This document shows, piece after piece, positions 1-64,000 of a stretch of 64,000 nucleotides of DNA. Positions within the stretch are counted from its first letter, which is position 1, and every line of letters begins with the position of its first letter. The DNA comes from Squalus acanthias (taxonomy: Eukaryota). The translations under genes were made by a program, and so were the position numbers. Where the stretch lies: positions 1,488,001-1,552,000 of the forward strand of contig CM059449.1 in the NCBI GenBank assembly GCA_030390025.1, written 5' to 3'. Below the pieces are notes generated by a model. That model saw nothing but the letters and a program-made list of their open reading frames with translations, did no database searches and was not told the origin of the DNA.

Positions 1-98
1 AAATGGGATTAGAATAGACAGGGCTTGATGGCCGGCGCGGACACGATGGGCCGAAGAGCCTCTTTCTGTGCTGTATAACTCTATGACTATGAGTCCAT
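1..98 (+). mobile_element. CR1 LINE 3' tail
   Basis: Tail motif gggccgaa...ttctgtgctgtataactctatgact, matching the tail of the CR1 at 15394. Confidence 0.8.
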
Positions 99-1960
99 GA
101 GAATAGATTGGCAGCTAACATAAAAGGAAATTCAAAAGTCTTCTATCGGCATATAAATAATAAACGGGTAGTAAGTGGAGAGGTAGGGCTGATTAGGGAC
201 CAAAAAGGAGACCTATGCACGGAGGCAGAGGGCATGGCTGAGGTAGGAAATGAGTATTTTGCAACTCTCTTCACGAAGGAAGAAGATGCTGCTAAAGTCA
301 TAGTGAAAGAGGAGGTCGTGGAGATACTGGATGAGATAAAAATTGATAGAGGAGGTACTAGAAAGGCTGTCTGTACTTAAAGTTGGTAAATCACCAGGAC
401 CGGATGGGATGCATCCTAGGTTACTGAGGGAAGTTGAGGAGGAAATCGCAGAGTCACTGGCCATAATCTTCGGAACCTCCTCAGATATGGGTGTGGTGCC
501 AGAGGACTGGAGAATTGCAAATGTTACACCCATGTTCAAAAAAATGGTCCAAGAAAAAACCCAGCAACTACAGGCCAGTCAGTTTAACCTCGGTAGTGGG
601 GAAGCTTTTAGAAATGATAATCAGGAACAAAGTTAACAGGCACTTGGACAAGTGTGAATTAATTAAGGAAAGCCAGCACGGATTTGTTAAAGGCAAATCA
701 TTTTAACTAACTTGATCGAGTTATTTGATGAGGTATCAGAGAGGGTCGATGAGGGCAATGCGGTTGACGTGGTGTACATGGACTTCCAAAAGGCGTTTGA
801 TAAAGTGCCACATACTGCAATAGGCTTGCCAAAAAAGTTGAAGCCCATGGAATAAAAGGGACAGTGGCAGCATGGATACGAAATTGGCTGAGTGACAGAA
901 AAGAGAGTAGTGGTGAACAGTTGTTTCTCGGACTGGAGGAAAGTATACAGTGGTGTTCCCCAGGGGTCAGTACTATGACCACTGCTTTTCTTGATATATA
1001 TCAATGACTTGGACTTGGGTATACAGCGCACAAGTTCAAAATTTGCAGATGACACAAAACTTGGAAGTAGAGTGAACAGTGGAGGATAGTGATAGACTTC
1101 AAGAAGACATAGACAGGCTGGTGAAATGGGCGGACACGTGGCAGATGAAATCTAACGCAGAAAAGTGTGAAGTGATCATTTTGGTAGGAAGAATGAAGAG
1201 AGGCAATATAAATTAAACGGTATAATCCTAAAGGGGGTGCATGAACAGAGAGACCTGGGGTTGTATGTGCACAAATTGTTGAAGGTGGCAGGAGGCAGAT
1301 TGAGAAAGCAGTTAAAAAAAAGCATACGTGATCCTGGGCTTCACAAATAGAGGTATAGAGTACAAAAGCAAGGGAGTTATGATGAACCTTTATAAAACAC
1401 GGCCTCAACTGGAGTATTGTCTGCAATTCTGGGCACCACACTTTAGGAAAGATGTGAAGGCCTTAGAGAGGATGCAGAAAAGATTTACGAGAATGATTCC
1501 AGGGATGAGGGACTTCAGTTATGTGGATAGACTGGAGAAGCTGGGGTTGTTCTCCTTGGAGCAGAGAAGGTGGAGAGGAGATTTGATAGAGGTGTTCAAA
1601 ATCATGAGGGGTCTAGACAGAGCAGATAGAGAGAAACTGTTCCCACTGATGGAAGGGTCGAGAACCAGAGGGCTCAGTTTTAAGGTGATCGGCAGAAGAA
1701 CCAAAGGCGACATGAGGAAAAACCTTCTTTACACAGCGAGTGATTATGATCTGGAATGCACTGCCTGAAAGGGTAGTGGAGGCAGACTCAATCGTGGCTT
1801 TCAAAAGGGAGTTGGATAAGTACCTGAAGGAAAAAAAATTTGCAGGGCTACGGGGAAAGGGCGGGGGAGTGGGACTAGCTGAAGTGCTCTTGCAGAGAGC
1901 CAGCACGGGCTCGACGGGCCGAATGGCCTCCTTCTGTGCTGTAATCAGTCTATGATTCAT
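99..1960 (+). mobile_element. 5'-truncated CR1 LINE (ORF2 RT region, frameshifted) with 3' tail
   Basis: KSPGPDGMHPRLL, NYRPVSLTSVVGK, KFADD-type and RPQLEYC motifs in broken frames; tail gggccgaatggcctccttctgtgctg. Confidence 0.93.
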
Positions 1961-2607
1961 CTACAAGACCTGGTTTGATTACTACACGACCCCCTCCCAG
2001 CCCGCCCGACACGCTCATATCCCGCTCCACCTGAAGATTTCTTTTGGGTTTGACTTCACGTGTGGAATGTCCGCGGGAGACTGAGTAGTCTTAAATAAAT
2101 GTTTAAATTTAATTGAAATAGCAACAAAAGAATTACATACGACGCAGTTAACCATTCCTCCTAATGTCACTGACAGCAATTTCAGGGCTGTTTCTGTTCA
2201 TAGCATTTCTAGTGCAGCAAGCATCAGTTTTTCAAAATGATGGAAAACGTGCATCTAAAATGTAACCTGTTGTAAGTTCACATATAAGAATCTTTTCCTG
2301 TGTGTTTGGTGGCGTGAAGTAGGTTGAGCTGGAGGTATCCAGCACAGAGAGACTGTGAAACTCCACTGGAATATGGAACAGCAATTTAGAGTTCTGCAGC
2401 CGAATGCAGGCTTTCCCAATCCCGGATCAGTAAGTGATGGTTTGTACTGTGATGTACTTTAGTGAAATTGAACGCAGTGATATTAAATCACTGTTACTGC
2501 GAGATTATAGATCATCTTATTCTGTACAATTATAAGAAAAAATGATTTTCTGTATATTTCAGTGTTTACACAATTCAAGATTTTAAACATTTTTTGTAAG
2601 ATGTTAC

Positions 2608-2757
2608 CTTTCCATTCTTTCCATGTATAGAAAACACCGTTCCATCGTTCTAACCAGTAGAGAAGAGCTGCAATTATTAGAATAGCATTGAGAAGCGTGA
2701 ATATACAGAAAGCCACACTCCATCCTGAAACTCCCATCTCCTGAGGGAAAAACTCAT
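2608..2757 (-). CDS. Butyrophilin-like gene A, transmembrane exon
   Basis: cag acceptor 2760-2758, gt donor 2607, 150 nt in phase 1-1; DEFFPQEMGVSGW followed by hydrophobic SVAFCIFTLLNAILIIAALLYWL. Confidence 0.8.
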
Positions 2758-2905
2758 CTGTAAATAAACAAAGAAACTTATTTGTTGTAGAACTAAGATA
2801 CCATTGACATGTCAAACAATAAATCTATCAGACTGGTGAATGTGTTCATGTGAATATTTCATAAATATGTCATAAACCCTCTGTTGAGGAGGGCTCGTCA
2901 CTGAC

Positions 2906-3189
2906 CTGCTATCTCAATAATCCCTTCTCTTTCCTCGAAGAGCAATCTGTTCCTCATCAGACAGGAGTAGCTTTCCCCAAGATCCTTTGTGATGTTGATG
3001 TGACTTTCGATAGTGACAGCTCCGCTGGACTCTGCAGTATTCAGGGTTTTAGACGGTGCAGAAATGTCCGGTCCATCTGTGTAGCTCCAGGATACCTCAG
3101 GGGCCGGGTACCATCCACTGGATTTACACACAAGACTCCCCCTCGCTCATGGAATCCTTCAACATGGATCTCAGGTTGACTCCCAGACA
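2906..3189 (-). CDS. Butyrophilin-like gene A, IgC exon (1-nt frameshift in G5 run at 3138-3142)
   Basis: GSQPEIHVEGFHERG in one frame, then LVCKSSGWYPAPEVSW...YSCLMRNRLL in another; tag acceptor and gtcag donor; 284 nt (285 would keep phase). Confidence 0.85.
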
Positions 3190-3709
3190 CTACAAATATG
3201 GAAAATAAACTGCATATTATTTTATTGTACCAATACATCTATTGGATAAATACGGTCCATGCAGTGTGTAATTATTGAAAGGGATGGTTCAGGAGAGGAT
3301 TTTTAATAGGGTTTTGTTCCAGAACGAATCACTGTTCTTGACCTCTGCCATCAGTTGATACAGATGTGGTACTGGATCTAAATTGTGATAATTGCAGTTG
3401 GATGTTTTTGCTGGTCCTGACCCACAAATTAATAGATTTATTGAATTCAATTTCAATAACTGTCATGGAGAGGGGAGGCGGGGGATTTGAACTCTCAACC
3501 TCTGGTTACCAGACAAGTACATAAACACCAGGCTACCAGATCCAGACAGATTCACTCATCTCTTCATTGAACAGAATGTTACGGTTTACCAGAGAAAATA
3601 ATGTTTATCTCAGTGGAATAATCCATTTACTTTCACAATAAACTACAAATTCATGCTCACTGGCAGAAACATTGATCTGTGCGTATTAACAAACTTTAAT
3701 ATTTCAGAT

Positions 3710-5680
3710 TCTGATGTGTGTGACTGGAAGGATGAATGAGGAGAGGCAATTTTTAAAAATGGTACAATTTTCAAGGGGTACCGAAATAGAGAAACCCGGG
3801 GTTCACATACGCAAATCCTTGAGGGTTGCAGGACAAGCTGATAAGCCTGTTAAACAACCATACGGGACCCTTGGCTTTATAATTAGAGGCATAGAGTACA
3901 AAACCAAGGAAGTTATGCTAAACCTTTATAAAACACTGGTTAGGCATCAGCTGGAAAATTGTGGCCAATTCTGGGCATCACACTTTAGGAAACATGTCAA
4001 AGCCTTGGAGAGGGTGCAGAGGAGATTTCCTACAATGGCACCAGGGATCAGGGACTTCAGTTATTTGGAGAGATTGGAGGAGCTGGGATTGTTCTCCTCA
4101 GACCAAAAAAGGTTTTGGGGAGATTTGATCGAGGAGTTCAAAATCATGAAGGGTATTGTTAGAGTAAATCAGGAGAAACTGTTTGCACTGGCTGGCGGGT
4201 CAGTAACCAGAGGACACAGATAGAAAGGTAATTGGCAAAATAACAGAGGGGAAATGAGGAGAATTTGTTTTTTACGCAGTGAGTTATAAGAACATAAGAA
4301 ATAGGAGCAGGAGTAGACCAATCGGCCCCTCGAGCCTGCTCCGCCATTCAATGAGATCATGGCTGATCTGATCCAACCTCAACTCTAAAGAACACAAGAA
4401 GTAGGAGCAGGACCCGGCCACTCGGCCCCTGGGCCCGCTCCGCCACCCACAGGGCCTTGACCGATCCGAACTCAAACTCATGTCCAATTTCCAGCCCGCT
4501 ATCCGTAACCCCTAATTCCCTTTACTTCTAGGAAACGGTCTATTTCTGTTTTAAATTTATTTAATGAAGTAGCTTCCACAGCTTCCTGGGGTAGCAAATT
4601 CCACAGACCCACTACCCTCTGAGTGAAAAAGTTTCTCCTCATCTCAGTTTTGAAAGAGCAGCCCCTTATTCTAAGATTATGTCCCCTAGTTCTAGTTTCA
4701 CCCATCATTGGGAACATCCTCACCGCGTCCGCCCGATCAAGCCCCTTCACAATCTTATATATTTCAATAAGATCGCCTCTCATTCTTCTGAACTCCAATG
4801 AGTAGAGTCCCAATCTACTCAACCTCTCCTCGTATGTCCACCCCCTCATCCCCGGAATTAACCGAGTGAACCTTCTTTGTACTGCCTCGAGAGCAAGTAT
4901 GTCTTTTCTTAAGTATGGACACCAAAACTGTATGCAGTACTTCAGGTGCGGTCTCACCAATACCCTATACAACTGCAGCAATACCTCCCTGTTTTTATAT
5001 TCTATCCCCCTAGCAATAAAAGCTAACATTCCATTGGCTTTCTTGATCACCTGCTGCACCTGCATACTAACTTTTTGATTTTCTTGCACCAAGACCCCCA
5101 GATCCCTTTGTACTGCAGTACTTTCCAGTTTCTCGCCATTAAGATAATAACTTGCTCTCTGATTTTTCCTGCCAAAGTGCATAACCTCACATTTTCCAAT
5201 ATTGTATTGCATCTGCCAAATCTCTGCCCACTCACCCAGCCTGTCTATATCCCCTTGTAGGTTTTTTATGTCCTCCTCACTTTCTACTTTCCCTCCCATC
5301 TTTGTATCATCTGCAAACTTTGATATGTTACACTCGGTCCCCTCCTCCAAATCGTTAATATAGATTGTAAAGAGTTGGGGACCCAGCACCGATCCCTGCG
5401 GAACACCACTGGCTACTGGTTACCAGTCCGAGAATGAACCATTTATCCCAACTCTCTGCTTCCTGTTAGATAACTGGAATGCACTGCCTGAAAGGGCTGT
5501 GCAAGCAGATTCAACAGAAACTTTCAAAATGGATTTGGATAAATACTTGAAAAGGAAAAAGGGCTAGGGGGAAAGAGCAGGGGAGTGGGATTAATTGGAT
5601 AGCACTTTCAAAGAGCCGGCACAGGCACAATGGGCCGAATGGCCTCCTTCTGTGCTGTGTGATTCTATTATTCTATAAAA
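3710..5680 (+). mobile_element. CR1 3' fragment interrupted by an opposite-strand CR1
   Basis: ORF 3714-4223 is CR1 ORF2 C-terminus; sequence resumes at about 5476 (ctggaatgcactgcctgaaag) and runs to the tail. Confidence 0.85.
4286..5475 (-). mobile_element. Young 5'-truncated CR1 with doubled 3' tail
   Basis: 296-aa open ORF with KFADD; closely similar to the copy at 30884-32014. Confidence 0.93.
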
Positions 5681-6129
5681 CTAGTTTTCCTGTATTAAAA
5701 AGGTATTAACACATCTGGTTCAATGTACAAGTGTCAATGTTTCCTGGTTAATCCCAATATTGAGGCCGGAAAACTGCTCCCATGAGGCATCAGCAGATAA
5801 CGGAGAATGCGAATGTTTGGAATTTGTCTCTTTCTACTTTCTCCAGATCATTTGAAGCTTTTTTTGTGAGGCCTCATTTTGATATTGTTGCCGAACAGGT
5901 GTGAAGGGCCAAGGCCCAGACAGGAGGCCTCCACCATGGTACAGAACAGACTAGAGAGGATGCAAATCATGAAGCTGTGATCAGGGGAGGCCACACTTGA
6001 GTTTTTAAAAGCCGTAGATTGTAGGAGGAGGAGAAAGCTGAGGGAGGCCAGGAGTTCGACAGCTCTGCAGTCCTGGGAAAGAATGAGTTACAGTCAGACT
6101 CAGTGGGTGACTCGGACTCCAACACGGTG

Positions 6130-7085
6130 AGGATCTGAAATCAGCTCAGGCTAAACACACTGGACCCTCAATGGATTAACAAAGAGATTGAAGTGAAATA
6201 AGAGGAGAAATGGCTACAAATCCTGCAGGGAGAAAGGAGAAGGGGTTCACTGGGATGAATATAGGAATGTGCAGGAACACGTTCAGCAGGTGATGAGAAG
6301 GGCCAGAAGAGGCCCCGAAAAATGCACAGCAGCTGAAGTGAAACATTACAGTAAATAAACATCAGTCCTACAGCAGTGACAGGAATGTCAGAGAATCGGC
6401 GAAAACCATAAATGATTCAAACAGTATCAGAACTGGGGGCAAGCACAAAATAGGAAATATTCTGAATTATCATTTCCTGGAAGTATTCATAAGGGAAAAT
6501 GAGCAACATTCTCTCCCCCGACCCCCAAACTAAATGGCTAAAAACAGTGGACTACAAGTCAGAGGAAGCCACGATCAAACTGCACGGTGCTCTGGTCAGA
6601 GCCCACCTTGAATAATGTGTCCAGTTCTGGCCATTGAGAAACAAGGGAGACATTTGAACACTGGAGGCAGAGCGGAGAAGATCCACCAGACTCATCCCCA
6701 GTGTCAGGGGTCTGAGTGACGGGAAAAGACTGGAGAAACCTGGGATTTGCACCTGGAAAGGAGGCTTCTGAGAGGGGACCTTGTCGAGGTAGATATAGGT
6801 AGTTAAAGGAACGGAAAAGGTAAAGCTGAATTATTACTTTAAATTGTGAGAGTGGGACAAGTGAACACAGGTTCAAACTAGTAAAAGGTAAATGTGAGAC
6901 TGGTAACAGCAAGTTCATCAAACAAAGAGTGATCAACACATGGAATGGACTCTGGACAGAGTGCTGGAGGAGAAAACCCTGGAGAGGTTTAAGAAACAAT
7001 TGGAGGTCCAATGGGGGAAGTTAGGGTCTTTCTAGTTAGAATAAAATGGGCCGAACGGCCTTCCTCATCTGTAATTGTCTTGAGA
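6130..7085 (+). mobile_element. Old degenerate CR1 fragments
   Basis: Decayed LVRAHLE*CVQFWP / RRSTRLIP coding remnants and a tgggccgaacggccttcctc tail. Confidence 0.6.
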
Positions 7086-7465
7086 TCCAGGGAGGAGGAG
7101 GAGGGAATCTCAGGCCATGAGATAAAGTGTTGGTCCAGAGTCCCAGTGACACGTTCTACAGTGAATCTACACCCACAATGAGCACCATGCAGATTGAGAT
7201 GTAGAAGATCCCCAGTGTTCCCGAGACTGATTGTTCAGAATGAGAGTGAACGGATCGAGCACGGTTTCATTCCCTCCACAATCCAATCACAATACGGAAC
7301 ATTAACTCCATGTACTCAAACTGAAGCAGCAATAACAGTTAAGAATCAATGTTGGTATTCCAAGTTTATAAATTAATTAAAAAGACATTTTACATGGGGA
7401 TGTAAATTTCTGAATAATTTTTGGTGACTATATTCACAGATTCAGTTCTCTGTATCAATACCTAC

Positions 7466-7807
7466 CGGCTACTGTTAGTTCTGCATCTCCTGCATCCAGC
7501 CAGGAACTGGTGCTCACTATGCATTTGTATTTACCCTCATCGGAGATACGTACATTGCTTAGACGAACAGAGATATTTCCTTGATCGAATTTGTCCGTAA
7601 AGAGTTTAATCCTTCCATAATAGTTGCTTGACTTTGCACGACTGCGTCCATTTATAAATAAAACTACAGTTTCACGGGTATCTTCTTTTAACCATTCCAG
7701 TTCCATACTCAGAGGGTCAAAGCTCGGTGTGACCCGACAGTTCAGCGTGATGCTACTACCCACGGTCACTAGTACTGGGCTGTCTGCACCGGTCACTTCG
7801 AAGTCTC
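7466..7807 (-). CDS. Butyrophilin-like gene A, IgV exon
   Basis: 342 nt in phase 1-1; DFEVTGADSPVLVTVGSSITLNC...LEW...GRIKLFTDKFDQGNISVRLSNVRISDEGKYKC...ELTVA (B7/BTN V-set). Confidence 0.92.
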
Positions 7808-7898
7808 CTGTAACTGAAGAATGAATAGCATTTAAATACTGTCACAGCACACATTGTACAGATAATCCAGACTTCATGCCTTTAACCCAGTCTCTTAC

Positions 7899-7956
7899 CA
7901 GCTGCTGTAATCTGAATCTGTAACAATAGGAATGACGCCAGTAAGCGATTCTCCAT
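7899..7956 (-). CDS. Butyrophilin-like gene A, signal-peptide exon
   Basis: ATG at 7956, MENRLLASFLLLQIQITAA, G|gtaag phase-1 donor joining in frame to the IgV exon. Confidence 0.8.
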
Positions 7957-8233
7957 TGTGGACCCTGTAAATTAGATCAGAGTTACCTGGATCAGCCACC
8001 CATTGTTTTCATGCTGCATTATTAACACCCTTTTCATATCACTGACAATAATTCTCATATCTTGATGTGAAAGGAAGAAACAGCTGGATGCTGCAACAGG
8101 AAGAAGGCAGGGCTGGTATTCCAGAAAGATAAAGAGAACAGGCTGAAGAACTCTCTTCATTCAAACCTGTCTGGGCGGCGAGTAAGATTTCACTAAAATA
8201 ACAGCATGACCCTGATGTTTTATTTCAGTGTGT

Positions 8234-8414
8234 TGCAGAAATGTGTGGGGATCTATCCATCCAGTAATCAGTGCTGTTCACTGATCAGAGTAGTAAATGA
8301 ATGACTATAGGAAGGAGACACTGCAGAAATGTGTGGGGTTCTATCCAGTAATCAGTGCTGTTCACTGATCAGAGTAATAAATGAATGACTATAGAAACAA
8401 TAGGAAGGAGACAC
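8234..8414. repeat. Two-copy ~88-bp tandem duplication
   Basis: tgcagaaatgtgtgggg...aggaaggagacac occurs at 8234 and 8322. Confidence 0.8.
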
Positions 8415-8964
8415 TGGCCTTGGAGAAAGTACAGTGGTGATTGACCAGGGTGAGCTGTTGGACGAAGGGGCTGAGTCATCACAAGAGACTGGGTGAATTC
8501 AGGATCTATTCGCTGGAGATACAGTAAGAGGATGATCTGATCAATGTGTTTAAAATAATGAAGGGAATGACGGGGTAGACAGGAAACAAGTTTCTGACTG
8601 CTGGGGATTCGAAAACAAGACACAAAATATGGAGAAACGAGAAAATTGAGATTAAAAAGATATTATTGCTAACAAAATGGTGGAGCAGGCTCAGTGAGCT
8701 GAATGGCACTGCCGACCTGGATTCTGGTTTGTAATTTTCTGTGTGACAGAGGGAAATATTTAAAGTCTTCTACCTGTTCAATCCAACCTAGCTATTTTTG
8801 TCTGGGGCCAGCTGAAGCCCAAGATCTTGAATTGAACAGCACCCTCTGTTTTCTGTAGATTTGTACCATATTTCACTGCAGGACAATGAGGAAAAGCACA
8901 CTTCATCATGTGAGCGGGTTGTCCAATTTATGAATGAAGCCAAACCCCAAAACTTCAGAAAGAA

Positions 8965-9140
8965 AAAAAGAATATCCTGGAAACAGCAGATGAGGCAGCT
9001 TCTGTGGAGAGAATAGAGGAGCTGATGCTTCAGGTTTGAACGTTTCTTCACAAAGGAGTTTCTCCATTCCCTCCACAGATGTTGCCTGACCTGGTGAGTG
9101 TTTCCAGATGTTTCAGATTGCCAGCATTTACAGTTTTTTT
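8965..9140. mobile_element. Degenerate inverted pair of Penelope termini
   Basis: Diverged match to the ctccacggatgctgcctggcctgctgag...ccagcat terminus on both strands. Confidence 0.5.
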
Positions 9141-9466
9141 ACCTTTTGTTCCCAAGAATTTCTGTCCATGTTATTCTCATTGGCCCGGATTTTGCTGAGC
9201 GGCAAATGAAAGGCTTTCACTGTTCACCTCACGTACAGTTAAGAACATAAGAAATAGGAGCAGAAATAGGACACTTAACCCCTCGAGCCTGCTCCGCCAT
9301 TCAATAAGATCATGGCTGATCTTCGGCTCAAAGCCACTTCCCAGCCCGCTCCCCAAAACCCTTCGACGATAGCAAAATACTGCGGATGCTGGAAATCTGA
9401 AATAACAACAGAAAACGCTGGAAAAACTCAGCAGGCCAGGCAGCATCCGTGGAGAGAGAAAGAGAG

Positions 9467-9501
9467 TTAACGTTTCAGGTCGATGACCTTTCGTCAGAAC
9501 T
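9467..9501 (-). ncRNA. Minimal hammerhead ribozyme (PLE family 2)
   Basis: Reverse complement reads agtt-CTGACGA-aaggtc-atc-gacct-GAAACGTT-aact. Confidence 0.8.
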
Positions 9502-10519
9502 GTGAAGAGCCGGAAATCAAATAGATTTAAGGCCAGAGTAAAGCTGGGAAAAGGGGGAGGGGATAAAAGAACAAAGGGGGAGATGAAGACACATTAAGAG
9601 ACATTAAGAGATATGCAAGGCTAGAGGTGGTGTTAATGTGACAGATTAAGGCTGAAAGAAGTGTGAAATCCACTGGCAGAATGAAGGACAGCTGCCAGCT
9701 TCTAGGAGGAAAAAAAAGGTGGGGGAGGCAAATAAAAGGGTGGAAAAAATAAAATATAAATGTGATTGGAGCTGAGGTTATGATCTAAAATTGTTGAACT
9801 CGATATTGAGTCCAGAGGGCTGTAGCGTGCCTAAACGAAAGATGAGGTGCTGTTCCTCGAGCTTACGCTGCGCTTCCGTGGAACAGTGTAATAGGCCGAG
9901 GACGGTGAGGTCAGAGTGGGAGTGAAGCGGTGAATTAAAGTGACAGGCGACCGGGAGCTCGGGGTCCCCCTTACGGACTGAACGGAGGTGTTCCGCAAAG
10001 AGGGAGACCAAACGCAGATTGGGTGACCGCTTTGCGGAACACCTCCGTTCAGTCCGTAAGGGGGACCCCGAGCTCCCGGTCGCCTGTCACTTTAATTCAC
10101 CGCTTCACTCCCACTCTGACCTCACCGTCCTCGGCCTATTACACTGTTCCACGGAAGCGCAGCGTAAGCTCGAGGAACAGCACCTCATCTTTCGTTTAGG
10201 CACGCTACAGCCCTCTGGACTCAATATCGAGTTCAACAATTTTAGATCATAACCTCAGCTCCAATCACATTTATATTTTATTTTTTCCACCCTTTTATTT
10301 GCCCCCCCCCACCTTTTTTTTCCTCCTAGAAGCTGGCAGCTGTCCTTCATTCTGCCAGTGGATTTCACACTTCTTTCAGCCTTAATCTGTCACATTAACA
10401 CCACCTCTAGCCTTGCATATCTCTTAATGTCTCTTCATCTCCCCCTTTGTTCTTTTATCCCCTCCCCCTTTTCCCAGCTTTACTCTGGCCTTAAATCTAT
10501 TTGATTTCCGGCTCTTCAC

Positions 10520-10556
10520 AGTTCTGACGAAAGGTCATCGACCTGAAACGTTAACT
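10520..10556 (+). ncRNA. Minimal hammerhead ribozyme (PLE family 2)
   Basis: agtt CTGACGA aaggtc atc gacct GAAACGTT aact: core, stem II, palindromic ACGT stem III, stem I agtt/aact. Confidence 0.82.
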
Positions 10557-13500
10557 CTTTTTTTTCTCTCCACGGATGCTGCCTGGCCTGCTGAGTTTTT
10601 CCAGCGTTTTCTGTTGTTACCCCAAAACCCTTCACTCCCTTATCTTGCAAAAATTTGTCTATCTCCACCTTAAATGTATTTAATGACCCAGCCTCCACGG
10701 CTCTCGGGGGCAGAGAATTCCACAGATTTACGACCCTCAGAGAGAAGAAATTCCTCCTCATCTCAGTTCTAAAAGGGAGACCCTTTATTCTGAGACTGCG
10801 CCCCCGAGTTCTAGATTTCCCCATGAGGGGAAACATCCTCTCTGCATCTACCCTGTCAAGCCCGCTCAGTATCTTACATGTTTCGATAAGATCCCCTCTC
10901 ATTCTTCTAAATTCCAATGAGTACAGGCCCAGCCTGCTCAACCTTTCCTCATAAGTCAAACCCCTCATCTCTGGAATTAACCTCGTGAATCATCTCTGAA
11001 CTGCCTCCAATGCAAGTATATCCTTCCTTAAATAAGGAGACCAAAACTGTACGCAGTACTCAAGGTGTGGTCTTACCAATACCTTGTACAGTTGTAGCAG
11101 GACTTCCCTGCTTTTATACTCCAACCCCCTTGAAATAAAGGCCAACATTCCATTTGCCTTTTTGATTACTTGCTGTAACTGCATGCAAACTTTATGTGTT
11201 TCATGCACAAGGACCCCCAGGTCCCTCTGAACTGTAGCATTTTGTAATCTCTCTCTATTTAAATAATAGTTTGCTTTTTTATTTTTCCTGCCAAAGTGGA
11301 TAACCTCGCACTTTCCCACATTATACTCCATCTGCCAAATGTTTGCCCACTCAGCCAGCCTGTCTATATCCCTTTGCTGATTCTTTGAGTCCTCTGCACA
11401 ACTTGCTTTCCCTCCCATCTTTGTGTCATCCGCAAACTTGGTTACATTACACTCGATCCCTTCATCCAAGTCATTAATGTAGATTGTAAATAGTTGGGGC
11501 CCCAGCACCGATCCTTGTGGCACCCCACTAGTTACCGTTTGCCAACCAGAAAATGACCCATTTATCCCGACTCTCTGCTTTCTGTTAGTTAGCCAATTCT
11601 CTATCCATGCTAATACATTACCCCCAACTCCGTGAGCTCTTATCTTATGCAGTAACCTTTTATGGGGCACCTTATCGAATGCCTTCTGGAAATCCAAATA
11701 CACCACATCCACTGGCTCACCCTTGTCCACCCTGCTTGTTACATCCTCAAAGAACTCCAGCAAATTTGTTAAACATGATTTCCCTTTCCTAAAACCATGC
11801 TGACTCTGTTTGACTGCAGTATGTTTTTCTAAATGCCCTGCTACTGCTTCCTTAAAGAAGGACTCCAGCATTTTCCCAACGACAGATGTTAGGCTAACTG
11901 GTCTATAGTTTCCTGCTTTCTGTCTCCCTCCTTTCTTAAATAGGGGTGTTACATTAGCGGTTTTCCAATCCGCTGGGACTTCTCCAGAGTCCAGGGAATT
12001 TTGAAATATTGCAACCAATGCATCCACTATCTCTGCAGCCACTTCTTTTAAGACCCTGGGCTGCAGGCCATCTGGTCCAGGGGACTTGTCGTCTTTTAGT
12101 CCCATTATTTTACCGAGTATTATTTCCTTAGTGATAGTGATTGTCTTTAGTTCCCACTCCCTGTGGCCCCTTGATTATCCATTATTGGGATGTTGTTAGT
12201 GTCTTCTACAGTGAAGACAGATGCAAAATATTTGTTCAGAGTCTCTGCCATTTCCCCGTTCCCAATTATTAACTCCCCAGTCTCATCCTCTAAGGGACCA
12301 ACGTTTACTTTAGCTACCCTCTTCCTTTTTATATATCTGTAGAAGTTCTTACTATCTGTTTTAATGTTTCTTGCCAGCTTACTCTCATAATTCATCTTCT
12401 CTCTCTTTATTATTTTTTTAGTCATCCTTTGCTGGTTTTTTTAAAATTTCCCAATCCTCTGGTCTCCCACCAATCTTGGCAACATTGTATGTCTTAGTTT
12501 TCAATTTGATACCATCCTTTACTTCCTTAGTTAGCCACAGATGGTGCTCCCTTCTCTTAAAATCTTTCTTTCTCACTGGAATATATTTTTGTTGAGAGTT
12601 ATGAAATATCTCCTTAAATGTCCGCCACTGCATTTCAACTGTCTTACCCTTTAATTTGTTTTTCCAGTCCACTTTAGCCAGTTGTGCCATTATAATTGCC
12701 TTTGTTTAAGATCAGGACACTGGTTTGAGATACAACTTTCTCACCCTCCAACTGAATTTGAAATTCAACCATGCTATGATCACGCTTTCCTAGAGGAACC
12801 TTTACTATGAGATCATTTATTAATTCTGTCTCATTACATAGTACCAGATCCAAGATAGCCTGCTCCCTGGTTGGTTCCATTACAAACTGTTCTCGGAAAA
12901 CATCCTGGATGCACTCTATGAACTCCTCCTCCAGGCTACCATGGCCAATTTGATTTGTCCAATCAATATGGAGATTAAAATCACCCATGATTATTACCGT
13001 ACCTTTTTTACAGGCCTCCATTATTTGTTGATTTATACTCTGTCCAACAGCATTGCTACTGTTCGGGGGCCTGTAGACTACGCCCACCAGAGACTTTTTC
13101 CCCTTATTATTTTTTATCTCCACCCAAACCGATTCTACATCTTGATCTTCTGAGCCAATATCACTTCTCACCACTGCACTGATCCCATCTTTTACCAACA
13201 AAGCCACCCCACCTCCCTTTCCTTTCTTTCTATCCTTCCGAATTATCATATACCCTGGAATATTCAGTTCCCAGCCCTGGTCGCCTTGCAACCCCGTCTC
13301 TGTAATGGCGATCAGATCATACCCATTTATATCTATTTGAGCCGTCAACTCATTTATCTTGTTATGAATGCTGCGAGCATTCAGATATAGAGCTTTTAAC
13401 TTTGTCTTTTTACCATTTTTCCTTGTTTTGGCCTTTTTTTCCTGTTACACTCTTATTTTTGCCCAGAGACTTTTCGCGGGCTTGTCAGTAGAGATTTCCT

Positions 13501-14989
13501 GTCGACGGGTGTCTGATCCAGTGTGGCGCACTCTACAGGGGATCTGTGGCATCTGTGAGCAGTGCAAGCAGCAGGGAGGCTCTTCAACCAATCAGATTGA
13601 AGAATCCTCCACAAGACACGCAGACTGCAAAGCAGGAAGTAAAAGAACAGGAAATATAAATTATATTTAAATCATTGTATAGGAACAAAATAAAGATTGG
13701 AACATACACACAGGTTTAAGGGAGAGACGCAAGAGAAAGACAGAAACTATTTTTAAAAAAAAATCAGCAACATTAATTTTCTTGAGGGAATGAGACTCTA
13801 CACCTGCAAAATTAAGTTTTCGGGGCTTGAGAGGTTGTTCCGCTGTAATTATCACTTATTATGCTAAACCTCAGATACTCCTGATTGTACAAGCCCTAAA
13901 TTTTTCAGCTGTCTTTAGAGTGAGAATAGTGGGTAATTAGCCTAAGTTCACGCAGATTCCATTGGCGAAGACTGTAACAGCGCAGCCTGTGGAGGAGCAG
14001 GGCATCATTGACAGCAACTTCCGGATTTCTGCATTTAACTGCGCATGTGTGGAAGACAGAGGTTGCTGTCAGTTTTACCCTGTAATAACGGTGAATGCCG
14101 ATAGCCTCGCCGTTCTGAGTACAGCAAAACCCGGGCCAATATCTCCGTTAAGTGGCTCTGTTTCGAGAAACTGTGCAGCAGCGCCATCTATGGACACAGA
14201 CGAGTTTTACAAGAACAGAAATTCCTGGGATTCCTTCTACTGATACAGCAACAGCTGAGTTCTTGTTACTGTAAAACCTCGAAACAAACACCAGCTTTCA
14301 CCGAGAGAACTCCACGGCAACGGCTATTGAGCACTTTCTAAAGTATCCACTAAAGTATAAAGGGAACAGTCCCGATTTTGTTTTATCTTCACAGCAAAAC
14401 TGAATAAAATGCAAGTGAGGGAGAAAAGTGGCAGCACAAATTGGCAGTGGGCAGGGAGAATACTGCCCCAGCATCAAGTGGGAACGGGAGGGAGTGCCAG
14501 TGTTAACTGAGAGGGAAGGAGAAGACCACAGGCTGTGAATTGCTTTTCTGAACTGGGGGAGGTTGGAGGCAGAGAATGAATCTGAAATGTAATCATCATG
14601 ACTGCCAAGGCAGCGGTCATGTTTGGAGATGCCCCATACCTCCAGAAATATGTCTATCAGTATGTAGCGGACAGCATTTGGAGCGTGAGATTTTACACCA
14701 CTGTCAGATGAAGGAACTTTGCCGAAAACTTTAACCTGTCTTTTCTCTTTTCAGATGGTGACAAATGGACTGTGAAATTCCAGCATTGTCGGTTTTGAAA
14801 TGCAGCAATGCTGGAAACGTTATCTTATTGAAAGCATCATAAGCACTCACGTGGAGCTTCTTTTAATTATGCTCACTCAGATTTATTACAATCATCAACT
14901 TCCTTTTTACAGGTGATGCGTATTTGGAGGACATGGCCTCACCCCTCCCCACCTCTAACCACCTTCTGCCCTACAACCCTCGGAGATCT

Positions 14990-15200
14990 GGCCCCGACCT
15001 CCGGGCCAGCCTCCAATCTTCCACCCTCATCAACGAGAACTCATTCAAAACTCTGCTGCCCGTGTCCTAACTCGCCCAGGTTCCGTTCACCCATCATCCC
15101 TGTGCCCACTGACCGACATTGGCTCCGGGTCCAGCAACGCCTTGTCCTCATTTTCAAATTACTCCAAGGTATCTCCCCTCCCTATCTCTGTAACCCCACC
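14990..15200 (+). mobile_element. L2-type LINE ORF2 C-terminal remnant
   Basis: Decayed IQNSAARVLTR / HWLRVQQRL / FKLLQGISPPYLCN, typical of L2 (HWLP...LHGLAPPYL). Confidence 0.7.
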
Positions 15201-15393
15201 CAGCCCTCACCACCCCTCCCCCCAAGCCCAACAACTCTCCCAATATCTAATCTCCTCCAGCCCTACAACCCTCCCTTTCTCTGTAATCTCTTCCAGCCCT
15301 ACAACCCTCCCTAACTCTGCAATCTCTTCCAGCCCTACAACCCTCCCTATCTCTGCAATCTCCTCCAGCCCTACAACCCTCCCTATCTCAGTA
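15176..15393 (+). repeat. 36-bp minisatellite block 1
   Basis: Unit ctctgtaacctcctccagccctacaaccctccctat. Confidence 0.85.
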
Positions 15394-17475
15394 ATAGAGT
15401 CATAGAGTTATACAGCACAGAAAGAGGCCCTTCGGCCCATCGTGTCCGCACCGGCCATCAAGCCCTGTCTATTCTAATCCCATTTTCCAGCACTTGGTCC
15501 GTAGCCTTGTATGCTATGGCGTTTCAAGTGCTCATCTAAATACTTCTTGAATGTTGTGAGGGTGTCTGCCTCTACCATCCTTTCAGGCAGTGAGTTCCAG
15601 ATTCCAACCACCCTCTGGGTGAAAAAGTGTTTCCTCAAATCCCCTCTAAACCTCCTGCCCCTTACCTTGAAACTATGCCCCCTGGTTACTGACCCCTCCA
15701 CTAAGGGGAAAAGTTCCTTTATATCTACCCTATCTATGCCCATCATAACTTTGTACAACTCAATCAGGTCCCCCCTCAGCCTTCTCTGCTCCAAGGAAAA
15801 CAACCCCAGCCTGTCCAGTCTCTCTTCATAGCTGAAGCGCTCCAGCCCAGATAACATCCTAGTGAATCTCCTCTGCGCCCTCTCCAATGCAATCACATCC
15901 TTCCTACAGTGTGGTGACCAGAACTGCACACAGAATTCCAGCTGTGGCCTAACTAGCATTTTGTACAGCTCCATCATAACCTCCCTGCTCTTATATTCTA
16001 TGCCTCGGCTAATGAAGGCAAGTATCCCATATGCCTTTTTAACCACCTTATCTACCTGTCCTGCTGCCTTCAGGGATCTATGTACATGCACACCAAGGTC
16101 CCTCTGATCCTCTGTCCTTCCTAGGATCCTACCAATCATTGTGTATTCCCTTGCCTGGTTAGTCCTCCCAAAATGCATCACCTCACACTTTTCAGGGTTA
16201 AATTCCATTTGCCACTGTTCTGCCCATCTCACCATCCCATCTATATCGTCCTGTAGCCTGAGGCTTCCCTCCTCGCTATTTACCACTCCACCAATTTTCG
16301 TGTCATCTGCGAACTTGCTGATCATACTTCCTACATTCATACCTAAATTATTAATGTACACTACAAACAGCAAAGGACCCAACACCGATCCCTGCGGTAC
16401 ACCACTGGACACAGGCTTCCAGTGACAAAAACAACCTTCGACCATCACCCTCTGCCTCCTGCCACTAAGCCAATTTTGGATCGAATGTGCCAAATTGCCC
16501 TGGATCCCATGGGCTCTTACCTTCTTGACCAGTCTCCCATGTGGGACTTTGTCAAAAGCCTTACTGAAGTCCATGTAGACTACATCAACTGCACTACCCT
16601 CATCCACACACCTAGTCACCCCCTCAAAAAATTCAATCAAATTGGTCAGACATGATCTCCCCCTGACAAAGCCATGCTGACTATCCCTGATTAATCCCTG
16701 CCTCTCCAAGTGGAGACTAATTCTGTCCCTCAGAATTTTTTCCAATAATTTCCCAACCACTGATGTTAGGCTCACTGGCCTGTAATTCCCTGGTTTATCC
16801 CTACTACCCTTCTTGAATAATGGTACTACGTTAGCTGTTCTCCAGAACTATGGCACATCCCCTGTGGCCAGAGAGGTTCTGAAAATTTGTGTCAGAGCCC
16901 CTGCAATCTCCTCCCTTGCCTCACACAGCAGCCTGGGATGCATCCCATCAGGGCCTGGGGATTTATCCACTTTTAAGCCCGCTATAACCCCTTGTACCTC
17001 CTCCCTCTCAATATTAAATTGTTCAAGTATATCACAATGACCCTGCCTGACTTCGATGCTTACATCACCCTTCTCCATAGTGAACAGAGATGCAAAATAT
17101 TCATTTAAAACCTCACCTACATCTTCTGGCTCTACACACAGATTGCCACTTTGGTCCCAAATGGGCCCTACTCTTTCCCTGGTTATCCTCTTGCCCTTAA
17201 CATACTTATAAAACACCTTGGGATTTTCCTTTATTTTGCCCGCCAGTGTTTTTTCATGCCCCCTCTTCGCTCTCCTAATTTCTTTATGCACCCTCCTGCA
17301 CTTTCTGTACTCCTCTAGGGCTTCCACTGTTTTTAGTCCTTTGTATCTGCCAAATGCATTCCTTTTTTACTTATCCATTCTTGTATATCCCATGACATCC
17401 AGGGTTCCCTAGGTTTGTTGGTCCCACCCTTGACCGTTACAGGAACATGATGGCGTTGTACTCTCCCTATTTCCT
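15394..17475 (-). mobile_element. 5'-truncated CR1 LINE inserted in the minisatellite
   Basis: 433-aa RT ORF (YMDFSKAFD, KFADD); tail atagagtcatagag. Confidence 0.95.
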
Positions 17476-19728
17476 TTCTCTGTAACCTCCTCCAGCCCAC
17501 AACCCTCCCTATCTCTGTAACTTAGTCCAGCCGTCGCTTGTCCCTGTAACCTCCTCCAGCCTCTACAACACTCCCTATCTCTGTAAACTCCTCCAGCCCG
17601 ACAATCCTCCCGATCTCTCTAACCTCCTCCAATCCTACAACCCTCACTATCTCTGTAATCTACTCCAACCCTACAATTATCCCTATATCTGTAACCTTCG
17701 CCAGACCAACAATCCTCCGTCTCTATAACCTCCTCCAGCCCTAGAAAACTCCCTATCTCTGTAACCTCCTCCAGCCCTACAACTCTCCCTATCTCTGTAA
17801 CCTACTCCAGCCTAACAACCCTCCCTATCTCTAACCTCCTCCAGCCCCAGAAGCCTCCCAAACCCTAACCCTCCCTATCTCTGTAACCTCTTCCAGGCCT
17901 TCAACACTCCCTCTCTCTGTAACCTCCTCCAGCTCTAAAACCCTCCGCATCTCTGTAACCTCCTCCAGCCCTACAACCTCACTTTCTCTGTAACTGCCTG
18001 CAGCACTACAACCCTCCTCATCTCTGTAACCTTCTCCAGCCCTCGCTCCTCCGTGTCTTTGTAACCTCCTCCAGCCCTACAACCCTCCCTATCTCTGTAA
18101 CCTCCTCCAGCCCTACAACCCTCCCTATCTCTAACCTCCTCCAGCCCTACAACCTTCCCTGTCTCTGTAACCTCCTCCAGCCCTACCACCCTCCCTATCT
18201 CTGTAACCTCCTCCAGCCCTACAACCTTCCCTGTCTCTGTAACCTCCACCAGCCCTACAAGCCTCCCTAACTCTGTACCCTCCACCAGCACTATAACCCT
18301 CCCTATCTCTGTAACCTCCTCCAGCACTACAACACTCCCTATCTCTCTAACGTCCTCCAGCCCTACAATTATCACTATATCTGTAACCTCCTCCAGCCCT
18401 ACAATCCTCCATCTCTATAACCTCCCCCAGCACTAAAAGCCTCCCTATCTCTGTAACCTCCTCCCACCCACAACCCTCCCTCTCAGTATCCTCCACCTGC
18501 CCTACAATCCTCCCTATCTGCGTAACCTCCTCCATCCCTACAACCCTCCCTGTCTGTAACCTCCTCCAGCCCTACTAATCTCCCTGTCTCTCTTACCTCC
18601 TCCAGCCCTGCAACCCTCCCTATCTCTATAACCTCCTCCAGCCCGGCAACCCTCCCTAGCTCTGTAACCTGCTGCAGCCCTACAACACTCCCTATCTCTA
18701 ACCTCCTCCAGTGCTACAACCCTCCGTCTCTGTAACCTTCTCCAGCCCTCATTCCTCCCTGTCTTAGTAACCTCCTCCAGCCCGACAACCCGCTCTATCT
18801 CTGTATCCTCCTCCAGCCCTACAATCCTCCCTGTCTCTGTAACCTCCTTCAGCCCTGGAAGCCTCCCTATCTCTGTAACCTCCTCCAGCCCTACAACCCT
18901 CCCAATCTCTGCAAGCGCCTGCAGCCCTACCACCCTCCCTATCTCTAACCTGCTCCAACCCTACAACCCTCCATAGCTCTGTAACCTCCACCATCCCTAC
19001 AACCCTCCCGGTCTCTGTAACCTCCTCCAGCCCTACCACCCTCCCTATCTCTGTAAACTCCTCAAACCCGACAACACTCCCCATCTCTGTAATCTCCTCC
19101 AGCCCTACAACACTCCCTACCTCTGTAACCTCCTCCAACCCTAACACCCTCACTTTCTCTGTAACCGCCTGCAACCCAACAACCCTCCTTATCTCTGTAA
19201 CTTTCTCCAGCCCTCGCTCCTCCGTCTCTGCAAACTCCTCCAGGCCTACAACACACCCTATCTCTGTAACCTCCTCCAGCCTCTCCAACCCTCCCTATCT
19301 CTGTAACCTCCTCCAGGCCTACAACCCTCCCTATCTCTGTAACATCCTCAAGCCCTACAACCCTCCCTGTCTCTGTAACCGCCTCCAGCCCTACAATCCT
19401 CCGTCACGATAAACTCCTCCAGCCCTAGAAGCCTCGCTATCTCTGTAACCTTCTCCAGCCCTCGCTCCTCCCTGTCTATGTAACCTCCTCCAGCCCTACA
19501 ACCCACCCTATCTCTATAACCTCCTCCAGCCTCGACAACCCTCCCTATCTCTGTAACCTCCTCCAGCCCACTACCCTCCCTATCTCTGTAACTACCTCCA
19601 GCCCGACAACTCTCCCTATCTCTGAACTCCTGCAGACCTACAACCCGCCCTATCTCTAACCTCCTCCATCCCTTCAACCCTCCCTATCTCTGTAACCTTC
19701 TCCAGCCCTAACACCCTCACTTTCTCTG
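17476..19728 (+). repeat. 36-bp minisatellite block 2 (diverged units)
   Basis: Dozens of variants of the same unit. Confidence 0.95.
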
Positions 19729-21047
19729 TGCAGTGGGGAAAGAGTTAAACTGACATCGCTGGCAGTTTCACTGAATGGTGTAAAAAGACAGGGGCTAACA
19801 TGAAAGACCACATCCATAAAGATGTGGTCAAAGATAGCTGACCTTTGGAGAGATATAAAACAATTAAATGTAGACAGGATGTCGAGCATTTCAACTGTCC
19901 ATAAGAACTTTATTACCTCGGTTACATTCCAAGGTATCTTTTAATTAGTATTCAGCAGTTTGAGTGATTGATTGAAGAGGCAGCTTATACATAGAACATA
20001 GAACAGTACAGCACAGTACAGGCCCTTCGGCCCTCGATGTTGTGCCGAGCATTGTCCGAAACCAAGATCAAGCTATCCCACTCCCTATCATTCTGGTGTG
20101 CTCCATGTGCTTATCCAATAACCGCTTGAAAGTTCCTAAAGTGTCCGACTCCACTATCACAGCAGGCAGTCCATTCCACACCCCAACCACTCTCCGAGTA
20201 AAGAATCTACCTCGGACATCCCTTCTATATCTCCCCCCATGCACCTTATAGTTATGCCCCCTTGTAACAGCTACCTCCACCCGAGGAAATAGTCTCTGAA
20301 CATCCACTCTATCTATCCCCCTCAACATCTTATAAACCTCTATTAAGTCGCCTCTCATCCTCCTCCGCCCTAAAGAGAAAAGCCCTAACTCCCTCAATCT
20401 TTCCTCATAAGACCTCCCCCCCAAACCAGGCAGCATCCTGGTAAATCTCCTTTGCACTCTTTCCAATGCTTCCACGTCCTTCCTATAGTGAGGTGACCAG
20501 AACTGCACACAATATTCCAAATGTGGTCTCACCAAGGTCCTGTACAGTTGTAGCATAACCTCACGGTTCTTAAACTCAAACCCCTTGTTAATAAACGCTA
20601 ACACACTATAGGCCTTCTTTACTGCTCTATCCACTTGAGTGGCAACCTTCAGAGATCTGTGGATATAATACCCCAGATCCCTCTGTTCCTCCACGTTCCT
20701 CAGAACCCTGCCGTTGACCCTGTAATCCTTATTCAAATTTGCCCTACCAAAATGAATCACCTCGCACTTATCAGGGTTAAATTCCATCTGCCATTTTTCG
20801 GCCCAGCTCTGCATCCTATCAATGTCTCTTTGCAGCCTACAACAGCCCTCCACCTCATCCACTACTCCACCAATCTTGGTGTCATCAGCAAATTTACTGA
20901 TCCACCCTTCAGTCCCCTCCTCCAAGTCATTGATAAAAATCACAAACAGCAGAGGACCCAGCACCGACCCCTGTGGCACACCGCTGGTAACTGGTCTCCA
21001 GTCCGAAAATGTTCCATCCACCACCACCCTCTGCCTTCTATGAGATA

Positions 21048-21489
21048 TGATGCGGATTCATGACGTGATCCGGACTCGAGTCGTCGCTGGCTTGTTCACA
21101 GATGTGATTCCCAGTAAAAAAGTAAAAATTTTCCCAGTAAAAAAGTAAAAATTTTAAAGCTTTTCGTTTTACATACAGACGGCAGCTTTTGACACGTTAG
21201 AACCCCTGCGACTACACCTCATTGTCTCAGTTGTCTCTTGCTATGTCTTTGATGTGGTACCTTCCTGGCTGACTTGATTAACTTTATCACACCTCGGCAG
21301 ATAGTCAGGATGATTTAATTTAGTGGTCTGCAATTGTAAGGTACACATGCTTTGTTCTCTATCTATATATGCTTTGGCGATTCTGTATCTAATTTACTTC
21401 ACCTGAGGAAGGAGCAATCGATAGCTCCGAAAGCTTGTGATTTCAAATAAAACTGTTGGACTATAACCTGGTGTTGTGCGACCTCTCAA
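21048..21489 (+). mobile_element. 442-bp non-coding Penelope family 1 insertion
   Basis: 12-bp TSD ttctatgagata (21036-21047 and 21490-21501); ends in hammerhead + aataaa + ggactataacctggtgttgtg. Confidence 0.85.
21399..21440 (+). ncRNA. Minimal hammerhead ribozyme (PLE family 1)
   Basis: tcac CTGAGGA aggagc aatcgata gctcc GAAAGCTT gtga. Confidence 0.75.
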
Positions 21490-24400
21490 TTCTATGAGAT
21501 AGCCAGTTACTTATCCAATTGGCCAAATTTCCCTCTATCCCACAACTCCTTACTTTCTTCATGAGCCGACCATGGGGAACCTTATCAAATGCCTTACTAA
21601 AATCCATGTATACGACATCAACTGCTGTACCTTCATCTACACACTTAGTTACCTCCTCAAAGAATTCAATCAAATTTGTTAGGCAAGACTTACCCTTCAC
21701 GAATCCGTGTTGACTATCCCGGATTAAGTTGCATCTTTCCAAATGGTCATAAATCCTATCCCTCAGAACCTTTTCCATTATCTTACCAACCACCGAAGTA
21801 AGACTAACCAGCCTATAATTACCAGGGTCATTCCTATTTCCTTTCTTGAAGAGAGGAACAACATTCGCCACTCTCCAGTCCTCTGGCACCATCCCCGTGG
21901 ACAGTGAGGACCCAAAGATCAAAGCCAAAGGCTCCGCAATCTCCTCCCTTGCCTCCCAAAGAATCCTAGGATATATCCCATCTGGCCCAGGGGACTTATC
22001 GACCCTCAGGTTCTTCAAAATTGCTAAAACATCTTCCCTCAGAACATCTACCTCCTCCAGCCTATCCACCTTTATCACACTCTCATCCTCAAAAACATGG
22101 CCCCTCTCCTCGGTGAACACTGAAGAAAAGTATTCATTCATCACCTCTCCTATCTCTTCTGACTCCATGCACAAGTTCCCACTACTGTCCTTGACCGGCC
22201 CTACCCTCACCCTGGTCATTCTTTTATTTCTCACATAAGAGTAAAAAGCCTTGGGGTTTTCCTTGATCCGACCCGCCAAGGACTTCTCATGCCCCCTCCT
22301 AGCTCTCCTAAGCTCTTTTTTTAGCTCATTCCTTGCTACCTTGTACCCCTCAATCGACCCAACTGAACCTTGTTTTCTCATCCTTACATACGCTTCCTTT
22401 TTCCTCTTGACTAGACATTCAACCTCTTTTGTGAACCATGGTTCTCTCACTCGGCCATTTCCTCCCTGCCTGACAGGGACATACCTATCAAGGACACGCA
22501 GTAATTGCTCCATGAAAAAGCTCCACTTTTCGTTTGTGCCTTTCCCTGATAGTTTCTGTTCCCATCTTATGCTGCCTAATCGCATCATAATTACCCCTCC
22601 CCCAATTATAAACCCTGCCCTACCGTATGGCCCTATCCCTCTCCATTGCAATAGTGAAAGTCACCGAATTGTGGTCACTATCTCCAAAGTGCTCTCCCAC
22701 ATACAAATCAAACACTTGGCCCGGTTCATTACCCAGTACCAAATCCAACGTGGCCCCACCTCTTGTCGGCCTATCCACATATTGTGTCAGGAAACCCTCC
22801 TGCACACACTGTGCAAAAACTATCCCATCCGAACTGTTTGACCTATAAAGGTTCCAATCAATATTTGGAAAGTTGAAGTCACCCATGACAACTACTCTGT
22901 GACCTCCACACCTATTCATAATCTGCTTTGCAATTTCTTCCTCCACATCTTTATTACTATTTGGGGGCCTGTAGAAAACTCCTAACAACGTGACCGCTCC
23001 TTTCCTATTTCTAACTTCAGCCCATATTACCTCAGACGGCAGATCCCCCTCGAACTGCCTTTCTGCCGCTGTTAAACTATCCTTGATTAACAATGCTACT
23101 CCTCCACCTTTCTTACCACCTTCCCTACTCTTACTGAAACATCTATACCCCGGAACTTCCAACAACCATTCCTGTCCCTGTTCTAACCATGTCTCCGTAA
23201 TGGCCACCACATCGTAGTCCCAAGTACCAATCCACGCTCCAAGTTCTCCTACCTTATTCCGGATGCTCCTTGCGTTGAAGTAGACGCACTTCAAGCCATC
23301 TTCCTGTCTGCCGGTACATTCCTGCGACCTTGATACCCTCCTCAGTACCTCCCTACACTCACCACTGGCTCCTGGACTACAGCCCTTTTTCCCATCCCCC
23401 TGACAAATTAGTTTAAACCCCCCCGAAGAGCCGTAGCAAATTTCCCTCCCAGGATATTGGTGCCCCTCTGGTTCAGGTGCAAACCGTCCTGTTTGTACAG
23501 GTCCCACCTTCCCCAGAATGTGCTCCAATTATCCACATAACTGAAACCCTCCCCCCTACACCATCCCTGCAGCCACGTGTTTATCTGCACTCTCTCCCTG
23601 TTCCTCAACTCGCTAGCACGTGGCACCGGCAACAAACCAGAAATTACAACATGGTTTGTACTGGCTCTCAGCTTCCAACCTAGCTCCCTAAATTCCTGTT
23701 TTAAATCCCCGTCCCTTCTCCTACCTATGTCGTTGGTACCGATGTGTACCACGACTTGTGATTGTTCCCCCTCCCCCTTGAGGATTCTGAAAACACGGTC
23801 CGAGACGTCACGGACCCTGGCACCCGGGAGGCAACATACCATCCGTGAGTCTCTTTTGCTGCCACAGAACCTCCTATCTGTCCCTCTGACTATTGAGTCC
23901 CCAATAACTATTGCTCTCCTGCTCTCCCCCCTTCCCTTCTGAGCCACAGGGACAGACTCAGCGCCGGAGATCCGGTCACCGTGGCTTACCACTGGTAGGT
24001 CGTCCCCCTCAACAGTATCCAAAGCGGTATACCTGTTACTGAGGGGAACGACCACAGAGGATCCCTGCACTGACTGCTTCCTCCTAGCCCCTCGCACCGT
24101 CACCCATCTATCTTCATTCTTTGGAGTAATTACATCCCTGAAGCTTTTATCTATGACCTCCTCTGCCTCCCGAATGATCCGAAGTTCATCCTGCTCCAGC
24201 TCCAGTTCCCTAACACGGTTTTCGAGGAGCTGGAGATGGGTGCACTTCCCACAGGTGTAATCAGCAGTTTATATTAAGATTCGTAACCAATCCGTGAAGG
24301 TGCATGCGGGCCAAGATCCAATCAGGAGGCAGGAATGAATTGTGCATGAGATGGCCATGTGTATTGTAATGTATAAAAATGTAGTGTTTGCTGTAACAAT

Positions 24401-24516
24401 TTGGAGAAGTCTGGCTAAGACAGAGCAGACTGTCTCCCCACCGGTGTAATAAAGACAACTTGACTATCGATCTAAAACATTGTGTCGATTGTTGGTTTAA
24501 AATACTCCACAACAAT

Positions 24517-24534
24517 TGGCGTCACGAACAGGAT
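24517..24534 (+). promoter_or_regulatory. Retroviral primer binding site, tRNA-Ser(CGA)-type
   Basis: TGGCGTCACGAACAGGAT, 2 nt after the LTR-terminal CA; complementary to the recalled 3' end of vertebrate tRNA-Ser(CGA) (...ATCCTGTTCGTGACGCCA). Confidence 0.8.
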
Positions 24535-25669
24535 CCACATGGACGGGAGGCACGGGCGAGTGAAGCTGAGCCAAAAACGTGAGTACTTTTAAATACCACG
24601 TACAGTTAGGGCAAGGCAACACTGTCTCATGTCCACCGCCCCCTTTGGAATCAAAGAACTAAAAGGTTTGAATCGATAAGTCACGCGGTCTTGGGGTTAG
24701 GGTGAAATGCACGGAAGTATGGGCGTGGTACGAGTTGCAACTAGTGCGTTAACTTTGGAGTAAAAGTCTAAAGCATACCTCTGACAACAAATTGTTGCAA
24801 GTATGGTCTCACTCTGCGAGAGTAAGTAAGGGACGTACCGCTGACAACAATTAACCATGGGAAGTGAAAAACTCGAGTGGGGACCGGTGGGGTCTCTGAC
24901 ACACTATTTAGCGGACAAAAATAAAAGATTAATTGAAAAATTGGTTAAAAATGATTGTTTTACCAGTGGGTCGTTCGGTTGCCAAAGAGAATGGTGGGCT
25001 AAAGAAACAAAATTAAAGGGAGAAAAGGCCATCATTTAGTGGCTCGGGCATATTATGAGTTGAGTAGATGTACTCGAATTTGGACCAAAAACGGAGCCAA
25101 AATTATACCCGAGTACCAGTAATTTAAGACAGGGAATAAGGAAAAAATTTAAGTTTTATCGACTCAGATGCTATCAGTTTCTGTCTAAAACAAGTAAGAT
25201 CCAGGATTTGCTGAGTGAAAGGAATCTTCAAAGGAATGCTGGAATCTCAGTTTGTGTGAAAGTGTGTGTTAAAAGTGTGGAAGTTTTCTGTCTTTGAAAG
25301 AAAATATCTGTTGTGTTTGTTTTAGCTCCACCCACTCTTTTGTACAGAGAGCTAAAAGCTGTTTAACCCTTTGAAGACTTGTCTTGAATGATGGACAAGC
25401 GTGTGTTGTTTTAAGTTTGTTAATTGTTTTACAAAAGATAAGCTTCAGCCTTGAAGTCACAGTTGCCAATGTGCCTAGAAGAAAATGAATTTGAATGTTT
25501 ATGTTTGTTAATGTGGCTATGGTTTCTTTCTTTTCCAAGTGATACTGGTTAGTTTAAAAAAAATTGATCTGATTGAATTGGAGTTATTGAGGTTAATTAA
25601 CCTATTAAAACCAGACTTTTATTGTGGCCACGGTGAAATTCTGGTTGATCTAAATTTGTGTAGACCGCA

Positions 25670-28436
25670 TTGAATAAGATATTTAATGGTCTGAAACCAG
25701 ACTTTAAAATATTTACAGTCTTGGATATAGCGAACGGGTTCTGGTCCATACCATTGGCAGAGGGAAATTCGCCTTTACTGTCGGGGATAGACAGTATACA
25801 TGGACCAGGGTCCCGCAAGAGTTCCACAATAGTCCAAATATATTCCACCGTGTACTGAGTCAAGCCTTAGACGAGTTAGACCTATCAAAGTACCAGAGCG
25901 CCCTCCTCCAATATGTCGATGACATAATGATTGCATCAGACGCCAAAGGACACATGGGAGAATTACTAGCCACCCTCCAGACACTTAAGAAAGCGGGCTT
26001 TAAATTGAACCCAAAAAAAGGCACAGGTTGGACTGTCCAAAGTAAAGTATCTAGGACACGAAATTAGCCAGGGGTATAAGGCACTCCCGCAGGAACGAAA
26101 GGCAGCCATAAAAGACATGCCAAGGCCAGTGACCGTCCGGGGAGTGAGGAAAGTGTTGGGACTATTTAACTACTGCAGGAATTTTATATCAGACTTTGCA
26201 GGGAAAGCAGAGCCGATTCAAGGGTTAGTTAAAGGGGGGAGACCCGCCACTGATAAGATAGAATGGGAATCAGAGCAGGACGAGGCTTATGCAAAATTAA
26301 AAGCAGCCCCGACGTCCGCACCCACACTAGGATTGCCAGATATAGTCAAACCATTCCATATATACTATAGCACAGACGGGAACTTCTATAACGCCGTAGT
26401 CACCCAAGAGTACGGGGGAGATATGAGGCCAATTGCCTATTACTCCACCCAACAAACCCCTGTGGCTAAAGGAATGGCGAGATGCGTGGCGACCCTCGAC
26501 TGCGCCGCATGTGCGGTGCGGATATGCGAGCCCGTCACTAGTCAGGACAGCTGATATTACACACGCAACACACAGTGGTGGACCTGCTAAACACAGGTAA
26601 AATGAAGGCTGTATCAGACAGAAGGAGGGTGGCTTGGGAAGCAGTATTGATACCCAAGGACAGATCAGTCCAGATTATAAGGGAACATAGAGTCAACCCC
26701 GCGGAGGGAATGCTATCAGAGGGTGAGGCACACGAGTGTCAGTTAGTAATCGAAGAAGAGGTCAGAGGAACCGTATCAGAATCGCCCCTGAAAATCCCGA
26801 AAACAGCTTTTATCTAGACGGATCTCGCCGATATATAAATGGGGAGCCACACACTGGTTGGGCAGTAGTATCCGAGAACGGAGAAACAGTCGCAAAGGGA
26901 GGGCTTGAAGGAGGAACCTCAGCACAGGTAGCAGAACTAGTGGCTCTCACGGAAGCATTGAAATTGGCAAAAGGAAAACGAGTAAATATATACACAGACA
27001 GTAGGTATGCGTTTGGGGTAGTGCATGATTATATGATAGCGTGGAATAGGAGAGGATATGTAACCTCCGGAGGAGGACAAATACAGCATGAGGAGGTAGT
27101 GAGAGACCTAGTAGAAGCAGTAAAAGGAGCAGAAGAGGTAGCAGTGATTAAAATAAAGACACACTGCAAGATAGTGAGCGAGCAACAAAAAGGAAATATG
27201 CTAGCTGATCAGGCAGCAAGAGCAGCGGTGGACACAGAGATGCCTACCAATAGCAGCAGGTAGACTAGGAGCAGAGGAAGTGAACATTAAGAGAATCCAA
27301 GAGGAGACCGAAATGGAGGAGCAGGAGCAGTGGACAAAGAGAGGCGCAGCCAAAGGTAGAGATGGAATATGGAAAAAGGATCACAGGGTGGTAGCCCCTC
27401 GCTGTATTCAGGAGAATTTGTTGAAAATATACCATGAGCCAGACCATGGGGGGCGGAATGGCATGACAGGTAGGCTAAGTATAGATTGGTGGTGGAGTGA
27501 AATGGGACAAGATGTGGCAAGATACTGCAGACGCTGCATCATCTGTGGACAGCACAACCCGGGTAGGCCCATAAAGGTTAGAATGGCCCACCAGCCACAA
27601 CCCAAAAGCCCCTGGGAAAACCTCCAGATAGACTTTACTGGATCCCTACCTAACAGTAGAGGGAAGAAATACTGGGCCGAAAATTGATCCCGGGACGCGA
27701 GAGTACGCACTGCGTACTCTCGCGTATTCTCTCTCCAATTGCCGGTTTTCTGCATGCCCTGCGCATGTGCTGAAAACCGGCAATTGCTCTTCTGAAAAGG
27801 GGGCGGGTCCTGGGTGCATCGCGTGCGCACTACAGGCTGCGCGCCGCTGTGCACTTCATGCTTTGGACGCGCAGGTAAGTAGGGAAGATTTTGGAAATGT
27901 AAAAAGGAGGAGTAAGACCCGCTTTTAAGAAGGTAAGTAGTGAATTAAGTATTTTTTTGAATTTTTTTTTACAGGTATATCTTTTTTAGAGACTTTAAAG
28001 ACAGGTAAGTTTATTTTTATAACTTTTTAAAAGATTTTAAATTTTTTCAAAAATTTAATTTTTTATTTAAAATGGTTAATTTAATTAACTATACTTATTT
28101 TATTAATGTGATGGGGTTTTTTTTTAATTTAATTGAGGTTTAGCTGTTATTTTGGGGGGGTGTAAGATTCATAGATTTCACAGCCATGCTGTGAGACTTA
28201 TGAATGGAAGATGGTGTGCTGCCATTGGCTCTAACTGAGTCACGTGATCCCACAGCTCGCACGAATTCACTACGCCGCTGGGATACGCAAGCCCAGCACA
28301 GCTGATGTCTGGAACATCAAGTTCGTGCGAGCTGGATCTGAAAAAGCATAAGCGAGGTGAGACATCGCGGGGAAGGCTTACCCCCGCGGGAACAGAGCGA
28401 GATCAATTTCTGGGCCAATGTTTCGTGATCATAGCT
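25670..28436 (+). pseudogene. pol: ERV pol remnant (RT, tether, RNase H, integrase N-terminus)
   Basis: LDIANGFWSIPL, QYVDD, LGLFNYCRNFI, YLDGS...SAQVAELVAL...IYTDSRYAF, HEPDH...CIIC, PWENLQIDFTG; many frameshifts; gag-pro largely deleted. Confidence 0.9.
27674..28416. mobile_element. GGCC-ended MITE inserted in the integrase
   Basis: TIRs gggccgaaaattgatc / gatcaatttctgggcc; flanks act / aat; removing it plus 3 nt restores GKKYCFVII. Confidence 0.85.
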
Positions 28437-29433
28437 GATTTAGCTGCTGATGCGACAGGGGCCACCATTCATTAATGCCCTAGATATACAAGGAGTCCAG
28501 AGTCGTGTGGAACGACTACAAAGGGTAATACAACAGATTTTAGAGAAGGATCAGAGTTAGGAGAACATACGATAAGGAAATGACTCGAGGGAATCAAGGT
28601 TATAGAGGACCATTTTGGCATTATCAACAAACGAAACCATAGAGATAAGGAACAGGCAAAAGACGGGGTAGGGTGAGGCGTGTGTCATGCCTATGGCCAA
28701 TGGATTACCGGACAGTTAAAACATAATCTGGCACAGATACAGCAAGGCGAGGTACCAGACTGGATTAACAGCACACAGCTCTGTGGCATGAGGCAGAATC
28801 CAGGTCCTCTGAGTGCTTGCATCCTCAAAAGGGATGACCAGAGTATATCCAGTGATACAAAAATGTAAAGCAGAAGTGACAGCAATGATAGGCATGTTAC
28901 TCCTGATACCAGTGGTGGGACTAGACACGACTCCATACCCACAGTACCAGGTAACAAACATAGGCATAGTGAGGGGTGAGACATACCTCCAATTGATACC
29001 TATGCCATCAGAAAGAATGGTACTATGAGAGGAGTCTCCCTAAGGATGAGTGCGGCTATAAGAAGACAGAGGGGTGTGTGTTGGAATTATCACATGTTAA
29101 TCACCATCACACCCGCTCGGGATATAGAGGCGAAGGGGAGTATTGTATAGCCACCACAGAGACTGAGTACCAATATAGTAACCTTGTATGTGCAATCACA
29201 ATGCCTAACTTCTGCTTTACGCCAAAGATCCCCGTGACAATTGGACACGCCAGATTGGTGTATGTACATTCAAGGGAGGAGATAAAACTAAATGTGCCAG
29301 ATAGACTAAAGGACGAGTTGGTCAATTATGAAGATCCGGTAGGGGCCCCAATACCCCGCCTGCAAGAGGATCTGCAAGAAATGAAAGAGGATTTGAGTAA
29401 GATGGTGAACCAATACATAGCGTTGCAAAGGAA
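28437..29433 (+). pseudogene. env: ERV env-like remnant
   Basis: Follows the truncated integrase; heptad-like NALDIQGVQSRVERLQRVIQQILEK, Cys-containing ectodomain fragments and a second coiled coil LQEDLQEMKEDLSKMVNQY; truncated at the minisatellite, no 3' LTR. Confidence 0.65.
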
Positions 29434-30883
29434 TCCAGCCCGACAAATATCCCTACATCTGTAACCTCCTTCAGCCCGACAATCCTGTCTCTATAATCTC
29501 CTCCAGACCTAGAAGCCTCCCTATATCTGTAACCTCCTCCAGCCCTACAATGGTCCCTGTCTCTGCAACCTCCTCAAACCCTACAACACTCCCTACCTCT
29601 GTAATCTCCTCCAGCCCTACAACACTCCCTACCTCTAACTTCCTCCAGCCCCAACACCCTCACTTTCTCTGTAACCGCCTGCACCCCAACAACCCTCCTT
29701 ATCTCTGTAACCTTCTCCAGCCATCGCTCCTCCCCGTCTCTGTAACCTCCTCCAGCCTCTACAACCCTCCCTATCTCTGTAACCTTCTCCAGCCATCGCT
29801 CCTCCCCGTCTCTGTAACCGCCTCCAGCCTCTACAACCCTCCCTATCTCTGTAACCTCCTCCAGCCCCACAACCCTCCCTGTCTCTCTAACCTCCTCCAG
29901 CCCTAGAAGCCTCACTATCTCTGTAACTTCCTCCAGCCCTAACACCCTCAGTTTCTCTGTAACTGTCTGCAGCCCTACAACCATCCTTATCTCTGTAACC
30001 TTCTCCAGCCTTCGCTCCTCCGTCTCTGTAACCTCCTTCAGCCCCACAACCCTCCCTATCTCTGTAACCGCCTCCAGCCCTACAACCCTACATATCTCAG
30101 TAACTTCCTCAAACCCTACAACACTCCCCGTCTCTAATCTCCTCCAGCTCTACAAAAACTCCCTACCTCTGTAACCTCCTCCAGTCCTAACACCCTCACT
30201 TTCTCTGGAACCTCCTCCAGCCTCTACAACCCTCCCTATCTCTAACCATCTCCAGCCCTACAACCCTCCCTGTCTCTGTAACCTCCTCCAGCCCTAAAAC
30301 TCTCCCTTTCTCTGTAACCCCCTACAGCCCTCCCAGTCTCTGTAACCTCCTCCAGCCCTACAACACTCCCTATCTCTAACATCCTCCAGCCCGACAACAC
30401 TCCCCATCTCTGTAACCTCTTCCAGCCCTACAATTATCCCTATATCTGTAACCTCCTCCAGCCATACAATCCTGCCTGTCTCTATAACCTCCTCCAGCCC
30501 TAGAAGCCTTGCTAGCTCAGTAACCTCCTCCAGCCCAAAAAACCTCCGTCTCTGTAACCTCCTCCAGCACTATAACCCTCCCTATCTCTAACCTCCTCCA
30601 GCCCTATAACCCTCCCTATCTCTAACCTCCTCCAGCCCTACAACCCTCCCTGTCTGTATCCTCCTACAGCCCTACAACCCTCCCTATCTCTGAACTCCTG
30701 CAGACCTACAAACCTCCCTATATCTGTAACCTCCTGCAGACCTACAAACCTCCCTATATCTGTAACCTCCTCCAGCCCTACCACCCTCCCTATCTCTGTA
30801 ACCTCCTCCAGCCCTACAACCTCCCTATCTCTGTAACCTCCTCCAGCCCGACAACCCCTCCCTATCTCTGTAACCTCCTCCAG
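29434..30883 (+). repeat. 36-bp minisatellite block 3
   Basis: Same unit and orientation as blocks 1 and 2. Confidence 0.95.
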
Positions 30884-32014
30884 TCAACCAGTAGCCAGTG
30901 GTGTTCCGCAGGGGTCGGTGCTGGGTCCCCAACTCTTTACAATCTATATTAACGATTTGGAGGAGGGGACCGAGTGTAACATATCAAAGTTTGCAGATGA
31001 TACAAAGATGGGAGGGAAAGTAGAAAGTGAGGAGGACATAAAAAACCTACAAGGGGATGTAGACAGGCTGGGTGAGTGGGCGGAAATTTGGCAGATGCAA
31101 TACAATATTGGAAAATGTGAGGTTATGCACTTTGGCAGGAAAAAAATCAGAGAGCAAGTTATTATCTTAATGGCGAGAAACTGGAAAGTACTGCAGTACA
31201 AAGGGATCTGGGGGTCCTAGTGCAAGGAAATCAAAAAGTTAGTATGCAGGTGCAGCAGGTGATCAAGAAGGCCAACGGAATGTTGGCTTTTATTGCTAGG
31301 GGGATAGATTATAAAAACAGGGAGGTATTGCTGCAGTTGTACAAGGTATTGGTGAGACCGCACCTGGAATACTGCATACAGTTTTGGTGTCCATACTAAA
31401 GAAAAGACATACTTGCTCTCGAGGCAGTACAAAGAAGGTTTACTCAGTTAATCCCGGGGATGAGGGGGTGGACATATGAGGAGAGGTTGAGTAGATTGGG
31501 ACTCTACTCACTGGAGTTCAGAAGAATGAGAGGCGATCTTATTGAAACATATAAGATTGTGAAGGGGCTTGATCGGGTGGATGCGGTAAGGATGTTCCCA
31601 AGGATGGGTGAAACTAGAACTAGGGGGCATAATCTTAGAATAAGGGGCTGCTCTTTCAAAACTGAGATGAGGAGAAACTTCTTCACTCAGAGGGTAGTAG
31701 GTCTGTGGAATTTGCTGCCCCAGGAAGCTGTGGAAGCTACATTAAATAAATTTAAAACAGAAATAGACAGTTTCCTAGAAGTAAAGGGAATTAGGGGTTA
31801 CGGGGAGCGGGCAGGAAATTGGACATGAGGCTGAGTTCGGATCAGTCAAGGCCCTGTGGGTGGCGGAGCGGGCCCAGGGGCTGAGTGGCCGGGTCCTGCT
31901 CCTACTTCTTGTGTTCTTTAGATTTGAGGTTAGGATCAGATCAGCCATGATCTTATTGAATGGCAGAGCAGGCTCAAGGGGCCGATTGGCCTACTCCTGC
32001 TCCTATTTCTTATG
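30884..32014 (+). mobile_element. 5'-truncated CR1 with doubled 3' tail
   Basis: Same subfamily as 4286-5475; KFADD; frameshift and stop present. Confidence 0.93.
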
Positions 32015-32015
32015 T

Positions 32016-32262
32016 AGTCCTAAAACCCTCCCTGTCTCTATAACCTCCTCCAGCCCAACAACCCTCCCTATCTCTGTAACCTCCTCCAGCCCTACAACCC
32101 TCCCTATCTCTGTAACCTCCTCCAGCCCTACCACCCTCCCTATCTCTGTAACCTCCTCCAGCCCTACAACCCTCCCTATCTCTGTAACCTCCTCCAGCCC
32201 TACAACCCTCCCTATCTCTGTAACCTCCTCCAGCCACGCCAACCCTCCCAGTCTCTGTAACC
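32016..32262 (+). repeat. 36-bp minisatellite block 4 (most homogeneous)
   Basis: Near-perfect units (ISVTSSSPTTLP repeats in the ORF track). Confidence 0.95.
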
Positions 32263-33022
32263 CGGGGACGGAGCTGCTCCAGTCCGGCTCCTGGGTGTGA
32301 GAAAGGAGCCCAGCCCAACCGATGCCCCTCCTCCCCGGGGCCGCACCCCCTCTCCCATTCTCCCCACATTCCACTCGCTCAATGCATTGGCAGCAAATAA
32401 CACCAACCTGTTTGCGCCCAAACTTTCCGCCGCACAAAACGGCTCGCCTCAAACTCGCTGCACAAAAGCACATTCACTTTGCTGCACTTCCGGTGGGAGC
32501 GGCCTGAATTGGTGCAAAGGGAGGAGTCCAGAGCTCGGCTCCCGCACCTGTCCTTTCCCCCGGGAGAAGTCCGGAGCTCGGCTCCCGCACCTGTCCTTTC
32601 CCCCGGGAGAAGTCCGGAGCTCGGCTCCCGCACCCCGGCCTTTCCCCCGGGAGGAGTCCGGAGCTCGGCTCCCGCCCCCGGCCTTTCCCCCGGGAGGAGT
32701 CCGGAGCTCGGCTCCCGCCCCCGGCCTTTCCCCCGGGAGGAGTCCGGAGCTCGGCTCCCGCACCTGTCCTTTCCCCACATTTGATGCTGCGGGACATTTG
32801 GGGGCCGCTCCGTCTGCTGAAGTGAGCCCGGCCCCAGGAACCTTTCCACATCAAGTTGTCCTGAGTCCGGTGGGACGGGACTTCTTTTACTGAAGCGCCC
32901 GCTTCCACTCGCTTCTTTAATTTAACTTTGGAAGCGGGTTTACCGGGTTCATTGGAAGCGACTGTTCCGGATCTTCACTCACTTCAGCATTTTCACACGG
33001 CAGCCTGTTGCCCAGCAACAGA
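32263..33022 (+). promoter_or_regulatory. CpG-rich putative promoter and non-coding first exon of gene B
   Basis: CpG-rich; ETS-type cacttccgg near 32485; inverted CCAAT (attgg) near 32386 and 32508; gtgagt donor at 33023 upstream of the acceptor at 33279. Confidence 0.5.
32519..32775. repeat. ~43-bp GC-rich VNTR, about 6 copies
   Basis: Unit gggaggagtccggagctcggctcccgcacctgtcctttccccc. Confidence 0.9.
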
Positions 33023-33283
33023 GTGAGTTCATGTCTGAGAAATCGTGGACCAGAACCAGGGCTGGTGGTCTATGTGGGTCCGTGTAGTGGTTCATGTGTT
33101 TCCTTGCGGTGGTCCCTGGCTGACCTTGTGGGCTGTAGTCTGGATACTTGAGAATGACATTTACATCCAAGCAATCCCATATAATCTTCAGTCGGATTCC
33201 CAGTCAGATTTTATCCAGCTTGTGAAGAATGTACTGAGACAATTCACTAAAATAATTGCATTTTATTTTGAATTTGCAGAGTT

Positions 33284-33344
33284 ATGAAAATGGAGTGTGG
33301 AACTCTCCTTCTCGGTCTGTTCCTTGTTTGTGGTCCAGTATCTG
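33284..33344 (+). CDS. Putative signal-peptide exon of a second Ig/butyrophilin-like gene (gene B)
   Basis: tttgcag acceptor at 33279; MKMECGTLLLGLFLVCGPVS followed by G|gtgag phase-1 donor. Confidence 0.6.
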
Positions 33345-33519
33345 GTGAGCAATCTCTCTTTCTCGGTAATATTTCTACGTTTTGACATTCTATACAGGTT
33401 GTGTTCTTTAACAGTAGCTTCACTGACTTTGTTCATGTTGTATGACATAATTATCGGATGTCACTTCTTGTACCTGGAGAAGTTCGACTCAATGATGTAA
33501 AAATTCAGGTAATTACAGA

Positions 33520-33735
33520 GTCGACCATGGCTCAGTGGGTAGAGCTCTTTCCTCTGACTCAGAAGGTCATGGGTTCAAGTCCCACTACGGAAACTTGACC
33601 ATAAAATGTAGACTGGCACTCCATTGCTGTACTGAGGGAGCGCTGCAGTATCGGAGGTGTTGTCTTTTGGATGAGACATAAAACCGAGACCCCATCTGCC
33701 CTCTCAGGTTGACATATAAGATACCATGGCACTCT
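33520..33735 (+). mobile_element. tRNA-derived Deu-domain SINE (SacSINE1-like), 3' part lost
   Basis: A box tggctcagtggg, B box ggttcaagtccc, then gtactgagggagcgctgca...ggatgagac...cccatctgccctctcagg. Confidence 0.8.
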
Positions 33736-34415
33736 TCTTGAACTGCTGCAGGTCGTGTGGTGAAGGTGCTCCCACAGTGCTGTTAGGTAGGGAGTTCCAG
33801 GATTTTGACCCAACGACGATGAAGGATCGGCGATATACTTCTAAGTCAGGATGGTGTGTGACTTGTAGAGGAACTTGGAGGTGGTGGTGTTCCCATGCGT
33901 CTGCTGCCCTTGTCCTTCTAGGTGGAAGAGGTCGCGGGTTTGGGAGGTGCTGCCGAAGAAGCCTTGGTGAGTTGCTGCAGTGCATCTTGTAGATGGTACA
34001 CACTGCAGCCACGGTACACCGGTGCTGGAGTGAATGTTTAAGATGGTAGATGGGGGTGCCAATCAAGCGGGCTGCTTTGTCCTGGATGGTGTTGAGCTTC
34101 TTGAGTGTTGTTGGAGCTGCGCTCATCCAGGCAAGTGGAGAGTATGCCATCACACTCCTTACTTGTGCCTTGTAGATGGTACAAAGACTTTGGGGAGTCA
34201 GGAGGTGAGACACTCGCCGCAGAATACCTAGCCTCTGACCTGTTCTTGTTGCCACCGTATTTATGTGGCTGGTCCAGTTCAGTTTCTGGTCAATGGTGAC
34301 CCCCCAGGATGTTGATGGTGGAGGATTCGGCGATGGTAATGCCATTGAATGTCAAGGGGCGGTGGTTAGACTCTCGCTTGTTGGAGATAGTCATTGCCTG
34401 GCACTTCTGTGGTGC
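33736..34415 (-). mobile_element. CR1/L2-group LINE RT C-terminal fragment
   Basis: GVTIDQKLNWTSHI...YKAQVRSVMAYSPLAW...IQDKAARLIG. Confidence 0.85.
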
Positions 34416-34946
34416 AATATAAGTAGTTAAGATTTAATACATTATATCCTCATCAGTAAATCCTAGCACACACTGTATCAAACTGCGAGTACAATTTGAA
34501 AAGTATAACCTCCGGCAGTAAGGGGTGTAACGATGGGAACAGCAGTTAATATTAGACTCGAGATCTTTAGGGGACCAAATTCCAGCCTAGGCCCCAAACC
34601 CCCAGCCCTGCTAATTCAGCCCACCATGTTCAGACAAGTCATTCTCATTTGTCCGTGTGTCATTTTCTGCTTTGACCTATTTGAACTTTGTGGGCCTGGA
34701 GCTTTGAACAGGGCTGTTCTGAGCACTGTTCTCTCATTGGTGATAAACCCTAAATCAGAACACCAACATCTGTTGGTGTCAGTAACTTGAGATCTATGGG
34801 AATTAATGGAGACATGGATTGAACCTTTCTATGCAGCTCCTGAGGCTTCTGTGTTCAGCACTGTAGACCTTGAAGATGAAAGGCTCAGCCAAGTTGCAGT
34901 GTATTGTAAACAACATGCCCAGTAGCATCAAACTATAAATACTACC

Positions 34947-35661
34947 TGCAATTTAGTATACTGTATTCGCTGCTCACGATGTGGACTCCTCTACATTGGG
35001 GAGACCAAACGCAGATTGGGTGACCGCTTTGCGGAACACCTCCGTTCAGTCCGTAAGGGGGACCCCGAGCTCCCGGTGGCCTGTCACTTTAATTCACCGC
35101 TTCACTCCCACTCTGACCTCACCGTCCTCGGCCTAATACACTGTTCCACGGAAGCTCAGCGTAAGCTCGAGGAACAGCACCTCATCTTTCGTTTAGGCAC
35201 GCTACAGCCCTCTGGACTCAATATCGAGTTCAACAATTTTAGATCATAACCTCAGCTCCAATCACATTTATATTTTATTTTATCCACCCTTTTATTTGTC
35301 CCCCCCCACCTTTATTTTCCTCCTAGAAGCTGGCAGCTGTCCTTCATTCTGCCAGTAGATTTCACACTTCATTCAGCCTTAATCTGTCACATTAACACCA
35401 CCTCTAGCCTTGCATATCTCTTAATGTCTCTTAATGTCTCTTCATCTCCTCCTTTGTTCCTTTATCCCCTCCCCCTTTTCCCAGCTTTACCCTGGCCTTA
35501 AATCTATTTGATTTCCAGCTCTTCCCAGTTCTGATGAAAGGTCATCGACCTGAAACGTCAACTCTCTTTCTCTCTCCACGGATGCTGCCTGGCCTGCTGA
35601 GTTTTTCCAGCGTTTTCTGTTGTTATTTCGGATTTCCAGCATCTGCAGTATTTTGCTATCG
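34947..35661 (+). mobile_element. Penelope-like family 2 fragment (GIY-YIG domain + terminus; hammerhead at 35527-35563)
   Basis: LVYCIRCSRCGLLYIGETKRRLGDRFAEH; CTGATGA...GAAACGTC; 13-bp TSD tataaatactacc (34934-34946 and 35662-35674). Confidence 0.92.
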
Positions 35662-37531
35662 TATAAATACTACCCCTTGCTGTGACAATCTATGTTTCTC
35701 TTTAGGTAAAGCTTATAGGTTTAGGCCAGATTTTTGGTGACTTGAATCAGTAACGTTTTGATTTTATTGCATGAAATTCTGGGATTTTTAAATTGCTGTT
35801 TGCGTTCACATCCCTCTTCCATGGCAAACATTTTCCCCAGTTAAGTCTGAACTCTAAGTATCCCAATCTATCCAACACTTGAGCACTGCTCCCATATGTG
35901 AGAGGATATTCCAGAGAGAAAGAAAGACTCTTAAGGGAAGGATGAACCATCCGTGGCGAACTAATGAAGTAAAGGATGGTATCAAATTGAAAACAAAAGT
36001 ATACAATGTTGCGAAGAATAGTGAAAGGCCAGAGGATTGGGAAATTTGAAAAAAACAGCAAAGGGCGACTAAAGAAATGATAGAGAAGATAGCTTATGAG
36101 AGTAAGCTAGCAAGAAATATAAAAACAGACAGTAAGATCTTCTACAGGTATATAAAAAGGAAGAGAGTAGCTGAAGTAAACGTTGGTCCCCTCGAGGATG
36201 AGTCTGGGGAATTAATAATGGGAAACAGGGAAATGGCAGAGACCTTGAACAAATATTTTGTATCGGTCTTCACAGTAGAAGACACTAAAAGCATCCCAAT
36301 AATGGATAATCAAGGGGCTATTGGGGGGGGGGGGTGGACTTAAAACAATCACTATCAGTAGAGAGAAAGTACTAGGCAAACTAATGGGACTAAAGGTGGA
36401 CAAGTCATCTGAACCGAATGGCGTGCATCCTAGAGCCTTAAAAGAGGTCATGATGCAGAGATGCCGGTGTTGGACTGGGGTGGACAAAAGTGAGAAGTCG
36501 CACAACACCAGGTTATAGTCCAACAGCTTTATTTGAAATCACAAGCTTTCGGAGCTGCTGACTGAGGAGCAGCAGCAGCAGCATCAGAGTGGTGGTCTCT
36601 GTGACCAGGAAGAGGAGAAGGAGAAGGAGACCAGACAGCAGACCACCACCAACAACCACAACCACAACTGAGGTGCCTGGAGAGAGAGGACAGGACGGGA
36701 GAAAGAAAAGAAAAGAAGGCCAAGGCCAATAACAACAGAGGAGAGGATTTCCACACTGCCTCCTCAATTGGCCTCCATTTTAGGAGAGGGAGAGAGGGGA
36801 GAAAACACCCCAACAACAAACATCATCTGTTTGGAAGGAGGGAGGAAGGAAAGAACAACAGCTACAGGTGGGTGTGATTCTGGTGCACTCTCCCAGAGAC
36901 TTTGTTTTGTAGGTGGGGGGAGGAAAGAAGAAAAGAAGAGGGCCGGAACATCCAAGGGGTGTGTGTGTGTGTGGCTTCTGTAAAAGCTAGGCTGCACACA
37001 CCATATTAAACACCCCTTTCCCATTGCCTGACCTGGGACAGCTGGAGCTGCCTAGGTGAAGTCCCCAATTAATTTAATCTTATTGGGCATCGTTAAGACC
37101 TGGTGCAGGACTGAGCCTGGGCATCTCCAGCTATCCCAGGTGAAGACATCTTCTCCCCCCACCAGAAGACCACCACCAAAGACTTTTATTACATCGGAGA
37201 GTGCACCCCCCTGCCAACACCCACCCACCATCCTGAGTGGCGACCCTGCCCTTGCGGCTTCCCTCCTTCCCACCCCCCTCTCTCTCTCTCTTTGTCTCTT
37301 GTCTCTCTCTGCCTCTCTCTCTAAGAGGCACCTCAATTAACTTTTTATTAAGTACCCATTGAGCAGAGGGCAGAAGGCCCCTCTCCTAATTAATTCATAA
37401 AAAGGGAGAGGTGTGCCTTCAATTTAAGAGCTCCCTCTGCTCAGGGGAAAACTAAAACAAAAAAACCGAGGCCATTAACACCTTCAGGCCTGTGACTTGG
37501 GGTGAGTGTAGCCCTTAAAGAACCCTCCATT

Positions 37532-39688
37532 ATGGCGAGTACATCTTCGTCGGTGGCGGGGGCAGTGAGGACGTATGCGAGCGTGGCAGCCGCGGCCACG
37601 GCTGCAGCCACGAGTCCTCCTGTTACCCCGTCACCTTTTACCCTCCTTACGAGGAAGAATGGGGTCAAGAGCTACACTCACCCCAACATGACTATAGAGG
37701 CGTGCGTTAAAGCCATGGCTGGGGTTGTCGGCCCTTCAGCCATCGTCGCCGCCTCTAAAATGTACGGCAAGGCTGTGTTCTTCCTGGGGTCGGAGCGGGC
37801 GGTGTTCCTGGCCATCGAGAAGGGGCTCACCGTGGGCGGGACCTTCCTGCCGGTGGACCCCCTTGAGGCCACCGCGCAAAGGATTGTGGTTTCCAACGTC
37901 CCGCCCTTTGTTCCGGGTGAGCTCCTCCTCCCCCACCTACGTCAACTGGGGGAGGTGAGGTCGGGGATCACACCCATCCCGCTCGGCTTCCGGGAAGCCA
38001 GCCTTCGGCACGTCTTCTCCTTCCGGCGCCAGCTTTTCGTCCGGCTGGCGCGGGAGGAGGACGCGGATGGCGCGTTCACGGTGCTCCACGGGGGGACCGC
38101 CCACCGCGTCTTCTGGACCTCGGACGGCGTGCGGTGCTACGCCTGTAAGGAGGTGGGGCACGTCCGCAAAAACTGCCCCGCCTCCAAGGCCGCCACGACA
38201 CCTGGCGCGGCCGGGGTTGGCGCCGCCGCCCCCCCTCCCCCTGATACTGTCCGCGCGTCGACGGCGACGGATGCGCGGTCGAAATCGGAGGCCAACTCCA
38301 CCACGGCCTCCGGCGGGGAGGAGGGAGAGCGTCCGGGGGGAAGGAAGGCGCGTAGGAAAAACAAACACCTAAGGGCGGATCCCCTCGCGGAGGAAACATC
38401 AGAATTGACCGAACTCACGCCCGAGTACATGGCGGAGTTGGTCGGGACGCATGAGACTGGGGGGGTCCTCGTGCCCGGGCCCGTGACCGTGACCGCAACT
38501 GCTGAGGCAGTTGAATCAAGACCTGCGGCCGGGCTCGGGCCCGAGGGGCCCAAGAAACCCAGTCGTCGGAAGGGGGCAGAGAGGGAGGCCCCAGCAGACA
38601 TGGAGGCCTCCCCCTCTCCGGGCCCCAACTTGTTAAAAAGAAAGCTCCGCCCCCAGCAGGAGGACTGCGAGGAGGAAGGTCCCTCCGCAAAAGGGGGGCA
38701 GTCGCCCGCCGCGGGTGCTGCGCCCCACCCCACCACCGTCATCGTCGCGCGCGATCGGCAGGGGTCGTCTGTCCCTCGGGAGGGTGAGACAGCCGAGTCT
38801 GTCCGACCTGTGCCTCCCGGGGATGGGGAAGAGACCCTGCCCGTGGGGGGGGGCGCGGAACAACCCGCGGAGGGAAATGTAGTTACGGAACCGTTGCTCC
38901 TCGCCGGGTCGGGCGTCCTGGGGACTGGGGCGGGCGAGGCCAAAGAGGCTGAAGCCGAGCCCGCCTTTTATAACCCAGATATCTCCCAGGGACTGCTCGA
39001 CCTGGTGGAGGAGTGTAGCAATCCCCAGCCCGCTGGGTCGGAGGTTGGTGGCGGGGAGACGGAAAGCCCCCTGACTCCGTCTCTGTCGTTGGCGCCGGAC
39101 GTGCTGGAGGAATTTGGGATTATTTTCTCCCCGGTTTCTCCGGTCGCCCCGGCGCCTGAGGCGGGGGGGGGCCCCGAACCGCCGCCGCCGCCTCCCGGCC
39201 CGGCGCCCCTGAAGGAGCCCAGGGTGGACTCCTCTGCCACCGATCCTGGGGGTGGGATCGTGACGGAGGCGGGGCCGGCCGGTGCGGCCGAGCCGTTCGC
39301 TGCACCCTGTGTGACGGACGGGTTGGCCGCCGGTGACAACCTCCCGGAGGAGGACGGGGACTCGGTGGGGGGCTTCGAGGACGATTTGGAGTCCATCGGC
39401 AGCGAGGTGATGGACGCCCTCGTGCCCTTCACCGACTCTCCCCTCATCCCCGTAGGGGAACTCCGGGATTTTATGGCCGTGAGCCAGGGTCGTCACAAGA
39501 AGATCCGGCTGGCCCTCGACAAGTGGTCGGAGCTGGCGCTGCTCGTCGTGTCCGTCCGCGCCGCCGTTAAAATCATGGGCGCGGACAAGGACGTTGGCCG
39601 GCTCGAGCTGCGTCGGCTCAAGACGTTCCACACTGGGCTGCTGAGGGAGTGGCGGTCGTCAGTGACCGCCCTCCCTCCCCTCCGTTAG
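37532..39688 (+). CDS. Tx1 ORF1 (RNA-binding N-terminus, CCHC zinc knuckle, long Pro/Glu/Ala-rich region)
   Basis: ATG at 37532; VGPSAIVAASKM, SNVPPF, HVFSFRRQ, CYACKEVGHVRKNC. Confidence 0.9.
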   Translation: MASTSSSVAGAVRTYASVAAAATAAATSPPVTPSPFTLLTRKNGVKSYTHPNMTIEACVKAMAGVVGPSAIVAASKMYGKAVFFLGSERAVFLAIEKGLTVGGTFLPVDPLEATAQRIVVSNVPPFVPGELLLPHLRQLGEVRSGITPIPLGFREASLRHVFSFRRQLFVRLAREEDADGAFTVLHGGTAHRVFWTSDGVRCYACKEVGHVRKNCPASKAATTPGAAGVGAAAPPPPDTVRASTATDARSKSEANSTTASGGEEGERPGGRKARRKNKHLRADPLAEETSELTELTPEYMAELVGTHETGGVLVPGPVTVTATAEAVESRPAAGLGPEGPKKPSRRKGAEREAPADMEASPSPGPNLLKRKLRPQQEDCEEEGPSAKGGQSPAAGAAPHPTTVIVARDRQGSSVPREGETAESVRPVPPGDGEETLPVGGGAEQPAEGNVVTEPLLLAGSGVLGTGAGEAKEAEAEPAFYNPDISQGLLDLVEECSNPQPAGSEVGGGETESPLTPSLSLAPDVLEEFGIIFSPVSPVAPAPEAGGGPEPPPPPPGPAPLKEPRVDSSATDPGGGIVTEAGPAGAAEPFAAPCVTDGLAAGDNLPEEDGDSVGGFEDDLESIGSEVMDALVPFTDSPLIPVGELRDFMAVSQGRHKKIRLALDKWSELALLVVSVRAAVKIMGADKDVGRLELRRLKTFHTGLLREWRSSVTALPPLR

Positions 39689-39713
39689 GTAGAGGTTGCA
39701 CTATGCTTCTGAG

Positions 39714-42700
39714 ATGAAGATAACCATAGCCAGCCTCAACATCAACGGCAGCAGGGAGGCGCGCCGTAGATTCAATAACTTCTCGGTCCTTCGGGACGGG
39801 AAATATGCGGTGTGCTTCCTGCAAGAAACCCACACCGTTCCGGGAGACGAGGCCACGTGGCTCCTGGAGTGGCAAGGAGGGGTCAGCATGAGTCACCTCT
39901 CCAACAATTCCTGCGGGGTGGCTGTCTTGCTGGCCCCGCATTTTCAGCCGGAGATCTTGAGGGTCAAGGAGCACGTGCCGGGCCGCTTGCTCCAGGTCAC
40001 TGTTCGCCTGGGAGGCGTGCCGCTCCATTTAGTGAACGTGTACGCCCCCCGGACCGGTGCGCAGCAAGTGCGCTTCTTCGGAGAAGTGTCCGCTCTTCTG
40101 GGCTCCATCGACGTGGGCGAGTGCGTCATCCTCGGGGGGGATTTCAATTGTACCCTCGAGGCGCGGGACCGGTCGGGTCCCCCGCGAAGCCCGGCGGCGA
40201 TGGAGAAGTTGCGGGACCTGGTCGGGTCCTTCGACTTGGTGGACGTCTGGCGAAATCTCCATCCCGACTCCAGCGCCTTCACGAGCGTGAGGTCTGGAGG
40301 AGGAAGGTCCAGAATCGACCGCCTTTACATTTCCCGGGCGTACGTCTCCTGCGTTCCGGCGGCTTCCATGCGGCCGGTGCCGTGCACGGACCACCACCTG
40401 GTGTGGGCGGAGCTCGCTCCGCTGCGCGCGCGGGGGGGGTCCGCGTACTGGCATTTTAACAACCTGCTGCTGGAGGACGCGCGGTTCCGGGATTCGTTTC
40501 GCCGGTTCTGGGCCGACTGGAGAAGGAAGCGGGGAGGCTTCCCCTCCTTGAGGCTATGGTGGGACGTGGGCAAGGCTCACGTCCGCGTCTTCTGTCAGGA
40601 GTACGCGAAGGGGTCGACCAAGAGGCGGGAGGCCCGGGTCGGGCGATTGGAGAAAGAAGTGCTCGACCTGGAGTCCCGTCTCGGTCAGGTCGTCGAGGAC
40701 CCGGCCCTGCGGAAGGTGTACGAAGAGAAGAAGGGCGCGCTGAAGGACCTGCAGCTGGTCGGGTCCCGAGGCGCGTACGTGAGGTCGCGGATCCAGCTCC
40801 TGCGGGACCTGGACCGCGGCTCCCCCTTCTTCTACTCGCTGGAAAAAAGACGGGGGGTCCGTAAGCAGCTCTTGGGGCTGCTGGCCGACGACGGATCTCT
40901 GGTCTCGGATCCGGAGGGCATCAGCGCGGAGGCCCGGGCCTATTACGGGGCTCTGTTCTCTTCGGATCCGTCCAGCGAGGATGCGCGCAGAGTTTTGTGG
41001 GAGGACCTGCCGAAGGTCGGCCCGGAGGGCGCCGAGAATCTAGAAGCTCCGCTAAGCCTGGCGGAGCTGACCGGCGCCCTGCGCCAGCTCTCGAGGGGCA
41101 AGTCCCCGGGGCTGGACGGGCTGACCGTGGAGTTCCACAGGGCGTTCTGGGACGTCTTGGGGGACGACTACGCGCGGGTCCTGGGGGAAAGTCTGGCGAC
41201 CGGGGAGATGCCCCTCTCTTGGCGCAGGGCGGTCATCGTCCTGCTGCCCAAGAAGGGCGATCTCCGCCTACTTAAGAACTGGCGCCCGGTCTCCCTCCTC
41301 AGCACGGACTACAAAATTTTCGCCAGGGCTATGTCTGCTCGCCTTGGCACCGTGCTGGCCCGCATGATCCACCCCGACCAGTCCTACACGGTCCCGGGCC
41401 GGAGTATCCACGATAACATCCATCTGGTCCGGGACCTGGTCCACCATTCCCAGAGGGCTGGTCTGTCGGTCGCCTTCCTTTCCCTGGATCAGGAGAAGGC
41501 GTTCGACAGGGTGGATCACGAGTATCTTTTCGGGACTCTGCGCGCATTCGGGTTCGGGACGCATTTCGTCGCCCGGATCCGACTTCTGTACGCCGCCGCG
41601 GAGTGTCTGATTAAAGTTAACGGGTCTTTGACGGCGCCCCTTCGCTTCGGGAGGGGGGTGCGTCAGGGATGCCCCATGTCCGGTCAGTTATACGCCGTTT
41701 GCGTGGAGCCTTTCCTGCGCCTCTTGCGGAAGAGGTTGACGGGACTGGCTCTGCAAGGGCCGGGCGTGGAGGTGGTCCTCTCGGCTTACGCCGATGACGT
41801 GCTCCTCGCGGTCACGGATCCCGTCGACTTGCGGAGGATGCGAGAATGCCAGCAGATTTACTCGGACGCATCCTCCGCCAAGATCAACTGGGAGAAATGT
41901 TCTGGACTCCTGGTGGGCCCATGGCGGGTGGACTCCCTGCCGGAGGAGTTCGGGCCTTTCGCCTGGAGCACCACGCACCTCCTCTACTTGGGAGTCTACC
42001 TCAGCCCGGCCGAGGACGCCTGGCCGGCGAACTGGCAAGAGCTGGAGGCCAAAGTCACCGCTCGCCTAGGGCGCTGGACAGGACTGCTCCGAGTGTTGTC
42101 CTACAGGGGTCGAGCGCTGGTCATAAACCAGCTGGTGGCCGCCATGTTGTGGTACCGGTTGATCACTTTGATCCCTCCCCCTGCGTTTGTCGCCAAGATG
42201 CAGAAGAAGCTCGTCGACTTCTTCTGGGACAAAAGGAAGCACTGGGTCTCTGCCGCGGTTTTGAGTCTCCCGCTTAGGGAGGGCGGTCAGGCGCTGGTGT
42301 GCCTTCGCACCCAGGCGGCGACTTTCCGTCTTCAGACGCTGCAGAGATACCTGTACGTGGAGAATCCTCCTAGGTGGCGTGCGCTGGCGACGTATTTCTT
42401 CCGCCAGCTGCACGGCCTCAATTACGACACGCAGCTCCTGTTTGTGAGAGTGGGTGGCACGCGTGCCAGCCTGCGGGAGCTGCCTGTCTTCTACCAGGAA
42501 CTGCTATGGGTTTGGAACAGCGTCGCCTCCGAGCGCAGTTCTCCCCCGTCAGGAGCGGCGGCCGTCCTTCGGGAGCCGCTGTTCAGGAATCCGCACCTCC
42601 ACGACCGCGGGTTCGGCTGGCTGGCGGAGGGCAGGGCTGTGCCCGGTAAGGTGACCAGAGTCGGGGACCTGCTCGATGGCGGAGGAGCGGGCTGGATGGC

Positions 42701-43613
42701 GCCGGAGGAGTTGGCGAGGCGCATGTCTTGGGTCAACGTCCGGCTCGCGGTCAAAGCCATCGAGTCGCTAAAAGTGGCACTGGGCCCCGTCTCCACTAGG
42801 TGTGTCGAGGAGGCTCAAGCACGTGGGGCGATCCCGTCCGAACTGACCCCCGTTCGGACGGAATTCCTTATCGGCGCCCGGCCCCGAATCCTCCCTCGGG
42901 AGCCGCCGCCTCACCACTTGAGCCTTCTCGGAGAAATGCCCTCCGTGCCCTTTCAATCCGCACGGAGGCGTTTCCTGTACGGGCTGCTCCTGCACACTCT
43001 CCACTTTGCCATCTTCGTCTGCCGTCCGGACACGCCTTGGCGTACCATCCTGCCGTCCGGCGGAGGCGAAGGTCCCCATTGGAAGGCTCTCTACGCGGGA
43101 GTCTTCCCTTGTTCTATTGGGGACTTGGCCTGGAGGGTGTTGCACGGAGCAGTCCCGTGCAATAGGATTTTAAGTAGGTTTACGGACTCCCAGGCTGCTT
43201 GCCATTTCTGCGGCCTGGAGGAGTCCGTCTATCACATTTATGTTGAATGTGAGAGGTTGCAGCCCCTCTTTCATTATTTGAAGGGGCTGCTCCTCAATTT
43301 CTGGTTGCACTTCAGCCCCACGCTCCTGATCTACGGTCACCCGGTGCGGAGGGGAGCGGGTAGGTCGGAGGACCTCCTCGTAGGACTGCTCCTGGGCCTG
43401 GCCAAGAAAGCCATTAATTGGTCCAGGCAGCGGGCGGTCGAGGGGGTCGTTCGGCCCGATTGCCTGCCTCTCTTCCGCGGCCATGTTCGCGCCCGGGTGG
43501 CCCTGGAGATGGAGCACGCGGTGTCCGCCGGCACGCTTGAGTTTTTCCGCGACCGGTGGGCGCCGCGGGGACTGGAGTGCATCGTCACCCCGGACTTCCA
43601 AATTTTGATTTGA
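39714..43613 (+). CDS. Tx1 ORF2 (APE endonuclease, RT, C-terminal CCHC), uninterrupted
   Basis: SLNING, LQETH, GGDFN, SRIDR, TDH; KSPGLDG, NWRPVSLL, LDQEKAFD, GVRQGCPMS, AYADD; CHFCGLEESVYHIYVEC. Confidence 0.96.
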   Translation: MKITIASLNINGSREARRRFNNFSVLRDGKYAVCFLQETHTVPGDEATWLLEWQGGVSMSHLSNNSCGVAVLLAPHFQPEILRVKEHVPGRLLQVTVRLGGVPLHLVNVYAPRTGAQQVRFFGEVSALLGSIDVGECVILGGDFNCTLEARDRSGPPRSPAAMEKLRDLVGSFDLVDVWRNLHPDSSAFTSVRSGGGRSRIDRLYISRAYVSCVPAASMRPVPCTDHHLVWAELAPLRARGGSAYWHFNNLLLEDARFRDSFRRFWADWRRKRGGFPSLRLWWDVGKAHVRVFCQEYAKGSTKRREARVGRLEKEVLDLESRLGQVVEDPALRKVYEEKKGALKDLQLVGSRGAYVRSRIQLLRDLDRGSPFFYSLEKRRGVRKQLLGLLADDGSLVSDPEGISAEARAYYGALFSSDPSSEDARRVLWEDLPKVGPEGAENLEAPLSLAELTGALRQLSRGKSPGLDGLTVEFHRAFWDVLGDDYARVLGESLATGEMPLSWRRAVIVLLPKKGDLRLLKNWRPVSLLSTDYKIFARAMSARLGTVLARMIHPDQSYTVPGRSIHDNIHLVRDLVHHSQRAGLSVAFLSLDQEKAFDRVDHEYLFGTLRAFGFGTHFVARIRLLYAAAECLIKVNGSLTAPLRFGRGVRQGCPMSGQLYAVCVEPFLRLLRKRLTGLALQGPGVEVVLSAYADDVLLAVTDPVDLRRMRECQQIYSDASSAKINWEKCSGLLVGPWRVDSLPEEFGPFAWSTTHLLYLGVYLSPAEDAWPANWQELEAKVTARLGRWTGLLRVLSYRGRALVINQLVAAMLWYRLITLIPPPAFVAKMQKKLVDFFWDKRKHWVSAAVLSLPLREGGQALVCLRTQAATFRLQTLQRYLYVENPPRWRALATYFFRQLHGLNYDTQLLFVRVGGTRASLRELPVFYQELLWVWNSVASERSSPPSGAAAVLREPLFRNPHLHDRGFGWLAEGRAVPGKVTRVGDLLDGGGAGWMAPEELARRMSWVNVRLAVKAIESLKVALGPVSTRCVEEAQARGAIPSELTPVRTEFLIGARPRILPREPPPHHLSLLGEMPSVPFQSARRRFLYGLLLHTLHFAIFVCRPDTPWRTILPSGGGEGPHWKALYAGVFPCSIGDLAWRVLHGAVPCNRILSRFTDSQAACHFCGLEESVYHIYVECERLQPLFHYLKGLLLNFWLHFSPTLLIYGHPVRRGAGRSEDLLVGLLLGLAKKAINWSRQRAVEGVVRPDCLPLFRGHVRARVALEMEHAVSAGTLEFFRDRWAPRGLECIVTPDFQILI

Positions 43614-44711
43614 TTTGTTAAGTTTCATTTAAAGTTTTAATTGATTTACAGTAAATTTGTGTTTGTCCAACCAAAAAGATCAACACCAGGTTATAGTCCA
43701 ACAGCTTTATTTGAAATCACAAGCTTTCGGAGCTGCTGACGGAGGAGCAGCAGCAGCAGCAGAGTGGTGGTCTCTGTGAGCAGGAAGAGGAGAAGGAGAA
43801 GGAGCCCAGACAGCAGACCACCACCAACAACCAACAACCACAACTGAGGTGCCTGGAGAGGGAGGACAGGAGAGGAGAAAGAAAAGAAGGAAAGGAAGGC
43901 CAAGGCCATTAACAACAGAGGAGAGGCCTTTCCACACTGCCTCCTCAATTGGCCTCCATTTTAGGAGAGGGAGAGAGGGGAGAAAACACCAACAACAAAC
44001 ATCATCTGTTTGGAAGGAGGGAGGAAGGAAAGAACAGCTACAGGTGGGTGTTATTTCTGGGGCACTCTCCCAGAGACTTTGTTTTGTAGGTGGGGGGAGG
44101 AAAGAAGAAAAAGAAGAAGGCCGGAACATCCAAGGGGTGTGTGTGTGTGGCTTCTGTAAAAGCTAGGCCGCACACACCATATTAAACACCCCTTTCCCAT
44201 TGCCTGACCTGGGACAGCTGGAGCTGCCTAGGTGAAGGCCCCAATTAATTTAATCTTATTGGGCATTGTTAAGACCTGGTGCAGGACTGAGCCTGGGCAT
44301 CTCCAGCTATCCCAGGTGAAGACATCTTCTCCCCCCACCAGAAGACCACCACCAAAGACTTTTATTACATCGGAGAGTGCACCCCCCTGCCAACACCCAC
44401 CCACCCACCATCCTGAGTGGCGACACTGCCCTTGCGGCTTCCCTCCTTCCCACCCCCTCTCTCTCTCTCTTTGTCTCTTGTCTCTCTCTGCCTCTCTCTC
44501 TAAGAGGCACCTCAATCTATTTTTAATTAAGTACCCATTGAGCAGAGGGGAGAAGGCCCCTCTCCCAATTAATTCATATAAAGGGAGAGGTGTGCCTTCA
44601 ATCTAAGAGCTCCCTCTGCTCAGGGGAAAACTAAAACAAAAAAACCGAGGCCATTAACACCTTCAGGCCTGTGACTTGGGGTGAGTGTAGCCCTTAAAAG
44701 ACCCGTCCATT

Positions 44712-46853
44712 ATGGCAAGCACATCTTCGTCGGTGGCGGGGGCAGCGAGGACGTATGCGAGCGTGGCAGCGGCGGCCGCGGCCACGAGTCCTCCTGTTAC
44801 CCCGTCACCTTTTACCCTCCTTACGAGGAAGAATGGGGTCAAGAGCTACACTCACCCCAACATGACTATAGAGGCGTGTGTTAAAGCCATGGCTGGGGTT
44901 GTCGGCCCTTCAGCCATCGTCGCCGCCTCTAAAATGTAGGGCAAGGCTGTGTTCTTCCTGGGGTCGGTGCGGGCGGTGTCCCTGGCCATCGAGAAGGGGC
45001 TCACCGTGGGCGGGACCTTCCTGCCGGTGGACCCCCTTGAGGCCACCGCGCAAAGGATTGTGGTTTCCAACGTCCCGCCCTTTGTTCCGGGTGAGCTCCT
45101 CCTCCCCCACCTACGTCAACTGGGGGAGGTGAGGTCGGGGATCACACCCATCCCGCTCGGCTTCCGGGAAGCCAGCCTTCGGCACGTCTTCTCCTTCCGG
45201 CGCCAGCTTTTCATCCGGCTGGCGCGGGAGGAGGACGCGGATGGCGCGTTCACGGTGCTCCACGGGGGGACTGCCCACCGCGTCTTCTGGACCTCGGACG
45301 GCGTGCGGTGCTACGCCTGTAAGGAGGTGGGGCACGTCCGCAAAAACTGCCCCGCCTCCAAGGCCGCCACGACACCTGGCGCGGCCAGGGTTGGCGCCGC
45401 CGCCCCCCCTCCCCCTGATACTGTCCGCGCGTCGACGGCGACGGATGCGCGGTCGAAATCGGAGGCCAACACCACCACGGCCTCCGGCGGGGAGGAGGGA
45501 GAGCGTCCGGGGGGAAGGAAGGCGCGTAGGAAAAATAAACACCTAAGGGCGGATCCCCTCGCGGAGGAAACATCGGAGTTGACCGAACTCACGCCCGAGT
45601 ACATCGCGGAGTTGGTCGGGACGCATGAGACTGGGGGGGTCCTCATGCCCGGGGCCGTGACCGTGACCGCAACTGCTGAGGCAGCTAAATCAAGACCTGC
45701 GGCCGGGCTCGGGCCCGAGGGGCCCAAGAAACCCAGTCGTCGGAAGGGGGCAGAGAGGGAGGCCCCAGCAGTAATGGAGGCCTCCCCCTCTCCGGGCCCC
45801 AACTTGTTAAAAAGAAAGCTCCGCCCCCAGCAGGAGGACTGCGAGGAGGAAGGTCCCTCCGCAAAAGGGGGGCAGTCGCCCGCCGCGGGTGCTGCGCCCC
45901 ACCCCACCACCGTCATCGTCGCGCGCGATCGGCAGGGGTCGTCTGTCCCTCGGGAGGGTGAGACAGCCGAGTCTGTCCGACCTGTGCCTCCCGGGGATGG
46001 GGAAGAGACCCTGCCCGTGGGGGGGGGCGCGGAACAACCCGCGGAGGGAAATGTAGTTCCGGAACCGTTGCTCCTCGCCGGGTCGGGCGTCCTGGGGACT
46101 GGGGCGGGCGAGGCCAAAGAGGCTGAAGCCGAGCCCGCCTTTTATAACCCAGACATCTCCCAGGGACTGCTCGACCTAGTGGAGGAGTGTAGCAATCCCC
46201 AGCCCGCTGGGTCGGAGGTTGGTGGCGGGGAGACGGAAAGCCCCTTGACTCCGTCTCTGTTGTTGGCGCCGGACGTGCTGGAGGAATTTGGGATTATTTT
46301 CTCCCCGGTTTCTCCGGCGCCTGAGGCGGGTGGGGGCCCCGAACCGCCGCCGCCGCCTCCCGGCCCGGCGCCCCTGAAGGAGCCCAGGGTGGACTCCTCT
46401 GCCACCGATCCTGGGGGTGGGATCGTGACGGAGGCGGGGCCGGCCGGTGCGGCCGAGCCGTTCGCTGCACCCCGTGCGACGGACGGGTCGGCCGCCGGTG
46501 ACGACCTCCCGGAGGAGGACGGGGACTCGGTGGTGGGCATCGAGGACGATTTGGAGTCCATCGGCAGCGAGGTGATGGACGCCCTCGTGCCCTTCACCGA
46601 CTCTCCCCTCATCCCCGTAGGGGAACTCCGGGATTTTATGGCCGTGAGCCAGGGTCGTCACAAGAAGATCCGGCTGGCCCTCGACAAGTGGTCGGAGCTG
46701 GCGCTGCTCGTCGTGTCCGTCCGCGCCGCCGTTAAAATCATGGGCGCGGACAAGGACGTTGGCCGGCTCGAGCTGCGTCGGCTCAAGAGTTTCCACACTG
46801 GGCTGCTGAGGGAGTGGCGGTCGTCAGTGACCGCGCTCCCTCCCCTCCGTTAG
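44712..46853 (+). pseudogene. Tx1 copy 2 ORF1 with premature TAG
   Basis: TAC in copy 1 is TAG at 44937-44939. Confidence 0.9.
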
Positions 46854-46878
46854 GTAGAGGTTGCACTATGCTTCTGAG

Positions 46879-49800
46879 ATGAAGATAACCATAGCCAGCC
46901 TCAACATCAACGGCAGCAGGGAGGCGCGCCGTAGATTCAATAACTTCTCGGTCCTTCGGGACGGGAAATATGCGGTGTGCTTCCTGCAAGAAACCCACAC
47001 CGTTCCGGGAGACGAGGCCACGTGGCTCCTGGAGTGGCAAGGAGGGGTCAGCATGAGTCACCTCTCTAACAATTCCTGCGGGGTGGCTGTCTTGCTGGCC
47101 CCGCATTTTCAGCCGGAGATCTTGAGGGTCAAGGAGCACGTGCCGGGCCGCTTGCTCCAGGTCACTGTTCGCCTGGGAGGTGTGCCGCTCCATTTAGTGA
47201 ACGTGTACGCCCCCTGGACCGGTGCGCAGCAAGTGCGCTTCTTCGGAGAAGTGTCCGCTCTTCTGGGCTCCATCGACGTGGGCGAGTGCGTCATCCTCGG
47301 GGGGGATTTCAATTGTACCCTCGAGGCGCGGGACCGGTCGGGTCCCCCGCGAAGCCCGGCGACGATGGAGAAGTTGCGGGACCTGGTCGGGTCCTTCGAC
47401 TTGGTGGACGTCTGGCGAAATCTCCATCCCGACTCCAGCGCCTTCACGAGCGTGAGGTCTGGAGGAGGAAGGTCCGGAATCGACCGCCTTTACATTTCCC
47501 GGGCGTACGTCTCCTGCGTTCCGGCGGCTTCCATGCGGCCGGTGCCGTGCACGGACCACCACCTGGTGTGGGCGGAGCTCGCTCCGCTGCGCGCGCGGGG
47601 GGTGTCCGCGTACTGGCATTTTAACAACCTGCTGCTGGAGGACGCGCGGTTCCGGGATTCGTTTCGCCGGTTCTGGGCCGACTGGAGAAGGAAGCGGGGA
47701 GGCTTCCCCTCCTTGAGGCTATGGTGGGACGTGGGCAAGGCTCACGTCCGCGTCTTCTGTCAGGAGTACGCGAAGGGGTCGACCAAGAGGCGGGAGGCCC
47801 GGGTCGGGCGATTGGAGAAAGAAGTGCTCGACCTGGAGTCCCGTCTCGGTCAAGTCGTCGAGGACCCGGTCCTGCGGAAGGTGTACGAAGAGAAGAAGGG
47901 CGCGCTGAAGGACCTGCAGCTGGTCGGGTCCCGAGGCGCGTACGTGAGGTCGCGGATCCAGCTCCTGCGGGACCTGGACCGCGGCTCCCCCTTCTTCTAC
48001 TCGCTGGAAAAAAGACGGGGGGTCCGTAAGCAGCTCTTGGGGCTGCTGGCCGACGACGGATCTCTGGTCTCGGATCCGGAGGGCATCAGCGCGGAGGCCC
48101 GGGCCTATTACGGGGCTCTGTTCTCTTCGGATCCGTCCAGCGAGGATGCGCGCAGAGTTTTGTGGGAGGACCTGCCGAAGGTCGGCCCGGAGGGCGCCGA
48201 GAATTTAGAAGCTCCGCTAAGCCTGGCGGAGCTGACCGGCGCCCTGCGCCAGCTCTCGAGGGGCAAGTCCCCGGGGCTGGACGGGCTGACCGTGGAGTTC
48301 CACAGGGCGTTCTGGGACGTCTTGGGGGACGACTACGCGCGGGTCCTGGGGGAAAGTCTGGCGACCGGGGAGATGCCCCTCTCTTGGCGCAGGGCGGTCA
48401 TCGTCCTGCTGCCCAAGAAGGGCGATCTCTGCCTACTTAAGAACTGGTGCCCGGTCTCCCTCCTCAGCACGGACTACAAAATTTTCACCAGGGCTATGTC
48501 TGCTCGCCTTGGCACCGTGCTGGCCCGCATGATCCACCCCGACCAGTCCTACACGGTCCCGGGCCGGAGTATCCACGATAACATCCATCTGGTCCGGGAT
48601 CTGGTCCACCATTCCCAGAGGGCTGGTCTGTCGGTCGCCTTCCTTTCCCTAGATCAGGAGAAGGCGTTCGACAGGGTGGATCACGAGTATCTTTTCGGGA
48701 CTCTGCGCGCATTCGGGTTCGGGACGCATTTCGTCGCCCGGATCCGACTTCTGTACGCCGCCGCGGAGTGTCTCATGAAAGTTAACGGGTCTTTGACGGC
48801 GCCCCTTCGCTTCGGGAGGGGGGTGCGTCAGGGATGCCCCATGTCCGGTCAGTTATACGCCGTTTGCGTGGAGCCTTTCCTGCGCCTCTTGCGGAAGAGG
48901 TTGACGGGACTGGCTCTGCAAGGGCCGGGCGTGGAGGTGGTCCTCTCGGCTTACGCCGATGACGTGCTCCTCGCGGTCACGGATCCCGTCGACTTGCGGA
49001 GGATGTGAGAATGCCAGCAGATTTACTCGGACGCATCCTCCGCCAAGATCAACTGGGAGAAATGTTCTGGACTCCTGGTGGGCCCATGGCGGGTGGACTC
49101 CCTGCCGGAGGAGTTCGGGCCTTTCGCCTGGAGCACCACGCACCTCCTCTACCTGGGAGTCTACCTCAGCCCGGCCGAGGACGCCTGGCCGGCGAACTGG
49201 CAAGAGCTGGAGGCCAAAGTCACCGCTCGCCTAGGGCGCTGGACAGGACTGCTCCGAGTGTTGTCCTACAGGGGTCGAGCGCTGGTCATAAACCAGCTGG
49301 TGGCCGCCATGTTGTGGTACCGGTTGGTCACTTTGATCCCTCCCCCTGCGTTTGTCGCCAAGATGCAGAAGAAGCTCGTCGACTTCTTCTGGGACAAAAG
49401 GAAGCACTGGGTCTCTGCCGCGGTTTTGAGTCTCCCGCTTAGGGAGGGCGGTCAGGCGCTGGTGTGCCTTCGCACCCAGGCGGCGACTTTCCGTCTTCAG
49501 ACGCTGCAGAGATACCTGTACGTGGAGAATCCTCCTAGGTGGCGTGCGCTGGCGACGTATTTCTTCCGCCAGCTGCACGGCCTCAATTACGACACGCAGC
49601 TCCTGTTTGTGAGAGTGGGTGGCACGCGTGCCAGCCTGCGGGAGCTGCCTGTCTTCTACCAGGAACTGCTATGGGTTTGGAACAGCGTCGCCTCCGAGCG
49701 CAGTTCTCCCCCGTCAGGAGCGGCGGCCGTCCTTCGGGAGCCGCTGTTCAGGAATCCGCACCTCCACGACCGCGGGTTCGGCTGGCTGGCGGAGGGCAGG

Positions 49801-50778
49801 GCTGTGCCCGGTAAGGTGACCAGAGTCGGGGACCTGCTCGATGGCGGAGGAGTGGGCTGGATGGCGCCGGAGGAGTTGGCGAGGCGCATGTCCTGGGTCA
49901 ACGTCCGGCTCGCGGTCAAAGCCATCGAGTCGCTAAAAGTGGCACTGGGCCCCGTCTCCACTAGGTGTGTCGAGGAGGCTCAAGCACGTGGGGCGATCCC
50001 GTCCGAACTGACCCCCGTTCGGACGGAATTCCTTATCGGCGCCCGGCCCCGAATCCTCCCTCGGGAGCCGCCGCCTCACCACTTGAGCCTTCTCGGAGAA
50101 ATGCCCTCCGTGCCCTTTCAATCCGCACGGAGGCGTTTCCTGTACGGGCTGCTCCTGCACACTCTCCACTTTGCCATCTTCGTCTGCCGTCCGGACACGC
50201 CTTGGCGTACCATCCTGCCGTCCGGCGGAGGCGAAGGTCCCCATTGGAAGGCTCTCTACGCGGGAGTCTTCCCTTGTTCTATTGGGGACTTGGCCTGGAG
50301 GGTGTTGCACGGAGCAGTCCCGTGCAATAGGATTTTAAGTAGGTTTACGGACTCCCAGGCTGCTTGCCATTTCTGCGGCCTGGAGGAGTCCGTCTATCAC
50401 ATTTATGTTGAATGTGAGAGGTTGCAGCCCCTCTTTCATTATTTGAAGGGGCTGCTCCTCAATTTCTGGTTGCACTTCAGCCCCACGCTCCTGATCTACG
50501 GTCACCCGGTGCGGAGGGGAGCGGGTAGGTCGGAGGACCTCCTCGTAGGACTGCTCCTGGGCCTGGCCAAGAAAGCCATTAATTGGTCCAGGCAGCGGGC
50601 GGTCGAGGGGGTCGTTCGGCCCGATTGCCTGCCTCTCTTCCGCGGCCATGTTCGCGCCCGGGTGGCCCTGGAGATGGAGCACGCGGTGTCCGCCGGCACG
50701 CTTGAGTTTTTCCGCGACCGGTGGGCGCCGCGGGGGCTGGAGTGCATCGTCACCCCGGACTTCCAAATTTTGATTTGA
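46879..50778 (+). pseudogene. Tx1 copy 2 ORF2 with premature TGA
   Basis: CGA in copy 1 is TGA at 49006-49008 (CpG transition), just after YADD. Confidence 0.92.
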
Positions 50779-50882
50779 TTTATTAAGTTTCATTTAAAGT
50801 TTTAATTGATTTACAGTAAATTTGGGTTCTGTCAAACCAAAAAGATGAGCACCAGGTTATAGTCCAACAGTTTTATTTGAAA

Positions 50883-50919
50883 TCACAAGCTTTCGGAGCG
50901 CTGCTCCTTCGTCAGGTGA
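50883..50919 (-). ncRNA. Minimal hammerhead ribozyme (PLE family 1), intact at the downstream Tx1 junction
   Basis: Reverse complement reads tcac CTGACGA aggagc agc gctcc GAAAGCTT gtga. Confidence 0.82.
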
Positions 50920-53202
50920 AGTAAAGGAATACAAATCTTAAAGAGGTGGCTGCAGAGATAGTGGATGCATTGGTTGTAATCTACCAAAATTCCCTGAATT
51001 CTGGAGGTCCCAGCAGACTGGAAAACCGCAAATGTAACGCCCCTATTTAAGAAAGGAGGGAGACAGAAAGCAGGCAACTATTGACCAGTTAGCTGAACAT
51101 CTGTCAGTGGGAAAATGCTGGAGTCCATCATTAAGGAAGTGATAGCAGGACATTTAGAAAATTACAATATAGTCAAGCAGAGTCAGCATGGTTTTATGAA
51201 AGGGAAATCATATTTGACAAATTTGCTGGAGTTCTTTGAGGATGTAACGAGCAGGGTGGATAAAGGGGAACCAGCAGATGTTGTGTATTTGGATTTCCAG
51301 AAGGCATTTGATAAGGTGCCACATAAAAGGTTACTACACAAGATAAGAGATCACGGGGTTGGGGGTAATATATTAGCATGGATAGAGGATTGGCTAACAG
51401 AAAACAGAGAGTCGGGATCAATGGGTCATTTTCAGGTTGGCAAGCTGTAACTAGTGGGGTGCCGCAGGGATCAGTGCTGGGGCCTCAACTATTTACAATC
51501 TATATTAATGACTTGGATGAAGGGACTGAGTGTAATGGAGCCAAATTTGCTGATGATTCAAAGATAGGTGGGAAAGCAAATTGTGTGGAGGATGCACAGA
51601 ATCTCCAAAGGGATATAGATAGACTAAGTGAGTGGGCAAACATATGACAGATGGAGTTTAATGTCGGAAAATGCAAGGTTATCCACTTTGGTAGGAAAAA
51701 TAAAAAAGCAAATTATTATTTAAATGGGGAGAGATTACAAAATGCTGAGGTACGGAGGGATTGGGGGATCACTGTACATGAATCACAAAAAGTTAGCATG
51801 CAGGTACAGCAAGTAATTAGGAAGGCAAATGGAGTGTTGGCCTTTATTGCAAAGGGAATGGAGTATAAAAGTAGGGAAGTCCTGTTACAACTGTACAGGG
51901 CATTGGTGAGACCACACCTGGAGTACTGCATACAGTTTTGGTCTCCTTATTTAAGGAAGGATATACTTGCATTGGAGGCAGTTCAGAGAAGGTTCACGAG
52001 GTTGATTTCGGAGATGAAGGGGTTATCTTATGAAGAAAGGTTGAGCAGGTTGGGCCTATACTCATTGGAGTTTAGAAGAATGAGAGGGGATCTTATTGAA
52101 ACATAAAAGTTTCTGAAGGGGCTTGACAGGGTAGATGCAGAGAGGATGTTTCCCCTCATGGGGAATCTAGAACTAGGGGGCATAGTTTCAGAATAAGGGG
52201 GCACCCATTTAAATCGGAAATGAGGAGGAATTTCTTCTGAGGGTAGTGAATCTTTGGAATTCTCTTCCCCAGAGAGCTGTGGAGGCTAGGTCATTGAATA
52301 TATTTAAGGTGGAGATAGACAGATTTTTGAACGATAAAGGAGTCAAGGGTTATGGGGAGCAGGCAGGGAAGTGGAGTTGAGGCTAAGATCGGGTCAGCCA
52401 TGATGTTATTGAATGGTGGAGCAGGCTCAAGGGGCCAAATGACCGACTCCTGCTCCTACATCTTATGTTCTTATGTTTTTATATGTAGGATCTTCTGACA
52501 CCAGGGAAAGGTACAAGTAAAAAAGTCTGATATTCAATCTGTCTCTTCTCTAGTTTACAGTGTTGGTCTCGGTCTCTCGCCTTTATCAATAATTCTATGT
52601 TCTGCGCTGCTCTGAGCATCTTTATTTCTGCCTTAGATGAACACATGCTGTCCTACACACTACTTCTCGTCCTGCATCTTTGTAAATCAAGACTAATTCC
52701 ATGGTCTCATTATCTCATTCTTTCCCAGGACCTCCTCACTTCTGTAATACTTTTCTTTACCAGAATCTCCCAGCATTGAAAACCCCAGCATGGTGTCCCT
52801 TAAGCAGTTTTTCTTGGTATTCCTCTACTGGTTCTGCCTTCCTGGTGCCCCACACTATTGCACTTTGATCCATCACACAGGTTTCGCAATTTAAAAAGAT
52901 GCAGTAACGGAACCAAGAAAATTCTCTGATAAAATGCATTGTCCTTTTCTCTTTGAATACATCACCCAGCACTTGATAAAGCATATGGCCAGTATCCATG
53001 TCTGAAAATACACATTACACCACTCATAATATACATGAACTGCACAATCTTTGACTGTATCAGATAATATTAATCGAGGGACCTAGAAATGGAGAGACTC
53101 CAGTGTCCACACAAAAAAATATACCATATTGGTAAACAAATACTGCCAGTAAATATTATTCACTTGACATGCTTCAGACACCCCACCCACCTAGTTTCCT
53201 GA

Positions 53203-53797
53203 TTTGAGTATAGGAGCAAGGATGTCTTACTACAGTTGTACAAGGCCTTGGTGAGACCACACCTTGAGTATTGTGTGCAGTTTTGGTCGCCTTATCTGAG
53301 GAAGGATGTTCTTGCCATGGAGGGAGTTCAGTGAAGATTCACAAGGCTGATACCTGGAATGGCAGGAATGACATATGAGGAGAGATTGGGTCGATTGGGC
53401 TTATACTCACTGGAGTACAGAAGAATGAGAGGGGATCTCATCGAAACATATAAAATTCTGACAGGTCTGGACAAACTAGATGCAGGAAGAATGTTCCCGA
53501 TGGTCGGAGAGTCCAGAACCAGTGGTCATAATCTAAGGATAGTGGGTAAGTCATTTAGGACAGAAATGAGGAGGAATTTCTTCACCCAGAGAGTGGTGAA
53601 CCTGTGGAATTCTCTACCACAGAAGGTAGTTGAGGCCAAGTCATTAAATATATTCAAGGATGAGTTAGATATATTTCTTAAAGCTAAAGGTATCAAGGGA
53701 TATGGGGAGAAGGCAGGTACAGGGTACTGAGTTTGGATGATCAGCCATGATCTCATCGAATGGCCTACTCCTGCTCCTATCTTTTATGTTTCTATGT
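53203..53797 (+). mobile_element. CR1 3' fragment
   Basis: [13 protein letters not shown]...RRNFFTQRVV plus tail. Confidence 0.9.
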
Positions 53798-54059
53798 AAG
53801 AAATCCACTCATTAATCTTTTGATCACTAACCAGTGTGATGTTAATGTTCAGAACTGTCAGTTATCTTTTGTGACTAATGTGTGAACAGCACCTCTGAAA
53901 GGAACGGACTTGTGCAACAAAACAGTGATGTGTGGAGAGGAAAGGCAGCTCTGAAAGTGGGATAAACATTATTCCACCAGTGAAGATAATGTGTGGATTA
54001 TAAAGGATTTGTTTGTAAGTACAAGAAAGGGGAAAGGGATAACCCAGGAAATTATCGTG

Positions 54060-54537
54060 GAATCATAGAATAGTACAGCACAGAAGGAGGCCAATCAGCC
54101 CATCGAGTCTGTGCCGGCTCTTTCGAAGAGCAATCCAGTTAATCCCACTCCCCGCTCTTTTCCCATATCCCTGCAATTATTTCCCCTTCAAGTTTTTATC
54201 CAATTCCCTTTTGAAGGCTACTATTGAATCTGTATCCACCACCCTATCAGGCAGGGCATTCCAAATACGAACCACTCGTTGCATGAAAAAGTTTTTCCTC
54301 ATGTCGCCTCTGGTTCTTTTGCCAATCATCTTAAATCTGTGCCTTCTGGTTAGCGACCCTTCAGCCATTGGAAAGTTTCTCTTTATTTACTGTAAATGCT
54401 TCATGATTTAAACACCTCTATCAAATCTCCTCTTAGCCTTCTCTGCTCTAAAGAGAACACCACCAGTTCTCCAGTCTCTCCACGTAACTGTAATTCATCA
54501 TCCCTGAAGCCATTCTAGTAAATCTCTTCTGCACCCA
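54060..54537 (-). mobile_element. CR1 3' fragment
   Basis: RKNFFMQRVVRIWNALP plus tail. Confidence 0.88.
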
Positions 54538-55190
54538 TGTAATCCGATAGTCGCAGGCACAGCAACAGGAAAATGTCTCCCTATTCGTGTGGAAGGGTCA
54601 CTTGAAGGAGAAGATGGCTTGGAAATTCTTTGACTTTCTGAGGGTGGAATAAAAGTACAAATCGGGTGGAAGAGGTGCAGAACTGGGGCAGATTCTGGTT
54701 CCTTGGGGACTCCGCCCCTTTTCCCACCTTGTAAAATTCCTACAAGAAAGGGCTGATGAAAGAAGTTCCTCCTTTGCGGTGATGTCATTGGAAGAGGTGA
54801 GGTTGGGGGGATGACTTGACTCCACAGGATTCCTGCCAGTTCCCCCTTTACTGCAGGCGGACAGACTGAGTGATCAAGTGCAATTACTCGCCTTCCATGG
54901 GCAGGCACCTGGGGTGGAGCTGTAAATGGTGCAGGCTCCCATCACCCTTTGTGTAAATGAGTCTGTCCCGAGGATTTGGAATGGGGTTAAGCCCGAGCTA
55001 GACGAGCAGCCGGAAGTCCCACCCACTACACTTGGTGGTAGAGGGGGGCTCCAGGAATTTCAGGGGCTGTGTGTGTGCAGTTTCCTCAGGAACCATTATG
55101 CTTGAAGGCTGTTGTTTTCCAGAGATCAGGTGAAGTAGCCACAGATGGAAAGTTATACTGTATGGTTCGTTAGTACTGCTTTGTATAGAA

Positions 55191-55855
55191 TAGTGTTGTC
55201 CAATAGAAATTGCTGACTGGCTGCTAGGTGTGGCAATGGTGACACCACTTTAGCCACATGGACTAATTCTAGTAGAAAATGCCCTACGTACACTCACAAT
55301 ACGGGTAAATGTGCTTCACGTGGATATTTAGTGACAAACACCTACCACCATTCAATAACAAAAGGAGGTAAAACAGTCAATGAAAGAAAACACTCGCACA
55401 CTCTGCTTTTCATCTTCTTCTTGGGCAGTCCCTCGGAACCGAGGATGACTTGCTTCCACATTAAAACTGAGTTCTCAGGTGACTGATGAGTCCAATGCGG
55501 GACCTACAGTCTCTGTCACAGGTGGGGCAGACAGTGGTTGAAGGGGCGGGTGGCTGGGGTGCTTGGGTTGACGTGCGCTCCTTGCGCTTGGCTTCCGCTT
55601 GCTCCCGGCGAAGAGACTCGAGGTGTTCGGCGCCTTCCCGGATGCTTCTCCTCCACTTTTCATCTTGCCTTTTTAACAACAACTGCACAAAGGTTGAAGT
55701 ACACATGCATACGCTATGCAAATGAGTATTAAGATCACATTCCCAACGACGGTGTCTATTACCCATTTTTATTTACTGATCTTTTATGCAATTAGCCACA
55801 TTTGGATTCCCAATTAGCCGCATGTGGCCAGTGGTTAATGTATTGGCCAACACTG
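55191..55855. mobile_element. hAT (Charlie-like) MITE
   Basis: TIRs tagtgttgtccaata / tattggccaacactg; 8-bp TSD gtatagaa (55183-55190 and 55856-55863). Confidence 0.88.
55417..55655 (-). mobile_element. RTE-clade LINE 3' fragment nested in the hAT MITE
   Basis: CPTCDRDCRSRIGLISHLRT zinc finger, (GAA)n tail, 11-bp TSD cttttcatctt. Confidence 0.85.
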
Positions 55856-56764
55856 GTATAGAAGCAAACAGCGAACTATTAATCATGTTCAAAGTCACGT
55901 GAAGCACAAGTGCGATGAGGAGCTGGCCTCCCCCTCAGTGGGCAAAGATAGTCCAGTGCGAAGTGAAGTTTGAAAAGTTATCACAGGATTTGTTAAGACT
56001 ACCTGAGAACTTTAAAAGAAAAAAAATGAAGTTTAAAATGTTTGCAGAGTGGACTGTCGTTTCCACTCGCTTCTGGTGTGAAAATGTAACCGCATTTGTT
56101 GAGCGAGGGTGAAGCAGATCCCTGCAGTGTAGCGCGTGTCTGACAGTCCCTCTCCCCCTGCAGTATAACTTGCCCATTAGACTTTGCTGAGGTGAGGAGG
56201 AAAGCAGGCAGGGAAGGTGCCGTGTACCGTGAGAGATGGGAAAGTTTCATGATTGGGCCCTTGGTGAGGTTGGATATGAACATTTATTAAGTCTGATTAT
56301 ATGAACAGTCCCTATTGGGGACATTATCTCCCAGGCACAATGTGAAGCAAGTAGTGAAGAATTGTGGAAAAATTTCCTCTGTTCGGTATTTTTAACCGAA
56401 TTGTAAATGTCCTGAGAACATTCACCATTTCCCAAGAAACATCACCCAGAGTAAATCTTCCCCCCTCCCATGTTGATCTTGCTCCATATGGTGACAGGAG
56501 CAAATTATCACCACAACTCTGATCCAGTTACACACACTTCTATTGTGCTGGGCCAAACATACATCATCACGTGATAAAATCACCATCAGCTTTTTTCTGT
56601 TCTTTTTCTACTGGGGTTTCTCTGTTTCCATATTAGGAATTTTCCTGCTGATCTAGCTTCAAAATGGACGCTGTTTTCATTATTATCTTCCCCGTGTGTT
56701 TGTTCAGTCCACTCCTTCATTGTGGAAGCAGGGAAATTCTCGTCAGGAGCTGGTCTACTTCATT

Positions 56765-57123
56765 TTTAAAAATTCGTTTATGGAATGTGGGCGTCGCTGG
56801 CAAGGCCAGCATTTATTGCCCATCCCTAATTGCCCTTGAGAAGGTGGTGGTGATCCGCCTTTTTGAACCGCTGCAGTCCGTGTGGTGAAGGTACTCCCAC
56901 AGCGCTGTTAGGCAGGGAGTTCCAGGATTTTGACCCAGCGATGATGAAGGATCGGCGATATACTTCTAAGTCAGGATGGTGTGTGACTTGGAGGGGAACT
57001 TGGAGGTGGTGGTATTCCCATTCGCCTGCTGCCCTTGTCCTTCTAGGTGGAAGAGATTGCGGGTTTGGGAGGTGCTGCCGAAGAAGCCTTGGCGAGTTGC
57101 TGCAGTGCATCTTGTAGATGTAA
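56765..57123 (-). mobile_element. LINE 3' fragment, same family as 33736-34415
   Basis: YKMHCSNSPRLLRQHLP...WNSLP. Confidence 0.85.
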
Positions 57124-57991
57124 CCAGCTCTTCTATTTATTAACTCTCTGAACATAGAAAAAGTCCCAAGGTGCTTCACAAAGGGAAAAAGCCAATTTTC
57201 ATGAACTTGCTGTGCCCGAGTTATCCAATAGCCCCAGGAACAGGGCAGTTGTTCAATTTGTCACCTGTGCATAAACTGGTATTGTAGATTTTCCTCCCAT
57301 TACAGAAACCGCGTTATTTCATTTCCAGTGATTTTAGTGGAAGTTGGACAGATTCCAGGATGAGCAGCTGGTCCCAATTCCAGTTTTACACCGGGCAGTA
57401 GGTTGAATCTCTCGCCCAGTATCTCCCAAGAAACCAGTATAGTTGGAGACGGTTTCATTGTTTGCCAGAGATCAGGTTAAGTAGCCATCGACAGAAAGCT
57501 ATACTACGCAGTTTATGTCTCCACAAAGTAGATTCAGTTTTACACAGAAGCAAACTGCCTATTGTAACTGGAATGTCAAGTCATAAGAAACGCAGACCCT
57601 GTGAACAGGTGGTGTCACATCAAGTGGAATCTAACAGCTTCACTTGTGTCTGTCAGTCCATCTCACCCTCTACACCTGACTGTAACTGGCTGCTTAGAGC
57701 TTGCAGAGGTGAGTGGGAAATAGGGAGGGAAGGGGCTGTGCACAGTGCAAGATGGAGATGTTTAAAGATTGGGCACTCTGTGAAGTTGGATATTAGCATT
57801 TTAATAAGTCTGAATACAATCGGCCATTAATAGTGAAGATATTCAGCAGTCATATTGTTTTGCGACACCATAAACAAATGAGAATTTCCTCTGCTCAGTA
57901 TTTGTGATGTGTGAAAAGAACGGGTTTACCATTTCACAAGAAATGTTGCACATGGGCAATCTTCCAGTTGATTCGGATGTTGCTGCAGATT

Positions 57992-58333
57992 GGGGGGGAA
58001 TTTCACTCCTGGTAAAGTGAGCGGTGTGCCCGTGTGGCAGCATGCAGGCTCGGCCGATTTTAATGGCCGTGTATCCTGAGCAGGCCCCTTGTCGAACTCC
58101 CGACCAAAAGAGACAGGATGTTGGCAAGAAACGGCTGCCCAGCCATTAAAATCGGGCAGCAGGAGCCGGCCACTGAGCAGCCAGGGGACCGACCCCGGCA
58201 CAAGGGAAGTGTCGCTGGGAGAGGGGTTGGAAAGGAAGAAGATTAAGAGGCTGTAAGTTTTTGAAGTGTGTAAAACCAGCGGTCAATCCACTACGGCCTC
58301 TTCTCCGCGCGGCGGTAAGTGAGAATTCACCTC
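57992..58333. mobile_element. Possible degenerate MITE
   Basis: Imperfect TIRs gggggaatttcact / agtgagaattcacctc around a GC-rich body. Confidence 0.35.
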
Positions 58334-58373
58334 ATGGAATCAATCTGCCAATAAAATGTAATCTTTCATTTAG

Positions 58374-59593
58374 CTTCAGTAACCATGGATTCCAACACAG
58401 CGCATTCCGAGTTAAACCTGTCCGGGGACAAGAGGAGCGTGACCCACCGAGAGACGCCTCATGACACCAAGGAAAGGTTTGATCATTATCCACGCATTCT
58501 GGGTTCTGCCCCATTTGCATCAGGTAAACATTACTGGGAGGTGGAGGTGGGGGTGAAGACTGCCTGGGATATCGGCATTGCCAAGAAGTCCGTCAATGAG
58601 AACAACACAACTACCGCTTCCCCCAACATTGGCCCGGATTTTACGATCGGAAGCCTCCGATCTGGAAAAGAATCTACGAACTTGCCTGCTGGGTCTGTAG
58701 GTCCCGACCCTTCCGCTCCTGGGCCTCTCCTGGTGCCGCGTGCAGAGCCCCAGGTATCCCGGGGGCGCAGGCAGTTCGCCAGCATCCCTGGGATCACGTG
58801 GGCCATGGGGAACCAATCAAAGAAGGGAATCCCCCTTCATACTTTTGACAGGTCTCTCCGGATAGACCTGTTAAAAGTATGAATGGGGATCACTCAATAA
58901 ACACACAAATACATTTTTTTTTAGAAATTACGTATTTAAAATTATTTTAAACATTTAATTTTTTGAAAAAAATTAGTTTTTTTTTTACAGGGCTAAAAAT
59001 AAACTTACCTTTTTTTAAAAAGTATTTTTAAATTTTTAATGAGTGAAATTTTACTTTTTTAAACTCTATGATGGTAAAAGCAGGAAAAGGTTTTCAGCGG
59101 GCGGAGGTTCTGCGGAAAGCGAAACACTCCACCCGTAGAGGCCCTTCTCCAGGGCAGGCGGAGGATCTGTCAAGAGGATTCTTGACAGATCGGAAGTGCT
59201 GTTTTTCAGCGCATGCGCTTCGCATGCCTGAAACCGGCACTTGCGAGGCCCGTACGGGTGTACACACCCGTGGGGGTCGGAAACTACAGGCCAATGAGTT
59301 CTGGGCTTTGATGCGGAAAGATGAGGAGGAGTACAAAGCTGTCGGTTCAAGTGTAATCCTCCGCAGTCTGAGCCTGAGACAGATACCAAAGTAGATTGGA
59401 GTTTACCTGGACTGTAAAGAAAAAACACTCTCATTTTACAATCCTGAAAGTCAGTCTCTTCTCCACAGTCACTGGTATCAGTGGGGATCTGTATCCTTTG
59501 TTCAGTCCTGGATTGAACCAAGGAGGCAAAAACTCAGAACCACTGAAAATCTGTCCTCTCGAAGACATTAGAGGTGACAAAGTATCTTTGTAG
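58374..59593 (+). pseudogene. B30.2 (PRY-SPRY) terminal exon, disrupted
   Basis: Phase-1 acceptor; VTMDSNTAH, ERFDHYPRILG, SGKHYWEVEV, WDIG, FWAL, IGVYLD, LSFYN, LYPLFSP; MITE insertion, TAG at 59392 and a frameshift near 59450. Confidence 0.92.
58631..59292. mobile_element. GGCC-ended MITE inserted in the B30.2 exon
   Basis: Imperfect TIRs ggcccggattttacga / tcggaaactacaggcc; flanks att / aat; removing it plus 3 nt restores the frame (SPN-N-EFWAL). Confidence 0.85.
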
Positions 59594-59849
59594 GCGAGAG
59601 GTGTTTCTTAAAGTGCCTCGCAGATCTGAAATGGACTGAGCCGTTGACAGTTATATTCATTTCTATTTTTTGTATTAAACTCATTAAATGTGATGTTCTT
59701 TATAGAGTTAAGATTCACTAGTTCAGTAGAAATATTTACAAGCATAGAAATGTGTTGGTGCCTTATCTGGATTAAAAGCCCATATGTCACTCTCCCTCTG
59801 AGGTGCCTGGATTGAGCAGTTTGAACATCTCTGGATGTCCCATCAGTCA

Positions 59850-60540
59850 GGCTGAGATACTCCAAGCTGTTGGCTCTCTTCAGGCTAATAAGGCTCTTGG
59901 CCCAGATGATTTCTAGCTGACTTGAAGGATGACTACTGAATTAGCGTTGTAAGTATTTCATGAAATGATTAATACTCGTTTCACCTCCAACACTTGGAGA
60001 GATGCTTCAGTCTCTCGTACTGAAAGTGTTTCCCTGTCTGTGAGTTGGCCTTCTCTTAGCCTTTATCTTTTGAATTGCAACTCATCTGAGTGTTCTGGAG
60101 ATGGACAGTTTCAATACCTTGCGGATCATAAGGAAGTCTCCAAATGTTAAAATGAAGCAGAAGTTGATAAAGCCTTTCCGTTTATAAAAAAAGCAAAGTA
60201 TATGGGGTCCTGGGTTTTATAATCAGAAGTCTAAAGTACAGAGAAATGATTCTAAACCTATACAAATCATTGGTTCGGCCTCAGTTAGAACATTGTGTCC
60301 AGTTTTCAATGCCTTACTTTGGAAAAGGTGTCAAGGCCCTGGAGAAGAAATTCAATGAGAGGATATCAGAGATGAGGTTCAGTTGTGAGGAGAGACTAGG
60401 ATGCATTTCACTGGAACACAGAAGATTAAGAGATCGGACAGAAGTGATGAAGGATTTTGATAAGATTCGAGGGGACAAACTATTTCCACTTTTTCGTGGG
60501 TCATAACTTTAAGATCCTCACCAAGAAAATGAGAGAGAGA
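59850..60540 (+). mobile_element. Old degenerate CR1
   Basis: LYKSLVRPQLEHCVQF remnant. Confidence 0.6.
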
Positions 60541-61556
60541 TTGTTTCTTGGATCTTCCTGTGGTGCCGGGTATATTTTTGGGTCTTTACCCTGTTTAATC
60601 TAGATTTTTTTGGCTCCTGTAATTTTAAATCATTTCCATGGGTGAGTTGTGACTCCCTATGTTTATGATTCTTCACTTTCCTCGCTTTCTCAATAACCTT
60701 TAACACGCCAAGCATAACAAACAGAACAATCTTTCTGTCAGTAGGTTAGCTATTGGAAATTATCTTTTGCTTTCGCAAGATTTTTCTCTAGCCTTGGAGA
60801 GACTAGCACATCATCAGACCTAGTTTTAGGTTTGAACTATTAAGCAAATTTATTAATAAGTAAGCGAATACATAAACAGATAAATATACATATCTATGCA
60901 GCTGAAATTCTATTAGCTTGTCTAAAGGAAAATTAATTAAACCACATTAAGCAAATATATACCTGTGTATTACACACAGATTAACAGTAAAAATCTATCA
61001 TCCAGATCCTCAAAAGTGAAACAATACAATAGTTTTCTTTCTGGCAGAGCTTGCCAGACTACTCATTCTGTCTTGTTGAACTGATCCTGTACAGACCTGA
61101 TACTTATACCTTTCCTGGTTTTGTTTTCATGATTTGCTCTCCTGGTCCCAATAACTGCTGCCAATAGTGGGCCAGAACAGACTCTTCTCCTCAACTTAGT
61201 CCTGGTTGAATGTTCACAGCAGATATATGGTGAAAACTCAGTGATCAGCTCAGCATTGTCTCGAATGGTTGACTGTCCACAAGCTTGTATGTAAATTGGT
61301 TACCGTTGCAGCATTATTATTATCCTGTTGTATTTAGTGTGATGTGGATTTTATTTTATGTCCTATTGGGAACAATTCAGAAAATAAAGTTTCATTTAAT
61401 ACAAAACCCAGTGTGTTGCCCTGAGTGTGCAGATACCTGCTTTTGTCCACGTGTCTGTGTGTCGGTGAATGAAATGCCTCCAGGCAGCATTGAGATGTCC
61501 AAAATACTAACCCATGGGGGATACAATTTCAATGAGCTGTCCAGGCATGAAACTGG

Positions 61557-62298
61557 TGTTGGGGTATTTTAAACCAACACTCGACAAGGTTTTCAGATCG
61601 ATAGTCAAGTTGTCTTTATTACACCGGTGGGGAGACAATCTGCTCTGTCTTTAACCAGACTTCTCCAAATTGTTACAGCAAACACTACATTAAAATACAC
61701 GACAGGCTCATTCACAATTCATTCCTGCAACCTGATAGGATATATATCCTAAGGTAAACATGTGTAAGCTGCCTCCACAATTATTCACTCAAACTGCTGA
61801 ACGCTGCTTAAAAGATACCTTGGAATGTGACCCAGATAATAAAGTTCTTATGGGCAGTTGAAAATCTAGACACCACTTAATTGCTTTTTCGTCTTCAAAG
61901 GTCAGCTATCTTGACCGCCTCTATGGATGTGGCCTGTCATTCTTGCACCAAAATGAGAAGTCGCACAACACCAGGTTATAGTCCAACAATTTTATTTAAA
62001 ATTACGAGCTTTACGCTCCGCTGCTTCTTCAGATATAAATGAGAAGTCGCACAACACCAGGTTATAGTCCAACAGGTAGAGTAGCTGAGAGAATCTCCCA
62101 GAATTCACAATATAAATACAGCAAAAATTTATTCAAATCTTTCCCTACTTCAGATATATACACACATCATAATATACACACACAGAACAATGCGTCTGCA
62201 GAGATACAATCTGTTAGGGAGGCATTACATCAAAGACACATTCTTACACCATTCAGTGAAACTGCCAGCGATCTCTTTTTAACTCTTTCCCCACTTCA
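61557..62298 (-). mobile_element. Solo LTR related to the ERV at 19729
   Basis: TG...CA ends, 4-bp TSD ctgg (61553-61556 and 62299-62302), colinear with both halves of the split LTR. Confidence 0.88.
61951..62238 (-). mobile_element. Penelope family 1 insertion with partial tandem termini, inside the solo LTR
   Basis: atgagaagtcgcacaacaccaggttatagtccaaca occurs twice; 13-bp TSD cattcttRcacca (61938-61950 and 62239-62251). Confidence 0.8.
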
Positions 62299-62419
62299 CT
62301 GGCATTGCAGATCGAAGGCCCATTATAGAACCCGCCCGATTTTCATTTCTATTGAAGAACAGCGGGCTGCCGATTCACAATGCCAGGTTTACACCCGGGC
62401 TACAATGTGAAAATCTACC

Positions 62420-62720
62420 CCATGGTCCAGTACTGAGGGCGTGCTGCACTGTCAGAGGTGCCATCTTTCAGATGAGATGTTTATTTAGAGGCCCATTCTG
62501 CCCTCGCAGGTGGAAGATCCTATGGCACTACTTGAAGAGGGAAAGGCGAATTGTTCCAATTGCCCAGCCAACATTTATCCCTGAACCAACATCACAAAAT
62601 CACAATATCTGGTTATTTATCAGCACATTGCAACAGTGACTACACTTAAAGTACTTCATTGGCTGTGATGCACTTTTGGATGGCATCAGGTCATAAAGGT
62701 ACTGTACAAATGTCAGATCA
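62420..62720 (+). mobile_element. Degenerate Deu-domain SINE body and tail
   Basis: gtactgagggcgtgctgcactgtcagaggtgcc...tttatccctgaaccaacatcac...aagtacttcattggctgt. Confidence 0.75.
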
Positions 62721-63003
62721 TATTTCTCATCTGATGACAAATGATCCCAAACAAATTTGAAAGAAACTTCATAAAAGTCTTTGTAAATACTGTACACCCT
62801 CAATGATGTCACACATACTCATTAAATCTGACTTACTTCAAATGCTTAGCAAAAGTCACTGCTAAACTGTGCCAGTCTCATCACAATTATTAAAATGCTA
62901 TGAGTGTAGTTGGTCAATATTCCAATTTTGTGATCGTTAATAACTGCTTGTAAAAAATGTCTTTTACAATTTGTCTCTTTGTGACTACAGTTTCAATGAG
63001 TAA

Positions 63004-63613
63004 GTAAGGGGGACCCCGAGCTCCCGGTCGCCTGTCACTTTAATTCACCGCTTCACTCCCACTCTGACCTCACCGTCCTCGGCCTATTACACTGTTCCAC
63101 GGAAGCTCAGCGTAAGCTCGAGGAACAGCACCTCATCTTTCGTTTAGGCACGCTACAGCCCTCTGGACTCAATATCGAGTTCAACAATTTTAGATCATAA
63201 CCTCAGCTCCAATCACATTTATATTTTATTTTATCCACCCTTTTATTTGTCCCCCCCACCTTTTTTTTCCTCCTAGAAGCTGGCAGCTGTCCTCCATTCT
63301 GCCAGTGGATTTCACACTTCATTCAGCCTTAATCTGTCACATTAACACCACCTCTAGCCTTGCATATCTCTTAATGTCTCTTAATGTCTCTTCATCTCCT
63401 CCTTTGTTCCTTTATCCCCTCCCCCTTTTCCCAGCTTTACCCTGGCCTTAAATCTATTTGATTTCCAGCTCTTCCCAGTTCTGATGAAAGGTCATCGACC
63501 TGAAACGTCAACTCTCTTTCTCTCTCCACGGATGCTGCCTGGCCTGCTGAGTTTTTCCAGCGTTTTCTGTTGTTATTTCGGATTTCCAGCATCCGCAGTA
63601 TTTTGCTATCGTC
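63004..63613 (+). mobile_element. Penelope family 2 fragment with hammerhead (63477-63513)
   Basis: Nearly identical to 35052-35661; CTGATGA aaggtcatcgacct GAAACGTC. Confidence 0.92.
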
Positions 63614-64000
63614 GAAGTAGCAAAACATGTTATTTACACAGCTCAAAAAACCAAGCATTTGTCATATCAAACAAGAAAAATAAAGCAGATTGATCATTTC
63701 ACTGATTAAACCCAAAGTTCACTGACTCTTGACAGTTTTATTTTTTGACTCGGGGAAGGAGAGAAGAGAGAGAAACATGGATTTGCTAACAGGGCATCTC
63801 GTCCAATTTAAATTGAGGAATAGCCAACTTCAGAACTCCTAACCATCAATCACCAGTTGGCAAATCACTACCCTACCCTGCACCTATGCAGTGCTGAAAT
63901 TTAGTCATGATAGGAGAGAGTGGGCACCACATCAGATGTGTTTTTATGAAATTATTTACATTTTAAACAATGCTGTACAAGGCACAATTTGTCTTGGTGG

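What the first reader, a model, noticed from the sequence alone, without database searches (positions are those of the whole stretch)
36449..50936. Tx1 LINE apparently site-specific for the hammerhead-ribozyme terminus of a Penelope element, with a 50-53-bp target duplication
Seen: two full-length Tx1 elements lie head-to-tail. The same sequence, (caa)caccaggttatagtccaacagctttatttgaaatcacaagctttcggagc, occurs before copy 1 (36503-36555), between the copies (43681-43733) and after copy 2 (50850-50899). Removing the LINEs and two of the repeats rebuilds a contiguous minus-strand PLE terminus, and uninterrupted versions of it exist at 21399-21489 and 61953-62075. Both 5' junctions fall at the same nucleotide (ttcggagc^), at the stem II/loop boundary of the hammerhead. 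Known: Tx1-clade APE elements are often target-specific (Xenopus Tx1L in a DNA transposon, Keno in U2 snRNA, Mutsu in 5S, Dewa near tRNA, Kibi/Koshi in microsatellites). Inference: this family uses an abundant, ribozyme-constrained motif of another retroelement as its landing pad. I do not recall such a target being described. The duplication is unusually long and could instead reflect target sequence carried on the element RNA.
Basis: partly seen in the sequence, partly recalled or inferred. Interest (0 to 1): 0.92.

Follow-up and report, generated by a model that had tools for sequence, protein, structure and literature searches.

The report
Tx1 LINE targeting a hammerhead-bearing repeat
Two copies of a Tx1-type jumping gene sit one behind the other at exactly the same spot of a short, very abundant ribozyme-like repeat, each bounded by the same 50-53 bases of that repeat, which points to a retrotransposon that homes in on another mobile element.

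Summary
A 50-53 bp segment T occurs at 36503-36555, 43681-43733 and 50850-50899. It bounds two full-length LINEs of 7125 and 7113 bp that are 98.2% alike. ORF2 is 50% identical over 1299 aa to Xenopus Tx1 ORF2.

Without the LINEs, a roughly 150-bp repeat with a minimal hammerhead-like core remains. It lies inside a CR1-like LINE with its own short duplication.

The pair is probably not a locally duplicated single insertion. Divergence is very uneven (5'UTR 2.5%, ORF1 1.8%, ORF2 0.56%; p 3e-8). At 6 checked differences both states are multi-copy family variants in public contigs.

I read it as two successive insertions of a target-specific Tx1. The younger, intact copy went into the regenerated target.

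Not settled:
- whether T is a true staggered-nick duplication or is carried on the RNA;
- whether the host repeat is Penelope-derived (no Rfam hammerhead hit, no Penelope ORF in the window);

First-stage notes on at least 10 other pieces of this genome report the same association. None had been followed up.

Verdict: a new variant of a known kind.

The parts
36437..36448 (+). Left copy of the short duplication (12 bp) that flanks the whole composite inside a CR1-like LINE
   Evidence: A paralogous uninterrupted CR1-like copy at 12284-11738 aligns to both flanks with an 8-bp overlap.
36449..36502 (-). Host repeat, part A (3' side in the ribozyme-sense, minus orientation). It ends at the 3'-junction nick site.
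   Evidence: The same ...GTGAGAAGTCGCA is the consensus of contig overhangs before T in runs X1 and X6 (table 7).
36503..36555 (.). T1, first copy of the duplicated 53-bp target segment
   Evidence: Identical to T2.
36556..43680 (+). Tx1 copy L1, 7125 bp, both ORFs open. ORF1 is 37532-39688 from the first ATG, with a CCHC knuckle. ORF2 is 39714-43613, with APE endonuclease, RT and a C-terminal zinc-binding domain.
43681..43733 (.). T2, second copy of the target segment, between the two LINEs
43734..50846 (+). Tx1 copy L2, 7113 bp. ORF2 is interrupted by one in-frame stop at 49006-49008. ORF1 has a stop at 44937-44939 and a 1-bp indel near its start.
50847..50849 (+). Three bases at the 3' junction of L2 that match neither the host nor the L1 junction
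   Evidence: One search compared
50850..50899 (.). T3, third copy of the target segment (50 bp, 1 mismatch to T1/T2; same variant as the free copy at 21424-21473)
50900..50936 (-). Host repeat, part B. On the minus strand it carries the CUGACGA box and the 5' strand of helix II of the hammerhead-like motif.
   Evidence: B-type overhangs behind T in X1, X6 and X12 (table 7).
50937..50947 (+). Right copy of the short duplication (11 bp) flanking the composite
36558..36573 (+). Start of L1 that resembles the reverse complement of host part B (14 of 16). The same stretch in L2 is 43736-43751 (15 of 16).
   Evidence: 6 of 2000 shuffles score as well.
21399..21489 (-). Uninterrupted copy of the host repeat (an unoccupied target), inside a CR1-like RT
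61953..62075 (+). Degenerate host repeat followed by a second unit truncated on the B side (partial tandem)

Best explanation
A Tx1-clade non-LTR retrotransposon, a close relative of Xenopus Tx1, inserts sequence-specifically into a short, very abundant repeat. That repeat carries a minimal hammerhead-like motif and is probably derived from a Penelope-like element.

Inferred mechanism:
1. The APE-type endonuclease nicks the ribozyme-sense strand between host parts A and T, about 40 nt beyond the putative ribozyme cleavage site.
2. Reverse transcription is primed at that nick.
3. The other strand is opened 50-53 bp away, in the loop of helix II, so T is duplicated on both sides of the new copy.
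4. Because T is duplicated, the target is regenerated.

Here L2 inserted first and has since decayed. L1, still intact, then inserted into the left-hand regenerated target, giving A-T-L1-T-L2-T-B.

Shown: the anatomy, clade membership, identical junctions, and evidence for two source elements. Inferred: the nick positions, the order of events, that T is a true staggered-nick duplication, and that the host is Penelope-derived.
For: - T occurs three times, with 0 matches expected by chance.
- Both LINEs are full length. ORF2 has APE, RT and zf-RVT domains and is 50% identical over 1299 aa to Xenopus Tx1 ORF2.
- Removing the LINEs restores a repeat that exists uninterrupted elsewhere in the window.

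Two sources rather than a local duplication:
- Mismatch rates are 24/946 in the 5'UTR, 40/2187 in ORF1 and 22/3918 in ORF2 (chi-square 34.5, p 3e-8). The non-CpG rates are 2.0%, 0.91% and 0.36%. Of 15 indel events, 11 lie in the first 720 bp.
- Of 36 L1/L2 differences inside the laid stretch, 11 have rows in tables 3/4. At 6 of these (43571, 43780, 44052, 44054, 44061, 44108) both states sit in several contigs, at depths far above the roughly 28-53 seen for letters private to L2.

Other points:
- T1 and T2 are identical over 53 bp, while the first 106 bp of the LINEs already differ at 5 events. This sharp boundary fits a recent duplication.
- L1 is open and L2 is broken, which fits the proposed order of insertion.
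- Among the 18 loose-end rows shown, the overhangs at the T borders are host parts A and B. No alternative flank of the LINE's 3' or 5' end is listed.
- Precedents from passages of PMC4494074: Tx1L in the DNA transposon Tx1D, and Tx1-mobilised SINEU-3 in Mariner-N4_AMi, with tandem insertions sandwiching a duplication.
- Leads only: first-stage notes on at least 10 other pieces of the genome describe the same association.
Against: - Only two insertion events were verified, and both are at one locus.
- One search printed 18 of 439 loose-end rows and 24 of 9744 contig pieces. The absence of other flanks is therefore weak evidence.
- The L2 3' junction has 3 unmatched bases, so the duplication is 50 bp there and 53 bp for L1.
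- T1 = T2 but differs from T3. That pattern is also what a donor-derived T would give.
- In ORF2, synonymous versus non-synonymous changes are 10 versus 12, against a neutral synonymous share of 0.295. This is only p 0.08.
- Gene conversion between tandem copies could also make divergence uneven.
- No Rfam hammerhead hit, and the fold is no more stable than shuffles (z 0.17).
- No Penelope ORF among the 10 other ORFs of at least 180 aa that were scanned.
- Notes s1-888643 and s1-890259 hint at target sequence travelling with the element.
Confidence: 0.6

Rival explanations
1. The family is site-specific, but T is not a target-site duplication. The RNA starts upstream of the LINE body (read-in from the occupied target) or otherwise carries T. 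Each new copy then brings a donor-derived T and is joined at the A/T boundary with little or no real duplication.
For: T1 and T2 share a variant and the 3 leading bases that T3 lacks. A 50-53 bp duplication is long for an APE-type LINE. The LINE's first 16-18 bases look like an inverted piece of the host, which suggests that host sequence has been built into the element. Notes s1-888643 ('donor-derived 5' flank') and s1-890259 ('micro-island of Penelope sequence inside a CR1') are unchecked leads in this direction.
Against: L1 and L2 differ at 5 events in their first 106 bp, yet T1 and T2 are identical over 53 bp. If T evolved as part of the 5'UTR, about 2.5 differences would be expected (Poisson P of none about 0.08). 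T1 = T2 is explained equally well if they are the two halves of L1's duplication. Long duplications have a precedent in a site-specific element, rotifer R9, but I saw only the title in a reference list.
Confidence: 0.25
2. There was a single Tx1 insertion. It was later doubled by unequal crossover or replication slippage between its two flanking T copies, and the copies then drifted apart.
For: The T-L-T-L-T layout is what unequal exchange between flanking repeats produces. The copies are 98.2% alike.
Against: Divergence is strongly non-uniform along the element (p 3e-8). CpG-site changes also differ between ORF1 (20/438) and ORF2 (8/726), p 0.0003. At 6 of 11 checkable differences both states are multi-copy variants of the family in public contigs, which in-place decay does not produce. 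Three of these are transversions (43780, 44052, 44061).
Confidence: 0.07
3. T, A and B are the LINE's own terminal sequences (an LTR-like direct repeat). The free 150-bp repeats would then be solo remnants or short derivatives of the LINE, not an independent host element.
For: The whole composite lies within one short duplication in a CR1-like LINE. Note s1-889442 speaks of 'LTR-like punctuation'.
Against: The T bin has 3 to 180 times (X1) and 36 to 2600 times (X6) the summed word depth of the LINE bins (table 2). In the window, free units keep a constant A-side end, one unit is truncated on the B side, and two units lie in partial tandem. That fits a retroelement running in the opposite orientation to the LINE. 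The hammerhead-like core is on that opposite strand.
Confidence: 0.05
4. The tandem is an assembly artefact: two dispersed copies were collapsed or joined through the shared T.
For: For two L2 letters (44238, 44425) run X1 shows no contig with the window's letter (table 3).
Against: Other letters private to L2 are present at single-copy-like depth in X1 (43805, 44267). The outer flanks fit one interrupted CR1-like copy with a matching short duplication. First-stage notes report tandems at other loci, but these are unchecked.
Confidence: 0.03

Closest known systems
Xenopus laevis Tx1L, inserted in the DNA transposon Tx1D
   Same: Closest named protein: ORF2 is 50% identical over 1299 aa, with the same APE-RT-zinc domain order. 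It is also a LINE whose landing site is another mobile element. Passages of PMC4494074 and PMC1919474 say that Tx1L inserts into Tx1D and that its endonuclease recognises about 10 bp around the bottom-strand cut.
   Different: The target here is a short retroelement-type repeat with a hammerhead-like motif, not a piggyBac-type DNA transposon. The duplicated segment is 50-53 bp. The primary paper on Tx1L (Christensen et al. 2000) is not held, so I could not compare junction details.
SINEU-3 (mobilised by Tx1-clade LINEs) in Mariner-N4_AMi of crocodilians
   Same: It has a preferred site inside an abundant transposon, and tandem copies sandwich the duplicated target. The author explains these as sequential insertion (passage of PMC4494074).
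   Different: SINEU-3 is a SINE with a roughly 16-bp duplication in a DNA transposon. Here autonomous 7.1-kb elements carry a duplication about three times longer.
Other target-specific Tx1-clade families (Keno in U2 snRNA genes; Kibi and Koshi in teleosts)
   Same: Same clade, and sequence-specific insertion into multicopy sequences (passage of PMC4494074).
   Different: Their targets are RNA genes or microsatellites. No paper found or 51 names a Penelope-like element or a hammerhead motif as a Tx1 target. Repbase and Dfam could not be consulted.
[quoted passage not shown]
   Same: A site-specific non-LTR element that makes an unusually long duplication. I know this only from the title in the reference list of PMC5035012; the figure of 126 bp is recalled.
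   Different: From recall, R9 is an R2-type element with a restriction-like endonuclease that inserts in 28S rDNA. It is not an APE-type Tx1 in a transposon.
Minimal hammerhead ribozymes of Penelope-like elements
   Same: The host repeat's minus strand shows CUGACGA, a 5-bp helix II, GAAA and a 4-bp helix I, but no helix III hairpin. The review PMC6155905 (passages) says PLE hammerheads are usually minimal versions lacking helix III.
   Different: No Rfam hammerhead family matched. There is one extra A after the CUGACGA box. No PLE coding sequence is linked to the repeat in this window.

Membership tests
Tx1 clade of non-LTR retrotransposons | ORF2 with an N-terminal APE-type endonuclease, a central RT and a C-terminal zinc-binding region | tested here: met
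   Pfam: Exo_endo_phos at residues 12-233 (E 1.7e-11), RVT_1 at 518-767 (E 8.6e-38), zf-RVT at 1127-1187 (E 4.4e-5, 24.5 bits, below the 27.5-bit cut-off).
Tx1 clade of non-LTR retrotransposons | Closest similarity of ORF2 is to the type element Tx1 of Xenopus | tested here: met
   Best database hit for residues 800-1305 is 'Transposon TX1 149 kDa protein', E 6e-123. Full-length BLASTP gives 653/1299 identical. No RT tree with other clades was built, because no reference set was available.
Tx1 clade of non-LTR retrotransposons | ORF1 of the Tx1 type | tested here: inconclusive
   ORF1 is 728 aa with one CCHC knuckle (E 2.3e-4). It was not compared with Xenopus Tx1 ORF1.
Sequence-specific LINE | Independent insertions at the same nucleotide of the same target sequence | tested here: met
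   Two copies have the same 5' junction base, and their 3' junctions are at most 3 bp apart. Independence is supported by uneven divergence and shared family polymorphisms. n = 2 events, at one locus.
Sequence-specific LINE | Most genomic copies, including 5'-truncated ones, carry the same flanks | not testable with these tools
One search shows no alternative flank among 18 of 439 loose-end rows. First-stage notes are leads only.
Hammerhead ribozyme | Conserved core boxes (CUGANGA and GAAA; motif recalled) in the right order, between helices I and II | tested here: met
   On the minus strand of 50850-50935: helix I UCAC/GUGA, then CUGACGA plus one extra A, helix II GGAGC/GCUCC with loop AGC, then GAAA. 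The free copy at 21399-21489 keeps the boxes and helix II, with a different N7 base and a longer loop 2.
Hammerhead ribozyme | Match to a curated covariance model | tested here: not met
   No hammerhead family matched at gathering score over the whole window, nor at E up to 10 on 401 and 96 bases. The fold z-score is 0.17.
Hammerhead ribozyme | Self-cleavage | not testable with these tools
   Needs in vitro transcription of the monomer and dimer.
Penelope-like element | RT plus GIY-YIG endonuclease ORF linked to the terminal repeat | tested here: not met
   The 10 other ORFs of at least 180 aa in the window are CR1-type (RVT_1, Exo_endo_phos, GDSL esterase) or have no hit. This shows only that no autonomous PLE lies in these 64 kb.
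Penelope-like element | Partial tandem arrangement, variable 5' truncation, and a minimal hammerhead in the terminal repeat | tested here: inconclusive
   One partial tandem, with the second unit truncated on the B side. The hammerhead-like core is present. The three free units share the same A-side end. n = 3 units.

The most novel reading that the evidence does not exclude
A Tx1 lineage that regenerates its landing site each time it lands. The second-strand break is placed at the loop of the DNA hairpin encoded by helix II of another retroelement's ribozyme, giving a fixed 50-53 bp duplication. The LINE's own first bases mimic, in inverted form, the half of the motif it displaces. Every insertion then leaves a fresh, fully competent target. 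The family would build head-to-tail arrays and parasitise a ribozyme-constrained sequence that its host element cannot easily mutate away.
Probability: 0.3. Interest if true: 0.78.

Novelty: new variant of a known kind. Interest (0 to 1): 0.62.

Why it matters
Target-specific LINEs are the natural models for programmable, RNA-templated insertion at a defined DNA site, and APE-type examples with a characterised target are few.

A Tx1 relative with a 7-kb intact copy offers several things:
- a defined target of about 100 bp present in very many copies;
- a fixed long stagger between the two strand breaks;
- a tractable system for asking how an APE endonuclease and RT place the second-strand cut.

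It would also be a clear case of one retroelement living inside another. That bears on how large, repeat-rich genomes tolerate active LINEs, because insertions fall in junk. It also bears on how tandem LINE arrays arise.

If the duplicated segment is instead carried on the RNA, the case would inform how read-in transcripts guide 5' joining.

Tried and rejected
- Rfam was run over the whole window and over two narrow stretches. Only chance-level hits to unrelated families appeared, so the hammerhead call rests on inspection and one fold.
- Looking for more Tx1 copies in the window with blastn and tblastn gave only the two copies, plus CR1-like RTs at 26-29% identity. No 5'-truncated copy was available to test.
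- Protein searches found relatives at 43-66% identity but no near-identical copies.
- A metagenome scan with the ORF2 C-terminus and one with a 21-base piece of T were both blank.
- The raw RNA run X21 gave 4 partial reads on low-complexity parts of the 5'UTR, so it says nothing about expression or transcript ends.
- dN/dS between the copies was too weak to decide on its own (10 synonymous against 12 non-synonymous in ORF2, p 0.08).
- I rejected the reading that the LINE is co-transcribed with and released by the hammerhead. The ribozyme-like motif is on the opposite strand to the LINE.
- I rejected chance for the triple repeat.
- Supplementary files of papers were closed and not consulted. 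Repbase and Dfam entries for elasmobranch Tx1 families, which could remove the novelty, could not be seen.
Full report
**What is there.**
A 53-bp segment T is identical at 36503-36555 and 43681-43733. A 50-bp version with one mismatch lies at 50850-50899, preceded by three bases (50847-50849) that match neither the host nor the other junction. A pattern search finds the 50-mer 4 times in the window at up to 3 mismatches, against 0 expected in 100 shuffles. The fourth match is an unoccupied copy at 21424-21473 on the minus strand.

Between the T copies lie two elements, 36556-43680 (7125 bp, L1) and 43734-50846 (7113 bp, L2). They align end to end at 98.2% identity, with 89 mismatches and 15 indel events. 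No other copy or fragment of this family is in the window.

**What the elements are.**
L1 has two open frames. ORF1 carries one CCHC knuckle. ORF2 carries an APE-type endonuclease, an RT and a C-terminal zinc-binding region.

The best database match of ORF2 is the Xenopus laevis Tx1 149-kDa protein (E 6e-123 for residues 800-1305). A full-length BLASTP gives 653 of 1299 identical residues. That places the element in the Tx1 clade, close to the type element.

L2 has one in-frame stop in ORF2. Its ORF1 has a stop plus a 1-bp indel.

**What they sit in.**
The outer flanks, 36449-36555 (A+T1) and 50850-50936 (T3+B), together align to an uninterrupted copy at 21399-21489 (minus strand). They also align to a degenerate pair of units at 61953-62075, the second of which is cut short on the B side.

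On the minus strand the repeat shows, in order:
- a 4-bp helix I;
- CUGACGA plus one extra A;
- a 5-bp helix II with a 3-nt loop;
- GAAA;
- a palindromic AGCU in place of a helix III hairpin.

The free copy at 21399-21489 keeps the boxes and helix II while changing the variable core base and the loop length. The review PMC6155905 (passages) states that Penelope-like elements carry minimal hammerheads lacking helix III, so the resemblance is real.

Three results argue for caution, however:
- No Rfam hammerhead model matches, either at gathering score or at E up to 10.
- The fold is no more stable than shuffles (z 0.17).
- None of the 10 other ORFs of at least 180 aa in the window is a Penelope-type protein. 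They are CR1-type, or have no Pfam hit.

I therefore call the host a hammerhead-like, Penelope-like short repeat, not a proven Penelope terminus.

The whole 14.5-kb composite lies inside a CR1-like LINE between an 11-12 bp direct repeat (36437-36448 and 50937-50947). A paralogous CR1-like copy at 12284-11738 is uninterrupted there, and the two flanks overlap by 8 bp on it.

**One insertion doubled, or two insertions?**

First, divergence between L1 and L2 is far from uniform.

| Region | Mismatches | Rate |
|---|---|---|
| 5'UTR | 24 of 946 | 2.5% |
| ORF1 | 40 of 2187 | 1.8% |
| ORF2 | 22 of 3918 | 0.56% |
| 3'UTR | 3 of 67 | 4.5% |

The chi-square over the first three regions is 34.5 (p 3e-8). 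The non-CpG rates are 2.0%, 0.91% and 0.36%. CpG-site changes also differ between ORF1 (20 of 438) and ORF2 (8 of 726), p 0.0003. Of 15 indel events, 11 lie in the first 720 bp. Neutral decay after a local duplication should be roughly even. A gradient of UTR over ORF1 over ORF2 is what selection on active lineages leaves. The synonymous excess itself is weak (10 of 22 in ORF2 against 0.295 expected, p 0.08).

Second, I laid public contigs of three DNA runs and one raw RNA run on 42939-44528. Of 36 L1/L2 differences inside that stretch, 11 have rows in tables 3 or 4:
- At 6 of them (43571, 43780, 44052, 44054, 44061, 44108) both states occur in several contigs, at summed depths far above the 28-53 seen for letters private to one copy. 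Three of these are transversions.
- At 4 (43805, 44238, 44267, 44425) the L2 letter is private or unseen.
- At 1 (44452) the L1 state is rare.

Shared polymorphisms mean the two copies descend from different source elements. The other 25 differences have no row, so this is a sample biased toward well-supported variants.

**Order of events and the duplication.**
L1 is open and L2 is broken. L2 also carries private letters. T1 and T2 are identical over 53 bp, although the LINE bodies already differ at 5 events in their first 106 bp.

The simplest history has two steps. L2 entered an intact A-T-B repeat and duplicated 50 bp. L1 then entered the left-hand copy of T and duplicated 53 bp. The first-stage note on this same stretch (s1-889919) reached the same reading.

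The 3' junction, and hence the inferred primary nick, lies between A and T, about 40 nt beyond the putative ribozyme cleavage site. The columns invariant among all copies are those next to this nick. Only the 5' junction falls in helix II. So the element is specific for the repeat, but the ribozyme core is where the second break falls, not the recognised site.

**What I could not settle.**
The same structure arises if T travels on the RNA and is laid down with each copy. T1 = T2 but differs from T3, the unusual length of the duplication, and two first-stage notes (s1-888643, s1-890259; unchecked) all fit that rival.

The discriminating evidence is whether 5'-truncated copies keep an upstream T. 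That needs the whole genome. It was out of reach for three reasons:
- Two metagenome scans were blank.
- Logan contigs here are short unitigs.

One search does show three things:
- The T bin has 3 to 180 times (X1) and 36 to 2600 times (X6) the summed word depth of the LINE bins.
- The overhangs at the T borders are host parts A and B, in all three DNA runs for B and in two for A.
- No alternative flank of the LINE's ends appears among the 18 of 439 loose-end rows printed.

The last point is weak, because random flanks would have poor consensus and could be hidden.

The family is near-identical in runs labelled organisms A and B (2101 of 7723 and 528 of 1555 laid contigs at 99% or more). It is mostly 90-95% alike in organism C (364 of 394). 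The raw RNA run gave 4 partial reads, which is uninformative.

**An unexplained detail.**
Bases 3-18 of both LINEs match the reverse complement of host part B in 14 and 15 of 16 positions. Six of 2000 shuffles of the L1 60-mer score as well. A first-stage note on another piece (s1-890172) had flagged this. It may be chance in a CAG-rich stretch, a relic of how the 5' end arose, or part of target regeneration.

**Comparison with what is known.**
- Passages of PMC4494074 state that many Tx1-clade elements have target preference. Examples are Tx1 in the DNA transposon Tx1D and Keno in U2 genes.
- The same paper says Tx1-mobilised SINEU-3 prefers a site in Mariner-N4_AMi, with tandem copies sandwiching the duplication, explained by sequential insertion.
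- PMC1919474 says the Tx1L endonuclease recognises about 10 bp around the bottom-strand cut.
- A very long duplication by a site-specific element is known for rotifer R9 (title only).

So TE-in-TE targeting, tandem stacking and long duplications each have a precedent.

What I did not find in print is a Tx1, or any LINE, whose target is a Penelope-like or hammerhead-bearing repeat. The full-text searches returned no such paper. The library lacks Repbase Reports and many subscription journals, and supplements were closed, so prior annotation cannot be excluded.

**Verdict.**
This is most likely a target-specific Tx1 family with a new kind of target and an unusually long, target-regenerating duplication: a new variant of a known kind.

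The scan's first stage noted the same association on at least 10 other pieces of this genome, and none had been followed up. I treat those notes as leads, not evidence.

Noticed in passing
window 36558-36573 and 43736-43751, versus 50902-50917: The first bases of both Tx1 copies look like an inverted copy of the host-repeat half lying just beyond the 5' junction (14/16 and 15/16 matches; 6 of 2000 shuffles score as well).
   Followed up: partly
window 36200-36449 and 50937-51250, versus 12284-11738 (minus): The 14.5-kb composite interrupts a CR1-like LINE. A paralogous copy is uninterrupted at that point, with the two flanks overlapping by 8 bp, so the host repeat has its own short target duplication.
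   Followed up: yes
window 21399-21489 (minus): This unoccupied host repeat splits a CR1-like RT: Pfam RVT_1 positions 5-107 and 111-194 lie in separate ORFs on either side. It keeps the hammerhead-like boxes and helix II but has a different variable core base and a longer loop 2.
   Followed up: partly
window 61953-62075: Two host-repeat units lie in partial tandem. The first is degenerate in the ribozyme-like core. The second is cut short on the B side. Both start at the same A-side base.
   Followed up: no
window 37502-43613: The Tx1 ORFs are GC-rich and CpG-rich (ORF1: GC 0.67, 219 CpG; ORF2: GC 0.63, 363 CpG). The 946-bp 5'UTR has only 7 CpG and is full of GA- and CAG-type low complexity.
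   Followed up: no
runs X9-X11, X13, X14, X16: Six runs guessed to be RNA, from organisms A and B, hold 0.56-0.60 of the sampled words of the junction stretch. This hints that the family is transcribed, but the run kind is only a guess and none of them was laid.
   Followed up: no
protein P0022: A database protein named collagen alpha-1(XI) chain-like, from the sawshark Pristiophorus japonicus, matches the ORF2 C-terminus at 68% identity over 16% of the query. It is probably a Tx1 fragment inside a gene model, and a hint that relatives occur in elasmobranchs.
   Followed up: no
window 4499-24103 (minus strand): There is a cluster of CR1-type LINE remains: APE, RT and a GDSL-esterase ORF1 at 23411-24103.
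   Followed up: no
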